From: a virus | Length of the DNA stretch: 64,000 bases | Direction: 5' to 3' (one strand) | Virus record (IMG/VR): IMGVR_UViG_3300038443_002312 | Location: 32,001 to 96,000 of that record | Part shown: piece after piece, positions 1 to 64,000 of the stretch | How positions within the stretch are numbered: the first letter of the stretch is position 1 | Layout of the letters: each line of letters opens with the position of its first letter | The notes under the pieces: model-generated | Databases searched by the model: none | What the model was told of the DNA's origin: nothing | The model's input: the letters and a program-made list of their open reading frames with translations, nothing else | Translations under genes and position numbers: made by a program

Positions 1-517
1 GGCGGATCTCGGCCACCTGCCCGCGGATCTCCTCCAGTTCGGCCCGCAGGCGGCGGACCTCCTCTTCCCGGTACCGGGCCAGGTCGCGTTCCAGGTCCGC
101 CCGCGGGACGAAGACCGCCCCGGCCTCCCGGGCGGCGGCCTCGGCCTCCCCCTCGTCGCGGATCTTCTCGGTCAGCAGCCAGTCGGGGCACTCGCCCGTG
201 AGCAATTGCACGGCCAGGGCCGCGGCGTCGGCCGACGGGCGGTGCCCGTCGGGCAGGGCGGACGCGGTGTTCCCGAACGCGGTCACCTCCAGGAGCCCGA
301 GGCGGTGCCGGCCGTGCTCGCGGAGGAAGCGGACGGCGCTCGGGACCGGCCAGATCATGGGGTCGTTGCCGGCGACGGCGAACAGGTAGTCCCACGCGGC
401 CGACACGAGCGGCCAGGCCCGGTACAGGGCGGCGGGCAGGTCGGGGTTCGGCCCGACGCTCGCGGACGTGCGGCCCGCGCAGTCGTGGCACTGGTAGGCG
501 TAGTACCCGCTCGACAT
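1..517 (-). CDS. Hypothetical protein (runs off window); shares LAVQLL...FVPRADL motif with the 13.7-16.7 kb paralogs
   Basis: ATG at 517 with upstream GGAGGAG; open frame to window edge. Confidence 0.6.
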   Translation of the reverse strand, partial: MSSGYYAYQCHDCAGRTSASVGPNPDLPAALYRAWPLVSAAWDYLFAVAGNDPMIWPVPSAVRFLREHGRHRLGLLEVTAFGNTASALPDGHRPSADAAALAVQLLTGECPDWLLTEKIRDEGEAEAAAREAGAVFVPRADLERDLARYREEEVRRLRAELEEIRGQVAEIR

Positions 518-536
518 CCGCGGAACTCCTCCGAAG

Positions 537-833
537 TCAGGTCTCGCCCGCGGCCAGCCGGCCGGCCAGGTCGTCGGCCAGTTGGCACACGGGGATCAGA
601 TCGTCCGGGTTGGCCAGCACGGCCAGGGCGAGCCGGGCGGCGTCGGCCTGAAGCGGGGTAAGTTGCGGTCGCCACTCCCCGCACCAGTCGCCCGCGTACA
701 CCGTCGGCCGCCGGAGGCCGTCCGCGACCAAGGGCGGGTGCCGGGCACACCTCCCGACGACGCCCACCGGGACCGGCTCCGCCGGCGGGTAGCCCATCAG
801 GAACCGGCAGTTCGTGCATACCCGGTCGGTCAT
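537..833 (-). CDS. Cys-rich hypothetical protein with C-terminal LALAVLANPDDL motif
   Basis: CxxCxF..C..HPP..DWCGEW; start refined to ATG 833. Confidence 0.65.
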   Translation of the reverse strand: MTDRVCTNCRFLMGYPPAEPVPVGVVGRCARHPPLVADGLRRPTVYAGDWCGEWRPQLTPLQADAARLALAVLANPDDLIPVCQLADDLAGRLAAGET

Positions 834-855
834 CGTGGCCCCTGGGGAACGGGGA

Positions 856-1230
856 TCACCAATACCGCACCTCACCCGCGGCCGGCAAGCCGGCCTGACG
901 ATCCTGGTCGAGCGAGAACCGCCGGGCGTAGCCGACCACCTTCATGTCATCCCACCCGGCCTTCAGCGTCCGAATGTCGAACGGCCCGCTGGGCCGGAAC
1001 CGCCACGGGGCCTTCCCGTCGGCCTCCACGTCCCCGACGCCGAAGATGAGGGCGTAGTGTTCCATGACCGAGACGATCGCCCCCAGGCAGAACGCCCCGG
1101 GGTCCCGCGTGGGCTTGATCGGGTCGGCCGGCTCCCACCCGCACCCGTCGACGGCCTCCCACTCCCACCCTTCGGTGTTACTGAACACCGCCGTCCCGTC
1201 GCCGATGATAACGTCGAAAACACGGGTCAA
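856..1230 (-). CDS. Hypothetical protein, paralog of 1742-2101
   Basis: EGWEWEA...CGWEPA...GWDDMKVVGYARR; TTG start overlapping upstream stop. Confidence 0.65.
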   Translation of the reverse strand: MTRVFDVIIGDGTAVFSNTEGWEWEAVDGCGWEPADPIKPTRDPGAFCLGAIVSVMEHYALIFGVGDVEADGKAPWRFRPSGPFDIRTLKAGWDDMKVVGYARRFSLDQDRQAGLPAAGEVRYW

Positions 1231-1745
1231 CACGGCCGGCCTCCAACCGCGGGTTCCGTAACCACCGTCCCGTCCGACAGGAACTCGCCCGGCTGCGGGG
1301 CCAGGGGGTCGGTGAACTGGGTGACCGACCCGTCCCCGCGGAAGACGACGCTCACCTTGTTCTGCCGCGCGTCCAGGCACCCGTCCCCGCCGACATCCCA
1401 CTGCCGGCACGCGTCCGGCCGCCACGCGTACTGGGCGCACCGGCCCGTCCCCCGGTCGAGCCACAGGCACGGGGACCCGGAGGGGTCGGCGGCCAAGTCC
1501 CGTAAGACCGCCGCGTGGGCCGCCCGGACCGCCTCCGGCATGGCCAGGAACAGGTTTTGTTCGAGCAACACCGACCGGAACCGCGGCGGGAGCAGTTCCG
1601 GGGTGTCGGCGAACTCGGCCAGGGTCGCCAGCCGCGGGTCACCCCCGAGGTCCGGGTTGCGGCACTCGAACGGCGGCAGGCCAATGGATTGGCAGCACTT
1701 GCCACCGCACGCCGCACACGGCTCGATCTGGGGGAGCGGGATCAA
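1227..1745 (-). CDS. YkgJ-like (CxxCxxCC) cysteine-cluster protein
   Basis: CAACGGKCC ... PCLWLDRGTGRCAQYAWRPDACRQW. Confidence 0.75.
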   Translation of the reverse strand: MIPLPQIEPCAACGGKCCQSIGLPPFECRNPDLGGDPRLATLAEFADTPELLPPRFRSVLLEQNLFLAMPEAVRAAHAAVLRDLAADPSGSPCLWLDRGTGRCAQYAWRPDACRQWDVGGDGCLDARQNKVSVVFRGDGSVTQFTDPLAPQPGEFLSDGTVVTEPAVGGRPC

Positions 1746-2101
1746 GACGCCTCCGTGACCGGGGCGGCCGGGAACTTGCACCGCCTCGCCTGCCCGACCA
1801 CCTCCATGTCCGCCCAGCCGCCCGCTAAGGCCGCGGTCATGTCCGTCACGCCGGGCGGGGCGGTGAACGACATCCGCCACACCGGCCGGCCGTCCGCCGC
1901 CGGCTCCGGCCCCTCGACCAGGCCGTAAGCGGCCCCGACGCGGACGATGGCCCCGGGGCACAGGCACCCCGGGTTGTCCGCCACCCGGACCGGGCCGGTC
2001 TTGACCGCCGGCTCGTACCCGCAGGACCGGCCGTCCCGCTCGGCCGCCTCGAACTCCCACCCCTCGCCCGTCGCGGGGAAGTCGTGAATCATAAGGTGCA
2101 T
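1742..2101 (-). CDS. Hypothetical protein, paralog of 856-1230
   Basis: EGWEFEA...CGYEPA...GWADMEVVGQARR. Confidence 0.65.
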   Translation of the reverse strand: MHLMIHDFPATGEGWEFEAAERDGRSCGYEPAVKTGPVRVADNPGCLCPGAIVRVGAAYGLVEGPEPAADGRPVWRMSFTAPPGVTDMTAALAGGWADMEVVGQARRCKFPAAPVTEAS

Positions 2102-3018
2102 GTCGCCTCCAGTCCGCTCAGTTTCAGGTACACCGCCAGACACGCCTCCGCGTCCCGCCCGGCGTGGTGGTGGGACGCGAGCCGGATACCCAGTCTTTGA
2201 CAGACCTCCGGCAGCTTATTCCCGGCCTTCCTGCCCCATTTTCGCTGGGACAGGGCCAGGGTACAGGCCCAATTCAGGGGCGGGCACGGGGCCACCGCGT
2301 CGGACAGGCAGGCCAGGAGGACCCGGCGGTCGAACGAGACGTTGTGGGCCACGACGACGTCGGCCCGCCCGACCAGAATCCCCAGCCAGTCCCGCCAGTG
2401 GTCGCCGAACACCGGCTCGGTCTCGACCCGGGCCGCCGAGATCCCGTGGATCTGGACGAACCGGGGCAGGAAGGCGCCGCGGGCCGGGCGGACGAGCCGG
2501 GCGTGCCGCTCGGTCAGTCGCCCCGCCTCCCAGGCCGCCACCCCGACCGCGCACGCGCTGCCCGGGTTCTCGTTCGCCGTCTCGAAGTCGATGGCGACGA
2601 CCCGGGCCGGGGCGGGCGGACGGGCGGGCCCGTCAGGTACGCCCACGCCGCCCGCCCCCAGTCCCGGCACGCCGCCCGGAAGTCCCGGGCGAACGCCCGG
2701 TCCGCGGCCGGGTCGTTGCTCGGGATCAGGACGAGCGGGACCGCCGCCAGGAGGGCCGCCCCCTGGAGGACCCACCGGCAGAACCCCCGGGGACTGTCCA
2801 CGGTGGCCGACCTCCCGCTCGACGTGCTCCAGGATCTTGGCCCGGGCGGCCGCCACTGCCTCGGCTGCCCCCACCTTCCTCGACGCCGCCGCGTGCTCGG
2901 CCTCGGCCCACGCGACCCGCAGGTCGAACGGGACGAGCCGCCAGTGGGCCGGGCAGAGCAGTTGCCCGGCCGCCACGTGGCACCGGCAGGCCGGCAACTG
3001 GCAGACGGGGCGGTCCAC
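2089..3018 (-). CDS. DEDDh (DnaQ-like) 3'-5' exonuclease with N-terminal Zn-finger module
   Basis: ExoI VVAIDFETAN, ExoII VAHNVSFD, ExoIII HHAGRDAEAC; N-term CxxPxC..LLCPAHW. Confidence 0.85.
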   Translation of the reverse strand: MDRPVCQLPACRCHVAAGQLLCPAHWRLVPFDLRVAWAEAEHAAASRKVGAAEAVAAARAKILEHVEREVGHRGQSPGVLPVGPPGGGPPGGGPARPDPEQRPGRGPGVRPGLPGGVPGLGAGGVGVPDGPARPPAPARVVAIDFETANENPGSACAVGVAAWEAGRLTERHARLVRPARGAFLPRFVQIHGISAARVETEPVFGDHWRDWLGILVGRADVVVAHNVSFDRRVLLACLSDAVAPCPPLNWACTLALSQRKWGRKAGNKLPEVCQRLGIRLASHHHAGRDAEACLAVYLKLSGLEATCTL

Positions 3019-3028
3019 GGTCGGCCTC

Positions 3029-3256
3029 CTACCACGTCCACCGGCCGATCTGGACGGCGACCGCGGCGAGGCTCGCCCCGACCGCCGCCCCGAGCCAGAC
3101 CCCGACCCACAACCCGCCCCGGTACCCGCGGTCGAACGCCCGGCCGACGACCAGCCCGATCAGGGGTGCCGGCAACTCGCCGGACGTCCCGCCCCGGGCG
3201 CGATCGATCAGCACGTCCAGGGCCGCGTCATCGACGATCTTCACCAGCGGTTTCAT
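3029..3256 (-). CDS. Small membrane protein
   Basis: GGAGG RBS; hydrophobic C-terminus. Confidence 0.55.
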   Translation of the reverse strand: MKPLVKIVDDAALDVLIDRARGGTSGELPAPLIGLVVGRAFDRGYRGGLWVGVWLGAAVGASLAAVAVQIGRWTW

Positions 3257-3268
3257 CGGACCTCCCGG

Positions 3269-3511
3269 TTAGCGGTTGCCCGCCGCCGCGGCGTGGGCGG
3301 CGGCCAGTTCGGCCCGCAGCCGCAGGACCTCCTCGGCCAGGGCCGCCGCGTCGGCGTCCAGGGCGAACGTGTCGACCCCGCCCCGCCCGGCCCCTTCGGC
3401 TTTCAACCGGGACCGGGTCCACGCCACCCGCTCCCCGCACCGCTCGCGGCGGAACCGGTACGGGCCGAGGTCGACCTCGACCACCTCGTCGGGCTTGTTC
3501 GCCTGCGCCAT
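3269..3511 (-). CDS. Hypothetical protein
   Basis: ATG 3511 with GGAGG; fills gap in operon. Confidence 0.55.
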   Translation of the reverse strand: MAQANKPDEVVEVDLGPYRFRRERCGERVAWTRSRLKAEGAGRGGVDTFALDADAAALAEEVLRLRAELAAAHAAAAGNR

Positions 3512-3522
3512 CGCCCGCCTCC

Positions 3523-4071
3523 TCAGCACGAACAGCTCAGGAACGCCTGGGCCGGGTCGGCCGGCGGGTCCCGGCCGGTCACGAGCGCCCAGGCCGCCCA
3601 GAACTTCCCGTACGACCACTCGTCCTTGTACATCGTGTCCCGCCAGTGCTCCCCGCCGTGCTCGACCAGGTAGTCGTCGAACGTGACCGAATCGTCGGCC
3701 GCGCCCAGGAGCCGGTCGTACGACATCCGCCCGTCGTGCTCGTGGACGCCGGAATGCACCCGCCCGTCCCGGTCCGTCCACTCCCACGCCTCCGCCGTCG
3801 GGGGCCCCTGGTCCAGCTCCGCGACCAGGGCGTCGATCCACGCGACCGCGTCGGCGGACTCCCGGGAGAAGGCGAGCGCGACGAACCGCTCCCGGGCCCA
3901 CCGCGGCAGGTCGTCCCGGCGCATCTCGGCCAGGGCCGCCTGGTCGGCGTACCCGGCCTCTTCGAGCAGGTCGGCGAGGACCGGGAGGGCCGAGTAGTCC
4001 CGGGCCTCGCGCAGCGCGGCACACATCGCCCGGACCGCCTCGGTCCGCCACCGCGGGTCGGCGTCAGCCAC
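3523..4071 (-). CDS. Protein with Gemmata-type 'W.T..V...A....YSALPVLADLLEEAG' domain
   Basis: WRTEAVRAMCAALREARDYSALPVLADLLEEAG resembles a motif expanded in Gemmataceae proteomes. Confidence 0.65.
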   Translation of the reverse strand: MADADPRWRTEAVRAMCAALREARDYSALPVLADLLEEAGYADQAALAEMRRDDLPRWARERFVALAFSRESADAVAWIDALVAELDQGPPTAEAWEWTDRDGRVHSGVHEHDGRMSYDRLLGAADDSVTFDDYLVEHGGEHWRDTMYKDEWSYGKFWAAWALVTGRDPPADPAQAFLSCSC

Positions 4072-4411
4072 GGCCGGCGCCCTCCGCCGGGGCCGCCGCG
4101 GGCAGGACCGCCTCGGCCGGGACGTGCGGGTGGGTCCAGGCGTGCCGCAGGCTGGTGACCGTGCCGGGGATGAGGAACAGGTAAAAGGTCTCGCCCGGCT
4201 TGACCGCGGCGTCGAGGAACGGGTCGACCACGCCGAGGACCCGGGCCGGGTACTTGCCGGCCGACCCGTCGGCGTACAGCCCGCACTTCCGGCCGGGGTC
4301 CATCGCCTCGGCGGCGACCACCGGCAGGACCGCCACGTGGATCGCGTCCCGCGTCGCCCCCGGCCCGGCCAACTGCCCGACCGGGACCTTCTCCTGCTGC
4401 GGCCTGCTCAT
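4064..4411 (-). CDS. Conserved phage hypothetical protein
   Basis: RDAIHVAV...GVVDPFL...PGTVTSLRHAWTHP. Confidence 0.65.
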   Translation of the reverse strand: MSRPQQEKVPVGQLAGPGATRDAIHVAVLPVVAAEAMDPGRKCGLYADGSAGKYPARVLGVVDPFLDAAVKPGETFYLFLIPGTVTSLRHAWTHPHVPAEAVLPAAAPAEGAGRG

Positions 4412-4559
4412 GATGCCCTCGCGCAGTTGCGGAACCGCCGGCCCGTCTTCAGGGCCAGTACCTTGGGGGCCCGGGCGAACCGGGACCGCGGGAACGGCGG
4501 GACGACCGGTTCGGCCGGGCCCTTCGCCCGCCACCACCCGCCCTTACTCCGGGTGCCCA

Positions 4560-4838
4560 TTACTTCGCCATCTCCTCGCGGGCCCCGTTGAGCAGCCCGC
4601 GGCCGAACTGGACGCCCCGCCGGCCGATCCCCTCGCCGACCTCCTCGGTCGTCGGCAGGGTCGGGCCCGGTTGGGCCGGCTCGACCTGGGGCGGGGGCGG
4701 GGACGGTTTGGGCTCGTGGGTCGCCACCTGGTACGCCGCGCACGACCCGACGACGAGCAGGAGCAGCCCGCCGACGACCAGCGCGAGCAGGTCGCCCGCC
4801 GTCACCTCGGTCGGCCGGACCCGGACCCAGTTGCGCAT
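4560..4838 (-). CDS. Single-TM membrane protein
   Basis: Hydrophobic LLALVVGGLLLLVV, Pro-rich linker. Confidence 0.55.
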   Translation of the reverse strand: MRNWVRVRPTEVTAGDLLALVVGGLLLLVVGSCAAYQVATHEPKPSPPPPQVEPAQPGPTLPTTEEVGEGIGRRGVQFGRGLLNGAREEMAK

Positions 4839-4848
4839 CTCGCCCCCC

Positions 4849-5073
4849 TCAGTCGGTGATGGTGACCGTCGCCTCGACCGCGTAACACAGCCCGTCGGGC
4901 GTGACCCCGTGCTGCTCGGCCCCGTGCCGGAGGTCGGCGAAGAACTTCCGCCCGTCCAGGCCCACGACGACCAGGCCCAGGACGCCGGACTCCTTCAGTT
5001 GGACCACCGTCCCCGGGTCCACGTCGGCGATCGGCCCGGGAACCCGCTTCAACCGCTCGTCCTTGAACTTCAC
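4849..5073 (-). CDS. Hypothetical protein
   Basis: ORF track, compact composition. Confidence 0.55.
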   Translation of the reverse strand: MKFKDERLKRVPGPIADVDPGTVVQLKESGVLGLVVVGLDGRKFFADLRHGAEQHGVTPDGLCYAVEATVTITD

Positions 5074-5084
5074 CGCGCACCCCC

Positions 5085-5098
5085 GCCAAGATGTTGGC
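5085..5098. promoter_or_regulatory. Operator-like palindrome GCCAAGATGTTGGC (one of >20 GCCAR-N4-TTGGC sites)
   Basis: At gene junction; recurrent motif, see findings. Confidence 0.6.
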
Positions 5099-5760
5099 TA
5101 CCCCGGCCGCCGGTACGGGGTCCACTCGCCCAGGATTTCCAGGAGCGACGGGGTCCGCTTCGGCGGCAGGACCCCGTCCCGCCGGTACCCCACCCCGGCC
5201 CAGTACGCCCGGGCCTTCTTCACGCGGTCGATTTCCGCCGGCTTCGCCGCCGCGATCGCCCGGGCGTCCTTCGCGGCCTGCCGGAGGGCCGCCGCCGGGA
5301 TATTGTCGGCCCCCGCGGCGACCGTGAACCGGTCGGCCATCGCCTCCAGGGCGGCCGCCTCCTTTTCGAGGTTCCGGACCTGGTCGGCCAGTTCGCGCTC
5401 CCGCAGGGCCAGGAGCCGGGACACCTCCGCCGCCAGGTCGGCCGCCCCGGGCGGGGCCCCGGCCTTGACCGCGTCCCCGGCGGCCTTCATCAGGGCCGGG
5501 CGGATCGTGTCGACCAGGTCCACCACCCCCGGGTCCGTCGGCGGGCCCGGGTCGGCCCCGGACCGGTCGTACGCGTCCTTCCGGGAGGGGTCCCGGAGGA
5601 CTTCGTAGGCGGCCTGGACCTCCTTGTACCGCGCCTCCGCCGCCGGGTTGCCCGGGTTGCGGTCCGGGTGCAGGTGCCGGGACAGCTTGCGGTAGGCCGC
5701 GAGGATCTGTTGCTGGGTCGCGGCCCGGGACAGCCCGAGCACGGCGTACGGGTCGGTCAT
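5098..5760 (-). CDS. J-domain (DnaJ-type) protein
   Basis: DPYAVLGL...YRKLSRHLHPDRN (HPD)...AYEVLRDP..R..YD. Confidence 0.9.
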   Translation of the reverse strand: MTDPYAVLGLSRAATQQQILAAYRKLSRHLHPDRNPGNPAAEARYKEVQAAYEVLRDPSRKDAYDRSGADPGPPTDPGVVDLVDTIRPALMKAAGDAVKAGAPPGAADLAAEVSRLLALRERELADQVRNLEKEAAALEAMADRFTVAAGADNIPAAALRQAAKDARAIAAAKPAEIDRVKKARAYWAGVGYRRDGVLPPKRTPSLLEILGEWTPYRRPG

Positions 5761-6089
5761 AGCCCCTCGCGGTCGGCCGGGTTGGTCAGGAAGCGGCGGG
5801 CGAAGACCCGGCCGGTCCCGCAGAAGAGGGCGATCGGGAGGAGGACCGGCGAGACGGCCCAGCAGAAGAACCTGTGCCCGGGGTCCCAGCCATCGTGGTA
5901 CCGCTCACCGAACGCGAAGTCCACGTGCCGGGCCTTGTTCCGGACGAACCAGGCGGCGAAGGCGTACCACAGTTTGGCGACCAGGAGGGCCCATGCCCAG
6001 GTCGGCAGGGCCGACAGATCGGGGACGGGGATAGCGAGCGTCACGGTCTCCATGTACGGCCCCTGCAAGTTGGGAATGCGGACGATCAC
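5757..6089 (-). CDS. Small membrane protein
   Basis: Two hydrophobic Trp-rich segments. Confidence 0.55.
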   Translation of the reverse strand: MIVRIPNLQGPYMETVTLAIPVPDLSALPTWAWALLVAKLWYAFAAWFVRNKARHVDFAFGERYHDGWDPGHRFFCWAVSPVLLPIALFCGTGRVFARRFLTNPADREGL

Positions 6090-6108
6090 CGCGGAACTCC
6101 TCGAACGG

Positions 6109-6336
6109 TCAGAACGGGCGGGCGGCCAGGCACCAGACGAGCACGTGGGTGGCCCCGCCGAGGGCGAGGACGCCCAGGGCGGCCAGGCCCGCCCGGGCCA
6201 TGACCTCGACGTCGGCGTCGGTCGGCCCGGGGGCGTCCCCGGCCAATCGCGCGGCGAACATCGCCAGGCAGAAGACCGGCAGGCCGACCTGGCGGATCTT
6301 CCTCCGGGCCCGGGCCTTCTTGCGGCGGCGGTTCAC
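6109..6336 (-). CDS. Small membrane protein with basic N-terminus
   Basis: RRRKKARARRK followed by 2 hydrophobic helices. Confidence 0.5.
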   Translation of the reverse strand: MNRRRKKARARRKIRQVGLPVFCLAMFAARLAGDAPGPTDADVEVMARAGLAALGVLALGGATHVLVWCLAARPF

Positions 6337-6486
6337 GCCGGCCCCTCCCCGGCTTCGAGGCCGGCGAGCACGTCCCGCAGCCGGGCGACCGCCTCGGCCC
6401 CGACCACGACCACGGCCACGTACCCGTTGCACTCGACCACGCCCACGTACCCCGGCGGCTTCGCCTCGGCCGCCTCCGGGACGCCC

Positions 6487-7872
6487 TCAACCGGACCTGC
6501 CTTCGCCATCGGCCACCTCCACGCCCGGGACCTCGTCGGGACCGACCTCGTACACGTCCACGGACCACCCCGGGCCGGGCAGAACTATGACCTCGCCCCG
6601 GCCGCTCCGCACCCACGCCTCGACCGCCCGCGAGGCGTGCTCCTGCTGGCTCACGCCGATCTCCCGGGGCGGGTGGACGACCACCTTCATCCGGGCCCGG
6701 TCGCCGACCACCCGGACCGGGACCCGGTAACTGCCGTACCCGAACTCCTGCATGGCCAGGTCGATCAGCGGGCCCAGGATCGCCTCGCCCCGGTCGCCCC
6801 CGGCCAGGACCTGGATCGCCAGGTCCTCGGCCGCCGTCAACCGCCCGGCCGCCTTCCGCTCGGCCAGGTCCGCCAACCGGGCCGCCGGGATGTCCCGCAG
6901 GACCTGCGACTCGGTCCGCGGCCGGGCCACCCCGCCCGCGGCCGCCACCCGGTCCGTCCAGGTCGATGATAACCCGGCCCGCCGGTCGCCGGAGATGACC
7001 ACCTCCCGCCCGGCCTCGAAGTGCGTGACGTCGAGGTCGGCGATCCCCCCGCCCGGCCGCCAGGCCCGCGGGTTTCCGGCGGCGGCCAGGTGCTCCCGGA
7101 CGCTCCGCCACACGGCCGGCGGGACCGCGTGCGCGAACCCGCCCGCCGGCCACGCGTAGGCGTTCACCCGGACGACGGGGCCCAGTTCGACCTCGGCCAC
7201 GACCGGGAAGGACGGGTGCGCCAGGCGGACGGCGACCTCGTTGGTCGAAAACCACAGGCCGTCGGAAACCCCGACGGCCGCGGCGTCTTCCGGGATCTCG
7301 CGGTCGGCCCACAGGGCCGGCTCGGTCGCCCCGCCCGCGGCCACGAACGCGTCGAACACCTCCCCGGTCAACCGCAGGACGACGGACCCCCGGGCGGCCC
7401 CGCCGGCCCCGGCGGGGCCGCGGAGGACGTCGTCGATCACCCCGATCGCCCGCTCGACCTCCCCGCCCGGCAAGACGACCTCGTCCCGCATCATCCGGTC
7501 GATCGCCCCGGCGACCGCCGGGGACACGTCCCGCAACCGCTCGGCCACGCTCACGGTCGCCGGCCAGTCCCGGTCGGCGGCCTGGGCGGCGGCGCGGAAA
7601 TCGAACCCGTGCCGGGACAGGTCGTACAGGTACGCGGCATTCCGCTCGCCCTCCTCGACCCAGTGGACCGGCGGGGCCTCGCCGGACTGGACCACCATCG
7701 GCCCCTCGCCGACCCGGACCATCAGGCCCTCGCCCCGGCTCCACCAGTACGCCGCCCGCCCGCGGGCCCGGCGGTGCAAAAAGACGATCCGCCAGCCGAT
7801 CCCGTGGGCGCACACCCGCTCGGCATCGACCCGGGGAAACCCGACCGCGACCAGGGCGTCCACGGCGTCCAT
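6487..7872 (-). CDS. Multi-module hypothetical protein
   Basis: Long ORF with GC3-type codon usage; start ATG 7872. Confidence 0.65.
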   Translation of the reverse strand: MDAVDALVAVGFPRVDAERVCAHGIGWRIVFLHRRARGRAAYWWSRGEGLMVRVGEGPMVVQSGEAPPVHWVEEGERNAAYLYDLSRHGFDFRAAAQAADRDWPATVSVAERLRDVSPAVAGAIDRMMRDEVVLPGGEVERAIGVIDDVLRGPAGAGGAARGSVVLRLTGEVFDAFVAAGGATEPALWADREIPEDAAAVGVSDGLWFSTNEVAVRLAHPSFPVVAEVELGPVVRVNAYAWPAGGFAHAVPPAVWRSVREHLAAAGNPRAWRPGGGIADLDVTHFEAGREVVISGDRRAGLSSTWTDRVAAAGGVARPRTESQVLRDIPAARLADLAERKAAGRLTAAEDLAIQVLAGGDRGEAILGPLIDLAMQEFGYGSYRVPVRVVGDRARMKVVVHPPREIGVSQQEHASRAVEAWVRSGRGEVIVLPGPGWSVDVYEVGPDEVPGVEVADGEGRSG

Positions 7873-8147
7873 CAGTCCACCACCAAAAGGGTGCGCGTCT
7901 CGACCCGGACCCAGCCCGGCTCCGGGTCGGGGGCGAACCAGCACAGGGTTCCCGCCCCCCCCCGCCGCCACATCTTACCGACGTACGCCCCGGACGGGTT
8001 CGACCGGTCATAGTCGCACAACTTCGCGAACGTCGTCCGGGTCACGACCGCGTGCGTCTCGTCGACCAGGACGTCCGCCCGGGCGGGCTGGTCCCAGTAC
8101 CGGCCGAGCGGAGCGGTGACCTCGGGGATCGGGTGGGCGTCGGTCAC
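7872..8147 (-). CDS. Conserved phage hypothetical protein
   Basis: PLGRYWDQP...YDRSNPSGAYVGKMWRR. Confidence 0.6.
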   Translation of the reverse strand: MTDAHPIPEVTAPLGRYWDQPARADVLVDETHAVVTRTTFAKLCDYDRSNPSGAYVGKMWRRGGAGTLCWFAPDPEPGWVRVETRTLLVVD

Positions 8148-8575
8148 GGGCACGGGAACCCCTCCCAGGCCCCGGGCAGGGGGCCGCACCAGCGGTGCAG
8201 GGCGCACTCCAGCCGCCACACCCGGCTGGCGACGACGTACCGGGCCCGCCGCTTCAGACCCGGTCGCGGGCCGGACGGCGACCACCCCAGGGGCGGACGG
8301 AGGGCGCCCACCGGCCCGTACCGGGCGAGCAGGTACCGCCGGGCCAGGTGACGCACTCCCGCCCAGCCGAGCAGCCAGACGGTCAGGGCCAGGTCGAGCG
8401 GCCAGACGAGCCGGACGGCCGCGGTCAGGGCCGGCCCGAGCAGGGCCCAGTCGTTCCCCCCGGACAGGTCGTACCCGACCGGGTCGACCCGCCGCAGGGC
8501 GCCCCGGGCGAGCGGCACGACGACCAGGCCGGCGGCCAGGTAGGCGATCAGGTAGAGCGGCCAGGCGGCGGGCAC
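8144..8575 (-). CDS. Membrane protein
   Basis: GAGGAG RBS, hydrophobic segments. Confidence 0.5.
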   Translation of the reverse strand: MPAAWPLYLIAYLAAGLVVVPLARGALRRVDPVGYDLSGGNDWALLGPALTAAVRLVWPLDLALTVWLLGWAGVRHLARRYLLARYGPVGALRPPLGWSPSGPRPGLKRRARYVVASRVWRLECALHRWCGPLPGAWEGFPCP

Positions 8576-8601
8576 GGGCGTCTCCTCTGCCAGTTCGTTG
8601 G

Positions 8602-9015
8602 CTACGCGGCCCGCAGCGGGGCCCCGCCGCCGGCCAGGAGGGCGGCGACGACCCGCCCCCTCTCGGTCACCTCGCACGGGCCCGCGACCAGCCCGCGGGC
8701 GGCCAGGACCCGGGCGGCGTGGACGGCCCCGCGGACGACCAGGGCCTTCGGGTCCCCGCCCGCGGCCAGGGCCCCCAGGAGCCGGGCGGCCGGCCCGGTC
8801 AGCCGGCAGGCGGCGGCCCGGGCGACGGCGAGCGGCCAGCGGAGGTCGGGCCCGCCGCACGCGCGGCACACGTCGCCCCCGGCATATTCTCCGCCGGCCA
8901 GGGCGGCGTACTCGGCCCGGTGGAGGGCGGTCACCCCGCACGCGGGGCAGAACGGGTCGTCTCCGGCGGCGGGGGCGGCAGACTCGGGGCGGGGGCCGGG
9001 GCGGACGCGGGGCAC
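8602..9015 (-). CDS. Zn-ribbon plus possible wHTH protein
   Basis: CPACG...CRACG; LAARGLV...VTERG. Confidence 0.5.
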   Translation of the reverse strand: MPRVRPGPRPESAAPAAGDDPFCPACGVTALHRAEYAALAGGEYAGGDVCRACGGPDLRWPLAVARAAACRLTGPAARLLGALAAGGDPKALVVRGAVHAARVLAARGLVAGPCEVTERGRVVAALLAGGGAPLRAA

Positions 9016-9443
9016 GGCGAAACCTCCATGAGGGCCCGGGCGGCCCGGTGCAGGTCGGCCGCCGTGGTCCCGAGGACCGCGGCGACCCGGGGCAGGTGGA
9101 CGAAGGCGGCCCGCGGGGCGGACCCGTGCTCGTACCGGTGGATGGTCCCGGCCCCGCGCCCGACGGCCCGGCCGACCTCGGCCAGGGTCTTCCCGGCGGC
9201 CAGCCGGACCAGGCACAGGACGGCCCCCAGGGCCTCGGCCGCCGACCCGCCCGGCGGGTAGGACGGGGCCGACTTCCGCCCCCGCCCGCGGCCGATCCCG
9301 GCCCGGATGACCCACGACCGGGCCGTCGCCCGGGTCACCCCGGCGGCCGCGGCGGCCTCGATCAGGGTGCCCCCGGCCCGGTACCGGGTGAGGACGGCGG
9401 CCCGCTCGGCCGCGGTGTACCTGCGACGGGACGTGGCGGCCAT
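8931..9443 (-). CDS. Double helix-turn-helix (Xre/Cro-like) transcriptional regulator
   Basis: TLIEAAAAAGVTRATARSW and TLAEVGRAVGRGAGTIHRYEHG. Confidence 0.75.
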   Translation of the reverse strand: MAATSRRRYTAAERAAVLTRYRAGGTLIEAAAAAGVTRATARSWVIRAGIGRGRGRKSAPSYPPGGSAAEALGAVLCLVRLAAGKTLAEVGRAVGRGAGTIHRYEHGSAPRAAFVHLPRVAAVLGTTAADLHRAARALMEVSPCPASAPAPAPSLPPPPPETTRSAPRAG

Positions 9444-9491
9444 CTTGGCCTCCGGCGGGGGAGAGTGAACCGGCGAGTAGTTGACACCGGA

Positions 9492-9520
9492 ATCCTACTC
9501 CCGCCCTGTCGGTCTGTCCA
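9492..9520 (-). promoter_or_regulatory. Sigma70-like promoter TGGACA-N17-TAGGAT upstream of HTH regulator
   Basis: 17-bp spacing; near-identical copy at 29851-29879. Confidence 0.7.
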
Positions 9521-9538
9521 GTCGGATTTTTGCAAGAT

Positions 9539-10432
9539 TTATACAGTCGGCCCGCGCCCCGTCAGGTCCCGGTCCAGACGGTCGGCCATGCGCCGGCCTA
9601 ACTCGGCGGCCAGGGCCGCCGGGAGGTCGGCCGGGTCGGGCCCGGCGGCGACGACGTGCAGGTCGAACAGGACCCCGGGCCAGCGGAGCTGGCAGACGGC
9701 CCAGGCGAGGGCCTGGGCGGGCGGGTCGTCGGGCAGGTGCCACCGGCCCCGGGGGGCGGCCCGGTCCCGGGCCCGGACCCGGCCCATCTCGCGAGCGACC
9801 GCGTCGTCGGTGAACCACCGGCCGGGGGCGGGCGGGTCGGCGGTCAGTTTGACGCACGGGGCGCCGGGGCGGACGCGGGCGGCCAGGCCGACGTCCGGGA
9901 GGGTGGACAGGGTGACGGTCCGGACGGGTTCCGCGGCGTACACGGCGTCCCCGGCCGCGTGCCAGGCGTCCCAGGCGGCGTCCCGGACATCGCCGACGAA
10001 CCCGCGGTCGAGGAACGGGCGGCCGGGCAGGGGGCCGAACCAGGCGGCGGCGTGCCCGGACCGGAGGGCCGCCAACAGCTTGGCGAGTTCGTCCCGGCGG
10101 TGGCCGGCGACCGGGTCGGCGGCGTCCTGGCGGCGCCACTTGCGGAGGCGGTGTGACCCGCACACCTTGCACGCCCGGATGCTGACCCAGGGCCAGGGGT
10201 CGTGCCGGGTGAGGCAGTCCTCGCACGTGTAGGCGTTGCCGACCTGCGGGCTGTCCCGGTCGACCGGGCCGAGCCGGGCGGCCTCGACCGACAGGCGGAC
10301 GAACGCCGCCCGGGCGTCCTGGCCGGCCTCGTCGAGCAGGTCGGCGGCCTTGAGCCGGTTCAGGTCGTCGGCCGGCTCCGCCCGGATCGCGGCCAGGGCG
10401 AGGCGCCAGGTGTCGGTCGCGTACAGGTCCAC
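9539..10432 (-). CDS. TIGR02996-like domain protein
   Basis: LAAIRAEPADDLNRLKAADLLDEAG...RAAFVRL; RGFVGDV. Confidence 0.75.
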   Translation of the reverse strand: MDLYATDTWRLALAAIRAEPADDLNRLKAADLLDEAGQDARAAFVRLSVEAARLGPVDRDSPQVGNAYTCEDCLTRHDPWPWVSIRACKVCGSHRLRKWRRQDAADPVAGHRRDELAKLLAALRSGHAAAWFGPLPGRPFLDRGFVGDVRDAAWDAWHAAGDAVYAAEPVRTVTLSTLPDVGLAARVRPGAPCVKLTADPPAPGRWFTDDAVAREMGRVRARDRAAPRGRWHLPDDPPAQALAWAVCQLRWPGVLFDLHVVAAGPDPADLPAALAAELGRRMADRLDRDLTGRGPTV

Positions 10433-10542
10433 TCCGGAACTCCGTCACGGGGTCGGGTCACTCGCCGCCGTCGTCCTTCCAGGCCCGGATAATGCCGTAA
10501 GCCAGCAGGGCCTGGGACCCATCTCGGCCTCCCGGGTCAGTT

Positions 10543-10752
10543 TCACACCTTTTTCACTCGGCCGTCCGCCTTTTGGCCGCCCCCGGGGCACGTCTCGGAC
10601 CGGTAGAACGTCCCGGCGAAGACGTGCCGGGTGTGGCGGCGGATCGTGCCGCCGCGGAGGGGCACGAACCCCCGCCCGCACACCGGGCACTGGGCCGAGT
10701 GCCGGGCCTCCCACGCGTCCCAGATCCGCTGGGCCTCACTCTTCTCGGCCAC
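10543..10752 (-). CDS. Small Zn-ribbon protein
   Basis: CPVCG...H...CPGG. Confidence 0.55.
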   Translation of the reverse strand: MAEKSEAQRIWDAWEARHSAQCPVCGRGFVPLRGGTIRRHTRHVFAGTFYRSETCPGGGQKADGRVKKV

Positions 10753-10993
10753 CGCCGGCCTCCGGCTGGACCGACCCGAACGGGCACGGGCGGGCCGCGG
10801 TCACGGGCACGAAATCGACCGGGTAGCCGCGGAACGCCGCCGGCACTTCCGGCGGCCGGTCGCCGTCGCCGTACACGACCAGGAACGACCCCCGGCCGCG
10901 GGCCCAGTTCGCGACCATCCGGTGGTACCACGGGTACGGCCGCATGAGGGCGGCCAGATCGCGGGCCGCCGCGTCGATCGTCCCGTCATCCAC
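10736..10993 (-). CDS. Hypothetical protein
   Basis: GTG start overlapping neighbour. Confidence 0.5.
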   Translation of the reverse strand: MDDGTIDAAARDLAALMRPYPWYHRMVANWARGRGSFLVVYGDGDRPPEVPAAFRGYPVDFVPVTAARPCPFGSVQPEAGGGREE

Positions 10994-11270
10994 GCCCGCT
11001 CTCCCGCAGGACCCGGGCGGCCTCCGCGTCGGCCGCCGCGGCACTCGCCCGGGACACGTGGGCCAGCTCGCCGTACCCGCCGACCGAGTACCCGATGAGC
11101 TGGAAGAACTCGTCCACGTCGGCCTGCGGGACCGCCCCGGCCGCCGCCAGGTCCTCCAGCCGGCCCAGGAAGACCCGGCGGGTGTGCCCGTCGGCGTCCA
11201 ACAGCAGCCGGACCAGGGCGTTCGCCTTGAACCGCGGCCGCCCGTCCGCGTCGATCTCGACCGGTCGCAT
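10986..11270 (-). CDS. Conserved phage hypothetical protein
   Basis: RFKANALVRLLLD...FQLIGYSVGGYGEL. Confidence 0.65.
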   Translation of the reverse strand: MRPVEIDADGRPRFKANALVRLLLDADGHTRRVFLGRLEDLAAAGAVPQADVDEFFQLIGYSVGGYGELAHVSRASAAAADAEAARVLRESGRG

Positions 11271-11299
11271 GTTACTACCCCTCGCCAAGCGGTTGGCAC

Positions 11300-11524
11300 T
11301 CACTCTCGCTCCGACGCCACGAACATGGCCAGGGACAGGTCCTCGACCCCGGCGAATTTCCGCCCGACCAGTTGGCACAGCGAGTACCGCACGTCCGCGT
11401 GCGTCAGCCCGCCCTGAAGGACCTCGCGGACGTCCTCCGGGGTGACGTAGTCGCGGCCGTGCCGCCTGGCACAGGCGGCCAGCGGGTTCGCGTCCCGCTC
11501 GGCGATCCACTCGGGCCTCGGCAT
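11300..11524 (-). CDS. Hypothetical protein
   Basis: ATG 11524 coupled to upstream stop. Confidence 0.55.
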   Translation of the reverse strand: MPRPEWIAERDANPLAACARRHGRDYVTPEDVREVLQGGLTHADVRYSLCQLVGRKFAGVEDLSLAMFVASERE

Positions 11525-12159
11525 CAGGATACCCTCTCGGTCTTGCCCGTGGCGGCGTCGGTCATCACCCACTCGGTCGCGGCGATCCCGGCGGCGACCA
11601 GGGAGCCGACCCGGGCGGACGTGTTCCACCGCCGCCGGTCGCCGACCCGGACCACGTGGACGCCCGGGCCCGCCCCCAGCCGGCCGGCGACCGGGTCCAG
11701 GTACAGCCGGTCGCCCCCGGGGTATCCCCACTGCTCGAACCAGTGGTCGGCCTCGGCCCGGGTCCCGCCCATGACGCACAGTCGCCCGGGACCCGGGTAC
11801 GACTCGGCGGCGGCCCGGTAGGCGGCCCCGGGCGACGGGAAGTCCCACCACCGGTTGATGACCTGAGAATTCACGCGCGCCCCGAACCCGGACGGGACCC
11901 CCAGCCGCCACCGCCACGGCAGGCACGACCGGTCGCCGGCCGGCGGGTCGTCCCACGAGAACCAGCCCGTGGTGCGGCCGGCCATCGGGGCCAGGTCGGC
12001 CTTCAGGATCGCCCGGTACCCGGCCTCGAAGGCGGGGTTGACCGGGGCCGCGTCGGTCCCCCAGTAGTCGGCCAGCAGGGCCAGCGGGGTCCGGTCGTCC
12101 GGGTTCACGTCCAGAGATTTGACGAGCGCGTCGGGCGTGCTCACGATCGCGACGGTCAC
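11524..12159 (-). CDS. Degenerate TIGR02996-like domain protein
   Basis: ALVKSLDVNPDDRTPLALLADYW. Confidence 0.6.
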   Translation of the reverse strand: MTVAIVSTPDALVKSLDVNPDDRTPLALLADYWGTDAAPVNPAFEAGYRAILKADLAPMAGRTTGWFSWDDPPAGDRSCLPWRWRLGVPSGFGARVNSQVINRWWDFPSPGAAYRAAAESYPGPGRLCVMGGTRAEADHWFEQWGYPGGDRLYLDPVAGRLGAGPGVHVVRVGDRRRWNTSARVGSLVAAGIAATEWVMTDAATGKTERVS

Positions 12160-13223
12160 GGTCCCTCCGATCGGGCCAGGTCGACCACGGCGGCCGCGAA
12201 GGCGGCCATCGCGGCGTCGTACGTCGGGTAGTCCCGCCACCGCTCGGGCCCGTCGGCGACCGCGCGACCGCCCGCGAGGCGGGCGAACAGGGCCGCCGGC
12301 AGGGCGTCCGGGCCGCCCCGGGGCCCGCCCGTGTACCAGCCCCACCCGGAGATCCCGCCGCCGGGCGGGCCGGCCGCGCACGGTTGCCGGCCGCACGCGA
12401 CGGCCTCGATCGGGTGGCGGCGGAGGAGGTCGCGCAGCCCGCGGGTCCGGCCGGTGGCGGCACACGCCCGGCACGGGCCCGGCCCCGGCTCCCAGCCGAC
12501 GTGCCGCGGGCCGATCGTCCTCCAACACCCCGCGCACCACTTCGCCCCGCGGCCGGCCGGGGTGTCGTCCCGGCTCACCAGGGCCCCGCCACACGCCCCG
12601 CAGGCCGTTTCCCGGACCGACTCGTACGTCGCGACCATCTCCCGCCCGCCGCCGTCGCAGTCCTGGCACGGGGCCCCCAGGACGGCGGCCAGGTCCACCG
12701 CCTCGACGGCCCCGACGAACCCGCGGCGGAAACGGATCTTCAGACCGGGACCGAACGCGAGGGCCCCGTCCCGCTCGACGTCCGCCGACAGGCCGCCGGG
12801 CCCGGCCCCGCCCAGCCAGTCCCGGCCGAACAGGTGGACCAGGGTGGCCTCCCGGGCCGCCATCTGGCACCCGGTGCAGTCGCACTCCAGGCGGGCGTGC
12901 GCCGCCCGGGCGGTCTCGCCGGTCCGGGCCATCCCCGGCCACGTGCGCCAGCCGAACCGGGCGAGGTCGCACTGGAGGCGGATGAACTCGGCCCGCGCCG
13001 CCCGGGCGGGCGGGCTGTCGACCTTGCCGCGGCACTCCCGGCACACGACGAACCTGACCCCGGGGATGGCAGCAGCCGTTTCGAGCCACAGCCCGCGGCC
13101 GTCGCACCGCGGGCAGGCGGGCTCGCCCGCCCGCTCGTCCAGCCAGTCGGCGTACACGAGCCGGTGCGTGTCGTCGGCGGGCTCGGCCAGGACCCGGGCC
13201 AGGAACTTGTCCTCGTCGGTCAT
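12156..13223 (-). CDS. TIGR02996 domain protein with inserted CxxCxGxG Zn-ribbons
   Basis: FLARVLAEPADDTHRLVYADWLDER...RAEFIRLQC...FRRGFV. Confidence 0.85.
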   Translation of the reverse strand: MTDEDKFLARVLAEPADDTHRLVYADWLDERAGEPACPRCDGRGLWLETAAAIPGVRFVVCRECRGKVDSPPARAARAEFIRLQCDLARFGWRTWPGMARTGETARAAHARLECDCTGCQMAAREATLVHLFGRDWLGGAGPGGLSADVERDGALAFGPGLKIRFRRGFVGAVEAVDLAAVLGAPCQDCDGGGREMVATYESVRETACGACGGALVSRDDTPAGRGAKWCAGCWRTIGPRHVGWEPGPGPCRACAATGRTRGLRDLLRRHPIEAVACGRQPCAAGPPGGGISGWGWYTGGPRGGPDALPAALFARLAGGRAVADGPERWRDYPTYDAAMAAFAAAVVDLARSEGP

Positions 13224-13750
13224 CGGCGCGGCCCTCCCGCCAGCCCGTTGGCCGGCTGGTACCGGTCCCGGAGCCGGGTCACGCCCTTCCAGCCGCGGAA
13301 CAGGTCCAGTTCCTGGCCCAACCCGTGGTCCATGAGCCAGTCCTCGATGACGGAGTCGGGCGTCACCCCCGGGGCCAGGTCGGTGGCCAGGGCGACGATC
13401 GCGGCCCGCACCGCCCGGCTGCGGACGACCGCAACATTTTGGCGGAGGGCCGGCAAAGAGGCGACCACGACCGCCTGCCCCGCGGGGGCGACCACGGCCC
13501 GCCACGGAGCGTCGACGAACACCTCGTACCCGGCGAACAGGAGCGGTTGCAGCCAACCGAGGGAGTGCGTGCTGTACCGGTAGACCCCGGCCCACAATTC
13601 GGCCGGCAGTTGCCAGTCCGGCGGCCCTTCCAGCCGCCGGGGCAGTTCGGGGTGGCCCACGGTCATGGCGCTCCAGGCGTGCGCGACCGCCCCGTCCCGG
13701 GCGATCTTGACCTGGTGCCTCTGGTAGCCGAACGGCTCGACGGTGATCAC
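13220..13750 (-). CDS. Hypothetical protein
   Basis: C-terminal VIEDWLMDHG motif reminiscent of TIGR02996. Confidence 0.55.
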   Translation of the reverse strand: MITVEPFGYQRHQVKIARDGAVAHAWSAMTVGHPELPRRLEGPPDWQLPAELWAGVYRYSTHSLGWLQPLLFAGYEVFVDAPWRAVVAPAGQAVVVASLPALRQNVAVVRSRAVRAAIVALATDLAPGVTPDSVIEDWLMDHGLGQELDLFRGWKGVTRLRDRYQPANGLAGGPRR

Positions 13751-13752
13751 GC

Positions 13753-14421
13753 CTACCCCCGGGCCAGGGCCACGCACGCGCGGCACACGAGCAGGTACCG
13801 CCCCGGGTTCCGCATCTTACCCGCCAACACGTCCGGGTTCGGGACCCGGTTGATTTCGTCCGCCCACACCCGGGCGATGCAGGCGTGGCAGGTCAGGAGC
13901 AGTCGCACGTGGGGCGGTCTCAGGTGGTCCGGGATCGCCGCCGTCCCCATCTCGCGGACGGCGGCCAGGACCTCCGGGTCGGGCCCCAGTTTCTTGGCGA
14001 CCATGACCAGCGGGTCGCTGCCGTGTTGCGCGTACTCCCGGGCGTGCTCGCGGACGGCGAACTCCAGCTCCGCCCGGAGCGGGTCGACCGCCGGCCCGCC
14101 GACGCGGCCGACGACCTCGTCGGCCAGGGCGGCCGCCGGGGCCAGGTCGTCCGGGTCGCGGAGGACGGCCAGGGCGAGGGCCACCACGGCCGACCGCGGG
14201 CCGGTCAACACCTCGTCCGAAACCCCCGCGAGGAGGTTGACACACCCGGCGATCCGGGCGGCCGCGACCACGTCCCGCTCGCCGGTCGTGTAGTCGGCAC
14301 CCACCAGCGTCACCCGGTTCCCGGCGGCATCGTCCAGCCGCGGATAAGACCCGGGCCAACCGATCTGGTTGTGGATCTGGTTGTGAAGACTGACCCGCCA
14401 CGGCTCGCCGTAGGTGCTCAC
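13753..14421 (-). CDS. Paralog family member 1 (YGEPW/CVNLLAGV/PDDL/VCRxC)
   Basis: Shared motifs with the three upstream genes. Confidence 0.75.
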   Translation of the reverse strand: MSTYGEPWRVSLHNQIHNQIGWPGSYPRLDDAAGNRVTLVGADYTTGERDVVAAARIAGCVNLLAGVSDEVLTGPRSAVVALALAVLRDPDDLAPAAALADEVVGRVGGPAVDPLRAELEFAVREHAREYAQHGSDPLVMVAKKLGPDPEVLAAVREMGTAAIPDHLRPPHVRLLLTCHACIARVWADEINRVPNPDVLAGKMRNPGRYLLVCRACVALARG

Positions 14422-15038
14422 GCCCTCGCCCCCGGCCGCGCCGCCGCGACGCACTTGCGGCACACGCGGAACGTCCCGTGGGTCGGGACGAGCACGTACA
14501 GCCCGTCCCGGTGCCCGCCCATCTCGTCCCAGCAGCACTCGCACCGGGTGCCGGCGTCATCCGGCCAGTACGTCCAGTCGTCGGCGGCGATCTCGGCCGG
14601 GACCGCGGCCAGGACCGCCGGGTCGGGCCCGAGCCCCCGGACCAGGTCGACCACCCCGGCCCGGGACAGCGCGTCCCGCACGTGAGCGGGCACGAGCGAC
14701 AGCTGGCGGGCGACGGCCCGGAGCGCGGCGAGCAGATCCGCCCGCGGCGGGGACGCCCCGGCCTCCTGCCCGGTCGCCCGGGCCATGACCTCGTCCGCGG
14801 CCATCGCGGCCGGCGTCAGGTCGTCCGGGTGCCGCAGGATGGCCAGGGCCAGGTCCGTCAGGTCCCCGCCCCGCCCGGTCAGGGCCGCGTCCGGGACGCC
14901 CGCCAGGAAGTTGACGCACGCGATGGCCCGGTGCTCGCGCTGCCACGTGCCGTACCCGCGGGCGACCATCTCGTCGTCCCGGTCGACGATCGCCCCGCCG
15001 ATGCCGGTGTGGGCCCAGGGCTCGCCGTAGTCGGTCAT
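14418..15038 (-). CDS. Paralog family member 2
   Basis: YGEPW...CVNFLAGVPD...LALAILRHPDDLTPAAMAADEV...VCRKCVA. Confidence 0.75.
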   Translation of the reverse strand: MTDYGEPWAHTGIGGAIVDRDDEMVARGYGTWQREHRAIACVNFLAGVPDAALTGRGGDLTDLALAILRHPDDLTPAAMAADEVMARATGQEAGASPPRADLLAALRAVARQLSLVPAHVRDALSRAGVVDLVRGLGPDPAVLAAVPAEIAADDWTYWPDDAGTRCECCWDEMGGHRDGLYVLVPTHGTFRVCRKCVAAARPGARA

Positions 15039-15715
15039 ACCCCACCCCCGGTGACCTCGGCCACGCACGCCCGGCACACCGGGACGGCCCCGGCGGCGGC
15101 CGACCGGGCCACCCCGGCGAACCCGTCGTAGTTCTGGAGCAAGTAGCACCCGCCGCACCGGAACGGCATCCGGACGGCCTCCCCGCCGTACCCGACGTGC
15201 TCGCGGATCGCCGCCGCCACGTCCGGGTCGATCCCGAGGGCCCGGGCGGTCGCCAGGGCCTCGCCGCCGACCCAGCCCATCTCGTCGACCCGGGGGTGCC
15301 GGGCCACGTGCCGCAGGATCTTCTCCAGATCCGCCCGCGGGACGAACGGCCGGCCGTCCGCGTGCGCCACCGCCCGGGCCTGGACCTCGTCGGCCGCCAT
15401 CGCCGCCGGGGTCAGGTCCCCGGGGTTCCGCAGGATCGCGAGCGCCAGCCCGGTCAGTTCGTCCCGCGGGGCGGCGCCCAGGAGGGCGTCCGGGACCCCG
15501 GCCAGGAGGTTGACGCACCCGACCGCGCGGAGGGCCATGAGACTATCGAACGTCGACGGCCTCCCGTTGCAGCTGAACCGGCCGACCCGCGTGTCGTCGG
15601 TGCCGGACTCGTCGACCTCCTCGGCCGTCCGGACCCGGGTGGCGTGGACGTCCGACCCCCAGCCCGAGACCCCGAGGCCGAGGCTCCACGGCTCGTGATA
15701 GTTCGGCCCGCTCAC
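15035..15715 (-). CDS. Paralog family member 3
   Basis: YHEPW...CVNLLAGVPD...LALAILRNPGDLTPAAMAADEV...VCRACVA. Confidence 0.75.
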   Translation of the reverse strand: MSGPNYHEPWSLGLGVSGWGSDVHATRVRTAEEVDESGTDDTRVGRFSCNGRPSTFDSLMALRAVGCVNLLAGVPDALLGAAPRDELTGLALAILRNPGDLTPAAMAADEVQARAVAHADGRPFVPRADLEKILRHVARHPRVDEMGWVGGEALATARALGIDPDVAAAIREHVGYGGEAVRMPFRCGGCYLLQNYDGFAGVARSAAAGAVPVCRACVAEVTGGGV

Positions 15716-15990
15716 GCCCGCTCCAGTTCGATGTCGTAGGTCTGCCGCCCGTCGACCAGGCGCTTCGTCTTGCCCGACCAGTCGGCCCCGGGCGGGTTCC
15801 ACATGACCGTCCCGGCCTGCCACCACACGCGGTCGCCGACCCCGACGGCGACGGCCTCGCCCGTGTCCCGGCGGACCTCGCGGACAACGACCGCCCGCTC
15901 CCGCCCGGCGTCGGGGCCCTGGCCGTCTACGACCAGGACCGCCGTCCCGTCCCGCTTCCGGACCACCCCGGCCACGACCCCGCCGATCAT
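15712..15990 (-). CDS. Hypothetical protein (OB/SH3-like)
   Basis: MIGGVV...VGVGDRVWWQ; GGAGG RBS. Confidence 0.6.
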   Translation of the reverse strand: MIGGVVAGVVRKRDGTAVLVVDGQGPDAGRERAVVVREVRRDTGEAVAVGVGDRVWWQAGTVMWNPPGADWSGKTKRLVDGRQTYDIELERA

Positions 15991-16032
15991 CGCGAACCTC
16001 CTGCCAGCCCGTTGGCGTCCCGCGGAACTCCG

Positions 16033-16743
16033 TCACGCCCCCGGGCCAGCCGGGCCCGCGCACGTCCGGCACACGAGCACGTGCTCCCGCCCCGCCGGAA
16101 TAATGACGTCCCCCGCCGTCGTCCGCTCGGGCGTCCGGGTGACCCACACCCCGCCGGCCAGGTCCTCTTGCCACCGGGATCGGCCGCAGCCCGCGCACGT
16201 GAACCAGCCGGGGAGGCGGCCGGGCGTCGTAAACTCGCCGCCGGCCGCCCGGATCGCGTCGAGGACCGCCGGGTCAGGGCCGATCGCCTCGACCACGCGG
16301 TCGACCTGGTGCCGGGCGAGGCCCTTCAGATCCTCCGGGTGGACCGGCGAGGCGTCGCGGCCCGCGAGCAGGCGGACCACGTGCTCCAGTTCCGCCCGCG
16401 GGACGAACGCCCGGCCCTGGGCCCCGGCGGTCCGCTCGGCCACCCGCTCCTCGACGAGCTTGTCCAGGAGCCCGTCGTCCGGGGCCCGCCCGGCGAGCAC
16501 GGCCAGGGCGAGGGCCTGGGTGTCGGTCAGCCGCCCGGCGTCGTCCTGGGCCAGGATCAGGTCGGCGGCCGCGATCGACTCGCCGGACCACACCCCGGCC
16601 CAGCCGACCGCCTTGACCCACCGCCACGCCGGCCCGTCGTTCACGGCGGCCCCGACCCCGACGGCCGCGAGGTGACACCCGCCGTCGTGCAGCCGGAAGC
16701 GGTAGACGCCGGGCGTCAGGGCGTTCAACTCCTCCCGGGTCAC
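16033..16743 (-). CDS. Paralog family member 4 (different N-terminus)
   Basis: LALAVLAG...FVPRAEL...IGPDPAVL...VCRTC. Confidence 0.7.
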   Translation of the reverse strand: MTREELNALTPGVYRFRLHDGGCHLAAVGVGAAVNDGPAWRWVKAVGWAGVWSGESIAAADLILAQDDAGRLTDTQALALAVLAGRAPDDGLLDKLVEERVAERTAGAQGRAFVPRAELEHVVRLLAGRDASPVHPEDLKGLARHQVDRVVEAIGPDPAVLDAIRAAGGEFTTPGRLPGWFTCAGCGRSRWQEDLAGGVWVTRTPERTTAGDVIIPAGREHVLVCRTCAGPAGPGA

Positions 16744-17048
16744 TTCTCGCCCCCGTCGACCAGGTCGGTGTCGGCCAGCCGGTCGGCCAGGTCCGCGGCC
16801 CACTTCGTCCGGATCTCCCGCAACGTCTCCTCGACGAGTTCGGCCACCGTCGGGGCGAACGTCTTCTCCCAGACGATGAACCCGCCGACCCCGGCCAGCC
16901 AGGCGGCCGCCCCGGTCCAGGTCAACGCCGGCACCCCCAGGGCCACGCCGACCAGTTCGGCCACCACCCCGGCGACCGCGAACGCCAGAAACCCGAGATG
17001 AATCCCCTGCCGGGTCCGGGCCCGCAACCGCCGCACACGCGCGAACAT
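16740..17048 (-). CDS. Membrane protein
   Basis: GAGGAG RBS, 2 TM segments. Confidence 0.55.
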   Translation of the reverse strand: MFARVRRLRARTRQGIHLGFLAFAVAGVVAELVGVALGVPALTWTGAAAWLAGVGGFIVWEKTFAPTVAELVEETLREIRTKWAADLADRLADTDLVDGGEK

Positions 17049-17061
17049 GACTCCTCCTCGG

Positions 17062-17523
17062 TTAGCGGGCCCCCAGCGCCTCGCCGAGCGTCGGCCCGCG
17101 GCGGAGGTCGGCCGGCATCCGCCCGGTGTCGGTCGGGTCCAGGCACTGCCGCAGGGTGCCGGCCGCGTGCCACGGGTCACCGGCCAGCGGCGGGTGGTAC
17201 TGGCCGCCGCCGGAGAACACCCCGGCCCGCCCGGTCATCGTCCGGACGAGTAGCTTCGACCCCTCCCACTGCACCCGCCGGTCGGCGTCGAGCGTGAGGG
17301 CGACCATCTTCCGCTCGCCCCACGGCACGTACCGGATGCCGTCGACCGCGATCAGCGCCTCGCTCACCTTGTCGGCCCCCGCCGGGACCTGGAGGTGCCT
17401 CACCTCCCAGTCGAGTTGATTCCCCGCGAACCAGAACGGCGGGCTCTCGACCTTCGCCGCCTCCGCGACCAGGAAGGCGACCAGGGCCGCGACCGCCACC
17501 AGACAGCACGCCGGACCGCGCAT
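17062..17523 (-). CDS. Secreted/membrane-anchored hypothetical protein
   Basis: N-terminal hydrophobic signal; GGAGG RBS. Confidence 0.55.
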   Translation of the reverse strand: MRGPACCLVAVAALVAFLVAEAAKVESPPFWFAGNQLDWEVRHLQVPAGADKVSEALIAVDGIRYVPWGERKMVALTLDADRRVQWEGSKLLVRTMTGRAGVFSGGGQYHPPLAGDPWHAAGTLRQCLDPTDTGRMPADLRRGPTLGEALGAR

Positions 17524-17675
17524 GAGGGACCTCCTATCAGGCCAGCCACTCCCGCTCCGCCGCCTCGGCCAGGTAGGCCCACAGGAGGTCGGCGTCGCCC
17601 CGCCCCGCGACCGGGACGAGACCCAGGCTCAGGACCCACCCGCCCGCGTAGGCCCGGGTGATGACGTCGAACGGA

Positions 17676-17945
17676 CTACCCGGGCTCACGTTCATCGGCG
17701 TCCTCCACTCGGGCCGCGGACGCCGCCCCCTGGTCCCAGCCGTGCTGGTGCCCGGTCACCGCCCCGCACAGGAACCCGACCGGGGCGAAGACCCAGGCCG
17801 TGGCCAGGACGGCGATGACCGCCCCGCCCAGATCCGGGCAGGCGGCGGCGGCCACGAGCCCGGCCGCCGACCACAGGAAGAGGCACCAGGACAGGACCCG
17901 GGTTGCGATCGTGGCCGGCCGGGTTTCGACCGTCGACTTGTTCAC
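17676..17945 (-). CDS. Small membrane protein
   Basis: 2 TM segments. Confidence 0.5.
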   Translation of the reverse strand: MNKSTVETRPATIATRVLSWCLFLWSAAGLVAAAACPDLGGAVIAVLATAWVFAPVGFLCGAVTGHQHGWDQGAASAARVEDADEREPG

Positions 17946-18433
17946 GCCCCCTCCCCGCAGCCCAGGGCCCCGACGTCCAGGCGGTCGAAGAACGACCGCC
18001 ACGGGACCGCCCGCCCGGTCAGCCGGCCGGCCGCGTCCAGGCAGTAGAAGAACCAACTGCGGCACTTCGGGCCGCGGAACACCAGCGTCCAGCAGTCCCG
18101 CCCGGGCGGCAGTTCGACCCGGTGCCGCCACGCCGCCGGCCGGCGGAGCACCCGCCCCGGCCCGTACCACCGCCGCCCCGCAGCCCCGTCCGCCCGCGGC
18201 GCGTGCTCGTAATAGCCCCCGGAGAGGATGATCGAGGTGTAGGGCCACGGATGACAGTGCAAAGCGTCGTCCGAGTCCCCCCGCAGGAAGTGGTGCAGGA
18301 AGACGGCCGGGCCGGTCCCGGTCGTCCGCCGCCCGCGGAGCGTCCACCGCCGCAGGTACACGTCGTCCCCGCGGCCGATGTCGGACCGGGGTTCGACGGC
18401 CAGGCGGTCGGCCAGGCGGTCCGGCCACGTCAC
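17942..18433 (-). CDS. Phage cupin-like (double-stranded beta-helix) protein
   Basis: FLHHFLRGDSDDALHCHPW...LSGGYYE...HRVEL...WTLVF. Confidence 0.7.
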   Translation of the reverse strand: MTWPDRLADRLAVEPRSDIGRGDDVYLRRWTLRGRRTTGTGPAVFLHHFLRGDSDDALHCHPWPYTSIILSGGYYEHAPRADGAAGRRWYGPGRVLRRPAAWRHRVELPPGRDCWTLVFRGPKCRSWFFYCLDAAGRLTGRAVPWRSFFDRLDVGALGCGEGA

Positions 18434-18837
18434 GACAGCCCCTCCTCGGCCCGCCACACCTCATCGGCCAGACCCAGGGCCTCGTCCGCCTTCCGCCGGG
18501 CGTCGGCCACCTGGGCCCGGAAGTAGGCCAGGGCCTCGCGGACGGTCGACCGCCAGCCGTCGTCCTGGCCCGCGGCCGGGAACAGGACGCCCCAGTCCTG
18601 CCAGCACCCGCGCATGGTGTTCCCCCCGCCCAGGCGGCGGACGATTCCCACCGCGAACTCCCGGACGGCCAGGACGGGCCCCGTGTCGATCTCGACCACC
18701 CGGGCCTGGGTGACGACGTAATTACTCGGGCTGCGGACGTTCCCGACGTCGCGCATCGACACCCGGTACACGATGTCCCCGGGCCGCCGGTCGGCCCAGA
18801 ACGGCAGCAGCCCCGCGGTGGTCTTCTCACTGCCCAC
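18430..18837 (-). CDS. Hypothetical protein
   Basis: ORF track, RBS. Confidence 0.55.
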   Translation of the reverse strand: MGSEKTTAGLLPFWADRRPGDIVYRVSMRDVGNVRSPSNYVVTQARVVEIDTGPVLAVREFAVGIVRRLGGGNTMRGCWQDWGVLFPAAGQDDGWRSTVREALAYFRAQVADARRKADEALGLADEVWRAEEGLS

Positions 18838-19411
18838 GGTCCGCCTCCCCTGCCAGTTGGTTGGCCGAAATGTCCCGGGACCGGACGGCCCGCGGCCCGT
18901 CCGGCGGGTCGGCCGCCGGGTCCGGGTTCGTCCGCGCGACCGCCTCGACCCACTCCCGCGTCCCGGCCGTCGCGACCTCGGCGGACACCGGGCCCCAGGT
19001 CGCCCGCGGGCCGGCCCCGCCGACGAGCCCGCAGAACCCGTTCAGGAGGCCGAGGACGGACACCGCCGGCACGCCGGCCCCGGTCTCCGCCCCGCCCCAG
19101 CACTGCACGGTCGGGTGATCGGCCAGGGCCTCGGAGCACTCGGCCCGGTGCAGGAGCAGGGCCGACACGGCCCCCCGGTCGAGGGCCAGGGCCTCGTTCA
19201 GGTACGCGACCAGCGCGTCCGTCCACGGGGCCGGGCCCCAGGCCGGCCCCCACTTCGGCAGTTGGGAGAGCGGGAGGTTGATACTCGGGGCCCGGGCGAC
19301 CCGGGCGAGCACGCCCGTCAGTTCCGCGCGGGTCAGCCGCTCCAGCGCGGCCACCACCTCGGCCTCGACCGCCTCCACCACCCCCGCCCGGTCGTCACTC
19401 GCCTGGCCCAC
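18827..19411 (-). CDS. Hypothetical phage protein
   Basis: LNEALALD..A...L..R..CSEALADHPTVQ...LGLLNG. Confidence 0.6.
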   Translation of the reverse strand: MGQASDDRAGVVEAVEAEVVAALERLTRAELTGVLARVARAPSINLPLSQLPKWGPAWGPAPWTDALVAYLNEALALDRGAVSALLLHRAECSEALADHPTVQCWGGAETGAGVPAVSVLGLLNGFCGLVGGAGPRATWGPVSAEVATAGTREWVEAVARTNPDPAADPPDGPRAVRSRDISANQLAGEADRGQ

Positions 19412-19781
19412 GGTCGCCCTCCCCCGGTCCGAGTAGTCCCTTGGCCGCCAGTTTCGCGCGGATCGCCCGCAGGAGCGGGTCGGCGTCGACCGCCCGCAGG
19501 GCCGCCTCCAGGTCCGCCGCCCGCTTCTCCAGGGCCTTGGCCCGGGCCTCCAGCCCCTCGATCGCCAGGCCGAGGATGCTGGCCCCGGCGACCATCGCGA
19601 GGGCCAGGAACGGGCAGACGACGCCCATGGTGCGGAATCCGGCGACCGCCGCCGGGCCCGTCGTGTCGCCGAACGCCCCGGCCACGTACAGGAGCCACAG
19701 GACGGCCAGGGTCAGGGCGGTGAGCCCGAAGGTCAGCCACTGATGCTCCCGCGCCGTCAGTTTCCGCCGCTCGTCCGCCAT
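19395..19781 (-). CDS. Membrane protein with coiled coil
   Basis: 2 TM plus heptad C-terminus. Confidence 0.55.
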   Translation of the reverse strand: MADERRKLTAREHQWLTFGLTALTLAVLWLLYVAGAFGDTTGPAAVAGFRTMGVVCPFLALAMVAGASILGLAIEGLEARAKALEKRAADLEAALRAVDADPLLRAIRAKLAAKGLLGPGEGDRGPGE

Positions 19782-19797
19782 GTGCCCTCCCGGCCCG

Positions 19798-20520
19798 TCA
19801 GGCCGCCCCCGTGTCCATGAACCCGGTGAAGTCCATCCGCCCGGCCAGCCGGGCGAGGATCTTGACCTCCAGCTGCCGGACCCGCTCGCGGGTGATCCCG
19901 AAGGTCGCCCCGACCGCGTCCAGGGTCAGCCCCTCGACGAACCGCAGGCGGACGACCTCGGCCTGCCGCGGGTCGAGCCAGCGGTTGACCTCCCGCCAGA
20001 ACGCCGCCCGGTCCAGGCTGGCGCCGCCCTCCTCGGTCGGGTCCCGCTCGGTGTCGTCCGCGAGCAGGGGCCCGCGCGGCGACCGGGTGAGGTCCCCCTT
20101 CGTCGCCCCGATCGGCTGGTCGAGCGAGACCGGGCGGTGGACGTAGCGCATCTCGGTCTCGTTCGGGACCCGGGCCCCGGCGTTCGACTCGCGGGCCCGG
20201 AACCGGCGGAGGCGCATCTCGACCCAGTAGGTGGCGTAGGTCAGGTACGACGTCCCGCGGGTCGGGTCGTACCGCCGGGCCGCGAGGACCAGGCCCACGA
20301 CCGCCTCCTGCCGCATGTCGTCGAGGGCCACCGCCGCCCGGTTCATCTGCCACCACCGGTACGCCAGCCCGAAGGCCAGCGGGCGGAACCGGACGACGAC
20401 CGCCTCGCGCTCCGGGGCGGTCAGGTAGGGCAGGTCGGCCGCGGGGCCGCCGTCGTCCGCGAGGCGGCCGAGGGCCGCCTCGTCCGCCCCGTCCCACTCG
20501 ACCGGGGTGGCCCGCCTCAG
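19798..20520 (-). CDS. Sigma-70 family RNA polymerase sigma factor (start uncertain)
   Basis: Region 2 DMRQEAVVGLVLAARRYDPTRGTSYLTYATYWV; VSLDQP; region 4 TLDAVGATFGITRERVRQLE. Confidence 0.85.
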   Translation of the reverse strand: MRRATPVEWDGADEAALGRLADDGGPAADLPYLTAPEREAVVVRFRPLAFGLAYRWWQMNRAAVALDDMRQEAVVGLVLAARRYDPTRGTSYLTYATYWVEMRLRRFRARESNAGARVPNETEMRYVHRPVSLDQPIGATKGDLTRSPRGPLLADDTERDPTEEGGASLDRAAFWREVNRWLDPRQAEVVRLRFVEGLTLDAVGATFGITRERVRQLEVKILARLAGRMDFTGFMDTGAA

Positions 20521-21125
20521 CGGGGGCGGGTCAGTTCCTCCAGCCGCCGCTCCCCCGCCGGGGTCAGCCGCCACTTCGCCCCGGTCGACCACCCGGTCAG
20601 CTGGAACAGGTGGCGGTGGACCGCCATCGCGTTCCGGGTCGACTGGGCCGACCGGCCGACCGCCCGGGCCAGCACGGTCACCTTGGTCGGCCCGCCCGCG
20701 AGCAGGCGGATCAGGCGGTCCACGACGTCGCCCCCGGCTGGGACCGGGTCCGGGGCGACGGCTTTTCCCGGTGGGGCCGCCGGGCGGTCCGGCCGCGGCG
20801 GGGGCGGGGCGAAGCAGGGGGCCGGGGGCGGTGGCCCCGGGTCCGGCTGGTCGGGGTCCGGCGCCCGGGCCGGCAGCGCGTCGACCAGTCGCGGCGGCGC
20901 GTCCCGGGCGACGACGACCAGGGCGGCGATGGGTCCGGCCTCGGCGACCACCCGGACGGCCTCCCGGCCCAGCAGGCGGGCCAGGGCGTTCCGCTGGGCC
21001 ACGAATTCGGCCAGCCGCGCGTCGGCCGCCGCCAGCGTGTCCGCCGACACCCGCGGCAGGACCGCGAGGAAGGCGGCCCACGGGTCGCCTTCCGCCGCCG
21101 TCAGTTCTGCGGGCGACTCTCCCAC
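20517..21125 (-). CDS. Hypothetical protein with C-terminal wHTH-like segment
   Basis: GPTKVTVLARAVGRS...WRLTPAG. Confidence 0.6.
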   Translation of the reverse strand: MGESPAELTAAEGDPWAAFLAVLPRVSADTLAAADARLAEFVAQRNALARLLGREAVRVVAEAGPIAALVVVARDAPPRLVDALPARAPDPDQPDPGPPPPAPCFAPPPPRPDRPAAPPGKAVAPDPVPAGGDVVDRLIRLLAGGPTKVTVLARAVGRSAQSTRNAMAVHRHLFQLTGWSTGAKWRLTPAGERRLEELTRPR

Positions 21126-21139
21126 GGCCGATCTCCCCG

Positions 21140-21373
21140 TCAGTTGCTCTCGGTGGCCACCACGGCGTCCGGCCCGACCGGATCGCCCGCGTCGCGGAAC
21201 TCCTTCAAAACCGCGAGCATGTCGTGCACCTCGCCCCGCCCGACCACGAGCAGGTAGTCGAACCCGGCCGCCTGGGCCGTCGGGATGCCGCCGCCGTCGA
21301 CCGTGACGGTCAGTACGGGTTCCGCGGCCAGCCTCTCCAACCGGGCGACCACGTCCGCGAGCGTTTTCATCAC
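21140..21373 (-). CDS. Hypothetical protein
   Basis: GGAGG RBS. Confidence 0.55.
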   Translation of the reverse strand: MMKTLADVVARLERLAAEPVLTVTVDGGGIPTAQAAGFDYLLVVGRGEVHDMLAVLKEFRDAGDPVGPDAVVATESN

Positions 21374-21421
21374 CCCTCCGCCGGCCGGGCCGGCACGTTC
21401 ACCAGTTCGAGCCGACCCCGG

Positions 21422-21816
21422 TCAGTTCCCGCCGACTCCCGGCCCCGCCCCGCCGAGCCCGCGGACGACCACGTGCCGCTCGTGCATGTCGCGGAGCACG
21501 GCCGCGTCGGCGTCGGACAGGCCCGGGATCTTCGCCGCGTCCACCACCACCCGGACGACGCCCGGCCAAAACGCTTCCCGCCGCCGGCACAGGGCGACCA
21601 CGAACGCCAGGTCGGACAGGATCGCGGCCGCCGGGTCGCCCGGCTCGATGTCCTCCAGCCGCCGGGCCAGGTCGCACGGGTCGACCTCGACCGGGATCGC
21701 CTTCAGGGCGTCCGCGAGCCGGCTGTCTCGTACCGGGCGCGCCGGTCGCCCTCACCCCCGACCCCGCCGTCCAGGGCGTACTCCACGACGACCCGCAGTT
21801 TGACCCGCCCCTCCAT
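21422..21816 (-). pseudogene. Frameshifted or deletion-fused gene
   Basis: 37-codon 5' frame (MEGRVKLRVVVEY...RARYET) stops; coding-like frame continues from ~21725 to stop 21422 with no own start. Confidence 0.5.
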
Positions 21817-21845
21817 CGCACCCCTCCCGGCCAACCCGTTGGCCA

Positions 21846-22283
21846 CTAGCCCCGACCGTCCCCGGCCGGCGCGTTCGCCACCCGGACGTCGGGGGTGTTC
21901 TCGGCCATCTCCCGGAGGGCGCCCAGGTACCGGGCCCGCTCCTCGGCGTCCGCCGCCCGCCCCGCGACCACCCCGGCGTCGACCACCAGGACCGCCGGGG
22001 ATGTCACCCCCGTCGTCCCGCCCCCGGCCAACCGCTGGACCACCGCCGCCGCCGTCAGGACGTCGTCAGCCGCCTCCCCGGCCGCCTCCATGAGCCCGAG
22101 CACCAGGTCCTCGGGCAAGACCTCCTCGCTCGCCAGGGTCGCCACCAGGGCGACCCCGATCGCCCGGCCGATCGCCTCCCCGGCCGGCCCGTTCACCCCG
22201 GCCTGCTCGGTCGTCTCGAACCGCCGGGCCCGCGACCCGTCGTCGAACTCCAGGACGAGCCGGAACTTCACCGTGTCGCCCAT
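21846..22283 (-). CDS. Hypothetical protein
   Basis: ATG 22283 with GGAGG. Confidence 0.6.
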   Translation of the reverse strand: MGDTVKFRLVLEFDDGSRARRFETTEQAGVNGPAGEAIGRAIGVALVATLASEEVLPEDLVLGLMEAAGEAADDVLTAAAVVQRLAGGGTTGVTSPAVLVVDAGVVAGRAADAEERARYLGALREMAENTPDVRVANAPAGDGRG

Positions 22284-22313
22284 GTCGCCCTCCCTCGCCG
22301 CCACTAGGACCAC

Positions 22314-22505
22314 TTACCGCCGGGCCCCGAAGTACCACCGCACGAACTGCACGTAGGCCACCCCGAACCCGGACCCCCAGACCGCGAACACGAACACCAC
22401 CCCGTGCAGGGCCGGCGGCAGGGTCGCGGCCGCGGCACACGCCGCCACCCCCAGGCACCCGAACCCGAAGGCCAAGGGCTTCAGCCAGTCCCCCGCGTCG
22501 TCCAT
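22314..22505 (-). CDS. Small membrane protein
   Basis: Coupled to terminase stop; hydrophobic. Confidence 0.5.
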   Translation of the reverse strand: MDDAGDWLKPLAFGFGCLGVAACAAAATLPPALHGVVFVFAVWGSGFGVAYVQFVRWYFGARR

Positions 22506-24136
22506 CACGCCGCCTCCAGGTCCGCCCACCCGAGTTTCACCCGCATGTCCGCCGCCGCGATCGCGATCCCCCACGCCACCGCCAAATCGTCCAGCAGCGG
22601 GGCCGGGGCCGCGAGCGTGTCCGCCTCGATCGTGATGATCTGGTCGTACAGGTCCCGGGAGTGCACCACGCACCGGTTCGCCGTGATCCGGCTCGCCGCC
22701 CGGTGGTACATGAGTTCCTTACTCCGCCCGTCCGTCGCCCACCCCTTGCCCCCGTCCGGCCCGTTCCCCAGGCTCGCGTCGTAGTCCCCCCGGTCCCGGA
22801 CCGTGTGCCACCACGTGATGAACGCGTGCCCGTGGTTGTTCCGCTCCGGCATCACCCGGCACTTCGCCCCGGCCGGCTTCCGGTACCAGTCGCACAGGGC
22901 CGCCGAGTAACTGGCCAGGACCTCCGGCGTGTACTTCCCCCGGACGATCGCCACCTCCTCGCCCGACTCGTCGTCCACCACCACGAGCGCCGAGTCGCAC
23001 GACGTCCGCAGGCCCTGGGCCGGGTCCCCGCCGATCGTGTACGCCCGCCCCATCTCCGGCACCCGGTACACCCGGCACCCCTGCTGGTGCTGGTACCCCG
23101 GCAGGGACGCCGGGCACCGGGCCTCGCCCTTCCCGTAGGTGGGGTGGTCCCACGCCGCCTTGGCCCGCGCCAAGGGCACCGGGTCCAGCGGCACGAAGAC
23201 GTGCGAGCACCGGTCCTCCGGGAACCGCTTGTCCAACTGCGAGGCCGCCAGGGCCTCCTCGGGCGTGGCCGGGTACGACTCGTGGACCGCGTCCAGACTG
23301 AACGTCGTCGCCTTGCTGTGGGCCACCTGAGCCCGGTACCACGCCCGGGTCCGCTCCGGCCGCGCCCACCACGGCAGGAAGCACGCCGCCGCCCCCGGCA
23401 GGTTCCCCGCCCGGGCCTCCCGCCACAGGTTCTTGAACACGCTCCCCGGGGCCTTCTTGTCCACCCGGGAGATCAGGAACAGTTTCCCCCCGTTGTCCAC
23501 CGTCGGCTTGACCCGGGACAGGAGCACCTCCAGCTTCGGGATCAGGTCGCACTCGTCGATGACGGCGACCGAGGCCGTGTACGAGTCCCCGGCACTGGTC
23601 GGGAAGGCCCGGGCCGTCGCCCCGTTCGCCAGGAACCACTGGTGCCCGCTCTCCCCCTGGAGCTTCCCGCCCCGGGTGAACGACCCCGCCGGGTGCAGCC
23701 ACGGCGGCAGGCGGACGAACATCCCCTTCAGCCGCCGCATCATCTCCAGGGCCTCGGTGTCCCGGAGGGAGAACAGCAGGGCCGACGTCTGCGGGACGAA
23801 GAGGAGCATCCACAGCACGAACGCGAGGGCCAGCCAGGTCAGCCCGATCTGCCGGGGCTTGAGCACGTACACCTGGGAAAATCGCCTAAACTTCTGGAGC
23901 GGGTCGATCTGGGCCGGCCACAACTCGAACCGCACCCAGTCCCCGCCCACCGACTCCCCGAGCGACGTCGTCCTCGCCGCCACCTCGATACTGCAATACG
24001 TGCTGACGAAGTACCACGGGCTCGTCGCGCACTTCGCCGCCTCGGCCGCGACCACCTCCGCGGCCGGCTCGTCGTCCCACGCCGCCCAACTGGGGCGGAC
24101 GTACCCCGCCACGGCCTCCTTACCCCGGGTCGCCAT
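22505..24136 (-). CDS. terL: Terminase large subunit
   Basis: Q-motif WPAQ, Walker A LKPRQIGLTW, Walker B VIDE, nuclease IGGDPAQG...D...ERNNHG...DDLAVAW. Confidence 0.9.
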   Translation of the reverse strand: MATRGKEAVAGYVRPSWAAWDDEPAAEVVAAEAAKCATSPWYFVSTYCSIEVAARTTSLGESVGGDWVRFELWPAQIDPLQKFRRFSQVYVLKPRQIGLTWLALAFVLWMLLFVPQTSALLFSLRDTEALEMMRRLKGMFVRLPPWLHPAGSFTRGGKLQGESGHQWFLANGATARAFPTSAGDSYTASVAVIDECDLIPKLEVLLSRVKPTVDNGGKLFLISRVDKKAPGSVFKNLWREARAGNLPGAAACFLPWWARPERTRAWYRAQVAHSKATTFSLDAVHESYPATPEEALAASQLDKRFPEDRCSHVFVPLDPVPLARAKAAWDHPTYGKGEARCPASLPGYQHQQGCRVYRVPEMGRAYTIGGDPAQGLRTSCDSALVVVDDESGEEVAIVRGKYTPEVLASYSAALCDWYRKPAGAKCRVMPERNNHGHAFITWWHTVRDRGDYDASLGNGPDGGKGWATDGRSKELMYHRAASRITANRCVVHSRDLYDQIITIEADTLAAPAPLLDDLAVAWGIAIAAADMRVKLGWADLEAA

Positions 24137-24457
24137 TCAACCCATCTCCCGCAGGGCCGCCTCGTACACCTTCACCAGCCCGTCCCGGTCGGTCGGCTCG
24201 TCCCCCCGACAAATGGCCAGGACCGCCTGCCGGGCTTCGAGCAGGGGCCAGTCCGTTGGCAGAACCCGGTCCCCGAACGGGTCGGCGAAAAAGGCCGCGT
24301 CCGCCGTCGCCTCGTCGTCGGCCATCCCCTTGGCGGCCGCGAGGCAGCACCGCAGGCAGTACGAGCCCGCCCCGGCCGGGCACGTCTCCGGGTGCGGGTC
24401 GCCCCCGTCCCGGGCGACCGCGAGGGCCAGTTCCACCACCCGCCGGGCCGTGGTCAT
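24137..24457 (-). CDS. Hypothetical protein
   Basis: YCLRCC; abuts terL. Confidence 0.55.
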   Translation of the reverse strand: MTTARRVVELALAVARDGGDPHPETCPAGAGSYCLRCCLAAAKGMADDEATADAAFFADPFGDRVLPTDWPLLEARQAVLAICRGDEPTDRDGLVKVYEAALREMG

Positions 24458-26133
24458 TCCGGGACCACCTCGACCCAGTCGGTCCGGGTCGTGTACGCGT
24501 CGAGCCCGCCGGACTCCTCCGCCCGCAACCGGGTCATCCGCCCCGGTTCCGGCGACTCGGCCACCCGGTACACCGGCCCGCCCCGGCTCGTCCGTACCCG
24601 GGTCCCGACCGGCACGTCTTCGAGGGCGAAGAGTCGCGTGGTCTCCGCCCCGGCCGTGACGTCCTTCGGCACCGGGTAGACCATCGCGCCTTCCCCGATG
24701 CAGGCCCTGACGTTGTGCCGGAGGTTGACCAGTTCCAGGACCCCCGGGCCCCGGTCACTGGCGGGACCGATCACCCGGAACACCGTCTCTTTCTCCGGCG
24801 ACTCGCGGAACCAGTCCCCCGGCTTCAGGTCGCCCGCCCGGACCGCCCGCGGGCCCGCGGTCGGCTCACCGGAACCCGACTTCGTCTCACCGGCCGGTCC
24901 GCCCGCGGGTTCCGGGTAGACGACCGCGTCCGCCCCGACCCGCGTCTGCCGGTTCTCGGCGAGGTTCTTCACCGCCACGACGGCCGGGAGGTCGAGCGGG
25001 CCGACCACCTCGAAGACCGTCTCGGCCCCCGGGGAGCAGCGGAACCAGGCGCCCGGCTCCAGGTCGCGGGCCCGGACCGCCCCGGCCGGCAGGGGACTCG
25101 GCTCGGCCGGCCACGCCCCCGCCCCGATCACCTCGACCCGCGTCTCGGGGTCCATCCACAGCGTCCCGCGGTCGGGCACGTGGACCTCGACCCCCCTCAG
25201 GGAGTCGTACCCGCGGACCTTGTACACACCCCCGCCCGGCCGGGTGCGGACGACCGCCCCGGCGTCCAGGTCGCCGATCCGCACCAGCCCGGCGGCGTCG
25301 GGCCCGACCGCCGTCTTGTCCCGGGCCGGGGCGGCCTCCCTCGTCGCCTCGTGGACGACCTCGACCACCGTGTCGGTCGACTCCCAGGAGACGCCGCCGT
25401 CCGGGGCGGTCAGTTTGACCCCCTTCAGGGAGTCGTACCCGCCGACCGTGCTGGCCGGGTCGCCCGGATTGCCCCGGACCGCCGACCCCAGGGGCAGGTC
25501 GCCGAGCCGGGCCCGCCGCCCGGTGGGGAAGGGGACCTCCGCCTCGGCCCGGGCTCGCCGCCTGCCAAGCGGGATTTCCGCCTGGACCCGACCGAGCAGG
25601 TCCGCGGCCAGTTTCACGCCGTCCCGGGACGCCTGCTCGACCCGCTCCTTCGCGGCCTCGACCGCCGCCAGAGCGGCGGGCACGTCCGCCTTAGCCGCCC
25701 CGACCACCTCGACGAACCGGCCGGCCGAGGCGTGCATCAGCGGTTCCCCGCCGGGCGTCTCCATCTGGACGTAGTTGGGCATCCCCTGGACCGCCGCCAC
25801 CCGCTCGACCTCGCCGCCCGCGAGCGTCCGGACCAGCGTCCCCGGCGGGAGCTTGCCGAGGACCGCGAACAGGGGGGCGGCGGGCGCGGGGGCCGCCGCC
25901 TCCGGGACGACCCGCAGGGCCGCCGCCGGGAGGGTCGCGAGCCGCACGCCCCCGTCCGGCCCCATCCAGGCGACCGCCACGTCCCCGGCCGCGAGCCGCA
26001 CCGGTTCGACCCCGCCCTTGCGGTGGTTGTACAGGGTGTCCCCCGCCACCGCCGAGACGACCATCCGGACCCCGCCGTCCTCGGGTTCCGAGGCCAGCCG
26101 GACCACCACCCCCTTCGCCACCCCGTCGCTCAT
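24454..26133 (-). CDS. Protein of ~6 tandem SH3/KOW-like modules
   Basis: Repeats LGKLPPGTLVR, LGDLPLGSAVR, IGDLDAGAVVR, ARDLEPGAWFR, AGDLKPGDWFR, LEDVPVGTRVR. Confidence 0.7.
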   Translation of the reverse strand: MSDGVAKGVVVRLASEPEDGGVRMVVSAVAGDTLYNHRKGGVEPVRLAAGDVAVAWMGPDGGVRLATLPAAALRVVPEAAAPAPAAPLFAVLGKLPPGTLVRTLAGGEVERVAAVQGMPNYVQMETPGGEPLMHASAGRFVEVVGAAKADVPAALAAVEAAKERVEQASRDGVKLAADLLGRVQAEIPLGRRRARAEAEVPFPTGRRARLGDLPLGSAVRGNPGDPASTVGGYDSLKGVKLTAPDGGVSWESTDTVVEVVHEATREAAPARDKTAVGPDAAGLVRIGDLDAGAVVRTRPGGGVYKVRGYDSLRGVEVHVPDRGTLWMDPETRVEVIGAGAWPAEPSPLPAGAVRARDLEPGAWFRCSPGAETVFEVVGPLDLPAVVAVKNLAENRQTRVGADAVVYPEPAGGPAGETKSGSGEPTAGPRAVRAGDLKPGDWFRESPEKETVFRVIGPASDRGPGVLELVNLRHNVRACIGEGAMVYPVPKDVTAGAETTRLFALEDVPVGTRVRTSRGGPVYRVAESPEPGRMTRLRAEESGGLDAYTTRTDWVEVVPE

Positions 26134-26245
26134 GGTGCCCTCACGCCGTGGATTCCGAGATTGTAACGGAGTGCCGTAGGCCACCCTCATCAACCGCAGC
26201 CCGCCAAAGGCTGATCGGTTAAGTTGCCATCAAGCAGGCAGCAGA

Positions 26246-27094
26246 CTACGCCGTGGAAGATCCCGTTTCCCAACTCCGCCCGCAGGCGTCACACCGGACC
26301 TCCTGCGCGTCCCCGCCCTGCGGGCCGGTGTCGGACCGGGCGTACACCTTCCCCGCCGCCCGGCAGAACCGGCACGGTTCGTCCTCCAGCCACGCCCAGT
26401 CCCCGAACCCGGCGGCCGCGGTCTCGGCCGCCGGGCGGAGGGGGGTCGCCCCCGCCGGCACGAACCGCCCGTCGCGGAACTCCGTCAGGGGCCGGACCCA
26501 CGTCCCCGACGCCCCGCAGTAGACCACCACCGGGGTCATATCCTTCTCCAGGACCCCGCACGTGAGGACCTTGTACTCGCCCCCGGACTTCACGTGCCGC
26601 CACAACGACTCCGGCGGCGGCCCGTCCCGGGCGATCACCGCGTGCACCGCCGGCAGCGGGTCGCCGGCCAGCGGATTGGCAGGTGTGGCCGGGGGCGCGG
26701 CCCCCAGCACCCCCCGGACGGCCCGGGCGGCGGCCAGGTCGGCCGCCTCGACCGTCGGGTACTCCCGCCACCCCGGTCCCCGCTCGGTCCCGCCCCGGAG
26801 GGCCCGGAAGACGGCGGCCGGCAGGCACGGGTACGCGTCCCCCGGGTAGATCGTGGGGTCGTACCAGGCCGAAACGGTCGTGTACGGGCTCCGGGCCCGG
26901 ACCGCCCGGGCGAACGCCTCGGGCGGGTCGAGCCGGTCGACCTGGTCCGCCCGCTCCCGGTCCGCCCGCAGCCGGGTCACCTCGCCGAGCAATTTCAAGA
27001 CCAGCCGGGACTTGCGGCACCCGACCGCCGACAGTTCCACGCTCCCGGCCCGGAGTTCTTCTTCCTCGCCGGCCGTGATGTTCTCGTCGCTCAT
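26246..27094 (-). CDS. Multi-module protein with DUF1653-like domain and C-terminal Zn ribbon
   Basis: WRHVKSGGEYKV...VVVY...WVRPLTEF.DGRF; CRFC...CDAC. Confidence 0.7.
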   Translation of the reverse strand: MSDENITAGEEEELRAGSVELSAVGCRKSRLVLKLLGEVTRLRADRERADQVDRLDPPEAFARAVRARSPYTTVSAWYDPTIYPGDAYPCLPAAVFRALRGGTERGPGWREYPTVEAADLAAARAVRGVLGAAPPATPANPLAGDPLPAVHAVIARDGPPPESLWRHVKSGGEYKVLTCGVLEKDMTPVVVYCGASGTWVRPLTEFRDGRFVPAGATPLRPAAETAAAGFGDWAWLEDEPCRFCRAAGKVYARSDTGPQGGDAQEVRCDACGRSWETGSSTA

Positions 27095-27113
27095 CGCCTT
27101 GCCCGTCAAGAGG

Positions 27114-27557
27114 TTAGTCCGGCAGGTCGCCCGCCGAATCGTAGGTGAACGCGCCCTCGCGGGCACCTTCCAAGCACCCGGCGTACCAGAGGAAGACGCC
27201 GAGCAAAAGCCCCGCCTGGCGGACCGAGTCGACGTTGTGCGGCAGGAGCACTTTCCCGCCGCGCGGGGCCCCGATCCCGTCGGCGAGGTCGAGCCCGCAG
27301 GCGTTGCCGGGCACGGTGATGTGCTCCGGCCCCCACTCCCCGCCCGCCACCCGGACCGCCAACGGGTCGTCCGTCTCGAACCCGAACGCCTTGAGCCACA
27401 CCGGGGCCAGTCGCCGGGCCGCCGCCCGGATCAGGTCGGGGGTGAGCCGCGCCCGCGCGACCTCGGCCCGCCACGCCGGGTAGAGGCGGACGGCGGGGCC
27501 GCAGACCCCGCGGGCCGCGTCCGGGTGCCAGTCGATCCCGTAAAGTTGTTCGGGCAC
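27114..27557 (-). CDS. Hypothetical protein
   Basis: EWGPEHITVPGNACGLD...PHNVDS. Confidence 0.55.
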   Translation of the reverse strand: MPEQLYGIDWHPDAARGVCGPAVRLYPAWRAEVARARLTPDLIRAAARRLAPVWLKAFGFETDDPLAVRVAGGEWGPEHITVPGNACGLDLADGIGAPRGGKVLLPHNVDSVRQAGLLLGVFLWYAGCLEGAREGAFTYDSAGDLPD

Positions 27558-27613
27558 GGCCACTCCGCCTTGTACACCGCCCACGCCGCACGGGTGGTAC
27601 GTGACCACCCGGG

Positions 27614-28090
27614 CTACCGGTTCGCGTCCCGCCACTCGTCCACCCCACTGTTCGGGGCCACCGGGTCGGGCCGGGCGGCGGCGAGCAGGTCGCGGAGGTC
27701 CGCGTTCTCCCGCCGCAGGGCGGCGACCTCGTTCTCCAGCCCCAGCAGGTACGCCCACAGGTCGGCCATCACCGCCCGGGTTCGCTTGACCAGGTCCGCC
27801 CCGTTCACCGCCCCGTCCAGCCGGACCCGCTTCTTCTCGGCGGTCTCGGCCTGGGCGAGGCGGTGGACCGCGTCGTTCAGCCGCCCCAACTCGCTCGCCT
27901 TCGCCGCCAGGGCCGCCGTCAGCCGCCGCCGCAGCGGGGTGTCCGCCTTGGCGAGCCCGGCGACCCGGACCTGGATCTGGCGGTACTCCTCGCTCGCCCG
28001 GAGCCGGCGGGACTTGGCCTCGTCCTGGGTCGCGGGCTCTTTCCAGTCGCAGGGGTCGCCGACGTCGGGCGTCTTCGGGGTCTCGGTCAC
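27614..28090 (-). CDS. Coiled-coil hypothetical protein
   Basis: Heptad-rich; coupled start. Confidence 0.55.
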   Translation of the reverse strand: MTETPKTPDVGDPCDWKEPATQDEAKSRRLRASEEYRQIQVRVAGLAKADTPLRRRLTAALAAKASELGRLNDAVHRLAQAETAEKKRVRLDGAVNGADLVKRTRAVMADLWAYLLGLENEVAALRRENADLRDLLAAARPDPVAPNSGVDEWRDANR

Positions 28091-28479
28091 AACTCGTCTC
28101 GCTCGCAGGTCCAGCCGAACAGCACGCGCAGCACCAGGCGGCGGAGCCAGTTCGGCCGGGGCAGGAGTTCGCTCCCGGGCAGGACGACCGGCCGGCCGGC
28201 CGTGTCCCGGCCGGTCACGACCACCCACCCGGTCGGCCGCGGGGGCCGGTCCAACCGGCCCCCGGCGTGGGTCATCGGGCCGGCCGGGTCCAGCCCGACC
28301 GTCGCCCCGGCCGGGTCGGCCAGCCCGGCCGACGCCAGCCGCCCCCGGGCGAAGTCCTCGACCAGCCCGACCGTCTTGTCCCCGCACGCGGGGCACGGGT
28401 CGGCGGGCGTCGATGCGCGGCAGGTGACGCACCACCGCGGCGAAACCGGCCGCGGCGGGACGGGGACTTCGGGGCTCAC
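28087..28479 (-). CDS. Zn-ribbon hypothetical protein
   Basis: CVTC...CPACG. Confidence 0.55.
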   Translation of the reverse strand: MSPEVPVPPRPVSPRWCVTCRASTPADPCPACGDKTVGLVEDFARGRLASAGLADPAGATVGLDPAGPMTHAGGRLDRPPRPTGWVVVTGRDTAGRPVVLPGSELLPRPNWLRRLVLRVLFGWTCERDEL

Positions 28480-28507
28480 GGGGACTCCGGGGCGACCGGT
28501 TGGCGAA

Positions 28508-29506
28508 TCACTGGCGGCCGGACTGGGCCCGCTTGAGGCCGGCCTCGAACTGCTTGACCGCGTCGATCGCGAACGAGATGGCCGGGCCGGCCCAGTCCGT
28601 CACGTTCGCCGAGTAACCGGCCCGGACCCCGGCCTGGGTCACGTGGGCGAGCAGGGCCCCGGGCTGGCACAGCCTCTGGCCGGCCAGCTTGGAATCGTAG
28701 TCCCGCAGCCGGGCGTGCAGTTCCTGGCCGGTCGACGGGGCCGCCCCGGGCAGGCCGGGCCTGGGGAACTTCCGCCCGAACTGGGCGAACAGGTCCAGGA
28801 CCGCCTTGTCGACCGCGGTCGACACCAGCCCGCGGGCCTTCTCGCCCTCGAACGCGTGCCACAGGGCCTCGAACCCGGGCCGGTCCCGGAGGGCGGCGAA
28901 CTGGTCCTGGTAGGCGCTGATGGCCAGGCGGTCGTCGTCGCTCATCCCGCCCGCGGGCGCGCCCGCCGTCGCCCCCTGGGCGGCCGGGTTCGCCCCCTGC
29001 CCCTGCCGCGGCGGGCCGGCCGAGTCGACCGCCCCCCTCCGCTGCTTGCCCGGGTCGGCCCAGTCGGGGAGCTGCGGGATCTGGGTGATCTGCTTCTTCT
29101 GGGGGTCGTAATCGACCCACACGGGCGGCAGGCGGTACAGGTACCGGCCGATGCCGAACTTGACCGCGGCCCGCTTGAGGGCGTCACTGAAACTCGCCTT
29201 GAGCCGGTCGCCGCCGTCGGGCTGCTCGCTCGGGGAACCGACGTCCTCCTTGGTCACCCACTCGCCGTCGACCCGGACGGACAGTTGGCAGACGACGCAC
29301 CCGTCGTTCAGGACCTCGTAGTGGTCCTTCCAGTTCTCCGCCCCGAGCACGTCATCCAGCCGCTCCTCGACCAGCCGGGCGTCCACGTACGGGACGGCCA
29401 TGGCCCGGTTGTTCTTCGCCGCCTGCGGCTTCCACTTGAGTTGCCGGGCGTCAAAGAACGCGGCCAGGGCCCTCATCTTCTCGGCGGTCGTCGTCCCCTC
29501 GCTCAT
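28508..29506 (-). CDS. Rad52/Rad22 (Sak-like) single-strand annealing protein
   Basis: YVDARLVEERLDDVLG..NW; KASFSDALKRAAVKFGIGRYLY. Confidence 0.9.
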   Translation of the reverse strand: MSEGTTTAEKMRALAAFFDARQLKWKPQAAKNNRAMAVPYVDARLVEERLDDVLGAENWKDHYEVLNDGCVVCQLSVRVDGEWVTKEDVGSPSEQPDGGDRLKASFSDALKRAAVKFGIGRYLYRLPPVWVDYDPQKKQITQIPQLPDWADPGKQRRGAVDSAGPPRQGQGANPAAQGATAGAPAGGMSDDDRLAISAYQDQFAALRDRPGFEALWHAFEGEKARGLVSTAVDKAVLDLFAQFGRKFPRPGLPGAAPSTGQELHARLRDYDSKLAGQRLCQPGALLAHVTQAGVRAGYSANVTDWAGPAISFAIDAVKQFEAGLKRAQSGRQ

Positions 29507-29826
29507 GGCAGACTCCCCTGGGCGGCCCGACGCAGCAGGTCGTCGAAATGCGTCCCGATCGCGGGGCCGACCGCCTCGGCCAGGCCCGGGATCTGGAGCC
29601 CCCGCGTCCGCACCGGGCCCTTCGCGTGCCGGAAGACCACGAGCCCGGCCCGGTCCAGGGCGAGCAGGTGCGTCACCACCGCGTTCGGGCTCCGGTACTC
29701 CAGGGCCGATTGCAGTTCCCGGACCGTCGGCGACTGCCCGCCGGTCCGGACCATGTAGTCCCGGACCGCCAGGAAGACCCGCAGCCGCGGGCCGGTCAGC
29801 CGGTGCTCGTCACCCACTCCCGACAC
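29503..29826 (-). CDS. LexA-type wHTH DNA-binding protein lacking peptidase domain
   Basis: LT..RLRVF..VRDY...G.SPTVREL..AL.YRSPNAV..HL.AL.R.G. Confidence 0.85.
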   Translation of the reverse strand: MSGVGDEHRLTGPRLRVFLAVRDYMVRTGGQSPTVRELQSALEYRSPNAVVTHLLALDRAGLVVFRHAKGPVRTRGLQIPGLAEAVGPAIGTHFDDLLRRAAQGSLP

Positions 29827-29850
29827 GTCGACCCCTCCGCGGACACCAGA

Positions 29851-29879
29851 ATCCTACGGCGGGCCTGTCGCTTTGTCCA
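29851..29879 (-). promoter_or_regulatory. Sigma70-like promoter TGGACA-N17-TAGGAT upstream of LexA-like gene
   Basis: Homologous to 9492-9520. Confidence 0.7.
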
Positions 29880-29895
29880 GATCGGGAGGAAAGAT

Positions 29896-30702
29896 TTATG
29901 CAGTCGGGGGCGCGGGGCCGGGGGACGGCCCGGGGGGCGGCGGCGGGTCGGGCGGCTGGCCGTCGGGCGGCTGGTCGTCGGGCGGGGGCGGGAGGTCGGG
30001 GACCTTGGGCTCGGCGGCCAGGGCCTCGCGGGCGGCGTCCCGGGCGATCTGGTGCAGTTCGTCCTTCGACGCCCCGCCGCCCCGGGCCGTGCTCTCGGCC
30101 AGGGCCCGGTCCGACGCGTCCGGGTTGTCCAGCCCGTGAATCCGCCGCTCCAGGTCGGTCACCCGGACGAGGGTCGACACGAAGTCCATGACCGTCATCT
30201 GGTCGATCTTCATGGCCAGGCTGTTCGGGGCCTTGTCGTCGAGCACCCGCTGGGCGAACTTGGCGGCCATCGCCTGCCCGAGTTCGGCCATCCGGGCCTG
30301 CCGCTGGACGACGGCCCGGGTCTGGCGGACCTGCTCGGCCGTGGCCTCGGCCGCCATGAACGCGTCGTACGCCCGGGCCCGCTTGACCCACTCGTAGTCG
30401 CCGGCCGTCCGGTACATGGTCGAGTGCACGTACGCCGCGACCCGGGCGTCCTGGTCGACCGCGGCCAGGGACCCGAACCCGGCCTCGGTCTGCTCCAGGT
30501 ACGCCCGGGCGGCCTTCGGGATCGTCCGGACGAGCGGGTCGATCCCGAGGTACAGGCGGAACTGGGCGAACGCCGTGGACGGCTCGTTCGGCTGGATCTG
30601 CCACGGGTCCAGGGCCGGGTCGTACGCGAACTTCTGGTTCCGCCGCTTCCGCGGGCCCGGCCGCGGGCGGTTACTGGGCAGTCCCTTGGGCACGGCTGTC
30701 AC
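29896..30702 (-). CDS. Terminase small subunit-like protein
   Basis: WQIQPNEPSTAFAQFRLY...EWVKRARAYD motif of TerS-like phage proteins. Confidence 0.6.
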   Translation of the reverse strand: MTAVPKGLPSNRPRPGPRKRRNQKFAYDPALDPWQIQPNEPSTAFAQFRLYLGIDPLVRTIPKAARAYLEQTEAGFGSLAAVDQDARVAAYVHSTMYRTAGDYEWVKRARAYDAFMAAEATAEQVRQTRAVVQRQARMAELGQAMAAKFAQRVLDDKAPNSLAMKIDQMTVMDFVSTLVRVTDLERRIHGLDNPDASDRALAESTARGGGASKDELHQIARDAAREALAAEPKVPDLPPPPDDQPPDGQPPDPPPPPGPSPGPAPPTA

Positions 30703-30733
30703 TCGCTGGGGTCAGTGCCAACGGGTTGGCGGG

Positions 30734-31675
30734 CTAGAAGTGGGCCTCGCCGCCGCCCGCCGGGGCCCGCGGCCGTTCGGCCTCGCGGGCCAGGACGGTG
30801 GCCTCGCCCGGCTCCGGGGGCGGTTCCGAAACCCCGTCCTGGCCCGGGTCGGGGGGCGGGGCCCAGCCGATATCTATGGCGATGCCCCGCCGCATCAGGT
30901 CGGCGACCAGGGCCCGGCCCTGGACCCACTTGGAGTTCGGGGACAGGTTGAAGAACGCGCAGAACTTCTCCTTCTCGTCGGGCGTCTTGAACACGAGCCC
31001 GACGTAGAACCCGTCCTTGGCCGCCTCGCCCGAGACGTCCTTGTACTCCTCCTTGGCGGCCTTCATGGCCCGGACGGCGTCGGCGTCGGCGGCCGCCGGG
31101 TCGTCCTTCTTCGGGAAGATGTGGGCCAGGTCGATCCCGCCCAGGTCGGACACCTGCGAGTCGAGGATGGACTTGAGCCGGGCGGTGTCGAACCCGAGCA
31201 GGTCGACGTCGATCTGCGGGTCGACCAGGACGTCCTTGGCGAGCTTGTTCCAGTCGAAGAACCCCTGGGCCTCCGGGTTGTTCAGGACGACGTTGAGCTC
31301 CTTCTCCTTCGTCTCGTCCAGGTCGACCACCTTGACCTCGACCCCGTACCCCTCCTCCCGGCCGGCCTGCTGGTCGAGGATCGTCAGCCGCTGGTGCCCG
31401 CCGACCAGGTTCCCCGTCCGCTGGTTCCAGATCAGGTTCTCGACCATGCCGAACTCGCGCATGGACTTCTTGAGCCGGGACTGGCCGGACGTGTCGATCT
31501 GGCGGGGGTTGTACGGGGCCTTGTTGATCCGCTCGCGCGGGATCACGGTGGTCTGCCAGCGGGCGAACAGCGGGTGCAAGGGGGGCGGTTCCGGCCGGGC
31601 GGCGGCCCGGGCCGGCTCGGCGGGCTCGGGCGGGGCGGCGGCCTCGCGGGCGGTGGGCGGCTTGGTCTTGGCCAT
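30734..31675 (-). CDS. ParB/Srx-like N-terminal domain protein
   Basis: APYNPRQI...FGMVENLIWNQRTGNLVGGHQRL. Confidence 0.85.
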   Translation of the reverse strand: MAKTKPPTAREAAAPPEPAEPARAAARPEPPPLHPLFARWQTTVIPRERINKAPYNPRQIDTSGQSRLKKSMREFGMVENLIWNQRTGNLVGGHQRLTILDQQAGREEGYGVEVKVVDLDETKEKELNVVLNNPEAQGFFDWNKLAKDVLVDPQIDVDLLGFDTARLKSILDSQVSDLGGIDLAHIFPKKDDPAAADADAVRAMKAAKEEYKDVSGEAAKDGFYVGLVFKTPDEKEKFCAFFNLSPNSKWVQGRALVADLMRRGIAIDIGWAPPPDPGQDGVSEPPPEPGEATVLAREAERPRAPAGGGEAHF

Positions 31676-31706
31676 CGGTGCGGGTCGGGGGCTAGGGGTG
31701 AAGGGG

Positions 31707-32447
31707 TCAGCGCTTGACCTGGTTCTTGGCCCGCGGGCGGCCGGTCAGGCCGAGCTCGTGGCGGAGCAGTTCGGCCTCCGCGAACGGGAAGCGGGCGAGC
31801 ACCTTCTGGTAGTCGGCCGGGTAGTGGTCTCGCAGGAAGACCAGGTCCCCGCCCTCCAGCCCGCCGCCGTACGAGTGCCCGATGTGGGCGTACTCGGGGG
31901 AGAGCGGGATGTCGTGCAGCTTCAGGTAGGTGACGACGTCCGCGTTACTCCACTCCGAGAGCGGGTAGCCGCGGCACGACACGAGCATGATCCCGTTGGA
32001 CTGGTTGAGCATCGCCCGCCGCTGGAGGCTGTCGCACTTCTTCAGCCCGTGGGCGAACCACTTGATCCCGGTCTGCTTGTACACCGCGACCTCGACGTCC
32101 CGGATGCGCAGGTCGGGGATGCGGAAGTTCGAGGGCAGGTCGTCGTCCCGGAGGGCGGCGGCGGCCAGCCGGCGGGACAGGGCCCAGTGGGGCAGGCGGA
32201 TGATCCGCCCGAGGGCCAGTTTCGCCCCCGCCCGCTCCTCCCAGTACCGCATGTACTGCTCGTGGAAGGACAGGCCGGGGGTGATGTACATGTAGAACGC
32301 GCCGACCCGCTTGAACCACTTCAGACAAAGGTCCATCATGCAGACGGAATCTTTTCCGCAACTGAACCCGACGTTGATCTCGTCGGTCTCGTAACGAAGC
32401 CGCCGCAGGACGTCCTGGGGGTCGGCCTGCGGCGGGACGGGCGGCAT
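31707..32447 (-). CDS. PAPS reductase-like (PP-loop) protein
   Basis: VGFSCGKDS; GLKKCDSLQRR; YPLSEWSNADVVTYL. Confidence 0.85.
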   Translation of the reverse strand: MPPVPPQADPQDVLRRLRYETDEINVGFSCGKDSVCMMDLCLKWFKRVGAFYMYITPGLSFHEQYMRYWEERAGAKLALGRIIRLPHWALSRRLAAAALRDDDLPSNFRIPDLRIRDVEVAVYKQTGIKWFAHGLKKCDSLQRRAMLNQSNGIMLVSCRGYPLSEWSNADVVTYLKLHDIPLSPEYAHIGHSYGGGLEGGDLVFLRDHYPADYQKVLARFPFAEAELLRHELGLTGRPRAKNQVKR

Positions 32448-32466
32448 GTTCGTTCACCGGCCGGGA

Positions 32467-32721
32467 TCAGCCGGTCTCCCCACTCCCCAGCATCCGGTTG
32501 ACCCGGCGCCGGACCATCCGGCTCTGCGACGGCGTCCTGCCCGGGATGCCGGTCGCGATCCGGCCGGACTCCTGGACCGACCGGCGGGCGGCGGCGAACC
32601 GCTGGCTCGCCGCCTCGGCCCGGTTGACGCCCCCGGGCCCCATCCGCCGCGTCTGCCGGCGGCTCGCCGCGTCCGCCTTCTTCGTCGGCCGGCTGTTGCC
32701 CGGCGTGTTCCGACGCGCCAT
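32467..32721 (-). CDS. Small Arg-rich basic protein
   Basis: ATG 32721; highly basic 84 aa. Confidence 0.55.
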   Translation of the reverse strand: MARRNTPGNSRPTKKADAASRRQTRRMGPGGVNRAEAASQRFAAARRSVQESGRIATGIPGRTPSQSRMVRRRVNRMLGSGETG

Positions 32722-32871
32722 TTCCTGCCTCCGTCCCGATTCAAGCCATCGGGTGGCTTGGGCCGACTTGCGGGCTCTCACCCGCTCACGCGCCCAGCTT
32801 TGTTGGACGGATCGCCGCGCTCCCGGCAGAACGGCCCCGGGGCCGCCCCGGGGTGTGATCGTTTCGACCGG

Positions 32872-33870
32872 TTATACCGCGGCCGGCTCGCGGTGTCCAG
32901 ACGGGTTGGTTTCGGGCGGCGGTTCGGCCAGGGGGGCCGCGAACTGGAGCAGGTCCGGGAGGCGCCGCCGGGCGAACCCGCCGGCCCGCGCAACCTCTGC
33001 CAGCAGTTTGGCTTGCCACTCGCCCCGGGGCAGGCGGAACAGCCAGTCCTTGACGTCCTCGTCGCGCTTGAGCCCGGGCAGGTCGACCGGGGCGACGGCG
33101 GCGGCCTTCGAGAACATGAGGGCCCCGGCCACCCAGGCGGCGTATTCGAGCCCGACCTCGTTGTGGTCGGGCAGGACCAGGACGACCCGGTGGCGGAACA
33201 GGTCGACGAAGTCCGGGGTCCACCGCCGGCACTTGGCCCCGCCCTGGGTGGTGGTCGCCAGGAACCCCAGCCGGCCGAGCAGGTCGGCCTTGCCCTCGCC
33301 CTCGACCCAGAGGCAGGGGCGGTCGGGGTAGGCGGCGAGCAGGTCGGCGTTGTACGGCCACCACCGGACCTCCGGCAGGTCGACCGCCCCGGCCGCGTTC
33401 TCCTCCGCCCGGACCCGCCGCCAGCCCCACCGCCCGCGGTCGGCGTACTGGCCGCCCAGGAGGCCGTACACCCACGGGCCCTTGGGGTCGCCGTGCAGCC
33501 GCCGCCGGGGCTCGAACCGCTTCGGGTCGAACCGCACGACCTGGTAGGCCGGCTCCCCGTCCGGGTCGCGGTAGTCGTACCAGGCGACCTCGACCACCGG
33601 GTCGTCCCGCCGCCTCCGGTCCGGCGGGCCGATGTCGGCGAACGTCAGCCCGACCGCGGCCAGGACCTGCCTCTTTTCACACTTGCCGCGGCACGAAATA
33701 ATCAAACGACCGTCCCGACCCAACATCAGGGCGAGGGACGGGTCGCGGTCGCCGTGCTTGTGCCCGGCCGCGTTCGGGCAGTGGGCCCACGCCTGGTTCT
33801 GGCCGAACGTGCGGTACCCCTTCAGGCAGGAGGCGAACCTCGGGAATTGCGACATCAGCCAGTCGGCCAC
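32872..33870 (-). CDS. Toprim-type DNA primase with N-terminal Zn-binding domain
   Basis: CPNAAGH.HGD.DPSL...C..C; Y.Y.D..G; VEGEGKAD; LPDHNEVG. Confidence 0.8.
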   Translation of the reverse strand: MADWLMSQFPRFASCLKGYRTFGQNQAWAHCPNAAGHKHGDRDPSLALMLGRDGRLIISCRGKCEKRQVLAAVGLTFADIGPPDRRRRDDPVVEVAWYDYRDPDGEPAYQVVRFDPKRFEPRRRLHGDPKGPWVYGLLGGQYADRGRWGWRRVRAEENAAGAVDLPEVRWWPYNADLLAAYPDRPCLWVEGEGKADLLGRLGFLATTTQGGAKCRRWTPDFVDLFRHRVVLVLPDHNEVGLEYAAWVAGALMFSKAAAVAPVDLPGLKRDEDVKDWLFRLPRGEWQAKLLAEVARAGGFARRRLPDLLQFAAPLAEPPPETNPSGHREPAAV

Positions 33871-33909
33871 GGGCGGTCCCTCGGGTGGGTGCCAACGGGT
33901 TGGCGGGCG

Positions 33910-35367
33910 TCAGTGCCCGGCCCCGATTGTCTCCGGGTGGTTGGATTTAATCCAGTCCTGGGCCGCCCGGGCGGCCAGGACGTACTCGCGGGACGGGGTC
34001 ATGTTGACCTCCTGGCCCGGGCGGTACGTGTCCCAGATGGCCTTGCGGATGTTCGCCGGGAGCTTCTTCCAGCAGCCGGCGCACCCCCACATGGCCGGCG
34101 GGACCTGCCGCCCGCAGCCCGGCCAGTGGCACGTGTGGTCCCGCGTCTGCCCCTGCCGGGTGACGTACTCGACCTTGTCCTGCCGCGGGGTGAGGGCCGG
34201 GTCCAACTCGCGGAACACCTGGACCAGGAAGGACGCGACGAACGCCTCCAGCCCGCGGGCCCGGTGCTCGGCGTTCCCGGCCACGTTCAACACCTTGACG
34301 TTGTTCGCCCGGACCCAGGCCGCGACCCGGGAGGGACTCGCCGTGGTCGGGAACGAGACGTCCAGGAACGGCTTCTGGTTAGCCCGGCACAGGTCCGCCG
34401 TCAGCCTCTCGCCGGCCGAGTTCCAGTCGGCCGCGAACCGCAGGGTCCCGTCGGAGTCCCGGACGTTCGCGGCGGTCCGGTCCGGGTACTTCTCCGACTC
34501 GTGCTCGCGCATCCCGTACAGGGCCGCGAACTCGGGGTGCGGGCCGTCGAGGGCCGTCCACCCCCGGGGCATCCACCCCCCGGTGGGCAGGCCGCACGAC
34601 CGGGCCGCGACCAGCCCGCCCCGGTCCGCCCCGGTCTGGCCGCCGGAGACCACCCTCGCCAGTTTGTGGACCGCCCGCACGCCCCCGCCCTCCTCGGCTT
34701 GTGCCCGGTCCTGCCACCGGACGAAGACCAGTTTGTCGCCCGCCTCGCCCCGCTCCCACGCCCCCCACGGGGCCCGCCAGTGGGCCTCCCCGAGCCACCG
34801 CCAGTGCCGGTCGCCGACCGGGAAGTCCTTGTCGAACGGGTGGGCCGCGTCGTGCACCAGCCAGTGCCGCGGGGCCGTCGCCGCCGGGTCGGCCTCGCCC
34901 CGGTGCGAGCCGGGCTGGACCTGCAAGAAATGGTCGCGGTCGGCCGACCGGGGTTTCAGGTGTTCCGTGAGCCGGTCCCAGAGGGGCTTGCACCGCCTCC
35001 ACCACGCCGCGAGCGCGTCGCTCGGCCGGTCCGGGACGATCTTCAGGCGGCCCTCGGCCGGGACCCACTTGAGCCCGTAGCCGATCCCGTACAGGTCGCG
35101 GACGGCCTTCTCGGCCTGGTGGTCGAACGGGCCGGCCGCCTCGGCCGCGGCCGCCTTGTCGCCCGCCGTCTTGACCTGCTCCGGCATCCAGCCGGCGGCG
35201 GCCAGCCGGGTCAACTCGACGCGGTGGATCGCGACCACCCGGGCCAGCGCGTCCGACACCTCGCCGGAGGCCCCGGGGGCCGCCGCGAGCGCAAAGGCCC
35301 CGTCCTCACCCACCCTCGGGACCAGCCCCCGGTTCAAGCAAATCGCGAACACGCTCTTGGCGTCCAA
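33910..35367 (-). CDS. Multidomain protein with SLOG (putative Mo-carrier/YpsA-like) domain and C-terminal Zn finger
   Basis: VVSGGQTGADRGGL...GGWMPRG; YPDRTAANVRDSDGTL; LNVAGN; CHWPGC...C..CW. Confidence 0.8.
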   Translation of the reverse strand: MDAKSVFAICLNRGLVPRVGEDGAFALAAAPGASGEVSDALARVVAIHRVELTRLAAAGWMPEQVKTAGDKAAAAEAAGPFDHQAEKAVRDLYGIGYGLKWVPAEGRLKIVPDRPSDALAAWWRRCKPLWDRLTEHLKPRSADRDHFLQVQPGSHRGEADPAATAPRHWLVHDAAHPFDKDFPVGDRHWRWLGEAHWRAPWGAWERGEAGDKLVFVRWQDRAQAEEGGGVRAVHKLARVVSGGQTGADRGGLVAARSCGLPTGGWMPRGWTALDGPHPEFAALYGMREHESEKYPDRTAANVRDSDGTLRFAADWNSAGERLTADLCRANQKPFLDVSFPTTASPSRVAAWVRANNVKVLNVAGNAEHRARGLEAFVASFLVQVFRELDPALTPRQDKVEYVTRQGQTRDHTCHWPGCGRQVPPAMWGCAGCWKKLPANIRKAIWDTYRPGQEVNMTPSREYVLAARAAQDWIKSNHPETIGAGH

Positions 35368-35794
35368 GGCCCGCGCCCTCCTCCGGTTCCGGGGCCATCA
35401 CCACCTTCCGGTACCCGGCGTGGACGAGCCCGTCGTGCACGTCCCGGACGGCCTTCGCCCCGGCCGGGGTGTACCGGACGTAGATCGTCGGCTGGACCGG
35501 GCTCGACGGCCTGATGACCCCGTTGACGGTCTCGACCAGCCGGCCCGCCGGCCACGCCCGCAGCCGCTTGCCGCCCGGGGCGTCCCACTCCAGGCGGACG
35601 CCGTCGGGCAGGGTGTCGTGCACGTGGGCGTGCTTGCCCTTCTCCGGGCAGCCGGCCAGCACCTCGGCCATGACCGCCTTCGCCGCCTTGGCGGGGGTCA
35701 TCTGGCCGACGACCTCGCACGTGCGCCCGCACCGCGCGCACCGCCCGGTGTGGACGATGCCGGCGGACTCGATCTTGACCGGGACCAGGGGCAT
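35306..35794 (-). CDS. Hypothetical protein
   Basis: CARC...C...H. Confidence 0.55.
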   Translation of the reverse strand: MPLVPVKIESAGIVHTGRCARCGRTCEVVGQMTPAKAAKAVMAEVLAGCPEKGKHAHVHDTLPDGVRLEWDAPGGKRLRAWPAGRLVETVNGVIRPSSPVQPTIYVRYTPAGAKAVRDVHDGLVHAGYRKVVMAPEPEEGAGLGRQERVRDLLEPGAGPEGG

Positions 35795-35797
35795 ACG

Positions 35798-36637
35798 TCA
35801 CCCGACCTTGCTCAGGGCGGCGGCGACCCGCTCGCGGGCGGCGGCCGCGTACTCCGGAACCCGCTCGACGCCCACGCACCGCCGCCCGCCGCCCTCGCGG
35901 ACGACCGCCTCCCCGGTCGTCCCGGACCCGTAGAACGGGTCGAGGACGAGCCCGCCCGGCGGGCACAGGTACCGGACCCACCACCGCACGAGGTCGAGCG
36001 GGGTCTCGGCCCCGTGCCGCCCGGCCTGGGTGTTCGGGACCGGGATCAGGTTCGGCGGGGTCACCCCGCCCCGGCGAACGGCGGCCGCGTAGCACGCCGC
36101 CTTGTCCACGCTCTGCCCGCTCGGCCCGGCCACCGCCACCCGGGCCCGGTGGTACTGGCGCTCCCCGGCCGACCGGGCCGACTCGGCCCACAGGACCGCG
36201 CCCTGGGCGCGGTAGCAGTCGGGCGGGCCGAGCCAGACGCACGCCTTGACGCTCGGCCGCAGGAGCCCGGCGGCCGGGGCCCCGCCGACCGGCAGGCAGG
36301 CGAAGTTCCACCACCACGCGTCCTGGACCAGCCCCCACCGCTCGGCCCAGTCGAGCATGAACCGCAGCCACCACGTCCGCATCCGCCCGACCCGCTCGCT
36401 GTTCGGCTGGATCACGAAGACCGCCGACCCGGTCGGCCTGAGCACCCGCCGGCACTCGGGGACGACCACGTCCATGAGGGCGAACCACTCGGCCTCCGTC
36501 CACCGCCCGTAGTCCCGGTCGACCTCCGGGTACGGCGGGTCGCAGACCACGCAGTCGAACAGCCCGGCCGGGCACTCGCCCAGCACCGCCCGGGAGTCGC
36601 CGCAGATCGCCCACACCGGCCCGCCGCCGTCGAGCAT
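35798..36637 (-). CDS. N6-adenine/N4-cytosine DNA methyltransferase (beta class)
   Basis: DPPY before VLDPFYGSGTT. Confidence 0.9.
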   Translation of the reverse strand: MLDGGGPVWAICGDSRAVLGECPAGLFDCVVCDPPYPEVDRDYGRWTEAEWFALMDVVVPECRRVLRPTGSAVFVIQPNSERVGRMRTWWLRFMLDWAERWGLVQDAWWWNFACLPVGGAPAAGLLRPSVKACVWLGPPDCYRAQGAVLWAESARSAGERQYHRARVAVAGPSGQSVDKAACYAAAVRRGGVTPPNLIPVPNTQAGRHGAETPLDLVRWWVRYLCPPGGLVLDPFYGSGTTGEAVVREGGGRRCVGVERVPEYAAAARERVAAALSKVG

Positions 36638-36640
36638 ACG

Positions 36641-36967
36641 TCACCCGTGTTTGACCGACCCGCCGGCCCGAACGCTCCCGCCGACCGCCCCGCACGTGAC
36701 CGACCCCCGGGCGTCGACCCCGCCGCCCACGTCCCCGCACGACACCGACCCGTTCGCGGACACTCGCCCGGACACCGACCCGTGGACCGTGACCGCCGCG
36801 TCCGAGTGGACGTCGGCCGCCGGCCCGGACCACTCGACGCGGACGACCCCGGACAGGCCGGTCACGACCTGAGTGTCGCCCACGGTGACGGTCCCGCCGT
36901 CGACCCGGACGCTCCTGCCGTCCGGGACCTCGACCCGCGTCCCGTTGACCACGATCACCGATGCCAC
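36641..36967 (-). CDS. Small beta-helix (bactofilin-like) repeat protein
   Basis: Repeats V.G.V.A.GSV.CG.VGG.V. Confidence 0.6.
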   Translation of the reverse strand: MASVIVVNGTRVEVPDGRSVRVDGGTVTVGDTQVVTGLSGVVRVEWSGPAADVHSDAAVTVHGSVSGRVSANGSVSCGDVGGGVDARGSVTCGAVGGSVRAGGSVKHG

Positions 36968-36991
36968 GTGAGCCCCCTGCCAACTGGTTGG

Positions 36992-37798
36992 CTAGTCGAA
37001 CACCCGTTCCCGCTCCATCCGCCGCAGGCACGCCTCGGGCGACTCCCCGCGGCGGAGTTCGTAACTCGCCCCCACGCACCCGCCCTTCCAGCTGCCCGTC
37101 CGCTCGCCGACCTCGTCGGAGAACGCCACGTCGATGTACGCCCGGGTGCGTTTGGGGAACCACAGCCCGGCCTTCCAGAACAGCCGCCAGCACCAGGTCC
37201 GCCGCTCGGCCGTGACGGCCGCCTCGCGGACCTGGACCTCCCCGGACTGGAGCGTGTAGACGTAGGCGAACGTCTGCCGGTACGCGCCTTCGGGCTCGTC
37301 GTGGTACGGGTAGCGGAGCCCGTCCCGGGCCTGGTCGCCGCGGACGAGTTTGCCGCCGCGGAGGTAGCGGTGCCACCGCCCCAGCCGCGGCCGCCACGCC
37401 CGGGTCACTTCCTCGGTCACGACGAACCGCCCGTCGGCGAGCATCACCTCCCGCCGGACGTGCTCCATCGCCCACGGCAGGTTCACGATCTTGCACCGGT
37501 CCCGCCAGTTCAGGTGCAGGCACCGGGATTCGGGGTCGAGCGTGAACCCCCACGTGTCCAGCATCGGGTCGCGGGGCGGCGTGCCCGCCCGCCGCAGGTC
37601 GACCCACAGGCAGAAGAGGTGCAGCACCCACCGCGGATCGTCGTCGAACTTGTGCAGGGCGACCGACCACCGCCAGGACGCGACCCGGACCCGGCCCCAG
37701 AACGTCCCGCGGGCCCCGAACCGGTACTCGCGGCCGTCGCGGGTCGCCGCCCGCACCCGGGCCGGCCAACTCAGGAGTCGCTTGATCGCCCCGAACAT
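36992..37798 (-). CDS. Hypothetical phage protein
   Basis: F.DEVGERTGSWKGG..G; ATG 37798. Confidence 0.65.
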   Translation of the reverse strand: MFGAIKRLLSWPARVRAATRDGREYRFGARGTFWGRVRVASWRWSVALHKFDDDPRWVLHLFCLWVDLRRAGTPPRDPMLDTWGFTLDPESRCLHLNWRDRCKIVNLPWAMEHVRREVMLADGRFVVTEEVTRAWRPRLGRWHRYLRGGKLVRGDQARDGLRYPYHDEPEGAYRQTFAYVYTLQSGEVQVREAAVTAERRTWCWRLFWKAGLWFPKRTRAYIDVAFSDEVGERTGSWKGGCVGASYELRRGESPEACLRRMERERVFD

Positions 37799-37809
37799 CG
37801 TGCTGCCCC

Positions 37810-39450
37810 TTACCCGGCCTGTTGTTTCGGCTTGATCCGCCCGGCCCGGATGCCGGCGATCACGCCGCTGGCGTCCTTCTTCGTCATCTGCCGGACCCGG
37901 TCCCGGTCCCAGCCGAGCTTGCCGACGATGGTGTCGACCTGGGCCGGGGTCGCGAGTTCCAACTGGGCCGGGGTGTGGGTGGCGGCGGGCGCGGCCCCGC
38001 GCGGGTCGAACAGGTCGAGGTCCGGCCCGACCTCGTACTGCACGGCCACCGCCCGGAGCTTCCGCCGCCGCTCGACCTCCTCCCGCAGGAGGGCCACTTC
38101 CGCCTCGGCCCGGCCGAGCACGTCGAGCACGTCGGCCGGGTCCCGGCCCGGGGGCGGGTCGCCGGCCAGGAGCTTGTTCGCGTACTCCCGGACGCCCGGG
38201 GCGTAGTCCCCGCCGAGCACGTCCACGCTGGTCAGCACCTTGCGGGCCCCGGCGGCGACGAAGTCCAGGGCGCACGCCCACGGCTTGGCGCTCCCGGCGA
38301 TGGCCGCGAGCCGCGGGCCCGGGTCGTCGGACCACAGTTCGTCCCGTCGGGCCGGGTCGTCCAAAAGACCGTCGAGGGGCCGCATAACTCGGCCAATAAT
38401 TTGACTGATAAGGACGATGGACTGGGCCGGGCGGCAGACGGCCGCGACCGCGGCGTTGGGTAAATCAATTCCGACCGTGACGACGTTGCAGTTGACCAGC
38501 TTCCGGTACAGGCCCGCGCGGAAGTCGGCGAACGCGGCCCCGCGCTCGACCTGGTCCTTGAGGTCGTCGGTCACCCACCGGACGTTCCCGGGCTCGTACG
38601 CCTCGAACGCCTCCCACGCCCGCTTGACCCACCGCTTGCCCGGCCCGTAGACCAGGGTCGGGCGGTCCCCGGCCAGGTCGCGGACGGCCAGGGTCAGTTG
38701 GTGGAACGGGGCGGCCTGGGACAGGGCCTCGTCCAGGGCCTTCTTGTCGAAGTGCCCGAGCGCGTCGACGGCCACCTTGTCCCACTCGATCCCGGTGACC
38801 CGCAGGGGCAGGGACCGGACCCCGCACAGCCACCCGGCCCGGACCATGTCGAGGACCTTGAGGTTGACCGCGACCGAGTCGAACCCGCACGCCCGGCCGA
38901 TCCCCTCGCCGCGGTCGTCCGCCCAGGTCGCACTCACCCCGCCCTGCCGGCACCGCTTGTTCTGCCGGAAGTGCTTGAAGATGTCCTGCCACCCCTTCGC
39001 GTGCGACAGGTGGCCCTCGTCCGCCAGGACGGTGTCGAACTCGTTCGGGTCGAAGCTCTTGAGCCGGGCCTCCCCCGTCTTCGTCCCCAGGGTCTGGACC
39101 ATCGCGACGACGTACGGCGGCCGGTTGGCCCGGGTGTCCGCCCGGCTCTCGGCCTGCTCGCGGCCGATCCCGGGGGCCTTGAGGTAGCCGTTCTCGTCGG
39201 CGAACGGCTCGCCGACCGACGGGTCGAGCCGGTGAATCCAGCGGATGATCTGGTCGGCCAGTTCCCCGCGGTGGACCAGGTAGAGCGTCCGCTTGCGGGT
39301 CCGCTCGCAGCGGGTCTTGCCGATGTCGGCCAAGGGGGCCGTTTTCCCCGCCCCGGTGGGGAGGCTGATGAGCGGGTGCCGCCCGCCATCCATGTGCTCG
39401 CAGAAGACGCGGCTGGCGGTCGCCTGGTACGGGCGGAGGACGAAGGCCAC
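37810..39450 (-). CDS. Superfamily 2 DNA helicase (ResIII/DEAH-like)
   Basis: LRPYQ, LPTGAGKT, DEGH, SAT, GIDLP, QIIGRVMR. Confidence 0.9.
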   Translation of the reverse strand: MAFVLRPYQATASRVFCEHMDGGRHPLISLPTGAGKTAPLADIGKTRCERTRKRTLYLVHRGELADQIIRWIHRLDPSVGEPFADENGYLKAPGIGREQAESRADTRANRPPYVVAMVQTLGTKTGEARLKSFDPNEFDTVLADEGHLSHAKGWQDIFKHFRQNKRCRQGGVSATWADDRGEGIGRACGFDSVAVNLKVLDMVRAGWLCGVRSLPLRVTGIEWDKVAVDALGHFDKKALDEALSQAAPFHQLTLAVRDLAGDRPTLVYGPGKRWVKRAWEAFEAYEPGNVRWVTDDLKDQVERGAAFADFRAGLYRKLVNCNVVTVGIDLPNAAVAAVCRPAQSIVLISQIIGRVMRPLDGLLDDPARRDELWSDDPGPRLAAIAGSAKPWACALDFVAAGARKVLTSVDVLGGDYAPGVREYANKLLAGDPPPGRDPADVLDVLGRAEAEVALLREEVERRRKLRAVAVQYEVGPDLDLFDPRGAAPAATHTPAQLELATPAQVDTIVGKLGWDRDRVRQMTKKDASGVIAGIRAGRIKPKQQAG

Positions 39451-39483
39451 GGGACGACTCCGGAGGGACCGCGGAACCCGATC

Positions 39484-39708
39484 TCAGATCCCGCCGCCGT
39501 CGGCCGACAGCGGGCAGTCGAGGTGCCGCTCGCGGAACTGCTCCGCCTGCTGCTCGAACCGGGCCGGGGAGAACGGCCCCCGGAGGTACCACTCGGCCCC
39601 GCACCGGGCACACCGCCCGGCCGGCCCGACCGGCCCGACCGGCTCCGGGGCCTCCCGCCGCCGGATCTCGGCCTTCAGGGCGGCCAGGGGGACGATCGAC
39701 AGGTCCAT
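39484..39708 (-). CDS. Small Zn-binding protein
   Basis: CARC...H..C. Confidence 0.5.
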   Translation of the reverse strand: MDLSIVPLAALKAEIRRREAPEPVGPVGPAGRCARCGAEWYLRGPFSPARFEQQAEQFRERHLDCPLSADGGGI

Positions 39709-40175
39709 CAGCGCACCGGGGGTCGGAACACGGCCGGGCCGTCGACCCCCGCGATCACGACCGGGAAGATCACGTCGGGGTCGAGGCACAGCGGGATCAG
39801 CCACCGCAGGTTCGGCACCACGTTCAGGGTCGGCAGGTCCCGGAGCGGGTGCCAGGCGGTCGGCTCGTCCGGGGCGTACGGCCGCATCGGGCAGATCTGC
39901 CGGGCCCGGCCGACGAAGAAGTGGACCGGGGACCCGCCCCGCCCGCGGAGGACGACGGCCTCCCGCCACTCCCCGGGGGTCGTCGTGTTCCCGGTCTCCT
40001 CCCGGAACTCCCGGACCATCGCGGCCAGGGGCGTCTCCCCCGGCTCGGCCGCGCCGCCGATCCCGTTCCACTTCCCCCGCTGCCACGCCGGCCGGGCCTT
40101 CTTGACGAGGGCGACCGACAGCCCGGAGTCGCCGATCAGGAAACCGGTCACGAACCGAGTCTCGGGGGTGGTCAT
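39708..40175 (-). CDS. NUDIX hydrolase
   Basis: Nudix box GGAAEPGETPLAAMVREFREETG. Confidence 0.9.
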   Translation of the reverse strand: MTTPETRFVTGFLIGDSGLSVALVKKARPAWQRGKWNGIGGAAEPGETPLAAMVREFREETGNTTTPGEWREAVVLRGRGGSPVHFFVGRARQICPMRPYAPDEPTAWHPLRDLPTLNVVPNLRWLIPLCLDPDVIFPVVIAGVDGPAVFRPPVR

Positions 40176-40188
40176 CGGCGCTCCCGCG

Positions 40189-40569
40189 TTAGCCCCGCAT
40201 CCCGTGCGGCGACCGGACCACCCGGCCGCCCGCCTTGTACTTCCCGGGCCGCGGCCGGCCCAACTTGTCGGCCGGCCGGGCGTCCTCCGGGCGCGTGTAC
40301 CCGGTCGCCTTCCGGCCGGCGAACGCCGCCTCCAGCGCGAGCCCGACCGCCTCCGCCCACGACAGGCAGACCCGCACGGCCCCGGTCGGGCTGGTCCACT
40401 CCCGCCGGGCCGGGGCGTAGGTGCCGACGACGACCGCGACCGTCTCGGGCCCGACCGAGTACGCCCGGCGGGCCACCTGGAGGGCGTGCCGCCCGCCGCC
40501 GAGGTCGACCACCCCGCCCCGGAAGTCGCGCATCCGGGCCCGGGCCGCCCTGACGTCGTCGCCGGTCAT
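40189..40569 (-). CDS. Hypothetical protein
   Basis: GGAGG RBS. Confidence 0.55.
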   Translation of the reverse strand: MTGDDVRAARARMRDFRGGVVDLGGGRHALQVARRAYSVGPETVAVVVGTYAPARREWTSPTGAVRVCLSWAEAVGLALEAAFAGRKATGYTRPEDARPADKLGRPRPGKYKAGGRVVRSPHGMRG

Positions 40570-40602
40570 ACCGCCGCCCTCCGGGACCCGCCAACCCGTT
40601 GG

Positions 40603-41964
40603 CTACAGCTTCTCTTCCAGGTGCCGCAGGTGTTCGGCGGCCAGCCGCTTGAGGGTCGCGATGGCCGGGTCCCCGGCCTTGTCCAGGGCCTTGTACTGGT
40701 GGTCGCCGACGTGCCCGGTCCCGTGGCACGTCTCGCACCCCTTCGAGAACTTGCCGAGCCGGCCGTGCTCCTGGGCGCACACCGGGCACTGGGCGTACGG
40801 CCGGGCCTCGGCCAGGGTCGCGGCCATCTCGGCGAGCCCCGGGCACGAGTAGACCGTCTCCAACTCGCCGTCCTGCTCCTTGGGCCGGGCCTTGAGCAGA
40901 TTCGGGTGCTTGTCGGCCGCCCGGGCCAGGCGATCCCCGCCCGGGGCGGCGGCCAGGGCCGACACCGCCTTCATCGCCTGGCGGACCAGCCCGAGGGCCC
41001 GGTCGAACTCCTCCCGGGCCTTGAACTGCTCGATCAGCCTGTCCGACCCGAGCGGGTGGTCGGCCTCGTCGGTCTCGCCCCGGGACAGCTGGATCACCGC
41101 CCGGGCCGCGGCCGCGACGGCGATCTTCCCGTCGTCGAGCTTCTTCGCGATCTCCTCGGCCTTGGCCTTCTTCTCCGGGGACAGTTCGTCGGACTTCGCG
41201 GCGGCGAACACGAGCCGGGCCTGGCGGAGGGACTCCGGGTTGGTGTTCAGGGCCTCGGCCACCCGCTCCCGCTTGGCCTTGCCGCCGACCGGGGCCCGCT
41301 GGTACACCCGGTCGAGTTCCTCCTTCCGCTTGACCTTGTCCGACCACTTCGGGTCGACCCGGTCGTCGTTCTCGGCCATCTCGGCCGCGAGCACCCAGGC
41401 CAGCCGGTCGGCCTGCTCCAGGTCGGACGTGTCGACGATCCGGGCCGGGATCGTGTCGAACTTCAACTCGTCCCGGACCGCGACCGTCCGCCGCCCGCCG
41501 GCCGTCAGCCGGTAGGACCCGTCGGCGTCGGCCGGCTCGACCACGATCGCGTGCATCAGCCCGTTCTTGCCGATCGACCCGGCCAGGTCCCGGATGCCGG
41601 GCATGTCCGACCGGTACCGGTTTTCGAGCCTCACCTTGTCGACCGGGATGTTCACGACCGGGAAGTTGCCCCAGTGCTTCTTGACCCAGTCGGTCGCCTC
41701 GACCCCCTTGACCTCGCCCGGGGCCGCCGCCGGGGCGGCGCCGTCCGCCGGGACGGCCGCCGGGGCCGGGGCCGCCTCCTCCGGCGTCCTGGCCTTCGGG
41801 GCCTTGCCCCCCTTGCCCGGCTTGGCGGCCTTCGCCTTGCCGGCCTTGCCCTTCTTGTCCGGCTTGGCGCCGGCCTTCCCGCCCTTGCCGCCGCCCTTGA
41901 GCGCCCCGAGGGCGTCCCTGACCATCCCCTTCCCGTCCTTCTTCGCCTTCGTCGCCGTGGTCAT
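40603..41964 (-). CDS. ParB/Spo0J-family protein with Lys/Ala-rich N-tail, HTH and C-terminal Zn ribbon
   Basis: LAGSIGKNGLMHAIVV...YRLTAGGRR...AENDDR; VAEALN; CPVC...CETCHGTG. Confidence 0.8.
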   Translation of the reverse strand: MTTATKAKKDGKGMVRDALGALKGGGKGGKAGAKPDKKGKAGKAKAAKPGKGGKAPKARTPEEAAPAPAAVPADGAAPAAAPGEVKGVEATDWVKKHWGNFPVVNIPVDKVRLENRYRSDMPGIRDLAGSIGKNGLMHAIVVEPADADGSYRLTAGGRRTVAVRDELKFDTIPARIVDTSDLEQADRLAWVLAAEMAENDDRVDPKWSDKVKRKEELDRVYQRAPVGGKAKRERVAEALNTNPESLRQARLVFAAAKSDELSPEKKAKAEEIAKKLDDGKIAVAAAARAVIQLSRGETDEADHPLGSDRLIEQFKAREEFDRALGLVRQAMKAVSALAAAPGGDRLARAADKHPNLLKARPKEQDGELETVYSCPGLAEMAATLAEARPYAQCPVCAQEHGRLGKFSKGCETCHGTGHVGDHQYKALDKAGDPAIATLKRLAAEHLRHLEEKL

Positions 41965-42020
41965 CGCCGCTGTCTCCCGCGAACTGGGGCGGCCGCGCCG
42001 CCCGGTGTTTAAGCTAAAGA

Positions 42021-42067
42021 AGTGTACGCCCCCGGGGCGCCCGGGGCAAGTGCCAAGATCTTGGCAC
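42021..42067 (-). promoter_or_regulatory. Putative promoter TTGCCC-N17-TACACT with adjacent perfect 18-bp palindrome GTGCCAAGATCTTGGCAC
   Basis: Intergenic, upstream of ParB gene. Confidence 0.55.
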
Positions 42068-42073
42068 GCCCCC

Positions 42074-42964
42074 TCAGAAGTTCGTCCACAGGCAGTGTAC
42101 TAACTTGCGCTTGGCATTACCGCCGGCCGCCGCGTTCGGGACCTGCTTCTCGTGCCGGGTCCAGTGGTGCAGCCGGGCGACGTCGTCGTACAGGTCCGAC
42201 CGCAGGCCGGACAGGGCGAAGTGGGCGTTCTTGAGCCCGCCGAGCGTGTCGAGCAGGGCGACGTGCTGGGCCCGGGTGTACTCGAACCGGTACACGTCCG
42301 GGGCGGCCCGGGTCTCGGCCAGCCACGGCGGGTCGAGGTAAAAGACCGCCCCGGGGACGTCGTACTTGAGGCACACGGCCGGGGCGTCCCGGTTGAGGAC
42401 GAGGACCCGGATCAGGCGGGCGCGGACCTCGGGCAGGCGGTCGACCGCCCCGAGCAGGGCCGACACCTGCTCGTTCATCCCGCCGCGGAGGCGGGACTTG
42501 GTCAGCCCGGCGAACGCTTCCCCCGTGTCCGTCCGCCCGGCGAGACACTGCCGGCAGCGGACGAAGTAGCTGACGGCGGCGCCGACGTGCGGGGCGGGGA
42601 ACGTCCCCTTCTCGGCCAGGAGCCGCCGGTACTCGTTGCTCGCGGCGACCGCCCGCTCCCAGGCGGGCTCGGAGAACGGGGTCAGCTGGGCCCGGCGGAG
42701 GAAGTCGAGGAAGACCGCCTCCGGCCCGCCGAGGACGGCCCAGAAGTTGGTCAGTTCGCCGTCCAGGTCGTTGACCACCTCGGACACGCCCTCGGGGTCG
42801 AGGGCGAAGAGGACCGACAGGCCCCCGGCGTACGGCTCGACGTACGTGGTCCGCGGGACCCGGCCGACGACCCCGGCGATCCACTGGGCGTTATAGTTCT
42901 GACCACCGTGAGTCTTTAAGGTAGTCTTGATTCGCGTGTATTTGGGCTTGGTCTTAGTCGGCAT
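42074..42964 (-). CDS. Dam-like (D12 class) DNA adenine methyltransferase
   Basis: YVEPYAGGLSV; EVVNDLDGELTNFW; YLDPPW. Confidence 0.85.
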   Translation of the reverse strand: MPTKTKPKYTRIKTTLKTHGGQNYNAQWIAGVVGRVPRTTYVEPYAGGLSVLFALDPEGVSEVVNDLDGELTNFWAVLGGPEAVFLDFLRRAQLTPFSEPAWERAVAASNEYRRLLAEKGTFPAPHVGAAVSYFVRCRQCLAGRTDTGEAFAGLTKSRLRGGMNEQVSALLGAVDRLPEVRARLIRVLVLNRDAPAVCLKYDVPGAVFYLDPPWLAETRAAPDVYRFEYTRAQHVALLDTLGGLKNAHFALSGLRSDLYDDVARLHHWTRHEKQVPNAAAGGNAKRKLVHCLWTNF

Positions 42965-43508
42965 CGGGGGCCTCGTGGGCGATGCGGATGCGGCAGGCAC
43001 AGCGGTAGGCCGGGGCCTGGAGGAACACCCACCGGACCCGCGGGTCGCGGCCGGTGTCCTTGACCCCGAGCCAGGCCGCCACGGTGTCTTTCACGGCCTT
43101 GAACGCCCGGGGTAAATTCTCGTCTTCGTCTAACTGCTTGCCGCCGAGCCGGGTCATCGTGACGACGGCCGGGAGCGGGAACGTCATGACCGGGAGGGCG
43201 GCCCGGACGGCCTCCTTGACCGCCGTCTTGCGGCCGATCTTCGCCCGGAGGCCGCCGCCGACCGCGGACCCGGCGTTCGCCTCGGACACCAGCCGGACGT
43301 TGACGTCGACCTCGACCACCAGGCGGGCCAGGGGCGGGCGGGCGGGCGGCGGCGTCTTGCCCCGGCGGGCCGGGGCGGGGGCCGGAACTCCCCCGCCCGC
43401 GGTCGCCGCCGGGCCCGCCGCCGGGGGAGAACCCCCGACGGTGACGGTCGCGGTCCCGCGCTTCAGGGCCGCGATCATCTCGTCCACGTTCCCCCGGATG
43501 GTCGGCAC
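42954..43508 (-). CDS. RusA-like Holliday junction resolvase
   Basis: VSEAN...TRL...LDEDENL..AFKAVKD.VA.WLGVKD. Confidence 0.65.
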   Translation of the reverse strand: MPTIRGNVDEMIAALKRGTATVTVGGSPPAAGPAATAGGGVPAPAPARRGKTPPPARPPLARLVVEVDVNVRLVSEANAGSAVGGGLRAKIGRKTAVKEAVRAALPVMTFPLPAVVTMTRLGGKQLDEDENLPRAFKAVKDTVAAWLGVKDTGRDPRVRWVFLQAPAYRCACRIRIAHEAPDAD

Positions 43509-43510
43509 GG

Positions 43511-43981
43511 TCAGCCTCCCCCGCCGAGTTCGGCCAGTTCCGGGCCGACCGCCTCGGGGTCGCCGGTCAGCCGCCACAGGTGCGAGCGCAGCTTCGGGAA
43601 CATCGCCAACGCCTTGTCGGCGTACTCCGGGTCGTCGGCCAGGGCGACGGCCAGTCCGCCGAGGATCGGCCGGCGGTACGACGGCGGGCAGTTCCGGGCT
43701 TTCTCGGTCGCCTCGACCGCCTGGAGGACCTGGCTACACTCCGGACACCGGGCGTACGTGTCCTCGCGGCCGTGGTCGCACTCCCCGGGCCGGCACCGGC
43801 AGGCGCCGTCGTCGTCCGCGTGCGCACAGGTCTCGCGCTCGCGGTGGTAGACCTCCCGGTACGTCTCGCCGGGCAGGATCGGCCGGGCACACTCGCCGCA
43901 GGCGACGGGGGACGCGGCCACCGGGTCGGTGACCTCCGTCACCTCCGGGACGTACTCGTAGTCGTCGGCGCGGAAACACAC
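43511..43981 (-). CDS. Cys-rich hypothetical protein
   Basis: CGEC..PI.PGE.Y...CPEC. Confidence 0.6.
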   Translation of the reverse strand: MCFRADDYEYVPEVTEVTDPVAASPVACGECARPILPGETYREVYHRERETCAHADDDGACRCRPGECDHGREDTYARCPECSQVLQAVEATEKARNCPPSYRRPILGGLAVALADDPEYADKALAMFPKLRSHLWRLTGDPEAVGPELAELGGGG

Positions 43982-43991
43982 GGCGGAACTC

Positions 43992-44504
43992 CTAGACGAT
44001 TCGCGGCAGGGCGGCCCGCGGGGACGGGACCCGGTCGACCGGCAGGCCGAGGGCCAGGAGCCCGCCGGCCGTCTCGCCGATGTCGACGAACCCGGCCCGG
44101 CGGTAGGTCCAGCCCCACGTCTCCCTCCCGCGGACCCGGGTCGGGCGGACGAACGCCCGGTCGATGAACGTCACCATTGCGACGGGGCCGGCGGCCGACG
44201 CGACGGCCGGCGGGTCGCCCCAGACCGCCCGGGACGCCGCCACCGCCTGGACGATCAGGTCGGACGCCCGCCGCGGGGACTCGTTCCGGAAGCACGAGCA
44301 CACCCACGCCCCGGCCCACGCGTGCTTGACGTACCTCGCGATCGGCCAGGACGACACCCACAGGGCGTCGGCCCGGTAGGTCAGGAGGACCACGCACCGC
44401 CCGGGCGGGACGAACTGCGGGGCGCCGACCTTCTGACGGTTGTAGTGCGCGTCGGCGAGCCGGAGGGCCCGCCGGTCGGCCCGGTGACTGGCGAACCAGT
44501 TCAT
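43992..44504 (-). CDS. Mom-like GNAT-fold putative DNA-modification protein
   Basis: HYNRQ..GAPQFVPPGRCVVL...WVCSCFRNES...ASDLI..AV...VTFID...GWTYRRAGF. Confidence 0.6.
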   Translation of the reverse strand: MNWFASHRADRRALRLADAHYNRQKVGAPQFVPPGRCVVLLTYRADALWVSSWPIARYVKHAWAGAWVCSCFRNESPRRASDLIVQAVAASRAVWGDPPAVASAAGPVAMVTFIDRAFVRPTRVRGRETWGWTYRRAGFVDIGETAGGLLALGLPVDRVPSPRAALPRIV

Positions 44505-44974
44505 CGCCCGCGGTTGCCCCGGTCGCGGTGCTGGTGCTGCTGGTGCGCCGGTTGCCGGGGCTGGTTGGCGACCGGCGGGGCCGCCGCCTGGAGCGGGGCG
44601 GCCCCGCCGGGCCCGGCGGCCGGTTCCGGCGGGGCGGCCGGCGGCACCTCCGGCGGGGGCGGGTCGCCCGCCTCGGCGCCCGGGACGGCGTCCCGGGCGG
44701 CCGCGTTCGCCTCGGCCGCCGCCGCCGCGTTCGCCTCGGCCCCGAGGACGAACCGCATGGCCGGCCGGTAGTCCTTCAGGAAGACGGCGTCCCGCGACCG
44801 GTTCCACAGGTCGGCCATCTCCTCGAACTTGGCGACCGTCACCCCGGCCTCGACGAGCTTCAGCCCGCGGCACAGGGCGCACGGCGTGGTCCGGGCGAGC
44901 CCCGGGTGGGGCGACAGGCCACCGCCCTTACAGTGCGGGCACTGGCGGTACAGTTTGTCGGCGCTCGGGGTCAC
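44501..44974 (-). CDS. Zn-ribbon protein with low-complexity tail
   Basis: CPHCKGGG...CALCRG. Confidence 0.55.
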   Translation of the reverse strand: MTPSADKLYRQCPHCKGGGLSPHPGLARTTPCALCRGLKLVEAGVTVAKFEEMADLWNRSRDAVFLKDYRPAMRFVLGAEANAAAAAEANAAARDAVPGAEAGDPPPPEVPPAAPPEPAAGPGGAAPLQAAAPPVANQPRQPAHQQHQHRDRGNRGR

Positions 44975-45495
44975 GGCACGCTCCGAAAAGTCGACCAGAT
45001 AAAATGGTTCCGGGGCTTGTCCGGGGTCGGGGTGAGCGTCCCCTTGCCGAACTTGGCCTCCGCCCACCGGGCCACCACCGGCCGCAGGTGGGCGGCCGCC
45101 TTGTCCGGGTCGGCCAGGTCGTCGAACGGGGCGACGAACTCGACCGCGTCGTGGTGCAGGGCCTCCGACGAGGTCAGGACCGCCACCCCGCCGCCGGACG
45201 GGGCCCGGGACGCGGTGTGGCGGTGGACGACCACCACCACCCCCTTCAGCCGGACCGTCCCGTCCTGGTTCCGGTACACGTACCCGTCCCCCCGGTCCGG
45301 CCGCAGGTCGGTCGCCCAGAACAGCGTCCCGGGCCCGTGCAGGAGGCGGGCCTGGGCCGCCACCGCCCGGTACTCGGCGATCTCGTACGCCTCGCTCCCG
45401 GGCCGCTCCCGGGCCAGCCGCCCGGCCGCCGGGTCCAGGACGACCCGCCGCGGGAACCCGTTGAGCATCACTCTGACCGTCGCGATCTCGGGCAT
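44971..45495 (-). CDS. Hypothetical protein
   Basis: GAGG RBS. Confidence 0.6.
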   Translation of the reverse strand: MPEIATVRVMLNGFPRRVVLDPAAGRLARERPGSEAYEIAEYRAVAAQARLLHGPGTLFWATDLRPDRGDGYVYRNQDGTVRLKGVVVVVHRHTASRAPSGGGVAVLTSSEALHHDAVEFVAPFDDLADPDKAAAHLRPVVARWAEAKFGKGTLTPTPDKPRNHFIWSTFRSVP

Positions 45496-45601
45496 GGGAA
45501 CACCTCGGTTGGGCCGGTCGGTCGGGGCCCGTGCAGTCTACCCGCCGGCCCCGGCCCGATCCAGCCGAGCCGCCCGGGCCCGCGTGGTTTAGTCTAAAGG
45601 A

Positions 45602-45630
45602 ATGGTACGCCCGGACAGGGCCGGCGTCAA
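45602..45630 (-). promoter_or_regulatory. Sigma70-like promoter TTGACG-N17-TACCAT; operator-like site at 45652-45665 just upstream
   Basis: Intergenic, correct spacing. Confidence 0.65.
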
Positions 45631-45664
45631 CGGCGCGGGGGCGAATTTTCTGCCAAGCCGTTGG

Positions 45665-46093
45665 CTAGAACCGGCCGGCGTCCTGGAGTTCTTGCAGCCG
45701 GTCCTTGAGGGCCCGGGCGGCGGTCGCCTCCCCGGCGAGGACGGCCCGGGCCAGGGCGGCGGCGACGGCGTCCGGGTCCGGCCGCGGGGCCAGGCGGGCG
45801 GCCTGGTGGGCGCGGACGGCGGCCAGCAAGCGGTCGGCGTCGTGCCGGGAAACGACTTTGGGGAGGGTAACCCCGGGCGTGTCGGAGGTCCCGTCCGGGA
45901 CGTACGTCCCCATCCACACGCCGGTCGCGTCGTAGATCAGGGAGACGGCGGCGGCCGGGTTGTTGAGCCCGGGGGAGCCGTCGGTCTCGCACCGGAACGG
46001 CTCCCACTCGTACCACCGGTCGACGAGGGACCGGCAGACCAGGTCGACGGCGTCGGGGGCGGCCGCGGGCTTGCGGCCGAAGAGAAAGGCCAT
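45665..46093 (-). CDS. Hypothetical protein with C-terminal LARAVLAG..A.AL.D motif
   Basis: ORF track, RBS. Confidence 0.6.
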   Translation of the reverse strand: MAFLFGRKPAAAPDAVDLVCRSLVDRWYEWEPFRCETDGSPGLNNPAAAVSLIYDATGVWMGTYVPDGTSDTPGVTLPKVVSRHDADRLLAAVRAHQAARLAPRPDPDAVAAALARAVLAGEATAARALKDRLQELQDAGRF

Positions 46094-46102
46094 CGGGCGT
46101 CC

Positions 46103-46513
46103 TCACTGGTGGTCGTCGGGGTCGGCCGCCGGCTCCTGGACGCCCCAGATCGCGGCGGCGGCCGCCTGTTCGCACGCGCGGGAACAGAACGCCGTCTTCG
46201 TCTCGAAATCGGGGCGGAGGGCCTTCATGGGGGTGCCGCACCAGCCGCACGGGCCCTCGACGAGTTGGGCCTCCAGCCAGGCGGCCTCGGCGGCCCGGGC
46301 GGCCTCCCGCTGGCCGGCCTCCCACTCGTCGTGCGCCGCCACGCACACCGGGGAGCAGCACCGGTTCCGCGGGTCGGACTCGTCCTTCGGAACCCGAACG
46401 CCGGCCAAACACACGGGGCAGGTGTCGTCGACCACCTCGGCCGGGTCCGGGTCAACGTCGTCCGGCCCGAGCCCCGCATCCCGCACGTGGTCCGCCCACT
46501 CGCGCCAGCCCAT
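46103..46513 (-). CDS. Zn-finger hypothetical protein
   Basis: CPVC..CCSPVC; CGWCG..FCSRAC. Confidence 0.6.
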   Translation of the reverse strand: MGWREWADHVRDAGLGPDDVDPDPAEVVDDTCPVCLAGVRVPKDESDPRNRCCSPVCVAAHDEWEAGQREAARAAEAAWLEAQLVEGPCGWCGTPMKALRPDFETKTAFCSRACEQAAAAAIWGVQEPAADPDDHQ

Positions 46514-46527
46514 GGCAGTCCTCCCGG

Positions 46528-47325
46528 TTAGTCGATCTCCCCGTCGTCCTCCCGGCCGAGCAACCGGACGGGCGGTTCGGCGGGAGGAGTCTCGGCCGCC
46601 GCCCGGCGGGTGTTAATCCGGGTCCACAGGGCACCGGCGGTCCGGGCCAGGGCCCGGAACTCTTCGCCGGGGTGCTCGGCGAGGAAGGCCCGCGCCCGGG
46701 CCGAGTCGGGCCCGCCCGACTCGTTCATGACCTCAGCGTACTGCCCCAAGAGTTTACCCACGGGCGGGGGCTCGTCCGCGTGGGCGGCAACCGCGGCCCG
46801 GATCTCCGCCCGGGCCGCGACCACCCGCGGGTCGGTCGGGTCCACCCCGACCGGGAGCACGTCCGCGGCCAGCCGCCAGAACGCCGAAACCCCCCGGCCG
46901 CCGCCGAACTCCCCGGACTCCTTCGCGGCCTCGAACGTCCCCAGCCAGTCGGCGGTGATGTCCGGGTCGCCGCCCCGCTCGCGGTCTTCCCGGGGGCCCA
47001 GGAACGCGTCCCGCTCGGCCCGGGTGTCGAACAGGACCATCTGCCCGTTCTCGACGATCCGGGCGTTCCAGTACGCCCCGGCCCCGCTCATGTCCACGTG
47101 ACACATCCGCGGGATCTCCGCGCACCGCCCGTACCCGCGGAGGGTGAACGGCCGCCAGTCCAGCGGGGGCAGGGCGGCCTCGGGCACGACCCGGGCCCGG
47201 CACTCGCCCTCCTCGCCCACAAATTCGACGACCGTGACCGGGCTCGGGACGGCGGGGGCCGCCCCGGGCAGGTCGGCCACCGCCCCGGGCAGGTAATTCC
47301 CTTTGTACGCGTGCAGTTTTCTCAT
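46528..47325 (-). CDS. Hypothetical protein
   Basis: ORF track. Confidence 0.6.
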   Translation of the reverse strand: MRKLHAYKGNYLPGAVADLPGAAPAVPSPVTVVEFVGEEGECRARVVPEAALPPLDWRPFTLRGYGRCAEIPRMCHVDMSGAGAYWNARIVENGQMVLFDTRAERDAFLGPREDRERGGDPDITADWLGTFEAAKESGEFGGGRGVSAFWRLAADVLPVGVDPTDPRVVAARAEIRAAVAAHADEPPPVGKLLGQYAEVMNESGGPDSARARAFLAEHPGEEFRALARTAGALWTRINTRRAAAETPPAEPPVRLLGREDDGEID

Positions 47326-47456
47326 GTTGGCCTGTTGGGGTCAGAGGAGGATCAGGCCGGGGGCCACGTTGGCCCCCGGCCGCCGCCGGGGCCGGCCAGC
47401 AGATTGCCAGCTACCCACCGGCCCCGGGCAGTCTCGCGGTCGCCGGATCGCCGCCG

Positions 47457-47816
47457 TCACAGTTTGACCCGCGACCGGTCGCACAAAATCGTCAGGGCCC
47501 GGGCCGAGAAGTCGGCCGGGTCCTCCGGCTCGACGTCGGCCGGGTGGTCGGCGTACGGGAGCCCGCACTGCTCGCACACGCACCGGGCCCCGGCCCGGGT
47601 GAAGTTCCGCCGCAACTCCCGGACCTCCGCCGCCGGCATCGTCACCGCCTCGACCCGCAGGGCGACGGCCACGTACCGCTTGAGGGGCGGCCGCAGGGCG
47701 GCGGCCATGCGCAGGAGCTCCGGGATCACGACCCGGCCGCCCCTCCTCGGCCGCCGCAGGCCCCCGGTCGCGGCCAGGCGGGCCGCCGACCGGACCATCC
47801 GCTCCGTGTCGGTCAT
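47457..47816 (-). CDS. Hypothetical protein
   Basis: RAG...CEQCG..Y..HP...LCD. Confidence 0.55.
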   Translation of the reverse strand: MTDTERMVRSAARLAATGGLRRPRRGGRVVIPELLRMAAALRPPLKRYVAVALRVEAVTMPAAEVRELRRNFTRAGARCVCEQCGLPYADHPADVEPEDPADFSARALTILCDRSRVKL

Positions 47817-47827
47817 CGAAACACCTC

Positions 47828-48145
47828 CTAGAGCCCGTTGTCGCGGCCCAGGGGCGAGGGCCGCGGGAAATCGGAACAGCACGTCGGGCACGGGACGGCC
47901 GCCCCCATAGTCGACCGGGCCCCCTCCCCGTCCCCGGCGCAGTCCGGGCACACCACCTCGATCGCCCTCGCCCGCTTCCGCCCGGCGCGCGAGTTCCGGC
48001 ACAGCAGTTCGACGTCCCCGCCGACCCACCGGATCGTCGCGAACAGGTCGGGCCCGCGGCGGACCGTGCCGACCCGGAACGTGTCCCCGACGTCCTCGCG
48101 GACCACGTCGCCGGGATTCAGGGCCGTCAGTTGTTCCGGGGTCAT
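47828..48145 (-). CDS. Zn-ribbon hypothetical protein
   Basis: CPDCAGDG...CPTC. Confidence 0.55.
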   Translation of the reverse strand: MTPEQLTALNPGDVVREDVGDTFRVGTVRRGPDLFATIRWVGGDVELLCRNSRAGRKRARAIEVVCPDCAGDGEGARSTMGAAVPCPTCCSDFPRPSPLGRDNGL

Positions 48146-48480
48146 TTCGGTGCCTCCGGCTTCTCCGGCCCCAGGGCCCCCAGCCCGGCCGCGGTGATCG
48201 TCCATTCTTCCGCGAAATCGCCGCCCTTCCCGTCGGCCGGTTCCACCAGCTTCCGGTCGATCAGCCGGTGGGCGGTCTTCCACCACACGAACACGTTGTT
48301 CTTGGGGACCTTGTCGAGCACCGCCCACCCGTACCCGCCGCCCATGTTCACCAGCCTCCGCCCGGATCGCATCGGCCCCAGGGCCGCGCGGTCGAGCGGG
48401 GTCAGCCGGGCCTTCTGGCCCGGGGCCGGCGGGGCCAGTTTCTTCCGCTTCGCCACCGCCCACCTCGCTTTCTCGGCCAA
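48142..48480 (-). CDS. wHTH-like hypothetical protein (start uncertain)
   Basis: TAHRLIDRKLVE...WTITAAG. Confidence 0.55.
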   Translation of the reverse strand: MAEKARWAVAKRKKLAPPAPGQKARLTPLDRAALGPMRSGRRLVNMGGGYGWAVLDKVPKNNVFVWWKTAHRLIDRKLVEPADGKGGDFAEEWTITAAGLGALGPEKPEAPK

Positions 48481-48492
48481 CCGGTTGGCGGG

Positions 48493-48723
48493 TCACTCCG
48501 CCTCGAACACGGCGACGATGGTCTCGTTCAGTTCCGCCGGGCCCGTCATGAGCCGGTGGAAGGCGAACGAGTGCAGCCGGTACCCCCGGCGGCGGTTGAC
48601 CTCCAGGACCTCCTCGAACTTCTGGCGGACGAACTCGGACGGGTCCCCCGCCCCCGGGCGCGCCCCGAACCAGTTCTTGGAAATCTCCGCCACGATGTAC
48701 CGCTGTTTTCCGCCCTCGCGCAT
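48493..48723 (-). CDS. Hypothetical protein
   Basis: IVAEISKNW...FEEV..N..RGY. Confidence 0.6.
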   Translation of the reverse strand: MREGGKQRYIVAEISKNWFGARPGAGDPSEFVRQKFEEVLEVNRRRGYRLHSFAFHRLMTGPAELNETIVAVFEAE

Positions 48724-48753
48724 CGCCGTCCTCCGGGGTGTGGGTGGGTGGGG

Positions 48754-50004
48754 TCAGTCGGCCAGGCGGCCGAGGGCCTGGAGCAGGGCGGCGGCCGCCC
48801 CGGCCCGGGCCAGGGCGGCCGCCCGGTCCTCGGCCAGTCTCCGGGCCTCCTCCAACTGGGCCTCGGCCGCCGCGAGGGCGGTCTTGGCCGGCTCGTGCCG
48901 GGCCCGGGCGGCCTCGCGGGCGTCCCGCGCCTCGGCCGCCTCGGCCGCCCGCATGTCGCGGACCCGGACCGCCGCCCGGAACTCCTCCTCGGCGCGGGCG
49001 GCGGCGCGGGCGGCCTGGGCGGCGGCCGCCTGCCGGTCCTCGTCCCAGGCGACGGCCTCGGCGTGCGCGGCCGCGAGCGGGCCGGCCTGGGCCCGGGCGG
49101 CGGCGGCGGCGGCCTCCAGTTCGCCGACCATGTCGGCCCCGGCCCGGCTGTCCCGGGCCAGCCCGAGCAGGCGGTCGAGCCCGGCGCGGATCTTGCCCTC
49201 GTCGGCCGCCAGGCCGGCCACCAGGGCCGCCAGGTCGGCCGGGGGCGGCGGGGCCGGGGGCGGCCCGCCCGGGGGCGGGTCGGCGGGAATCACCCCGGCG
49301 GCGCGGGCGACGGCCTCGTTCAGGTCCTGGGGCTTCACGTCCGTCCGCCCGGTGTTCAGGTCGATGTCGAACGTGTACGCGTTCCCGGCGACGGTCAGTT
49401 CCCACTGGCGGGGCCCGCGGAAGGCCCGGACGCGGACCGGGTCCTTCCGCTGGCTGGCGTTCCTGGCCCGGTGGCAGTCGCGGACGAAGGCCCGCCAGCC
49501 GAAGTCCCGGCCGTACGGGGTCCGGTCCAGGAAGGCGATGAGGGCGGCCTGCCCGAACTGGTCCCAGTCGTCGGCGGCCTCGTGCCGGACGTTGACGTTG
49601 GTGGTGACGAGCGCCTGAGCGGGTATCGCGAACGACACGTACGGCCCCCAGATGGACAGGAGTTTGTCGAACAGGCCGGCCGGGTAGGTCCGGTCGGCCG
49701 CCGCCGGGGGCGCCCCCCGGCGGCACAGGTCGCACGACTTGGTCGCCCCGTCGGCCAGGACCGAGGCGCGGAAGACGGCCATGAACCCGCACCGGCTGAC
49801 GCACTTGTACACGGGCTCGGCCGCGAGACGGCCCTGGGCCCGGGCGGTGACCATCCAGTGCCCGACCGCGGTGAACGCCCAGTCGTACGCCCCGGACTGG
49901 TCGGGCGGGTTCTTCGGCGGCAGTCGCGGGTGCTTCTTGATCTTGCCCCGGACGTCGCCCAGGGCGTCTTTCCAGTTCATCGGTGCTCCCGGAGAGAGGA
50001 CCAC
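48754..50004 (-). CDS. Hypothetical protein with C-terminal coiled coil
   Basis: 416 aa ORF, Ala-rich heptads. Confidence 0.6.
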   Translation of the reverse strand: MVLSPGAPMNWKDALGDVRGKIKKHPRLPPKNPPDQSGAYDWAFTAVGHWMVTARAQGRLAAEPVYKCVSRCGFMAVFRASVLADGATKSCDLCRRGAPPAAADRTYPAGLFDKLLSIWGPYVSFAIPAQALVTTNVNVRHEAADDWDQFGQAALIAFLDRTPYGRDFGWRAFVRDCHRARNASQRKDPVRVRAFRGPRQWELTVAGNAYTFDIDLNTGRTDVKPQDLNEAVARAAGVIPADPPPGGPPPAPPPPADLAALVAGLAADEGKIRAGLDRLLGLARDSRAGADMVGELEAAAAAARAQAGPLAAAHAEAVAWDEDRQAAAAQAARAAARAEEEFRAAVRVRDMRAAEAAEARDAREAARARHEPAKTALAAAEAQLEEARRLAEDRAAALARAGAAAALLQALGRLAD

Positions 50005-50034
50005 GGAACCCCGTCGCGGCCCGGAACGGAACGG

Positions 50035-50370
50035 TCAGACCCGGGTGACGACGTCGGCCCCGAGCATCCCGGAGGCGAACGCGACGGCGATCCGGTCGGC
50101 CAGGGCGGCGGCCTCGCCGCCCGCCCCGGTCGTCAGGTACAGCCGCGGGGACCCGTCCGGCCCGAGGACGGCGACCCGGTAGAACCGGGTCGGGTTGGCG
50201 CAGACCTCGACCGACACCTCGCGCCCGTCCGGGCCCTTCGCCTCGTAGTACACGCACGGGACGAAGACCCCGGGCGGGAGTTTGTCCACCGGCCCGACCC
50301 ACCGCCCCTTGGGGAAGTGGCCGGGTTCGTCCGGCTTGACCTCGTACGCCTTGGCCAGGAAGTCCGCCAT
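50035..50370 (-). CDS. Hypothetical protein
   Basis: ATG 50370 behind CCTCACGAGG RBS element. Confidence 0.55.
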   Translation of the reverse strand: MADFLAKAYEVKPDEPGHFPKGRWVGPVDKLPPGVFVPCVYYEAKGPDGREVSVEVCANPTRFYRVAVLGPDGSPRLYLTTGAGGEAAALADRIAVAFASGMLGADVVTRV

Positions 50371-50408
50371 CGCCCGCCCTCGTGAGGAATGGATTTGCCA
50401 ATTCGCTG

Positions 50409-50735
50409 TCAGATGACCGCGTTGTCCCGCGCCCACCGCTCGACCACCTCGACGTCGATGTACCCGCCCCGGTCCCGGACCCGGCCGAAGACCGCCTTCG
50501 GCACCCACCACTCGTCCCCGTCGTGCCGGACCAGGGCGGCCTTGTCGGTCTGCCGGACGACCGCCGCCCGGCACAGCCACACCGTCCGCGGGTCGCCCGT
50601 GTCGGGGTCGACCGCGTCGTACGCGTCCGCCCGCGGGAGCGGCCCGTCCCCGATCACGCGGTGGGCCCCGGCCGCCCCGGGTCGCTCTCCCCGGGTGGCT
50701 GTCTCCTGTCTTTTGTTCGGTCTTGCTCGCGCCAT
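50409..50735 (-). CDS. Hypothetical protein
   Basis: TDKAALV....WVPKA. Confidence 0.55.
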   Translation of the reverse strand: MARARPNKRQETATRGERPGAAGAHRVIGDGPLPRADAYDAVDPDTGDPRTVWLCRAAVVRQTDKAALVRHDGDEWWVPKAVFGRVRDRGGYIDVEVVERWARDNAVI

Positions 50736-51177
50736 CGTCGCACCGATTCACCCCGGGACTCGGCCGGCCCCGGCAACTCTCCCCGGACACCCCACCGGCA
50801 CACCCGGGAGGGCCACTCTTGGGGCGAAGGGGGCGGGCTGCGGACCGACCCCTGCCCGCAGGACAGGGGGCGGCCGTCTCGTACTCCCGGGTTTGAAGTC
50901 CGGCGGTATGAGACCGTCCCCGGTGTTTGGTTCGCGCATCCGGGGCTTTCACCCTGCGCGCCGCGGAGGTTGGAGCCGGCAAGGGTCGGACACAGTCCGG
51001 CTTTCCGCGGTACGGCAACCCGCGACCGGGCCGCCGGAACGTCTCTACTGGTTCTTCTGTCCGCCCGAGACGCGGCGGTCCCCAGTGCCCGCAGGCCGCC
51101 CGGGGTCGGCGTCTTGCCATTCGGAGGCTGTCCCGCCAACTGGTTGGCAGGTCGCGACGGTTTTGGGCAATGGGGTA

Positions 51178-51206
51178 TTGAACCGACGGACGTGTGAGGC
51201 TAGAAT
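51178..51206 (+). promoter_or_regulatory. Antisense sigma70-like promoter TTGAAC-N17-TAGAAT
   Basis: Correct spacing, followed by short transcript and terminator. Confidence 0.65.
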
Positions 51207-51211
51207 TGCCC

Positions 51212-51289
51212 TCGCGTCGGTCGGTTCCCCTGCCAAGGGACCGTCGCACTCAGGACCGCGGTGGTTAGCGCCACCGCGGTCTTTTTCTT
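51212..51289 (+). ncRNA. Putative ~80-nt antisense regulatory RNA
   Basis: Promoter, hairpin GGTTCCC-CTGCCAA-GGGACC, terminator hairpin. Confidence 0.5.
51254..51289 (+). terminator. Rho-independent terminator
   Basis: GACCGCGGTGG-TTAGCG-CCACCGCGGTC then TTTTTCTT. Confidence 0.75.
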
Positions 51290-51298
51290 CCCAAACAC

Positions 51299-51793
51299 TT
51301 ATACCCCGGTCTGAGCGGACCGGCAACTCGTTTTCCCGGAAGGCGCGCCTTTGGGCCGCTTCGGTGGGGTCATTTTCTTCGCCGCCCGGGCCCCCGCGGC
51401 CGGGTCGAACTCCTCGGCGTAGTACCGGCCGCCGCACCCGCGGCAGTCCAGGACGACGACCTTCTTGTACAGGCCCCCGGTCACGTTCTCGCCGGCCCCG
51501 CCGCACGCCGGGCACGGGGGCAGGTCCGGGTAGACGCCCGCCCACCGCCGGGCGGCGGCCAGGGCGGCGGCGAGGTCCGGGAACGGGGCGACCGCCGGGC
51601 CGGCGGTCGCGGGGGTGCGGTCGGCCTTGGTCCGCAGGTCGGTGATCCGGACCGTCCCGTCGAGGGCGTCCCAGACGGCGAACCCGCCGACCAGGGCGCG
51701 GAGTTTGGCGACCGGGAGGCCGAGCCGGTTCAGCGCCTGGCGGGCGGTGCGGTGGACCATGGCTTTCCGGGACGGCGGGCGGGGCGAGGGCAC
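51299..51793 (-). CDS. Zn-ribbon hypothetical protein
   Basis: CPACG...CRGCG. Confidence 0.55.
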   Translation of the reverse strand: MPSPRPPSRKAMVHRTARQALNRLGLPVAKLRALVGGFAVWDALDGTVRITDLRTKADRTPATAGPAVAPFPDLAAALAAARRWAGVYPDLPPCPACGGAGENVTGGLYKKVVVLDCRGCGGRYYAEEFDPAAGARAAKKMTPPKRPKGAPSGKTSCRSAQTGV

Positions 51794-51796
51794 GGG

Positions 51797-52501
51797 TTAC
51801 TCCTTCGGGGGGTCTCCGGTTTCGACACTGTGGGCGATGGCGTCCCAGATCTCGGGGTTGGGGTAGGCGTTGAGGTGGGCCAGCGGGGTCCCGTCCGGGG
51901 CCTCCGGGGCGGCCGGGCCGCCGCCCCAGTCCCGCCCGTCCCACGCCCACCCGGCGTCGGACAGGACGCCGGGCAGGTCGGGCAGGTAGTGCTGCGGGTA
52001 CCCGGGCAGGCGGGCGGCCGACGCGTTCCCGCCCGGCGTCCCCCGGCTGGCCCAGACGAGAATCACCTTGTCGTACCCGAGCGTGTACTCCCGCAGCCCG
52101 ACCCGCAGGGCGTGCTCGGCGTAGCACGCCTTCCGGCCGGCCTGCCCGCAGGCGGGGCACGCCGGGCACTTGCACGACTCGGGCGGGTGCTTGCACACCG
52201 CGCACGCCCGCTCGGTCAACTTCACGCGCCACAACGCGGCGATCTCCGGGGCCCCGCCGACCGAGACGCCCAGGGCCCGGCCGCCGGGCTCGTCGGCCTC
52301 GTACAGCGTGACCGACCCGAGGCCGTCCTCGGCGAACATCCTCTCCAACTCGTCCGGCGTGGCGGCCTCGCGGGGCGGGTCTCCTTCGTGCGCGCCCCGG
52401 CCGATGTACCTCGCGTAGTAGATCACAGGAACTCCAGGGTGGGGGCGACTCTCAGGCGGCCGGCGCCCGGGCCTTGCCCGGGAAGTCGACCAAAGCGGCA
52501 T
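51797..52501 (-). CDS. Cys-rich hypothetical protein (start uncertain)
   Basis: CAVC..PPESCKCPACPACG. Confidence 0.55.
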   Translation of the reverse strand: MPLWSTSRARPGRRPPESRPHPGVPVIYYARYIGRGAHEGDPPREAATPDELERMFAEDGLGSVTLYEADEPGGRALGVSVGGAPEIAALWRVKLTERACAVCKHPPESCKCPACPACGQAGRKACYAEHALRVGLREYTLGYDKVILVWASRGTPGGNASAARLPGYPQHYLPDLPGVLSDAGWAWDGRDWGGGPAAPEAPDGTPLAHLNAYPNPEIWDAIAHSVETGDPPKE

Positions 52502-52871
52502 TCTTAGCGGGATCGGCGTCGATCGTCGCCTGGTCCCGCCGGCCGGCCGCGGTCCGCCGGTTGATCGTGGCGGGGCAGATGAGACCGAGTTGCCGGGTCA
52601 GGTAGAAGTGCCCCATGTCGAGGGTGTGGCACGTCTGGAGCCCGCACGTCGGGCAGGTGTTGACGTGCTGGTCGGCGCAGGCGCACCCCGACCGGTTGAC
52701 CCGGTCGCAGAACGGGCAGGCGTTCTCCCGCATCCACACGGACCGCGGGGCCCCGCACCGGGGCTCGTACCGGGGGCGGGCGTGGGCCTCGCACTTCTGG
52801 TCGCGGCGGCCGTCGGTGGCGGCGAGCTTGGAATTGTCGACGCACCCGCAGGGCAGTTTCGGCGTGGGCAT
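52452..52871 (-). CDS. Cys-rich hypothetical protein
   Basis: GGAGG RBS; many Cys. Confidence 0.55.
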   Translation of the reverse strand: MPTPKLPCGCVDNSKLAATDGRRDQKCEAHARPRYEPRCGAPRSVWMRENACPFCDRVNRSGCACADQHVNTCPTCGLQTCHTLDMGHFYLTRQLGLICPATINRRTAAGRRDQATIDADPAKNAALVDFPGKARAPAA

Positions 52872-52940
52872 AAAACCTCCGTGCTCGGGCGGCCGGCGGG
52901 CATGATACCCGGCCGGCCGCGGGGGATGGAAGGCCCGTCG

Positions 52941-53525
52941 TCAGGCCGTCCCGCCGTCCTCGCGGCGGACGAACGACCGGCCGAGTTTCGGGGTGACGGC
53001 GTCGGCGGCGGCCTGCTCGGGGTCGGCCCGGGCCGCCTCGGCCGCCGCCTTGACGGCGGCCTTGACGGCGGCCTTGAACCCCTTCTCGTCGCGGACGAGC
53101 TTGACCCCCTTCATGATCTTCGTCAGTTCCTCCTGGAACTTCCGGTCGGCCTCCGCCCGCCGCCGGTTCAGGTCGGCGAGTTTGGCCAGGGTCTCGTCGT
53201 CGGCGACGAAGTAGTCGTCGTACTTCCGCTTGAAGACGCGCTTCCCGTCGGCGGTGACGAGCTTGTTGTCGTGCCACTCGGCGGCGTCCACGACCTCGGC
53301 GTTGTTGCTGTAGAAGGTCAGGGATGTCGACACGGTGAACAGCCGGACGGTCGGGCGGCCGGCCTGGACCAGCCGGTCGATCGTCTGGAGGGTCGCTTTC
53401 TTGACCCACCGGCCGCCCCACTCGACGCAGAACTTGCCGTCCGGGGCGAGGTAGCCGGGGTGCGGGCCGTCGCGGAACAGGGTGGCCGTCTGGCCGTGGA
53501 TCGTCACGGTCTTCGGTGCGGGCAT
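52941..53525 (-). CDS. Hypothetical protein
   Basis: GGAGG RBS. Confidence 0.65.
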   Translation of the reverse strand: MPAPKTVTIHGQTATLFRDGPHPGYLAPDGKFCVEWGGRWVKKATLQTIDRLVQAGRPTVRLFTVSTSLTFYSNNAEVVDAAEWHDNKLVTADGKRVFKRKYDDYFVADDETLAKLADLNRRRAEADRKFQEELTKIMKGVKLVRDEKGFKAAVKAAVKAAAEAARADPEQAAADAVTPKLGRSFVRREDGGTA

Positions 53526-53564
53526 GTCGGGCCTCCGGGTGAAGCGGGCGAAGGGGCGGCCGGG

Positions 53565-53768
53565 TCAGGGGGCGGCGGGTGCCGCCTTCCCCTCCTTCTC
53601 GGCCAGGTGCTTGCGGATCTGCTTGTCGACCCGGCGGAGCCGGGCCCGGGCCTTGTTGGCCGCGGTCAGGGCCCGGCCGAGCCGGGCGTACCACCGGTCG
53701 AACTCGGCCCCGGCCTTCGCCTGCTTGTCCTTCAGGGTCGCCAGGACCGGGTCTGCTTTCTTGGCCAC
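53565..53768 (-). CDS. Small basic coiled-coil protein
   Basis: GTG 53768 with GGAGG. Confidence 0.55.
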   Translation of the reverse strand: MAKKADPVLATLKDKQAKAGAEFDRWYARLGRALTAANKARARLRRVDKQIRKHLAEKEGKAAPAAP

Positions 53769-53836
53769 GTGCGATACCTCCGGGGATGGGTGGGCGAAGG
53801 GGCGGCCGGCCCGGGTGGGGGCCGGTCGCTGGGGGC

Positions 53837-54868
53837 TCAGCGGTCGACGACGACCAGGCACGTCTTGACGCCGGTCGAGCGGAACGCCCCCTCGAACGCG
53901 CCGTCCGGGAGGTCGTACCGCTCCCCGCCGACCTCGTCGAACCACTCGCGGAACTCCGCCGCCTTCCGGTCCGCCCGGAAGAACGGGCCGGTCGACATGA
54001 CGGACACGAGTCGTCCGCCGGGCCGCAACAGGGCGTGTGCGTGGCGGACGTGCAGGATGTCCTGGCCACTTTCAAAGGGGGGATTGGCAAGAACCCGATC
54101 GTACAACTCGGCGCGGGCCGTCCAGCTTCTCCCGGTAGCGTCCATTTCAGATGGCAACTGTTCCGGGGCTGGCAACTGAAGGAAGTCCTCACCGATCACC
54201 GTGTGCCCCTTCGCGGTCAGGATCTCCCGCAATTGGTGGTTGATCTCGCACACGTCGACCGCCGCGTCGGGGAACGCCCCGCGGACGGCGTCGGCGATGT
54301 CCCCCTTGCCGGCCGACGGTTCCAGGACCCGCAACCCGGTCTTCCCGAGGACGTCCGCCAGGTCGATCATCCGGGCGATGACCGGGGCCGGGGTCGGGAA
54401 GAACCCGGGGATCTGGGCGAACCGGACGCGGGCCTCCAGGTCGCGGATCTTCGCGACCCGCGCCGCCTCTTCCTGCGCCGCCTTGTCCTCCGGCGACTGC
54501 CGGCCGTCCAGCCACTCCCGCAGGGCGACGGCCGTCTTGCTCGTGTCGTGGAACTCCCCGGTGTCGCGGAGCGAGTAGTGCCCGCCGGAATGGTCGACGC
54601 GGGTGGCCAGCATGGCCAGGAGTTCCTTCTTGCCGGCGATCCCGCCCAGGGCGGGCGGGCACCGGCCGGCCTCGTGCGCGTCGGCCAGCTTGAGGAGCGC
54701 GCCCCGGACCCGGGCCAGGTGGTCGGCCTCGATCCGGGCCGACGCGGCCTGCATCTGCCGCTTCGGGGTGTTGTCGAGGCGGGGGTGGCGCTTGTCGGCG
54801 ATTTGCTTGGCCAGCGTCTCGGCCAGCTTGCGGAACCGGGGGGCAATGCTCGCGGTCTTCGGTGGCAT
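53837..54868 (-). CDS. Class I SAM-dependent (gamma-type N6-adenine-like) DNA methyltransferase
   Basis: FFPTP; VLEPSAGKG; NPPF; LRPGGRLV; F...GV. Confidence 0.85.
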   Translation of the reverse strand: MPPKTASIAPRFRKLAETLAKQIADKRHPRLDNTPKRQMQAASARIEADHLARVRGALLKLADAHEAGRCPPALGGIAGKKELLAMLATRVDHSGGHYSLRDTGEFHDTSKTAVALREWLDGRQSPEDKAAQEEAARVAKIRDLEARVRFAQIPGFFPTPAPVIARMIDLADVLGKTGLRVLEPSAGKGDIADAVRGAFPDAAVDVCEINHQLREILTAKGHTVIGEDFLQLPAPEQLPSEMDATGRSWTARAELYDRVLANPPFESGQDILHVRHAHALLRPGGRLVSVMSTGPFFRADRKAAEFREWFDEVGGERYDLPDGAFEGAFRSTGVKTCLVVVDR

Positions 54869-54931
54869 GGGAACCTCAAGGAAGGGTGGGCGGAGGGGCC
54901 GGCGGCCGATCTCTCGGGCCGCCGGCCGGGG

Positions 54932-55264
54932 TCAGGACAGCCAGGGGGTGCCGGTGTCGGTGGCCACGTGGGGCGCCGGCCGCGGGGCCGGCGGGGGCGG
55001 TTCGGTCAGGGCGGCGCCGACGTCCCGGCCGGTCCGGCTCAGGTAGGCGGCCCGGGAGATGGGCCAGAACCCCTCCTGGCCGTCGTTCTTCTCGGGGATC
55101 AACTCGGCCCGGTAGTGGGTCACGGCCGTCCGCTCGCCGCGGACCTTGCGGCCGGTGTGGGTGCCGGTGGTGAACCGGACGCGGCCGGCGGCGGCCAGGG
55201 CGGCGATCGTCGTCACCTCCCCGGTCGCGGCGAGGCGGACCGGGGCGGTCAGGGCAACGGGCAT
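54932..55264 (-). CDS. Hypothetical protein
   Basis: ATG 55264 with GGAGG. Confidence 0.55.
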   Translation of the reverse strand: MPVALTAPVRLAATGEVTTIAALAAAGRVRFTTGTHTGRKVRGERTAVTHYRAELIPEKNDGQEGFWPISRAAYLSRTGRDVGAALTEPPPPAPRPAPHVATDTGTPWLS

Positions 55265-55344
55265 GGGGCCTCCGGGGTCGGGTCGGGCGGAGGGCCGGCC
55301 GGGCCCGGTGGGGGCGGCGGCCGGCGGGTGCCAGTCGGTTGGCG

Positions 55345-55836
55345 TCACTCCAGGTCCTCGCGGACGTCGGCCTCCAGCGTTTCCAGGGCCGCAATCGTGC
55401 CGCCGACCTTCTCGGCCACGGCGGCAATTTCGCTCTCCAGGGCCTGGAGGGCCTTGCGGTGCTCGTCGGCCGCGGTGCTGTCCTCCGGGGCGTCGGGGAC
55501 CTTGATCGCGGTCAGCCGGTCCCAGGTTTTGTCGAGGTCCTTCGCCAGCCTGTCGGCGCGGGTGGTTACCGCCTCGAACACGTCGTCCGCGCCGGCCGCC
55601 TGGCCGGCGAACTCGTCGGCGATTTCCAGCAGGCGGCCGACGTTGACGGGGCGGCCGAGTGCGTGATTGGTCTTCTCGTACTCCAGGTCGTTGAGGAGGG
55701 CCTGGTGCTCAGGCGACAGGGGCCGCTTGGGTTTGCTCGGCTTTTTGGCCGGCTCCGGCGGGGCCGCGCGGCGGGGTTTGGCCGGCCGCTTGGCGGTGGC
55801 CGGGTTCGGGGCCGCGGGGGCTTTCTTGCGGGGCAT
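55345..55836 (-). CDS. Hypothetical protein, basic N-tail plus helical bundle
   Basis: ATG 55836 with GAGG. Confidence 0.6.
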   Translation of the reverse strand: MPRKKAPAAPNPATAKRPAKPRRAAPPEPAKKPSKPKRPLSPEHQALLNDLEYEKTNHALGRPVNVGRLLEIADEFAGQAAGADDVFEAVTTRADRLAKDLDKTWDRLTAIKVPDAPEDSTAADEHRKALQALESEIAAVAEKVGGTIAALETLEADVREDLE

Positions 55837-55898
55837 GTGGGGGCCTCTCGGGGGATCGGGCAGGGGCCGGGCGGTGCGGGTGGCACCGGGCCGGCCGG

Positions 55899-56528
55899 TC
55901 AGGCGGCGGCCGCCGGTTTGCGGCGGCGTTTGCGGGGGCAGAGGGCCAGGGCGGCGAGGTAGGCGCGGACGTGCTCGGTCGGGTGGCCGTGCTCGTCGAG
56001 CCAGTCCGCGGCCGCGCCGATGCCGGCGGCGTCGTCCCAGGTGACGTGGGCCCCGCCGCCGGGGGCCGCGAAGAACGCGGCCCGGATGGCCGGGGTGAGT
56101 TCGGCCATCACCTGGGCGGCGAGCAGGGCCCCGCGGAACACCTCCGACGGGGTCGCCTTGGCCCAGCGGACGGCCGCCGTGCCGTAGCCGAACGGGTAGG
56201 CCGAGCGGTCGCCGCGGAGGCTCCGCGGGGCCGTCATGCGGGCCACGTGGATGAGCACGTACCGGGTGCGGGTCGCCGGGTCGGTGAGCCACGCGTAGCC
56301 GGCGACGGTGCACGTCCGGTGGGGGACCGGGAGGTCGGCCGCGTGGGCGTGCCGGGTCGCGACCCCGTGGCCGCTCGACGCCATGTGGAACTCCGGGTGC
56401 CGCCACTCGGCCGGCAGGACGTCCAGGGCCGCCAGCCGGTTGGCGTGGCCGGCGTTGGCCAGCTCGCACATCCGGCGGAGTTCCGCGTTGACGGTTTCGA
56501 GCGTCGGATTGACCAGTAGTTTCACCAT
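55899..56528 (-). CDS. Hypothetical protein with C-terminal TIGR02996-like motif
   Basis: DDAAGIGAAADWLDEHG; spans the CCC/GGG boundary. Confidence 0.65.
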   Translation of the reverse strand: MVKLLVNPTLETVNAELRRMCELANAGHANRLAALDVLPAEWRHPEFHMASSGHGVATRHAHAADLPVPHRTCTVAGYAWLTDPATRTRYVLIHVARMTAPRSLRGDRSAYPFGYGTAAVRWAKATPSEVFRGALLAAQVMAELTPAIRAAFFAAPGGGAHVTWDDAAGIGAAADWLDEHGHPTEHVRAYLAALALCPRKRRRKPAAAA

Positions 56529-56595
56529 GTGTGGACCTCCGGAACACGTTCAAGACAGGCGACCGGACGGCGGTAAGGCGGTGCGGTCGGTGCGG

Positions 56596-56838
56596 CTAGG
56601 CCGCGCAGTAAGGCTTCCAGTTCCTGACTTGCTCTCCGTTGAACCATCGTCCTTCATCGTGGTACAGATCGAATAGCCAACCGGATGACTTGAGAGATTC
56701 GGCCTCTCGCTTCGTATCGACCGTGGCCAGAGTTCCGCCGGACTTGTTACGCAGCCTCCATTTCCGGCCGTGTTTTTGGACGGTCCAACCGGACGGCGGA
56801 TCGGCGTCATGTTCTTCCGGTGTTGCGTGCAACGCCAT
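56596..56838 (-). CDS. Early small hypothetical protein
   Basis: CCTCGCGAGG RBS cassette. Confidence 0.7.
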   Translation of the reverse strand: MALHATPEEHDADPPSGWTVQKHGRKWRLRNKSGGTLATVDTKREAESLKSSGWLFDLYHDEGRWFNGEQVRNWKPYCAA

Positions 56839-56899
56839 GTGTGGACCTCGCGAGGAAGAGAACAGGACCGGCCGGCGGACTTCTCCGCCGGCCGGCCGA

Positions 56900-57148
56900 T
56901 CACACTTGCTCGAATCCGAAGTAGTCGGCGCCGCCACGGCCATCCTGACAGTCCACTACGCTGTACGTCTCATCCGGTTCGTCCGAGTTGAGGTACCGGA
57001 TGATTAACCACCAGCGGCCATGTTCAAATAGCGTGTCGAACCGGCGGTTTCTGGACTGGCGGCCGAACTGCGCGACGGCGGCGCGTCGGACCGCGGTTTC
57101 CGTCTTCCGGTCGTCAACTTCCGACGGTAGCGGCTTGCTGGTCGTCAT
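56900..57148 (-). CDS. Early small hypothetical protein
   Basis: RBS cassette; FEHGRWW..TYSVVD. Confidence 0.7.
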   Translation of the reverse strand: MTTSKPLPSEVDDRKTETAVRRAAVAQFGRQSRNRRFDTLFEHGRWWLIIRYLNSDEPDETYSVVDCQDGRGGADYFGFEQV

Positions 57149-57212
57149 GTGCGGACCTCGCGAGGATAGGACCAGGCGGCCGACCGGCAGTGAGGCACGG
57201 CCGGCCGATCGG

Positions 57213-57482
57213 CTAGTAACCGGCCATGCCGGTCGTATCTCGGCCGAGTCGGTTCAAGAGGTGATAGACCGCGTTCGCGGCATAGTTCGGTTGCATCCAA
57301 ACGCCTTCCTCCAGGAAGCGTTCGGTAGCGTACAACTCCGGAAGGACGACCGTTTCCGGCTTCTCGCCGATTCGGATGTACAAGTCATTGCACCAGTCGG
57401 CAACCGTCGGCGCCGACCGTTCGTAGTATTCGGCAATCGCGGTTAGCTGCGCTTTGATGGACTCTATCCAGTGTTGCGCCAT
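57213..57482 (-). CDS. Early small hypothetical protein
   Basis: RBS cassette. Confidence 0.7.
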   Translation of the reverse strand: MAQHWIESIKAQLTAIAEYYERSAPTVADWCNDLYIRIGEKPETVVLPELYATERFLEEGVWMQPNYAANAVYHLLNRLGRDTTGMAGY

Positions 57483-57548
57483 GTGCGGACCTCGCGAGGA
57501 TGGAACGAAGTCCGGCCGGTCCGCGGTGGCGGATTCCGGCCGGTGCGG

Positions 57549-57815
57549 TCATTCGTCGGCCTGGTCGTCCGGTTCGTCCGGTTCCACCAGGTCCGTTTCC
57601 GCGGTCTGATCAATCAGGACAAAAGAGGTGTCGTCGTCCGTGGCGCAAATGTGCAACTCGCCGGAACCGGTCCGCGAGTTGTACCGATAGGTAATCCGGA
57701 TCGAAACACCTGAAACGGTGGCGCCGTCGGCCGTCCGGAACGGCAGGAAATCCACTACGGCGGAGCTGTCCGGCTGTTCGACCGTCAGTCGCGGACTCTT
57801 GCGGTCGTCTGGCAT
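57549..57815 (-). CDS. Early small acidic protein
   Basis: RBS cassette; D/E-rich C-terminus. Confidence 0.65.
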   Translation of the reverse strand: MPDDRKSPRLTVEQPDSSAVVDFLPFRTADGATVSGVSIRITYRYNSRTGSGELHICATDDDTSFVLIDQTAETDLVEPDEPDDQADE

Positions 57816-57877
57816 GTGCGGACCTCGTGAGGAAGACAGGCGGACGCACCGGCCGGCGGCCGGACGCGTCCGAGGAC

Positions 57878-58165
57878 TCAGGCCACGCAATCGGCCGGAA
57901 TCCGGAACTCGGACCGGAACGGCGCGTCGTCCAGGTCGGCCGACCAGTCAGACCGGCTGACGTCTCCGGCCTGGTTGCAGTGCGCGACGCGGACGGTCAC
58001 ACCGGCCGCGATCAGGCCGCGACAATACCATTCACAGTCACGAAATGAGCCTTGTACCAACCGCCGCGCGTGGCGGCCGGACGCCTTGAGGCGGTCGCCT
58101 TTGTTCACGGCAAACACGTTGGCGATGCCAACCTGGTAGACCAAATAGGCGGTGTGGACCGGCAT
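57878..58165 (-). CDS. Early small hypothetical protein
   Basis: LVYQVGIANVF...HCNQAGD. Confidence 0.7.
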   Translation of the reverse strand: MPVHTAYLVYQVGIANVFAVNKGDRLKASGRHARRLVQGSFRDCEWYCRGLIAAGVTVRVAHCNQAGDVSRSDWSADLDDAPFRSEFRIPADCVA

Positions 58166-58233
58166 GACGGAACCTCCGGAACGGAATCGAAAAAGGCGGC
58201 CGGCCGGCGGCGAGGCACGGTCGGCCGAGAAGA

Positions 58234-58437
58234 CTACTTGCGATACTGGCCGAGTTCGCACACCACTTGCCTAGTGTGATCGGTCAGGCTCGCTTTACAC
58301 GTCGCTTTGGTTCCGGAGACGACCAGGACCGGCTGACCGTCACGCATTTCCATAAGCGCGAACTTGTGCGCGGCCGGAATGGTGCCGATGTTCTCGGACA
58401 GCCACCGCGCCGGAGAATTCGGAGCGCCGACAGGCAT
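58234..58437 (-). CDS. Early small hypothetical protein
   Basis: RBS cassette. Confidence 0.65.
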   Translation of the reverse strand: MPVGAPNSPARWLSENIGTIPAAHKFALMEMRDGQPVLVVSGTKATCKASLTDHTRQVVCELGQYRK

Positions 58438-58536
58438 AGCGAACACCTCGCGAGGATAGGACCAGTCGACCGGACGGCAGTGAAGCCGGTCCGGCACAGG
58501 CGGCCGGCCGGCGGTGAAGCCGGTCCGGCCGAGAAC

Positions 58537-59076
58537 TCAGACGGCGGCCGCCATCAGGACCGCACCGGCCGCGGCACGTGCCGCGAGGTCGGTTTCGCGC
58601 CAGGACCACGGCGCCGCCTCCAATTCCGGCCACGGCTCGCGGCGCCACTGACGCGCGGCGCCGCTCCGGCACCAGGCCGCGTACTTCGCGGCCGGTTTGT
58701 GCCGCGCGTGGATTTCCTCGATCACGGCATCGCACAATTTCTTGGCGGCACACTCCGACCAGGCCGGATGCTCGCACGCCTGGTAGGCGTAACAGCGCGC
58801 GAGGTTGTACAGTTCGGCCGCGGTCGGCCGGTAGCCGCGGTCGGTCCACGTGTACGCTTCCAGGTGATCCGGCGATCCTGGCAGTTCGTCCGGCCGGTCG
58901 CGCGGATACCGGTAGGCCACGGACCGGACGTTCTCGGCCGCGAGCATCGCGCCGAGCGAGTCGCGGCCGATGACGGCGCGGCGGTCGGCCGGCCGGATGA
59001 TTCCGTCCGACGTGCCGTCGAGGATGCCGGTCACGAGTAGGTCAATGTGCACGTTGCTGACGACGAACGCACTCAC
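58537..59076 (-). CDS. Conserved phage/plasmid hypothetical protein
   Basis: MSAFVVS..HID.LV...ENVRSVAYRYP...CYAYQACEHP.W. Confidence 0.75.
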   Translation of the reverse strand: MSAFVVSNVHIDLLVTGILDGTSDGIIRPADRRAVIGRDSLGAMLAAENVRSVAYRYPRDRPDELPGSPDHLEAYTWTDRGYRPTAAELYNLARCYAYQACEHPAWSECAAKKLCDAVIEEIHARHKPAAKYAAWCRSGAARQWRREPWPELEAAPWSWRETDLAARAAAGAVLMAAAV

Positions 59077-59174
59077 GGCGGAGACCTCGCGGAACACCGG
59101 CCGCCGGACTGGCGGCCGGAAGCGGCCGGCGGCACTCCGGAGAGCGCCGCCGGCCCGGTTTTGGGCCGGCCGGT

Positions 59175-59585
59175 CTAGTTGTCCGAAACGACGTGCGCGA
59201 ACGCCTCCGCCACGGCCGGCGGCCAACCGGACCACGTGGCGAGCGCCGCGAGGTCGGCCGGCTTACCGGACAGCGCGGCGCGGTAGGCCGCGTTCACCTC
59301 CGGAATCGAGCCGGTGAAGAACCGCGCTTTCTCGGACTGCCACGTGCGGCCGTCGGCGCCGGTATAGCTCGTGTGCGTCGGCACGTCCGGCGCGTCGAAT
59401 ACGACCACGGCGGCCGCGTGGCCGGACCTCTCCGGCCACGCGGCGATCGACCGGACGGCGGTGCCGTCGTCGGTCGGAACCACCAGGATCGTGGCGCCGT
59501 ACCGCGCGTCCGGATTCTTCTGGCCGTAGATTTCTTTGACGGCGGCGCCGGTCGCCGTGGTCTTCTCGCGGATGATCACTTTCAT
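59175..59585 (-). CDS. Early hypothetical protein
   Basis: ORF track; pyrimidine tract upstream. Confidence 0.65.
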   Translation of the reverse strand: MKVIIREKTTATGAAVKEIYGQKNPDARYGATILVVPTDDGTAVRSIAAWPERSGHAAAVVVFDAPDVPTHTSYTGADGRTWQSEKARFFTGSIPEVNAAYRAALSGKPADLAALATWSGWPPAVAEAFAHVVSDN

Positions 59586-59709
59586 CGGACGGACTCACCA
59601 GGAAGGAAAGGAACACCGGAACTGGAGGACTCCGCCACGTGGCGGAAGGCCGGACGGCCGGCCGGTAGGCCGGACCGCCGGAAGTGCCGCCGGTCCGCTG
59701 GCGCCGTAG

Positions 59710-59925
59710 CTACGGCGCCGTTGGACCGGCCGGCCGATCGGACCTGGAGCCGTCGCCGGACTGGCTCTTTCTAGACCGATTGCGAGAGAAGAACGCGTTG
59801 ATTTGCGCGAGCGACCGGCCGCCGTCGCTCTCCGGATGGTAGACGCCGGAACCGAAGCAGGCCGGACAGTCCGGATCGCCACAACACGGATACACCTGGT
59901 CGGCCGGTAGCGTCTGGTCGTCCAC
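59710..59925 (-). CDS. Early small Cys-cluster protein
   Basis: PCCGDPDCPACFG; RBS cassette. Confidence 0.6.
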   Translation of the reverse strand: MDDQTLPADQVYPCCGDPDCPACFGSGVYHPESDGGRSLAQINAFFSRNRSRKSQSGDGSRSDRPAGPTAP

Positions 59926-59964
59926 GTGCGGACCTCGCGAGGAAGGAAGGACCGGCCGGCGCGA

Positions 59965-60231
59965 CTACTTAGCGCCGCGCGTCCGGTCCAGGAGCTTCAA
60001 GGCCGTGTCGATCATGCGCGCCGTCGGCATCGCGCGGTATCGCGCCTGATTGTCCGCGCCTAGCTTGTCGTGGACACCGACCACCAGGCCGGCCGTTGTC
60101 AGGTCCACCGTGATACCGTCGATTTTCGCGTAACTCTTGCGGTCCACAACCGACCGGAACGCGGCCACGCGCTCCTCTCCGGTCGCGCACGTATGGACCG
60201 GCGTTCCGCCGGTCCGCTTGACGGTTGACAT
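59965..60231 (-). CDS. Early small hypothetical protein
   Basis: IDGITVDLTTA..VV.VHDKL...NQ; RBS cassette. Confidence 0.7.
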   Translation of the reverse strand: MSTVKRTGGTPVHTCATGEERVAAFRSVVDRKSYAKIDGITVDLTTAGLVVGVHDKLGADNQARYRAMPTARMIDTALKLLDRTRGAK

Positions 60232-60298
60232 GTGTTCACCTCGCGAGGAAGGAAGCCAGGACCGGCCGGCGGACTTCTCCGCCGGCCGGCCGGTCCGG

Positions 60299-61675
60299 TC
60301 AGTTCCGGACGGCCGCCGTGGCCAGCTGGTACGCGGTCTGTTTGATGTCGTCTCCGGCGCCGGAGATGACGCTTTCGAACCGCGCCGACCGCTTGGCTTC
60401 CTCGGACCTCGCACGGCTCTTGCCGCCGAGTTTGCCGTGGTCCACCGATTCGGTTACCGCGTTGAACGCGGACCAGGCCGAACCGCGGATGCCGCCGACG
60501 CCGTTGGTGTCGGAGTGGTAGCGGTCGAGCACGTCCTCTAGCAGTTCCTTCCGGTGCTTGGCTTCCGCCTCCAACCGCTTCTTTTCGTACTCCTGCTCCG
60601 CACGCGTCACCTTCAGAGTTCGCGCCACCGCGTCAATGCCGGTTTCGAGCTGCGCCGCCGTGATGTCGCACACCGAATCGAGTAGGCCGTTGAAGTAGGC
60701 CAGCGGTTCCATCGGCGTTCGCGCCATCACTTCGGCCGACTCGCGGAACTCCTCGAACTCCTCCACCGCGAGGCCGAGCGCTTCGGCGGCCGCCTTGCGC
60801 TTCGCCTGGAGGTTGCCGGTGTGGCGGATCGTAATGCCTTTTGACCGGTCATCCTTGTCGGCCATCCGCAGCGTGTTCGCGCAGACCACGCGGTGCGCCG
60901 TCGGAAAGCACTTCGCAGCCTCCGTGCCGTCGTGCGCGTTCGTGAACAGCGCGAACGGCTTGATTTCGTCTCCGGCCGTGACACGGAACGCCTGCTTTGG
61001 CAGGTGTACCAGCATCCACACTTTCTTGCCGCCGTGGATCGCGCCGGCGGTTTCGTACCTGGCGCCGAACCGCTCTAACAGGCCGTCAAGGAACTTGAAC
61101 GCGTCCTCGTTCTGGAACGGTTGGTACCGGCCGCCGACCGAACCGAGATAGGCGCCGGTGTCGTCGCGGCTGATCGCGAACGTGTCCGGCGCCTGGATGA
61201 CCTCGCCGCGCGCGTTGGTGAACGTCATGTCTCGCTTGCTCACCTTCCAGTTCAGGCCGGCGAGCGTGATTGCGTCGGTGGACGTTACCGCCGACTCGAC
61301 GTTCACGCCGAGACCGTGCCACGGCGCCGCACCGGCCACCATCACCGATATCCGGCCACCGGACGTGTCCAGGCCGGCGCGGCGGATGGCGGCCGACATG
61401 ATGACGGCGCGGTCATTCTCCGGTAGCGCCATCACCAGCGGATGGATTCGCGCCTGATAGACCGCGTCGGACTCGCCGGACTTCCGGCGCAGTTCCTGGT
61501 ACGCGCCGCACCGGATCATTTCGCCAGGATCGGACAGACCGGCGACGTAGTTGATGCTGGTGATGTCGCGGTTGGCCGTGATGATCCGCGGCCCGGAGGC
61601 GGCCGGACCGGACGCCGGTTCGGACGTGCGGCCGGCGACGGTCGCGGCGAGCGCGGCGTTAATGAGATCGGACAT
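60299..61675 (-). CDS. DUF932 (TIGR03299-like) phage/plasmid protein
   Basis: PWHGLG, AGLNW, YQPFQN.DAF, YETAGA..GG..VW, NAHDG, RVVCANTL, IRHT, AW.AFNAVTE. Confidence 0.9.
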   Translation of the reverse strand: MSDLINAALAATVAGRTSEPASGPAASGPRIITANRDITSINYVAGLSDPGEMIRCGAYQELRRKSGESDAVYQARIHPLVMALPENDRAVIMSAAIRRAGLDTSGGRISVMVAGAAPWHGLGVNVESAVTSTDAITLAGLNWKVSKRDMTFTNARGEVIQAPDTFAISRDDTGAYLGSVGGRYQPFQNEDAFKFLDGLLERFGARYETAGAIHGGKKVWMLVHLPKQAFRVTAGDEIKPFALFTNAHDGTEAAKCFPTAHRVVCANTLRMADKDDRSKGITIRHTGNLQAKRKAAAEALGLAVEEFEEFRESAEVMARTPMEPLAYFNGLLDSVCDITAAQLETGIDAVARTLKVTRAEQEYEKKRLEAEAKHRKELLEDVLDRYHSDTNGVGGIRGSAWSAFNAVTESVDHGKLGGKSRARSEEAKRSARFESVISGAGDDIKQTAYQLATAAVRN

Positions 61676-61839
61676 TGTGGAACCTCCGGATAAGGACCGG
61701 CCGGCCGGTCCGCGGCACCACGCCACGGTTACCGGCCGGCCGAGTGAGGCGACCGGCGATTAGGCCGGTCGCGACCTCGCGAGGAAGGATACAGGCGACG
61801 GACCGACCGGCCGGCCGGCCGGCCGAGTCCGCCGAGTGG

Positions 61840-62103
61840 TCAGACCGCGACCTCGCGCAACCGAGCGTACAGGTTGCGGAGTTGTCGGCGGTATTGCGTC
61901 TCGTTCGGCCGGACGTCCGGCGAGCGGACGGACCGGAAGCCGCCGTACTCCATCGTCCAATCGGCGAACGCGCGGACCATGCCGTCCGCGTGCGCCAGGT
62001 ACACTTTCGGCCGGTCTTTCAGGTCCTGGACCAGGTGTTGCATTTCGTCAAGGTCTTGGTTCGCGTAGGTGTGGACACGCGTAACCGGAATCGCGGTGAG
62101 CAT
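61840..62103 (-). CDS. Early small hypothetical protein
   Basis: CCTCCGGAGG RBS. Confidence 0.7.
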   Translation of the reverse strand: MLTAIPVTRVHTYANQDLDEMQHLVQDLKDRPKVYLAHADGMVRAFADWTMEYGGFRSVRSPDVRPNETQYRRQLRNLYARLREVAV

Positions 62104-62182
62104 CGGTAGACCTCCGGAGGAGCGAGCAAGGCGGCCGGTCCGCCGGACTGGCGGAGTCGGCCGAGTGCCAACCGGTTGGCAG

Positions 62183-62392
62183 TTACCGCACGTGCTCCAG
62201 AGTGCAGAGCACCGGCGGAGTTCCGAGGACCACGGCGGCCGATATGCTCTGACACTCGATCCATTCGTCCGAGTGCCACGGCTGCACTCGGATCGTTCCG
62301 TCCGAGTGCCGGAGGACCGGCCGGCCGTTGTCCAGTGTGTGCACGATTTCCATGACGTTCACCTCAGTATCCGAGGACTCGAAACCGGACAT
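62183..62392 (-). CDS. Early small hypothetical protein (alternative start ~62353)
   Basis: RBS. Confidence 0.6.
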   Translation of the reverse strand: MSGFESSDTEVNVMEIVHTLDNGRPVLRHSDGTIRVQPWHSDEWIECQSISAAVVLGTPPVLCTLEHVR

Positions 62393-62514
62393 AGGCTAGG
62401 ACCTCCGGAAGCGTCACATAGCGGAACACTAGCACGGCCGAATCCTCCGGCGGACCGGCCGCACCAGGCGACCGCGAGCGGACCGGCCGGCCGGTAAGCC
62501 GAACCGGACCAGGT

Positions 62515-62781
62515 TCACACCTCTTTCGCTTCCGACCGGCCGACGTTCTTCCAGGATTGCACGTCTAGAATGCAGTCGCGCGACCGTTCCGACGGCGGAT
62601 AGATGCGGAAGAGGCGGCCGGAATACGGATGCTCAAACATGCCGTCCTTCACCGTGGCCACGAAATCGTCGCGGTGGAAGTAGGCCGAACCGGTCACCTG
62701 GTTGTTGGCGATTTCGAACGTGACCGTGATATCGCGCCGCTCCGGCGCCGTGATACCGTCGTCGAACCGAACTACCAGCAT
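62515..62781 (-). CDS. Early small hypothetical protein
   Basis: RBS cassette. Confidence 0.7.
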   Translation of the reverse strand: MLVVRFDDGITAPERRDITVTFEIANNQVTGSAYFHRDDFVATVKDGMFEHPYSGRLFRIYPPSERSRDCILDVQSWKNVGRSEAKEV

Positions 62782-62842
62782 GGCGGAACCTCGCGAGGAA
62801 GGAAGGCGGCCGGCCGGCGGTGAGGCACGGTCGGCCGATTGG

Positions 62843-63037
62843 TCAGTTAACCGCCTTATAGCAGTTGCACGGAAACTGATGAGCGATCCGGTTTAACCGG
62901 TCGTACTCCGCCTCTCCGACCAGGCGGACCAGGCCGGCGGCCGAAATCGTGTCAGACGTGCCGTCGGAGAACTTCACCGAAAAACCGGACCAGGACCAGG
63001 ACCAGAGGATATGCGTAACCGTCGGAGTGGTCGGCAT
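62843..63037 (-). CDS. Early small hypothetical protein
   Basis: RBS cassette, ATG 63037. Confidence 0.65.
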   Translation of the reverse strand: MPTTPTVTHILWSWSWSGFSVKFSDGTSDTISAAGLVRLVGEAEYDRLNRIAHQFPCNCYKAVN

Positions 63038-63102
63038 GGCGTACACCTCGCGAGGAAGGAACGAAAGCGGACCGGCCGGCGGCGAAGCCGGACCGGACCA
63101 GG

Positions 63103-63282
63103 TTAATCAATCGGAACGACCTCGGTTTCCGCTCTCCAGTGTTTCCGGTAGAACGCCGATAGCTCGTTTGCTTTGTCGGCATCGAACCGGACTGCCGTTT
63201 CGCTGTTGCCGATCCGCTCGCCTCTCTCGTGAATGAACCACGTCTGTCCTTCAGCAGTCACTTTTACGATGAACTGTCGCAT
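63103..63282 (-). CDS. First early gene, 59 aa (absent from ORF track)
   Basis: MRQFIVKVTAEGQTWFIHERGERIGNSETAVRFDADKANELSAFYRKHWRAETEVVPID*, hand-translated. Confidence 0.6.
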   Translation of the reverse strand: MRQFIVKVTAEGQTWFIHERGERIGNSETAVRFDADKANELSAFYRKHWRAETEVVPID

Positions 63283-63318
63283 GAAACGGACTCTTTAGAG
63301 TGAAGGAATACAGGAAAG

Positions 63319-63384
63319 GCATCCGTTCCGGAATCGAACCGGACCGGCGGCCGAAACCGCCGGAGCGCCAACCGCTCGGATTGC
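63319..63384 (-). ncRNA. tRNA-like cloverleaf in early leader (not a canonical tRNA)
   Basis: T-arm TCCGG-TTCGATT-CCGGA; D-like AGCG-GTTGG-CGCT; 7-bp stem with 6-nt loop; GCA(A)TCCG/CGGATGC closing stem. Confidence 0.5.
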
Positions 63385-63743
63385 TCGCAAGCGAGCGTGC
63401 CAGACAGGCGACTCACCGGCCGCCTGTCTTGTGTTGTGGACGTCGTATCCGGCCTGTGGCGCCGGACAGCGGACTAGAGGTTACACACCTGATTTGCCAC
63501 CGCACGTGATTCCGCAGACTCTTTCCGGACCTGTGCGAGCGTCCGGCCAACCGACCGGTTTCGAGCAACGCGGCACACCTCTACCGGCTCTTGTGAGCCG
63601 TCTTAGTGTGTTCCACAACCGGCGGACCTGTGCGAGTGGTTTCGAGATGTCAAAGATCGGCGTGCCGACTGGCGGTTACCGCGTGCGGCCTACTCGGCCG
63701 GTCCTGTCATTCCGACCAGGCCGTTCGCCGCACCGGTGTAGAG

Positions 63744-63775
63744 GAGTTTATACTAAACTCTCTCTCTCGTGTCAA
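63744..63775 (-). promoter_or_regulatory. Strong sigma70 early promoter TTGACA-N17-TATAAA with inverted repeat GAGTTTA-tac-TAAACTC over the -10
   Basis: -35 at 63770-63775, -10 at 63747-63752. Confidence 0.85.
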
Positions 63776-64000
63776 CCGGTCCTGCCAATTTTTTGTCAGG
63801 CCGGTTTGTCGCGGCCGGCCGGTTTGCGGACGGCCGGCCGCGGCGAGAGAAGACAAAGCACGGCGCGTGCCGTTCGGCCGAATCTTGCCAATAAATTGTC
63901 GGACCGGCCGGTTTCGCGTTATACGCTCGTCTGGCGGCCGACCGGCCGCGGCCGCAGCTGACCACGGTCCGCGGCCGACCGGACGCCACGCGTGCGTTAA

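Follow-up and report, generated by a model that had tools for sequence, protein, structure and literature searches.

Our main finding is that a 9.95-kb block in the genome of an uncultured soil phage is purged of the three-letter word GGG and its complement CCC, that the purge reaches into the choice of amino acids, and that it covers the phage's early module. The source contig is linear, about 71% complete, 115.7 kb long and 74.5% GC; the window, that is, the whole 64-kb stretch of DNA analyzed here, is part of it. Five GGG/CCC are observed in the block (hereafter, the zone), against 708 expected from base composition, 488 from dinucleotides (first-order Markov), 203 +/- 11 after synonymous shuffling based on codon usage within the zone, and 876 if the frequency outside applied; the depletion is stronger than an earlier note on this DNA had claimed. 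Between positions 56,398 and 64,000, CCC falls from 47.1 per kb outside to 0.26, and GGG from 38.0 to 0.13; a recount returned exactly the four runs of three or more G or C (56426, 59154, 59163 and 61592) listed in that note. The note had described a 7.6-kb block ending with the window, and had proposed to check whether it reached a genome end. The real block overruns the window end (64000) by 2.3 kb; it lies internal to the contig, with normal GGG/CCC density on its left and right flanks over the whole contig, and reaches no contig end. The remaining 105 kb or so of the phage carry about 85 GGG/CCC sites per kb.

The purge is specific to this word. Genome-wide k-mer counts make the zone the sole significant desert of the genome (k = 2 to 4), and no 4- to 6-mer free of GGG/CCC is depleted in it. 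Runs of A and T of up to 6 nt persist normally, and GG doublets and GC-rich hairpins are still abundant. The previous claim that neither a GC drop nor palindrome avoidance is at work needs to be split: GC does fall, from 74.5% outside to 65.8% in the zone, but the 185 nt of non-coding DNA just right of the border, with a GC content like that of the zone (64 to 71%), still hold 6 to 7 GGG/CCC per 100 nt, so that the purge bears on the word itself. Restriction-site avoidance concerns words of 4 to 8 bp, usually palindromic, over a whole genome; here, only words containing GGG/CCC are depleted, and in the zone only.

An assembly or sequencing artefact, or synthetic DNA, is barely conceivable, as nothing speaks for it except the oddness of the pattern. 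Logan unitigs from four other soil or rhizosphere metagenome runs span both borders and show no differences, and the stretch is present in runs from about ten studies. A/T homopolymers and all zone ORFs are intact, and the protein with a DUF932 domain aligns over its full length with its homologues. Chimeric assembly and homopolymer collapse, already considered unlikely in the earlier note, are excluded by the identical unitigs that bridge the borders.

All five exceptions in the zone are of the form GGGCC/GGCCC (P ~4e-5), a context that only 13% of random substitutions creating GGG/CCC would give; two of them are the two arms of one hairpin (see the table). Non-tolerated sites number 0, against about 490 expected. 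Since GGG/CCC would arise from 13.6% of all point substitutions that the zone can undergo, this absence implies that selection is strong and recent, and every such site in the zone seems to count. The restriction of exceptions to GGGCC looks like the sequence specificity of an enzyme, or like shielding by an overlapping GGCC modification. The purge is strand-symmetric and extends over genes, hairpins and the untranscribed spacer of about 330 bp between the divergent promoters. As this spacer is purged too, the constraint acts on double-stranded DNA, and not on RNA or translation, which suggests that something in the infected cell reads the word GGG/CCC in DNA.

Codons and proteins bear the imprint of this constraint. 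The dipeptides that force a GGG, M-G and W-[GAVDE], are absent from the zone (0 versus 23.8 expected; outside, 207 versus 256). Homologues of the DUF932 protein have on average 2.5 of these dipeptides and the phage copy none; this protein and a 179-aa protein have Y-V or W-S where many homologues have W-V, W-A or W-E. Overall, Gly, Pro and Ala are less frequent in the zone, and Ser, Thr, Ile, Glu and Lys more so. For proline, the share of CCC (27% outside) goes to CCG (92% in the zone) and not to CCT (2%), which indicates a choice among synonyms rather than C-to-T decay. Codons ending in A or T where a G/C ending was allowed make up 18.9% in the zone versus about 5% outside, and this lower GC3 where the constraint does not apply may point to a separate origin of the zone.

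The zone holds about 22 small genes in two divergent arms, leftward (7.3 kb) and rightward (2.2 kb). It is the host-sigma, that is, host-RNA-polymerase-dependent, early module of the phage, with two mirror-image promoters of sigma-70 type and their operators; the coincidence with an operon under a strong sigma70 promoter, noticed earlier, is borne out by early operons that lie under near-consensus TTGACA-17-TATAAA. The promoter region is a non-coding, repeat-bearing stretch of about 1 kb with an inverted repeat of 27 nt (93% complementary). Most genes of the left operon are preceded by a GC-rich hairpin and a ribosome binding site (RBS) set in the palindrome CCTCGCGAGG. For its later genes, the phage encodes its own sigma factor. 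Searches against Pfam and PHROGs gave no match for left-operon proteins other than DUF932, and none for zone proteins as a whole besides DUF932 and ASCH. If the avoided word were the PAM of a CRISPR-Cas system in the host, the purge could be PAM avoidance; as to the host, the nearest DUF932 loci are on MAG contigs of unrelated phyla.

Features of the GGG/CCC-free zone and its borders (window positions)
Feature	Position	Strand	Basis or remark
GGG/CCC-free zone, 9.95 kb	56396..66,345 (genome 88,396-98,345)	.	run counts
Left early operon, 16 small genes	56596..63282	-	ORFs, RBS
Left operon start codons, first eight	63282, 63037, 62781, 62392, 62103, 61675, 60231, 59925	-	
Left operon start codons, last eight	59585, 59076, 58437, 58165, 57815, 57482, 57148, 56838	-	
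DUF932 / TIGR03299 phage-plasmid protein, 458 aa, largest gene of the zone	60299..61675	-	PF06067, E = 4e-50
All-helical early protein, 179 aa	58537..59076	-	phage family, invariant CYAYQACE motif
P_left	63747..63775 (TTGACA 63775-63770, 17-nt spacer, TATAAA 63752-63747)	-	direct reading; not listed by a stricter promoter scan
Operator-like TGCCAA-T6-GTCA upstream of P_left	63783..63798; second copy 63886-63901	.	repeat analysis
Third operator-like copy, mirror partner before P_right	64126-64141	.	repeat analysis
Two tolerated exceptions	59152..59167 (GGCCC 59152-59156, GGGCC 59163-59167)	.	two arms of one hairpin
Other listed exceptions	56426; 61590-61594; beyond the window 64491, 64605	.	all GGGCC/GGCCC
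14-bp palindrome GCCAGCCGGTTGGC at the left border	56431..56444	.	one of 41 genome-wide copies of GCCAR-N4-YTGGC
Left boundary ORF, 209 aa	55899..56528	-	zone-type RBS and ATG at 56528

Both edges of the zone look like module ends. The left one adjoins the 14-bp junction motif, just upstream of an alternative internal ATG (56384) that has its own GGAG, and the first non-tolerated GGG is at 56395. The boundary ORF, for which searches returned no homologue but itself, is clean over its first 100 to 130 nt and GGG/CCC-dense over the remainder. On the right, the zone ends together with the coding signal of its last zone-type gene, beyond which lies a junk-like tail. The earlier description of an edge within a gene, clean in its 5' part and rich in its 3' part, is therefore accurate, but the position-dependent selection deduced from it is weakened, as both edges resemble module ends. 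Given its lower GC3, the zone may have a separate history, although this is not the reading we favor.

The best explanation we can offer, if one that falls somewhat short of probable, is that the zone DNA must work while a nuclease-like activity reading GGG/CCC, encoded by the phage or by its host, is active. Strong and current purifying selection on double-stranded DNA would keep the early module free of the word, because this DNA would need to stay intact and working in the presence of a DNA-cutting, or otherwise site-lethal, activity. The putative activity would have a very short specificity, with GGG/CCC as its target and GGGCC exempt. The remaining genome, in which the word abounds, would either not yet have entered the cell or be already protected; the first-step-transfer (FST) DNA of T5 shows such a behavior. 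The agent could be an early nuclease of the phage itself, which would shred the GC-rich host chromosome about every 12 bp, or a host defense; we consider the phage's own slightly more likely. If the enzyme belonged to the host and were specific for 3 bp, host DNA would need protection at about 85 sites per kb, a point against the host option.

Stepwise entry, or a terminal repeat, may go along with such an activity. Unitig depth is 9.2 to 10.4 in the zone versus 3.8 to 4.4 in the flanks in run X6 (about 2.4x), and 8.3 to 11.3 versus 4.7 to 7.4 in run X5 (about 1.75x); in run X7, the zone is at about 1x the flanks, with no step. The step in X5 and X6 is what a collapsed terminal repeat would give and may partly be GC bias; flank depth is flat between 70% and 77% GC. 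Profile searches recognized no nuclease among the zone proteins, no A1-like metallophosphatase (PF00149) or HNH was found in the contig (about 71% complete), and no relatives with a GGG/CCC-free feature were retrieved. The more precise version, in which a nuclease or nickase made early from the zone recognizes bare GGG/CCC (not GGGCC) and shreds the GC-rich host chromosome, the first-entering zone (maybe a terminal repeat) being self-immune by lacking the word, appears rather unlikely as a whole.

Also rather unlikely is that GGG/CCC, or one of its bases, is the target of a phage enzyme that modifies it throughout the virion DNA, leaving the early module, which lacks the word, unmodified for immediate reading by unaided host RNA polymerase or for escape from modification-dependent nucleases. 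This would fit with the zone being the host-sigma early units while later genes can use the phage sigma factor, and the GGGCC exception could be the specificity of the enzyme. Candidates for this mechanism, one of three proposed earlier, are weak. The phage has an amino-methyltransferase of the beta class, for which M.PvuII, an N4-cytosine enzyme, is the sole solved relative over the full length, and a D12 methylase; no TGT/DpdA (PF01702; 7-deazaguanine) or C5 methylase (PF00145) was found in the contig, which is about 71% complete. Sugar enzymes exist (a GT9-TylF fusion and a PfkB kinase), but they lie among virion genes and may glycosylate proteins instead. Moreover, methylated DNA can normally be transcribed, the purge includes the promoter spacer although it is not transcribed, and a modification-dependent nuclease would still cut the remaining genome unless entry were stepwise. 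Avoidance of G-run structures, another of those three mechanisms, is the least likely of them because dense G-runs are tolerated in host DNA and elsewhere in the phage genome. More generally, we judge very improbable a physical or replicative cause, be it avoidance of G-quadruplexes, i-motifs, R-loop initiation or GGG as a word prone to oxidation, or the removal of a primase start triplet of CCC type, which in a terminal repeat would keep the ends single-stranded for concatemer formation. Trinucleotides are indeed the recognition unit of primases (CCC for Aquifex DnaG), avoidance is strand-symmetric and at the DNA level, the phage has a Rad52-type annealing protein, and the depth step would agree with a terminal repeat. 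Nevertheless, a single site would be cheap, which sits poorly with a complete purge to which protein sequence gives way, host and remaining phage DNA tolerate the sites at the density given above, and the zone abounds in GG doublets and GC-rich hairpins.

Two further explanations turn on the history of the block. It could have been recombined in from a lineage under constraint, as a recent relic and not a position-dependent adaptation, which we find improbable. The zone does have its own RBS and hairpin style, its GC3 is lower even at unconstrained codons, and both borders resemble joints, the right one by its tail and the left one by a zone-type 5' piece that runs into a gene with its own RBS and ATG, beside the genome-wide junction motif. 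On the other hand, zero non-tolerated sites limit neutral divergence since import to about 0.25% at most, no direct or inverted repeats flank the block, no search found donor-like sequence, and the main early promoters of the phage sit within it; import would merely shift the unexplained constraint to another genome. Alternatively, a context-specific base modifier, for example a CCC-preferring cytosine deaminase (compare APOBEC3G), might have worn the motif away by repeated hits on DNA that is exposed first or transcribed heavily. Deaminases typically act in a 3-nt context, and the lower GC and the amino-acid shifts go in the GC-to-AT direction. This erosion is nonetheless hardly likely: C-to-T or G-to-A products were not seen at the lost motifs, proline CCC having become CCG and not the deamination product CCT; the plus strand shows no enrichment of CCT, CTC or TCC; every ORF is intact; and the purge is complete and not at an equilibrium level.

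That phage DNA acting first may locally lack a given word has a precedent in principle, in T5 and EcoRI. To our knowledge, and in the literature searched, there is no description of a three-letter word removed completely, with effects on which amino acids are used. Such a purge implies that the agent recognizes unusually short stretches of DNA and that a hit at any one site is lethal; its identification could provide a novel nuclease or nickase that cuts frequently, or a new principle of defense or counter-defense. Purges of this kind are possibly a way to spot, from sequence only, vulnerable first-exposed DNA in uncultured phages, and they bear on the question of how early DNA that carries no modification is spared in phages that destroy the DNA of their host. 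If the zone does encode the nuclease considered above, that enzyme would belong to a new class with 3-nt specificity.

Among known systems, genome-wide restriction-site avoidance in phages likewise removes the target word of a nuclease by selection, but bears on 4- to 6-bp, mostly palindromic words over the whole genome and not on a non-palindromic 3-mer pair in one 10-kb block. Chlorella viruses degrade host DNA early with frequent cutters and nickases (Nt.CviPII at CCD, R.CviJI at RGCY). The 2- to 4-nt specificity of these enzymes means that nuclease specificity of about 3 nt exists in viruses; these viruses, however, protect their own DNA by methylation and not by absence of the word, and no such gene is recognizable in our phage. 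APOBEC3G footprints share the CCC context and the local depletion of the target word, except that replacements in the zone are not C-to-T and that the host is bacterial.

The closest parallel is the FST DNA of T5 and BF23 (Tequintavirus), which must act before the remaining genome arrives. Like the zone, it is about 10 kb long, some 8% of the genome: the left terminal repeat of T5 (10.2 kb) consists of divergent operons of small, mostly ORFan genes with central host-type promoters and arms of 5.9 and 2.7 kb, and the zone has this same layout. The likeness to T5 suggested in the earlier note holds for the architecture. T5 DNA enters in two steps, with an injection stop signal in a repeat-rich untranslated region with DnaA boxes. 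The T5 FST lies at a physical genome end and the zone is internal to a linear contig, its depth step varying by run as above, with GC bias possible. Neither zone nor contig has homologues of the pre-early genes A1 (metallophosphatase), A2 and dmp, and the terminase, capsid and portal are unrelated to those of T5. The k-mer test applied to the zone reveals no short-word desert in the T5 repeat, so that the analogy is architectural only; the zone avoids a 3-mer altogether, apart from a context exception. In T5, the FST alone is vulnerable to EcoRI and CRISPR and is devoid of EcoRI sites (bioRxiv 10.1101/866236), and how it escapes the A1-driven DNA destruction by the phage itself is an open question (bioRxiv 10.64898/2026.04.02.716235); a site-free FST has been proposed (bioRxiv 10.1101/866236; 10.64898/2026.04.02.716235). 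Should an early nuclease from the zone exist, the purge would be a natural and readable case of this solution, proposed and never shown, to the puzzle of FST survival.

Our main finding is that GGG and CCC are almost entirely missing from a 9.95-kb block of this phage contig, with normal density on both flanks. The block holds five such runs in total, where 876 would be expected from the frequency outside, 488 from a first-order Markov model and 203 +/- 11 when synonymous codons are shuffled under the block's own codon usage; counts thus lie below a dinucleotide- or codon-matched expectation, the check that the earlier note had set. Between 56,398 and 64,000, the runs of three or more G or C are exactly the four that this note had listed, and CCC drops from 47.1 per kb outside to 0.26, GGG from 38.0 to 0.13. 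The 3- to 6-mer check likewise agreed with its singling out of this word: among 2- to 4-mers genome-wide the block is the sole significant desert, and no 4- to 6-mer lacking GGG/CCC is depleted inside it, which argues against a general purge of restriction sites. Elsewhere on the contig, a 4.8-kb stretch free of ATGG/CCAT is marginal (log10 P ~ -4.4, corrected for gap number). The view that this is not a GC drop needs rewording: GC does fall, to 65.8%, but this fails to account for the desert, since 185 nt of non-coding DNA directly right of the border, at 64-71% GC, carry 6-7 GGG/CCC per 100 nt. Moreover, GGG is the commonest glycine codon outside the block (51%) and CCC provides 27% of proline codons, so that the contrast is sharper than GC content alone suggests. 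That sequencing or assembly created the desert is extremely improbable: A and T runs of up to 6 nt are kept in the block, which excludes homopolymer collapse, and Logan unitigs from four other runs bridge both borders with zero differences, which excludes a chimera.

The exceptions are themselves patterned. All five internal ones are GGGCC/GGCCC, and so is a further one at the left edge; this context accounts for only 13.4% of the 4,045 single substitutions able to create GGG/CCC in the block (P ~4e-5 for five of five). Of all point substitutions possible there, these make up 13.6%, so that a zero count of any other GGG/CCC calls for selection that is strong and current; with as little as ~0.25% of neutral drift, some should have arisen. 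Among proline codons, CCC goes to 0 and CCG up to 92%, with CCT unchanged at 2%, and GGG falls to 1% of glycine codons. No codon before proline ends in C, and only 1 of 169 before glycine ends in G. Word avoidance extends into protein sequence: dipeptides that force GGG (M-G, W-G/A/V/D/E) number 0 vs 23.8 expected over 2,416 residues, compared to 207 vs 256 outside, and glycine plus proline content is about a third lower. Homologues of the DUF932 protein average 2.5 such dipeptides and the copy in the block has none; in the family of a 179-aa protein, the W-S of the block's protein is matched by W-E or W-A in six of nine homologues.

The block is the early module of the phage. It contains two mirror-image units about 330 bp apart, marked by an inverted repeat of 27 nt that is 93% complementary; each has a putative operator (TGCCAA-W6-TTGTCA) and then a -35 element. 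The leftward promoter, P_left (TTGACA-17-TATAAA), serves a left arm of 16 small genes and a boundary ORF; the right arm has five genes and a boundary ORF. Most genes of the block share a ribosome binding site inside the palindrome CCTCGCGAGG, then TCCGCAC-ATG, and most are preceded or separated by strong hairpins made of CCGG/GGCC units only, with a short T-rich tail. Palindrome and hairpins look like a common signal for translational or RNA-processing control of early genes; an exact search of viral contigs for the ribosome binding site word gave no match. Between P_left and the first gene lies a leader of ~450 nt without ORF, carrying an exact 14-nt direct repeat (CGGACCTGTGCGAG, copies 97 nt apart) and, on the minus strand, a T-arm-like GGTTCGATTCC; neither a tRNA nor an Rfam family was identified there or in the rest of the block.

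Coordinates of the features discussed
Feature	Window position	Contig or locus position
GGG/CCC-free block	56,396-66,345	G000:C1 (whole contig) 88,396-98,345
P_left, minus strand	63747-63775	
Leader	63285-63740	
Genes with the common ribosome binding site	56530-63100	L003 (contig locus beyond the window):1600-2160
179-aa protein	58537-59076	
ATG with own GGAG	56384	
14-bp palindrome at left edge	56431-56444	
14-bp palindrome, copies	1680, 5085, 8589 ... 55330, 56431, 62167	
ATGG/CCAT-free stretch		G000:C1:23753-28559
935-aa protein		L001:515-4379 (G000:C1:515-4379)

The earlier note had placed the left edge inside a gene. The matter is less clear than it seemed: the edge coincides with a copy of a junction palindrome, and an ATG with its own GGAG stands just past it, so that the 209-aa ORF there may consist of a 5' piece of the block's type joined to the gene that follows. 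The left boundary protein has no homologues except itself. This 14-bp palindrome, GCCAR-N4-YTGGC, occurs in 41 copies contig-wide, mostly at gene junctions and spaced fairly evenly (1.5-4 kb in most cases, 5.7 and 6.7 kb over the block), and probably serves as the binding site of a phage protein. At the right border, the coding GC3 signature of the last gene of the block's type stops exactly, a junk-like tail continues, and an imperfect 23-nt hairpin ends.

The contig itself is a single IMG/VR viral contig of 115,673 bp (linear class, ~71% complete by CheckV, 74.5% GC), of which the window covers bases 32,001-96,000. It encodes an HK97-type capsid, portal, T4-type large terminase, helicase, ParB-N protein, Rad52, NUDIX, a LexA-type DNA-binding domain, two amino-methyltransferases, a DEDDh exonuclease and its own sigma factor. 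A 935-aa protein with family-9 (heptosyl)glycosyltransferase and TylF-type O-methyltransferase domains adjoins the virion genes and a sugar kinase of the PfkB family; glycosylation of virion proteins is a possible role for it, glycosylation of DNA a less likely one. For the ORF at L001:15069-16463, the Pfam scan yielded no TnpB/OrfB family at E <= 0.001. About ten studies contributed soil or rhizosphere metagenome runs that contain the identical sequence, no RNA run being among those listed, and there are near-identical contigs in the cluster of P0001 and P0122. There are no close cultured relatives: terminase and capsid matches reach at most 36% identity, searches of viral and genome collections by terminase, capsid, ASCH and a 136-aa protein gave no close relative, and none of 50,697 phage records matched the block or its flank by megablast. 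Pfam and PHROGs recognized only DUF932, to which the papers found to mention it assign no function, and a weak ASCH among the block's proteins. The 179-aa protein belongs to an uncharacterized phage family (at least 10 IMG/VR contigs of 61-69% GC) in which an N-terminal MSA and a CYAYQACE motif are invariant; the AlphaFold model of this protein is all-helical (pLDDT 68) and has no PDB match, and a search of the ESM Atlas with the protein gave nothing.

The constraint acts on duplex DNA rather than on mRNA or decoding, since GGG/CCC is missing from the two arms on either strand, from the hairpins and also from the spacer that lies untranscribed between the promoters. The reading that hangs together best, held at somewhat less than even confidence, is that the block must function while an activity reading GGG/CCC and lethal at each site in DNA is present; during this exposure the remaining genome would be either not there or protected. 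As to the mechanism, which we infer, a phage-encoded shredder of host DNA is rated slightly above a host defence, because a GC-rich chromosome makes an ideal target for an activity reading a 3-nt word, because a host would have ~85 sites to protect in each kb of its own genome, and because chlorella viruses have enzymes of 2-3-nt specificity. Physical or priming causes acting on this DNA are, in our estimate, very improbable. Erosion by a deaminase-type activity is just as doubtful, and is contradicted by the replacement of CCC with CCG, not CCT.

Downstream of the left arm lie nearly all other genes of the contig, encoded on the minus strand, which together with the phage sigma factor indicates that the block is the part relying on unmodified host polymerase. 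That the block is an island left free of modification is an unlikely alternative account. Recent import of the module is less probable still. Both borders look like module ends, and where G/C ending is allowed 18.9% of codons end in A/T vs ~5% outside, so that the block has its own compositional history too. No direct or inverted repeats flank it between the two borders. One unitig terminates 3 nt from the right border, and there is a loose end at the left one; with so many such ends, both are within chance. GGG/CCC density is normal in relatives of DUF932 (24-52% identity, loci L004-L018) and of the 179-aa protein (loci L019-L028), and full-text literature searches returned no description of a GGG/CCC-free phage region.

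The proposed exposure of an early block to a lethal activity has its closest counterpart in phage T5, whose annotated left terminal repeat (10.2 kb) matches the block in size and layout, with two divergent operons of small genes and central promoters; in the T5 repeat the injection stop signal comes after these. In T5, first-step-transfer (FST) DNA alone is sensitive to EcoRI or CRISPR (bioRxiv 10.1101/866236), its survival of DNA destruction driven by the pre-early gene A1 is an unresolved question (10.64898/2026.04.02.716235), and a site-free FST has been proposed, not shown (bioRxiv 10.1101/866236; 10.64898/2026.04.02.716235). Unitig depth in two other runs is higher in the block (9.2-10.4 vs 3.8-4.4 in flanks of 71-77% GC in run X6, 8.3-11.3 vs 4.7-7.4 in X5), and X7 has no step; the step fits a collapsed terminal repeat, short of proof. 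Unlike the block, the T5 repeat has no short-word desert in an identical k-mer test, and the contig has no A1-like metallophosphatase. The likeness to T5 thus lies in working principle and architecture rather than in family membership.

Follow-up and report, generated by a model that had tools for sequence, protein, structure and literature searches.

Classical restriction-site avoidance concerns a specific word of 4-8 bp, usually palindromic, that is rare genome-wide. Shorter words of 3 bp are read by the nicking enzymes of Chlorella viruses (Nt.CviPII, CCD), which show negative discrimination at a flanking base and degrade host DNA; the viruses protect their own DNA by genome-wide methylation. 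In phage T5, EcoRI and CRISPR act only via the first-step-transfer (FST) region, and Davison suggested that A1, a nuclease that degrades host DNA, has its cleavage sites outside FST DNA, which lacks them (10.1101/866236). How T5 DNA escapes from A1 is still an open question (10.64898/2026.04.02.716235). In Autographiviridae, type I restriction acts only via motifs in the first-injected region, and motifs elsewhere are harmless (PMC12455610). Word-free early regions reveal what the first-exposed DNA of a phage must hide from.

The window analysed here is the whole 64,000-nucleotide stretch taken from the record of an uncultured phage (115.7 kb, 74% GC). In resemblance to the first-step-transfer (pre-early) DNA of T5 and BF23, this phage has a ~10-kb early block of many small genes of unknown function, without putative nuclease sites that abound elsewhere in the genome. 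Unlike in T5 and BF23, the avoided word, GGG/CCC, has 3 bp and is not palindromic, and the purge extends to the amino-acid sequence.

GGG/CCC is purged from the block at the DNA level

The depleted block measures 9,948 bp (65.8% GC) and runs from window position 56398 to about 66345, which is 98345 in record coordinates and 2.3 kb past the window end. The part inside the window (56398..64000) was delimited by run counts and abrupt edges. Only 6 GGG/CCC runs were observed in the block versus about 450-610 expected, the upper figure being that from the rest-of-record ratio; observed/expected in the rest of the record is 0.86. The depletion is ~100-fold and affects both strands and all frames. 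Both edges are abrupt and each lies inside a gene, which fits a physically defined segment. In the gene across the left edge (55899..56528, minus strand), GGG/CCC is missing from the first 34-43 codons and reaches a normal density in the remainder. The record is linear without end overlap, at a CheckV completeness of 71%. About 20 small ORFs make up the block. They have the start element GAGG-N9-ATG in common and are transcribed in both directions, outward from a central 1.2-kb region.

The purge left traces in codons and in amino acids. GGG accounts for 1 of the block's 168 Gly codons, versus 50% elsewhere in the record, and CCC for none of 136 Pro codons, versus 229/882 elsewhere. Dipeptides of Trp followed by G, A, V, D or E, which force TGGG, are missing from the block proteins (0/49, versus 39% elsewhere, p = 2e-11). 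The sole block gene with a known family encodes a DUF932 / TIGR03299 phage-plasmid-like protein of 458 aa (60299..61675, minus strand), in which Tyr replaces a Trp-Val conserved in homologues. No function for DUF932 was found in the literature; family searches gave no informative family for the other block proteins, and the protein atlas offered no usable lead for two of them. Avoidance of a three-base word has altered codon choice and even residues that are otherwise conserved, and the selective agent must therefore be potent. These data show the GGG/CCC purge and that it operates at the DNA level.

Several general causes were examined and rejected. AAA/TTT is enriched in the block, which is incompatible with a general avoidance of homopolymers. 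No other word is depleted, as a general scrubbing of restriction sites would require; among 4- to 6-mers without GGG/CCC, none was strongly depleted. APOBEC-like decay of CCC to CCT was dismissed, since CCT is lower and CCG and CGC are higher in the block, and Trp-to-Tyr needs two changes. A foreign module does not fit either, as the remaining trinucleotide biases of the block agree with the rest of the record. The pattern also departs from classical restriction-site avoidance in that the word is 3 bp, non-palindromic and purged only regionally.

Relatives were sought in viral, metagenome and genome contigs with DUF932 alone and with a 28-sequence profile. Other queries were the capsid protein, the neighbouring methyltransferase-like gene, the boundary gene and, as a DNA pattern, the conserved start element. 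Searches of cultured phages and plasmids by tblastn and megablast returned no close relatives, and all hits were at most 58% identical. The contigs of relatives that were examined, those of homologues at 50-56% identity apart, contained no word-free zone.

The six surviving sites and their context

After window position 56395, the only GGG/CCC sites within the window are GGG 56426 (aGGGccg), CCC 59154 (cggCCCgg), GGG 59163 (tGGGccgg) and CCC 61592 (cggCCCgg). The preliminary description had reported these four sites, each reading GGGCCG on one strand, and the sequence bears this out. Two further survivors lie past the window, at 96491 (GGGCCG) and 96605 (GGGCCA) in record coordinates. The proposed rule that every survivor reads GGGCCG holds in the window and fails at 96605; across the whole block the common context is GGGCC (6/6), with GGGCCG in 5/6. 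Tabulation of the flanks in the rest of the block, a check that had been suggested earlier, thus placed both extra sites in GGGCC and one of them outside GGGCCG. Each survivor is an exact run of three, followed by CC.

The first site (56426..56431, plus strand) overlies codons 33-34 (GCC CTG, Ala-Leu) of the boundary gene 55899..56528 on the minus strand; the last ordinary GGG is 31 nt away, and the site may not belong to the block. The second and third sites (CCC 59154 and GGG 59163) are located in an intergenic hairpin at 59149..59170, formed by GCCGGCCC, the loop GGTTTT and GGGCCGGC, just past a stop codon. This fold is significant (z -3.15; 1 of 200 shuffles folds equally well). The two sites pair as its arms and are one event rather than independent ones. 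The fourth (61589..61594, minus strand) occupies codons 28-29 (GGG CCG, Gly-Pro) of the DUF932 gene and supplies the single GGG among the Gly codons counted above.

Three of the survivor loci are in coding DNA, outside hairpins. Coding constraint was excluded as the cause of the survivors, as it forces none of the six and the coding ones can be removed synonymously. Protection by secondary structure was likewise excluded; significant folding was found at the hairpin locus only, and the three coding sites have no significant structure. The intergenic hairpins of the block are built of alternating CC/GG, and all except 59149..59170 are without GGG/CCC. No motif beyond GGGCC was found to be common to the survivors. 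Three features were recognised post hoc: the 4 nt upstream of every survivor lack G, CCNGGGCC is present in 5/6, and the loci are fairly evenly spaced at 2.4-2.9 kb (p ~0.03, from positions).

With the hairpin arms counted as one, there are three independent loci in the window and five in the whole block. In the rest of the record, 22.6% of G-runs are followed by CC. Under this run-level null, the shared GGGCC context, which was picked post hoc after looking, gave p = 0.012 in the window only (n = 3; ~0.09 corrected for any shared dinucleotide flank) and p = 5.9e-4 in the whole block (n = 5; ~0.009 corrected, or about 0.01-0.03 taking 4-5 independent loci). In a substitution null, 13.4% of the single changes by which the block would gain a GGG/CCC yield GGGCC, and in codon resampling of the block GGGCC made up 11.5% of sites. 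The overlap with GGCC, earlier claimed to be informative on the avoided target, is common to all survivors and is more frequent under these three nulls than local GGCC abundance predicts; the context is therefore informative about what is avoided. The sixth base is a different matter, as 319 of the block's 394 GGCC (81%) are followed by G and the trailing G of GGGCCG therefore carries no information. The caveat that background GGCCG might account for the context is borne out for the sixth base.

GGGCC is itself depleted in the block, by 14- to 17-fold. An extra G flanks GGCC at 6/394 copies, versus 28.7% in the rest of the record (~100 expected), and block coding DNA has 3 GGGCC versus 42 expected from codon resampling. 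Retention is ~6% for GGGCC versus <1% for other contexts (0/~350). GGGCC is thus at least 7-fold better tolerated than GGG in other contexts, though not freely. We regard the context as a small-sample clue to the weaker context of a GGG reader. At the sequence level, the specificity of the agent can be approached only through the flanks of the tolerated copies.

Explanations for the survivors

The explanation that we consider best as a whole, and in which our confidence is about evenly divided, is that a reader of GGG/CCC acts on the early block and that GGGCC is a poor substrate for it. On this reading, selection on the DNA itself has removed runs of three G:C pairs from the block, and a factor would read GGG/CCC on duplex DNA. 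This reader would most likely be nuclease-like, either a host defence or an early phage nuclease that shreds the GGG-rich host chromosome, and it would act before any DNA other than the early block is exposed, in the manner of T5 FST DNA. If GGGCC/GGCCC were a poor substrate, selection on it would be weaker but real, and the survivors would all be GGGCC; the depletion of GGGCC itself fits such a graded, rather than absolute, tolerance. A host enzyme with a 3-bp word would require protection of a very large number of sites in its own genome of 74% GC, which counts against this explanation. Family searches among the block proteins identified no candidate GGG reader, and neither a T5 A1-like metallophosphatase (PF00149) nor an HNH nuclease gave a match in the record.

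More specifically, and tentatively, the reader could be a protein with 3-bp specificity for GGG/CCC in duplex DNA at the start of infection, a new host defence or phage early nuclease whose recognition excludes, or is poor on, GGG followed by CC. If this were true, the six survivors would directly reveal its flank preference for the first time (upstream 4 nt without G, CC downstream). If GGGCC is truly a poor substrate, test substrates would be simple to design (GGGCC versus GGGCG or GGGA) and candidate enzymes could be filtered accordingly.

The context could instead say nothing about the reader, if leftover or neutral GGG happened to adjoin CC in a block rich in (CCGG)n and CGGCCG. GGCC is indeed over-represented there (394 vs 318 expected), the intergenic hairpins have the alternating composition noted above, the trailing G is wholly accounted for by background, and the corrected p for the window's three independent loci is only 0.09. 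We nevertheless find this unlikely, given that nulls which include local composition yield just 11-23% GGGCC against 5/5 loci observed (p ~6e-4, 0.009 corrected), and that three of the loci are coding and not in hairpins. Retention for a function, with the survivors kept as a terminator or processing stem or as deliberate target sites (programmed nicks, stop signals), would suit the significant hairpin just past a stop codon and the rather even spacing of the loci. It is very improbable all the same, as all other intergenic hairpins do without GGG/CCC, the three unstructured coding sites are synonymously removable, and nothing beyond GGGCC is common to the survivors.

A second modification might also block the GGG/CCC reader at overlapping sites, either GG(m5C)C or phosphorothioate at GGCC, as proposed in the preliminary description, or GGN(m5C)C. 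Each of the six survivors overlaps a GGCC, and GGGCC is a GGNCC site as well. Judging from the sequence, cytosine methylation at GGCC or GGNCC would modify one C of the CCC triplet. Full masking as advanced in the preliminary description predicts a normal GGGCC frequency and is contradicted by 6 observed vs ~100; its alternative, that the true target is GGG not before CC, predicts neutral GGGCC and founders on the same count. Incomplete or context-dependent modification, under which only few GGGCC are tolerated, could reconcile masking with the depletion. Partial modification is known in Dnd systems, and the further context shared by the survivors (no G in the upstream 4 nt, the 5/6 motif; both post hoc) would agree with it. 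The record itself offers no candidate gene for such a modification. No C5-methylase (PF00145) was found in its 115 kb, the DPPY motif of its beta-class methylase is one usual in adenine enzymes, its other methylase is Dam-like, and its PAPS-reductase-like protein is not DndC by NCBIfam. Overall, we consider masking of either kind quite unlikely.

Comparison with known systems

The survivors resemble restriction sites blocked by overlapping methylation (dcm, HaeIII-type) in being exactly the copies of the word that overlap a second short site, here GGCC or GGNCC. They differ in the strong depletion of the overlapped sites, and the record yielded no gene for a matching methylase. Chlorella viruses provide a precedent for virus-encoded nucleases with 3-bp sites that are used against host DNA, but here there is a word-free zone in place of whole-genome methylation, and the CCD specificity excludes CCC. 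With Autographiviridae the parallel would be that the first-entering region alone sets sensitivity, first entry of the present block being our supposition. The type I site in that case is bipartite and present in few copies, whereas here a trinucleotide expected ~450 times has been removed.

T5 FST DNA is the first to be injected and lies at the genome end, within a long direct terminal repeat. Transcription of the present block, unlike that of T5, diverges from the middle, and no A1-like metallophosphatase was found, the family of A1 being the one searched among A1, A2 and dmp. The block matches a first-step-transfer region of the T5 type, which takes up ~8% of the genome (~10 kb) and consists of small pre-early genes, in its size and small genes and in the near absence of a word that is frequent elsewhere in the record. 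It also bears on a question raised by T5, namely how the DNA injected first escapes a nuclease that degrades the host's.

The GGG/CCC-depleted block

The virus record from IMG/VR is linear, 115,673 bp long and 74% GC, with a CheckV completeness of 71%, and carries capsid protein, portal and terminase genes; the window covers its positions 32,001 to 96,000. G-runs or C-runs are extremely abundant at both ends of the record (positions 1-120 and 115554-115673), which do not overlap each other; the contig probably breaks in repeats there. GGG/CCC occurs at 70-110 per kb across the record, and only four copies were found from window position 56398 to the end of the window. The depleted block spans 88398 to 98345 of the record (window 56398 to ~66345), a stretch of 9,948 bp and 65.8% GC with two abrupt edges, which contained 6 GGG/CCC versus ~610 expected from the rest-of-record ratio. 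Its remaining trinucleotide biases were approximately those of the rest of the record, and no strongly depleted 4- to 6-mers lacking GGG/CCC were found in it.

Nearly every gene of the record lies on the minus strand. A short plus-strand gene set begins within the block, at ~96.4 kb of the record (window-equivalent ~64.4 kb). The block spans this divergent start region, with ~6.6 kb of small genes running leftward and ~2.1 kb of genes running rightward, and is therefore plausibly the early region. Both edges fall within ORFs, which suggests that the boundary is set by position, not by genes. DUF932/TIGR03299 and a weak ASCH match were the sole informative families among the block proteins. Upstream of most small block genes (window 56596-63037, minus strand; L001:10230-12478, plus strand, in local numbering where L001:2426-12346 is window 56426-66346) there is a start element consisting of a hairpin of alternating CC/GG (CCGGCCGGCGGA-type), a pyrimidine tract and GAGGTCCRCACATG; it is also found left of the block boundary. 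A perfect 16-bp palindrome, GTCGGGACGTCCCGAC, lies directly outside the right edge (L001:12421-12436), near a TTGCAT...TATCAT stretch.

Selection at the DNA level

The selection works at the DNA level and overrides the proteins. Among Gly codons, GGG made up 50% outside the block (571 of 1,143) versus 1 of 168 within it; among Pro codons, CCC made up 229 of 882 versus 0 of 136. Very GC-rich genomes usually have GGC as the dominant Gly codon, so a preference for GGG is unusual; in the reference genes of the whole record GGG was the commonest Gly codon outside the block, and the block thus reverses a bias of the phage itself. TGGG is unavoidable wherever Trp directly precedes Gly, Ala, Val, Asp or Glu; such pairs were seen in 0 of 49 cases in block proteins versus 39% elsewhere (p = 2e-11). 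In the DUF932 protein (window 60299-61675, minus strand), Tyr replaces Trp-Val conserved in 18 of 27 homologues, and Ser follows a Trp that precedes Ala in 17 of the 25 Trp-keeping relatives; these changes look like TGGG avoidance.

The residual sites and their GGGCC context

A recount confirmed the four window sites of the preliminary description, each reading GGGCCG on one strand: aGGGccg at 56426, cggCCCgg at 59154, tGGGccgg at 59163 and cggCCCgg at 61592. Tabulation of flanks in the rest of the block, which that description had proposed as a check, added two sites past the window end, accGGGccgg at record position 96491 and cctGGGccac at 96605. GGGCC was therefore common to all six survivors; GGGCCG held in five and failed at 96605, which reads GGGCCA. 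The sixth base is uninformative because 319 of the 394 block copies of GGCC (81%) are followed by G, so that 4.9 of 6 survivors are expected to carry it, and against this local frequency the trailing G is background. The observation was true to the letter and is restated here as GGGCC, not GGGCCG.

A single intergenic hairpin, GCCGGCCC / GGTTTT / GGGCCGGC, directly past a stop codon (z-score -3.15), has the 59154 site in one arm and the 59163 site in the other, and the pair was counted as one event. Only 31 nt separate the site at 56426 from the last ordinary GGG, at 56395; the site is within the edge-straddling gene and may belong to the flank instead of the block. This leaves 2-3 independent loci in the window and 4-5 in the whole block, and the earlier caution about small numbers stands.

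Chance plus local composition is one rival explanation of the shared flank, and three nulls were used for the background GGGCC share. CC came next in 22.6% of G-runs of at least 3 in the rest of the record, in 13.4% of single substitutions creating a new GGG/CCC in the block (transitions, 14.0%), and in 11.5% when block genes were re-encoded with the record's codon usage. Under the most conservative null (22.6%), the probability that all loci are followed by CC was 0.012 for three independent loci, 2.6e-3 for four and 5.9e-4 for five (0.09, 0.027 and 0.009, respectively, when corrected for any shared 2-nt flank). A GGGCC bias is not convincing from the window sites alone; across the full block, with 4-5 independent loci and a corrected p of ~0.01-0.03, it is probable but not proven. 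Functional retention of the residual sites is another rival. The hairpin is the only residual locus with significant structure, and coding forces none of the six survivors (GCC CTG, GGG CCG, CCG GGC and CTG GGC, plus the intergenic hairpin).

Three further features of the survivors were noted post hoc. In the GGGCC orientation, G is absent from the 4 nt upstream in 6 of 6 (background 27%; p ~4e-4 for six sites, 1e-3 for five). CCNGGGCC is present in 5 of 6 (background 26%; p ~0.006). The residual loci are fairly evenly spaced over window 56426-66346, with gaps of 2.7, 2.4, 2.9 and 1.7 kb (p ~0.03 for gaps all this large from three random points).

Graded susceptibility and known systems

Two readings had been offered: that the target is masked where it overlaps GGCC, or that it is GGG not followed by CC. 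An extra G was present in 28.7% of GGCC flanks in the rest of the record versus 6 of 394 in the block, where ~100 were expected, and block coding DNA held 3 GGGCC versus 42 expected. Since GGGCC is itself depleted 14- to 17-fold, both readings are contradicted in their strict forms. Other GGG contexts were retained in 0 of ~350 cases (<1%). Tolerance of GGGCC is at least ~7-fold greater, yet partial, which supports graded susceptibility, not exemption. Within the striking wider depletion, the GGGCC bias offers a modest, though useful, clue.

Partial masking, by a GGCC or GGNCC modification overlapping the residual sites, is a further rival. No C5-methylase, TGT/DpdA, metallophosphatase or HNH nuclease was found in the phage record, so its predicted genes offer nothing that points to GGCC cytosine modification. 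A possible DNA-modification or nucleotide-handling cluster does lie on the minus strand at window 29896-43000, with a PAPS-reductase-like protein (31707-32447; not DndC by NCBIfam), a cpYpsA protein (33910-35367), a beta-class methylase with a DPPY motif (35798-36637), a NUDIX protein (39708-40175), a ParB_N protein (40603-41964) and a Dam-like methylase (42074-43000). Relatives were sought among cultured phages, plasmids and contigs of viral, metagenome and genome origin. The queries were DUF932 (single sequence and profile), the capsid protein, a pair of neighbouring genes and the conserved start element. All matches were at most 58% identical or due to chance, and none of them has a word-free zone.

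By analogy with the precedents below, we infer a factor that would read GGG/CCC on duplex DNA while the block alone is exposed and would act poorly on GGGCC. It could belong to the defences of the host, it could be a phage nuclease directed against the GGG-rich chromosome of the host, or it could be a phage modification that has to be excluded from the first-expressed template. The closest precedent is the first-step-transfer (FST) DNA of T5, the ~10-kb region through which alone EcoRI and CRISPR are effective on that phage (10.1101/866236). In Davison's proposal, sites absent from FST DNA are those cut by the host-degrading A1 nuclease (10.1101/866236); how T5 DNA escapes A1 is still an open question (10.64898/2026.04.02.716235). 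In Autographiviridae, type I motifs matter only within the first-injected region (PMC12455610).

Follow-up and report, generated by a model that had tools for sequence, protein, structure and literature searches.

Start-associated sequences (SAS) and ESAS were described in Cluster K mycobacteriophages in 2011 (PMC3203893), and a survey of 188 genomes has followed (PMC12699233). SAS are short asymmetric boxes with a Shine-Dalgarno (SD) core, located a few bases before the starts of 11–19 non-structural genes; a subset is preceded by inverted repeats at variable spacing. In ESAS, the arms consist of a conserved 17-mer with poor pairing, interpreted by its authors as a DNA site (PMC3203893). In T4-type phages, promoter-early stem-loops (PeSLs) combine a terminator with an early promoter, and recombination between their copies is implicated in the acquisition, loss and exchange of genes (Arbiol et al., 2010, PMC2839356; Comeau et al., 2014, PMC4122927). 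These two are the closest analogues of the connectors reported here, which genuinely add a further case to the poorly understood start-associated signals known from other phages.

We analyzed a window of 64,000 nt (bases 32001–96000) from the 115.7-kb record of an uncultivated phage with 75% GC. At 55899–63282 on the minus strand, 17 genes in a single direction form a putative operon of ~7.4 kb (Table 1). A preliminary description had noticed this array and put it at ~16 small genes; the array stands, with 17 genes and 16 junctions, and one gene encodes a 458-aa DUF932 protein. Apart from this protein, the cargo has no Pfam or PHROG match and almost no homologues (ORFans), and the anti-defence role that had been suggested for it is not supported. 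The cargo proteins are mutually unrelated, with no paralogy among them, which supports the earlier view that the elements flank unrelated single genes in the manner of cassette boundaries. Near-identical relatives exist: a protein 99% identical to that of g6 is encoded on a 24-kb contig, and each cargo protein is represented on 5–7 contigs. ATG is the start codon of 15/17 array genes vs 42/86 genes elsewhere (p = 0.003; the outside starts are heuristic calls). No tyrosine or serine recombinase or integrase was found in the 115.7 kb of the record, which is 71% complete. As a finding separate from the connectors, the array lies within a 9.9-kb zone almost free of GGG/CCC, which ends at 56427, ~100 nt inside g17.

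The earlier assignment to an early region is supported, as expression would be driven by a host-type promoter, the candidate P_L. This promoter is preceded by a box, TTGGCAGGACCGG, common to the rightward promoter. The consensus scan returned 0 promoter-like (sigma-70-type) sites in 55500–64000, and none within the array; it missed P_L solely because the last base of the -10 element is A. In the leader that separates P_L from gene 1, CTCGCACAGGTCCG occurs twice, at 63636 and 63539. Its segment 63320–63382 resembles the 3' half of a tRNA (weak mascRNA/tRNA-like Rfam match, E 0.24), and ARAGORN found no tRNA. In the opposite arm, the product of the first gene (79 aa) is rich in arginine near its N-terminus (KRRKALRRFR), and another protein of that arm has a weak ASCH domain, a fold predicted to bind nucleic acids.

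The connector is a promoter-less element of 60–70 bases in which a GC hairpin is followed by a pyrimidine spacer and then by a ribosome-binding box of fixed form. Both the hairpin and the pyrimidine tract that had been noted upstream of the box are present at 16/16 junctions. The stem-loops begin 1–10 nt past the stop codon and span 11–22 bp, with dG of -13 to -47 kcal/mol. Most stems are perfect hairpins of 11–15 bp without an internal loop, and helices of 19–22 bp occur in only 3–4 connectors (the long ones before g4, g6 and g10). The spacer between hairpin and SD is 12–20 nt and 80% pyrimidine, with 36% U vs 16.5% U in the zone (p = 1.6e-13). The longest common substring between connectors has a mean of 12.2 (max 36) vs 7.0 (max 14) between coding segments of the same region.

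Two recurrent hairpin sequences reported earlier were confirmed. A near-identical pair (39 nt, 97% identity) lies at 56863 and 60257, and the loop consensus GCYUCRCYGC occurs in 7 copies (63088, 62826, 58520, 58486, 58216, 57196 and 56579), all in mRNA sense and all inside the array. The hairpins with this loop (class L) keep their sequence, including the YUCRCY loop, yet their folding does not surpass that of shuffled sequences (z 0 to -1.7); loop conservation without extra stability hints that the hairpins are recognised specifically and do not serve as mere structure. On the opposite strand all 7 loops have the form GNRA, and three class L hairpins fold better there. The sense fold is richer in G-U pairs (27/328 vs 10/319, p = 0.006). 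Covariation in class L, judged from 7 same-genome copies with low-complexity stems, amounts to 2/11 pairs with one double change each, alongside several broken pairs.

A GC-rich stem-loop with a 3–8-nt loop, as in intrinsic terminators, was found at 16/16 junctions. By the strict criterion of at least 5 U in the 8 nt straight after the stem, the consensus scan accepted only 56897–56866 and the small hairpin 59634–59617 among the connectors. The hairpin tails hold ~4 U in 8 nt and are U enriched, not canonical. Elsewhere in the window terminator-like sites are few, and U/C tails of the same kind occur in UUUUUCUUCC at 51283 (+) and UUUGUCUUCUC at 63857 (-).

The conserved box reads (CCU)CGCGAGGU or (UU)CCGGAGGU, usually 6 nt 5' of AUG. 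It heads 15/17 genes, with GAGGU at -11 in 11/15, at -12 in three and at -13 in one; SD spacing in the rest of the genome ranges from 3 to 12 nt and the flanks are not conserved. A matrix of the box (29 nt, 21.7 bits) scores at least 12 bits in the left arm only, bar one weak intragenic site. The count of nine exact CCTCGCGAGG palindromes in the window holds (0.52 expected, and no more than 3 in any of 100 shuffles); the copies are all located within 56846–63055, with none elsewhere in the 115.7-kb genome. Variants are CCTCGTGAGG at 57823 and CCTCCGGA at 56536, 58173, 61683, 62111 and 62402. As had been described, the palindromes are tied to starts: 8/9 exact copies end 7–8 nt before ATG/GTG on the mRNA (GAGGU-N6/7-start). 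The ninth, at 61775, is an orphan, and the g6 connector that holds it resembles a scar left by gene loss.

In gene orientation, CGCGAGGT precedes a start codon in 13 cases, of which 10 belong to the left arm (minus strand) and 3 to the right arm (plus strand); outside the zone, 0/10 copies head a start codon. This orientation rule fits an mRNA signal. The core CGCGAGGU-N5-8-start heads three opposite-arm genes, oriented as they are and without the hairpins, and beyond the two arms no copy of the core in the genome precedes a start codon. The core tracks gene orientation in both arms, which points to an RNA or translation signal. The orientation rule and the box matrix support the earlier reading of the elements as signals that are bound to orientation and linked to start codons, for which the mRNA is the simplest level of read-out. 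Pairing with 16S rRNA, judged against the usual bacterial 3' end, does not account for the conserved CGC that precedes GAGG or the CCGCAC that follows it.

Table 1. Promoter, leader, selected genes and connectors of the leftward array.
Feature	Positions	Strand	Description
P_L	63747..63775	-	candidate leftward early promoter, TTGACA-N17-TATAAA, from regex and sequence reading
5' leader	63283..63740	-	structured, ~458 nt, P_L to gene 1; fold z -2.5
g1	63103..63282	-	59 aa; first gene of arm, without start-associated box
Connector before g2	63038..63102	-	class L (conserved-loop) hairpin, pyrimidine spacer, CCUCGCGAGGU-N7-AUG
Connector before g3	62782..62842	-	class L hairpin, UUCCUUCC spacer, CCUCGCGAGGU-N6-AUG
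Connector before g4 (long)	62393..62514	-	two hairpins, then CUUCCGGAGGU-N8-AUG
Connector before g5	62104..62182	-	mini-palindrome GCCAACCGGUUGGC, hairpin, CCUCCGGAGGU-N6-AUG
Connector before g6 (long)	61676..61839	-	hairpin, orphan box, two further hairpins, UCCGGAGGU-N6-AUG
Orphan box within g6 connector	61775-61784	-	without start codon; 21.2 bits on box matrix
g6	60299..61675	-	458 aa; DUF932 (PF06067, phrog_1221); sole cargo gene with known family
Connector before g7	60232..60298	-	class T hairpin, 14 bp, GAAG loop; UUCCUUCC; CCUCGCGAGGU-N6-AUG
Connector before g8	59926..59988	-	hairpin spans g7 stop codon (stop in loop); UUCCUUCC; CCUCGCGAGGU-N6-GUG
Connector before g9 (long)	59586..59709	-	several hairpins, UUCCUUUCCUUCC tract, variant box CCUGGUGAG
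Connector before g10	59077..59174	-	branched hairpin and 9-bp hairpin, UUCCGCGAGGU-N7-GUG; public gene call of g10 begins 7 codons more upstream, within box
Connector before g11	58438..58536	-	two tandem class L hairpins, CCUCGCGAGGU-N7-AUG
Connector before g12	58166..58233	-	class L hairpin, CCUUUUUCG (most terminator-like tail), UUCCGGAGGU-N6-AUG
Connector before g13	57816..57877	-	14-bp hairpin, CCUCACGAGGU-N6-AUG; palindrome broken by one base
Connector before g14	57483..57548	-	13-bp hairpin, CCUCGCGAGGUCCGCAC-AUG
Connector before g15	57149..57212	-	class L hairpin, CCUCGCGAGGUCCGCAC-AUG
Connector before g16	56839..56899	-	class T hairpin, CCUCGCGAGGUCCACAC-AUG; array terminator-like site of consensus scan
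Connector before g17	56529..56595	-	degenerate class L hairpin, UUCCGGAGGUCCACAC-AUG
g17	55899..56528	-	209 aa; last box-headed gene

The connectors share with SAS an SD-containing box near the starts of many unrelated genes, in one orientation (15/17 genes), restricted to non-structural genes (here the early zone) and with ATG preferred. In both systems conservation extends beyond 16S pairing and inverted repeats can precede the box. The box sequences are unrelated (GGGATAGGAGCCC in SAS vs (CCU)CGCGAGGU(CCGCAC) here). The Cluster K family is defined by GGGATAGGAGCCC with at most 2 mismatches and by 17-bp ESAS arms of the Cluster K consensus; the box here, CCUCGCGAGGU or UCCGGAGGU, has no GGGATAGGAGCCC match at ≤2 mismatches and its zone is almost free of GGG/CCC, and membership of that sequence family was rejected. 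Unlike in ESAS, the inverted repeat occurs at every junction, pairs well as RNA and falls into several sequence classes. A pyrimidine spacer between hairpin and box likewise sets the connectors apart from SAS/ESAS, and the phage and host differ (75% GC, uncultivated here).

As with PeSLs, a composite, repeated intergenic stem-loop motif flanks single small ORFan genes in an early region, which is plastic in the case of PeSLs. Unlike in PeSLs, the hairpin is fused to a ribosome site and the connectors hold no promoter; with 0 promoter-like sites in 55500–64000 and just 12–20 nt from hairpin to SD, identity with PeSLs was rejected. PeSL-like units were found in four distant DUF932 phages (L090, L094, L095 and L097), in which the same junctions carry a T-run hairpin upstream of a promoter and a conserved SD. 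Integron cassettes, in which attC hairpins have RYYYAAC/GTTRRRY cores and an integron integrase adjoins the array, were also rejected, since no recombinase was found in the 115.7 kb (71% complete record) and the stems are based on CCGG/GGCC without a GTT core. In phage T4, the factors RegA and RegB read early ribosome sites and bring about joint shut-off. The present array resembles that control by functional analogy only, in that early genes are marked by a property of their ribosome-binding sites; the motifs are unrelated, and no RegA homologue was found, in a search that as a control likewise matched nothing.

Given the directly observed anatomy, statistics and strand and position rules of the connectors, and the absence of promoters and paralogy, we prefer to read the connector as a standardised landing pad for ribosomes joined to a hairpin that is a leaky terminator or marks a 3' end, an arrangement that would make the genes swappable; from sequence, we hold this reading with moderate confidence. 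On this reading the stretch would be the leftward arm of a divergent early region, a single operon launched by host RNA polymerase from the sigma-70-type promoter at 63775–63747 (-). The GC-only stem-loop with its U/C-rich tract would act as a weak intrinsic terminator or attenuator, and the hairpin may also protect the 3' end and insulate the fold of the upstream cistron. The terminator half is proposed by analogy with the junctions of the distant DUF932 phages; 16 terminators in series would silence distal genes unless leaky or antiterminated. The purine-poor, unstructured spacer may serve as a ribosome standby platform, and the extended ribosome-binding box, CGCGAGGU or CCGGAGGU 6 nt before AUG, would complete a connector that supplies every foreign ORF with the same translation start context. 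It would also put a common mark on the early genes, through which a regulator could control them collectively. As a side effect, shared connectors may turn single genes into exchangeable units; the evidence for such cassette shuffling consists of internal scars, namely the orphan box, tandem hairpins and the 36-nt identity of distant connectors.

It is possible, if unlikely, that the box, the YUCRCY-loop hairpins or both are mRNA binding sites of a phage or host protein that switches the early set, either a translational repressor or nuclease like T4 RegA or RegB, or an N/boxB-like antiterminator that passes the 16 hairpins. The conservation of the box beyond ribosome-pairing needs, its limitation to the early zone, its difference from the SDs of all other genes, and the seven loops conserved in hairpins no better folded than shuffles would fit such a reader, for which the arginine-rich and ASCH-domain proteins of the opposite arm are candidates guessed from composition. 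The authors of the SAS study came to the same open question (PMC3203893). Against it, a search of the 115.7 kb turned up no member of the CsrA, RegA, NusG or RNase III families, lambda-type nut sites number one per operon vs 7 junctions here, and covariation is weak. A more specific version, an undescribed early-gene regulon in which a phage factor reads the CGCGAGGU box and/or YUCRCY hairpins and times or shuts off early genes, for example by antitermination, appears distinctly unlikely to us; the module would stand under the GGG/CCC ban because it works before the DNA-modification or takeover functions of the phage. In processing as in T7, the view of the preliminary description, host RNase III or a different endonuclease would cut the stems and leave monocistronic mRNAs stabilised by 3' hairpins. 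In its favour, stem-loops separate all cistrons of an early operon that, as in T7, would be transcribed by the host, and the single-stranded U/C tract behind them is a possible entry site for an endonuclease. T7 RNase III sites are longer, irregular helices of about two turns with an internal loop at the cut site. Only the longest connectors, with helices of 19–22 bp, approach this length; most stems are simple, perfect and shorter than typical RNase III substrates, no phage RNase III was found in the 115.7 kb, covariation is weak and the analogy is a poor fit, which makes processing quite improbable.

The palindromes themselves could instead be DNA operators, with CCTCGCGAGG and CCTCCGGAGG bound by a dimeric protein that blocks transcription of the early operon. 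L5-type (Cluster A) stoperators are comparable in that a short site recurs many times in small intergenic gaps close to the starts and stops of genes, in the direction of transcription; stoperators are DNA sites for a repressor, asymmetric and dispersed over the genome (PMC3203893), unlike the present box, which is limited to the early zone and holds an SD whose distance from AUG is fixed. A DNA role has also been proposed for ESAS repeats. Nine perfect 10-bp palindromes found nowhere else in the genome, an orphan copy without a start codon, and hairpins with no overall difference in stability between sense and antisense strands speak for an operator. So does the lack of any consistent RNA fold that involves the palindrome, the self-complementary SD of the preliminary description; its self-complementarity may simply result from a pyrimidine tract lying next to a purine SD. 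This reading is nevertheless very improbable: 6/15 boxes are not 10-bp palindromes, conservation is asymmetric (a pyrimidine tract on one side, CCGCAC on the other), the start-codon spacing is fixed, the orientation of the core matches that of the genes in both arms, the box-headed genes have no SD other than GAGG, and no integrase that would indicate lysogeny was found in the 115.7 kb. Finally, the connectors may be mainly an evolutionary device or by-product, ordinary SDs and hairpins copied with captured genes by recombination or gene conversion. Alike connectors around unrelated cargo, the PeSL precedent (PMC2839356, PMC4122927) and the scars (orphan box at 61775, tandem hairpins at 58465–58532, 36-nt identity of connectors 3.4 kb apart) agree with this; further, G3/C3 runs are forbidden, so strong GC stems need CCGG/GGCC units and hairpins look alike. 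Fixed spacing, ATG preference and pyrimidine bias point to functional selection, however, and the other arm uses the same core without hairpins, and we regard this account as decidedly unlikely.

Start-associated sequences are still without a mechanism, and this phage is an unusually clean case: the element stands at every junction of a 17-gene operon in three separable parts, no promoters in the connectors confuse the read-out, and the same core occurs in both divergent arms. The co-location of the connector array with the 9.9-kb GGG/CCC-poor zone may be two oddities with one cause. If a factor reads the connector, it would be a new early-gene switch. If the connector is a portable terminator plus ribosome pad, it would explain how unrelated ORFan genes are plugged into an early operon with predictable expression, and would be a useful part for GC-rich hosts.

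The left arm of the early region consists of 17 small genes, g1 to g17, read on the minus strand; the gene calls were backed by ORF length, GC3 exceeding GC2 and a ribosome site. At all 16 junctions between these genes (connectors), the same order of parts was observed: a stop codon, a GC stem-loop, a spacer, an extended ribosome-binding motif (the box) and a start codon. The stem-loops comprise 11-22 bp and begin 1-10 nt past the stop codon, except one that spans it, and the spacer between hairpin and box is 12-20 nt. The box reads (CCU)CGCGAGGU or (UU)CCGGAGGU and is followed by six bases (sometimes 7-8) before the start codon. The longest identical runs were longer between connectors (mean 12.2, maximum 36) than between coding segments of the same zone (mean 7.0, maximum 14), and in family D3 the connector homology starts exactly at the stop codon. 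Start-to-start distances in the last six units (56526-58163) were very even (310, 310, 334, 333 and 350 bp).

The array lies entirely within a zone of 9.9 kb, from window 56427 to genome 98345, that is nearly free of GGG and CCC. Only five were found, all within GGGCC/GGCCC, compared with roughly 40 of each expected per kb, which is also the density outside the zone. The edges of the zone are sharp and lie inside genes, on the left 100 nt into g17, which is the last gene with a box, and on the right in the sixth rightward gene. Because the zone is nearly free of these triplets, the GC stems of the array are all built from CCGG/GGCC units. Pyrimidines make up 80% and U 36% of the spacer bases, compared with 50% and 16.5%, respectively, in the mRNA of the zone (p 5e-21 and 1.6e-13). 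The virus record as a whole (115,673 bp; estimated completeness 71%; window at 32001-96000) has a G+C content of 72-78%, which drops to 62-69% at window positions 56000-68000. Nearly all genes are on the minus strand with GC3 near 0.95, compared with 0.63-0.86 for genes of the low-GC stretch.

The preliminary description had counted nine exact palindromes, and this count held: CCTCGCGAGG occurs nine times versus 0.52 expected, a number reached by no shuffle. All copies lie within 56846-63055, with none in the rest of the genome. In 115.7 kb, a 29-nt matrix (21.7 bits) reached 12 bits only at its 15 training sites, an orphan box without a gene (61778) and a single weak site inside a gene. GAGGU is located at -11 in 11 of the 15 genes. 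Ribosome sites outside the zone are of the ordinary GGAGG type, with a spacing of 3-12 nt and flanks that are not conserved. The octamer CGCGAGGT has 29 copies in the genome, and a start codon lies 5-8 nt downstream of 13 of them. These 13 (left arm: 10, minus strand; right arm: three, plus strand) are always oriented with the gene, and none of the 10 copies outside the zone precedes a start codon. Further, ATG is the start codon of 15 of the 17 array genes versus about half of the genes elsewhere (p 0.003).

Hairpins of class L share the loop GCYUCRCYGC, present in seven copies, all within the array and in mRNA sense. Two hairpins 3.4 kb apart (class T) are 97% identical over 39 nt, and those beyond this pair and class L have individual sequences. 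Relative to shuffles, a clear gain in fold stability was seen for the individual and class T hairpins (z -2 to -5.4) but not for class L (z 0 to -1.7), and three class L hairpins are more stable on the opposite strand. Overall fold stability was equal in sense and antisense; G-U pairs were more common in the sense fold (27/328 versus 10/319; p 0.006). Only one or two array hairpins qualify as terminators under a strict definition. The same kind of U/C-rich tail is found at the convincing terminator-like sites in other parts of the window (UUUUUCUUCC at 51283 (+), UUUGUCUUCUC at 63857 (-)). A search of RNA families returned no match above threshold. Opposite the mRNA, all seven class L loops (63088, 62826, 58520, 58486, 58216, 57196 and 56579) read GNRA (GUGA four times, GCGA twice and GUAA once, purine-flanked).

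No sigma-70-type promoter was found inside the array, and there is no room for one in a connector because the gap from hairpin to SD is only 12-20 nt. The only good promoters form a divergent pair. Upstream of each lie a shared 17-mer, TTGNCAGGACCGGTTGA, and the A/T-rich near-palindrome CTGACAAAAAATTGGCAGG, which has a third copy. Thus, the left arm is most simply one operon. The leader before g1 is structured; it contains two exact copies of CTCGCACAGGTCCG (63636 and 63539) and a piece resembling a tRNA 3' half, with the T-arm GGTTCGATTCC and an acceptor-like end. This piece could be the remnant of an attachment site; an exact match, sought for host assignment, was absent from 185,579 species genomes.

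Positions of features in and around the early region (window coordinates unless marked; L091, record sequence to the right of the window, L091:3345 = genome 98345)
Feature	Position	Strand	Remarks
g1	63282-63103	-	first array gene
g17	56528-55899	-	last array gene
Leader before g1	63283-63740	-	458 nt
tRNA 3'-half-like piece	63320-63382		in leader
Leftward early promoter	63775-63747	-	TTGACA-N17-TATAAA
Rightward early promoter	genome 96149-96177	+	TTGATT-N17-TAGACT; ~400 bp to the right
Leftward promoter with 17-mer and near-palindrome	63747-63799	-
Rightward promoter with 17-mer and near-palindrome	L091:1136-1177	+
Near-palindrome, third copy	63884-63902	-
First right-arm gene	L091:1230-1469	+	79 aa
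Fifth right-arm gene	L091:2622-3083	+	weak ASCH-domain match (22.4 bits, cut-off 21.2)
PAPS-reductase-like gene	L091:4282-5280	+	PP-loop (SGGKDS); just right of the GGG/CCC-free zone
Sigma-70-family factor	19798-21081	-	regions 2 and 4; phage-encoded
Methyltransferase-like protein	53837-54868	-	343 aa; just downstream of array; phrog_15406, E 8e-72
Candidate small RNA region	51178-51292	+	~80 nt; antisense to surrounding genes

Products encoded outside the array include a terminase-like protein, a helicase, Rad52, a ParB-N protein, a cpYpsA protein and the sigma-70-family factor; the presence of this factor implies that the later genes are transcribed by a redirected host polymerase. In its phrog_15406 match, the methyltransferase-like protein corresponds to a domain inside giant phage proteins that carry a DNA methyltransferase annotation. 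The PAPS-reductase-like gene apparently falls into two pieces in different frames around eight consecutive G residues, suggesting either a frameshift or an error in sequencing. The candidate small RNA has a sigma-70-like promoter (TTGAAC-N17-TAGAAT), followed after about 45 nt by a 14-bp GC hairpin with the UUUUUCUUCC tail; a GCCAAC-N4-GTTGGC motif lies just before it at 51135. As a trans regulator this RNA (51213-51292 (+)) was rejected: its duplex energies with the array starts were at the level of random segments, and its CCUCGCG 7-mer is located at or before the predicted start.

There was no paralogy among the 17 cargo proteins. Only g6, a DUF932 protein, belongs to a known family, and the other 16 had no Pfam or PHROG match. 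Among 5.8 billion clusters, g10 had four distant homologues and g9 none, and the Atlas gave no functional leads for the cargo. The strong acidity of g13 (pI 4.1) is compatible with a DNA mimic and proves nothing; the anti-defence role suggested in the preliminary description is a guess. A short patch, FD..[DE][EH]GRW[WF], is common to g15 and g16 and is not significant. In the right arm, the first protein has an arginine-rich N-terminal stretch (AKRRKALRRFR); a role of this protein and the ASCH protein as nucleic-acid readers is likewise guesswork.

We propose that each junction is a promoter-less RNA connector, in which the hairpin would be a leaky terminator or a 3'-end and insulating hairpin, the unstructured pyrimidine tract after it a standby tract, and the box a ribosome site of fixed geometry. 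We consider this model as a whole about evenly poised between right and wrong, and hold its translation part with higher confidence. A specific reader protein, acting through a translational switch or N-like antitermination on the recurring boxes and loops, is unlikely; phage CsrA, RNase III, RegA and NusG were not found in 115.7 kb of record sequence. T7-type processing at the stems, to which the preliminary description had pointed, is less probable than a reader, and the check for covariation that it had called for gave a weak signal among the seven class L copies. The least probable of these readings is a DNA operator: the box has palindromic copies, and its strand and start-codon rules fit a signal read on mRNA. 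The palindromy is probably secondary because six of the 15 boxes are not 10-bp palindromes, their flanks are asymmetric and the local folding predicted around the starts varies between genes. A mini-hairpin sequestering the SD was rejected because of inconsistent folds across the start regions.

That the connectors are largely an evolutionary by-product is improbable, ranking between a reader protein and T7-type processing. The long connector before g6 contains a full box without a gene, the connector before g11 carries two tandem class L hairpins, and extra hairpins are present in three further connectors. These look like traces of past gain or loss at connectors and are the sole evidence for cassette turnover. 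Integron-like cassettes were rejected because there was no recombinase (neither tyrosine nor serine type in the 115.7 kb of record sequence, 71% complete) and there were no attC cores.

Near-identical contigs exist, among them a 24-kb contig encoding the protein P0122 and 5-7 contigs with the cargo proteins. The exact box pattern produced nothing beyond isolated chance matches in IMG/VR and was not found in the metagenome or genome contigs scanned, a set that did not include the near-identical contigs. A relaxed pattern matched at most twice per locus in 174 loci (1.8 Mb) versus 12 times in the window. Searches for relatives via the methyltransferase-like protein, g17 and the terminase-like protein found nothing. 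DUF932 phages found by protein are 39-49% identical and have at most 63% GC. In one of them (L089, 55% GC), iteron-like repeats lie near the DUF932 gene: arrays of 37-nt period, GAGCGAAGCCA...GAAAACTTCA, as well as eight tandem copies of the 11-nt unit ACGCTTGTCGA (3168-3510, 4682-4800 and 11246-11330).

Among described elements, SAS/ESAS of Cluster K mycobacteriophages (PMC3203893; PMC12699233) and PeSLs (PMC2839356; PMC4122927) come closest. With SAS/ESAS the connector shares its position and orientation, a preference for ATG, confinement to non-structural genes and the presence of an inverted repeat upstream. The sequences of the two are unrelated, and the connector's repeat pairs well. Unlike a PeSL, it has no promoter, and therefore it is not a PeSL. 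In contrast, the per-gene units of four distant DUF932 phages resemble PeSLs. In three of these (L090, 4600-16500; L095; L097), the order at each small gene is a hairpin plus T-run, a promoter (GTTTACG -35, TGGCAATAGTA -10) and an SD (GAAAGGGGA), with promoter and SD conserved, whereas the fourth (L094, 4750-7520) has instead a promoter-operator-leader module, TTGCCAACCTAGCAAGATGATGCTAGGAT, with an internal palindrome. By analogy, the array hairpins may be the terminator half of such units, the promoter half of which would have been dropped in the array phage.
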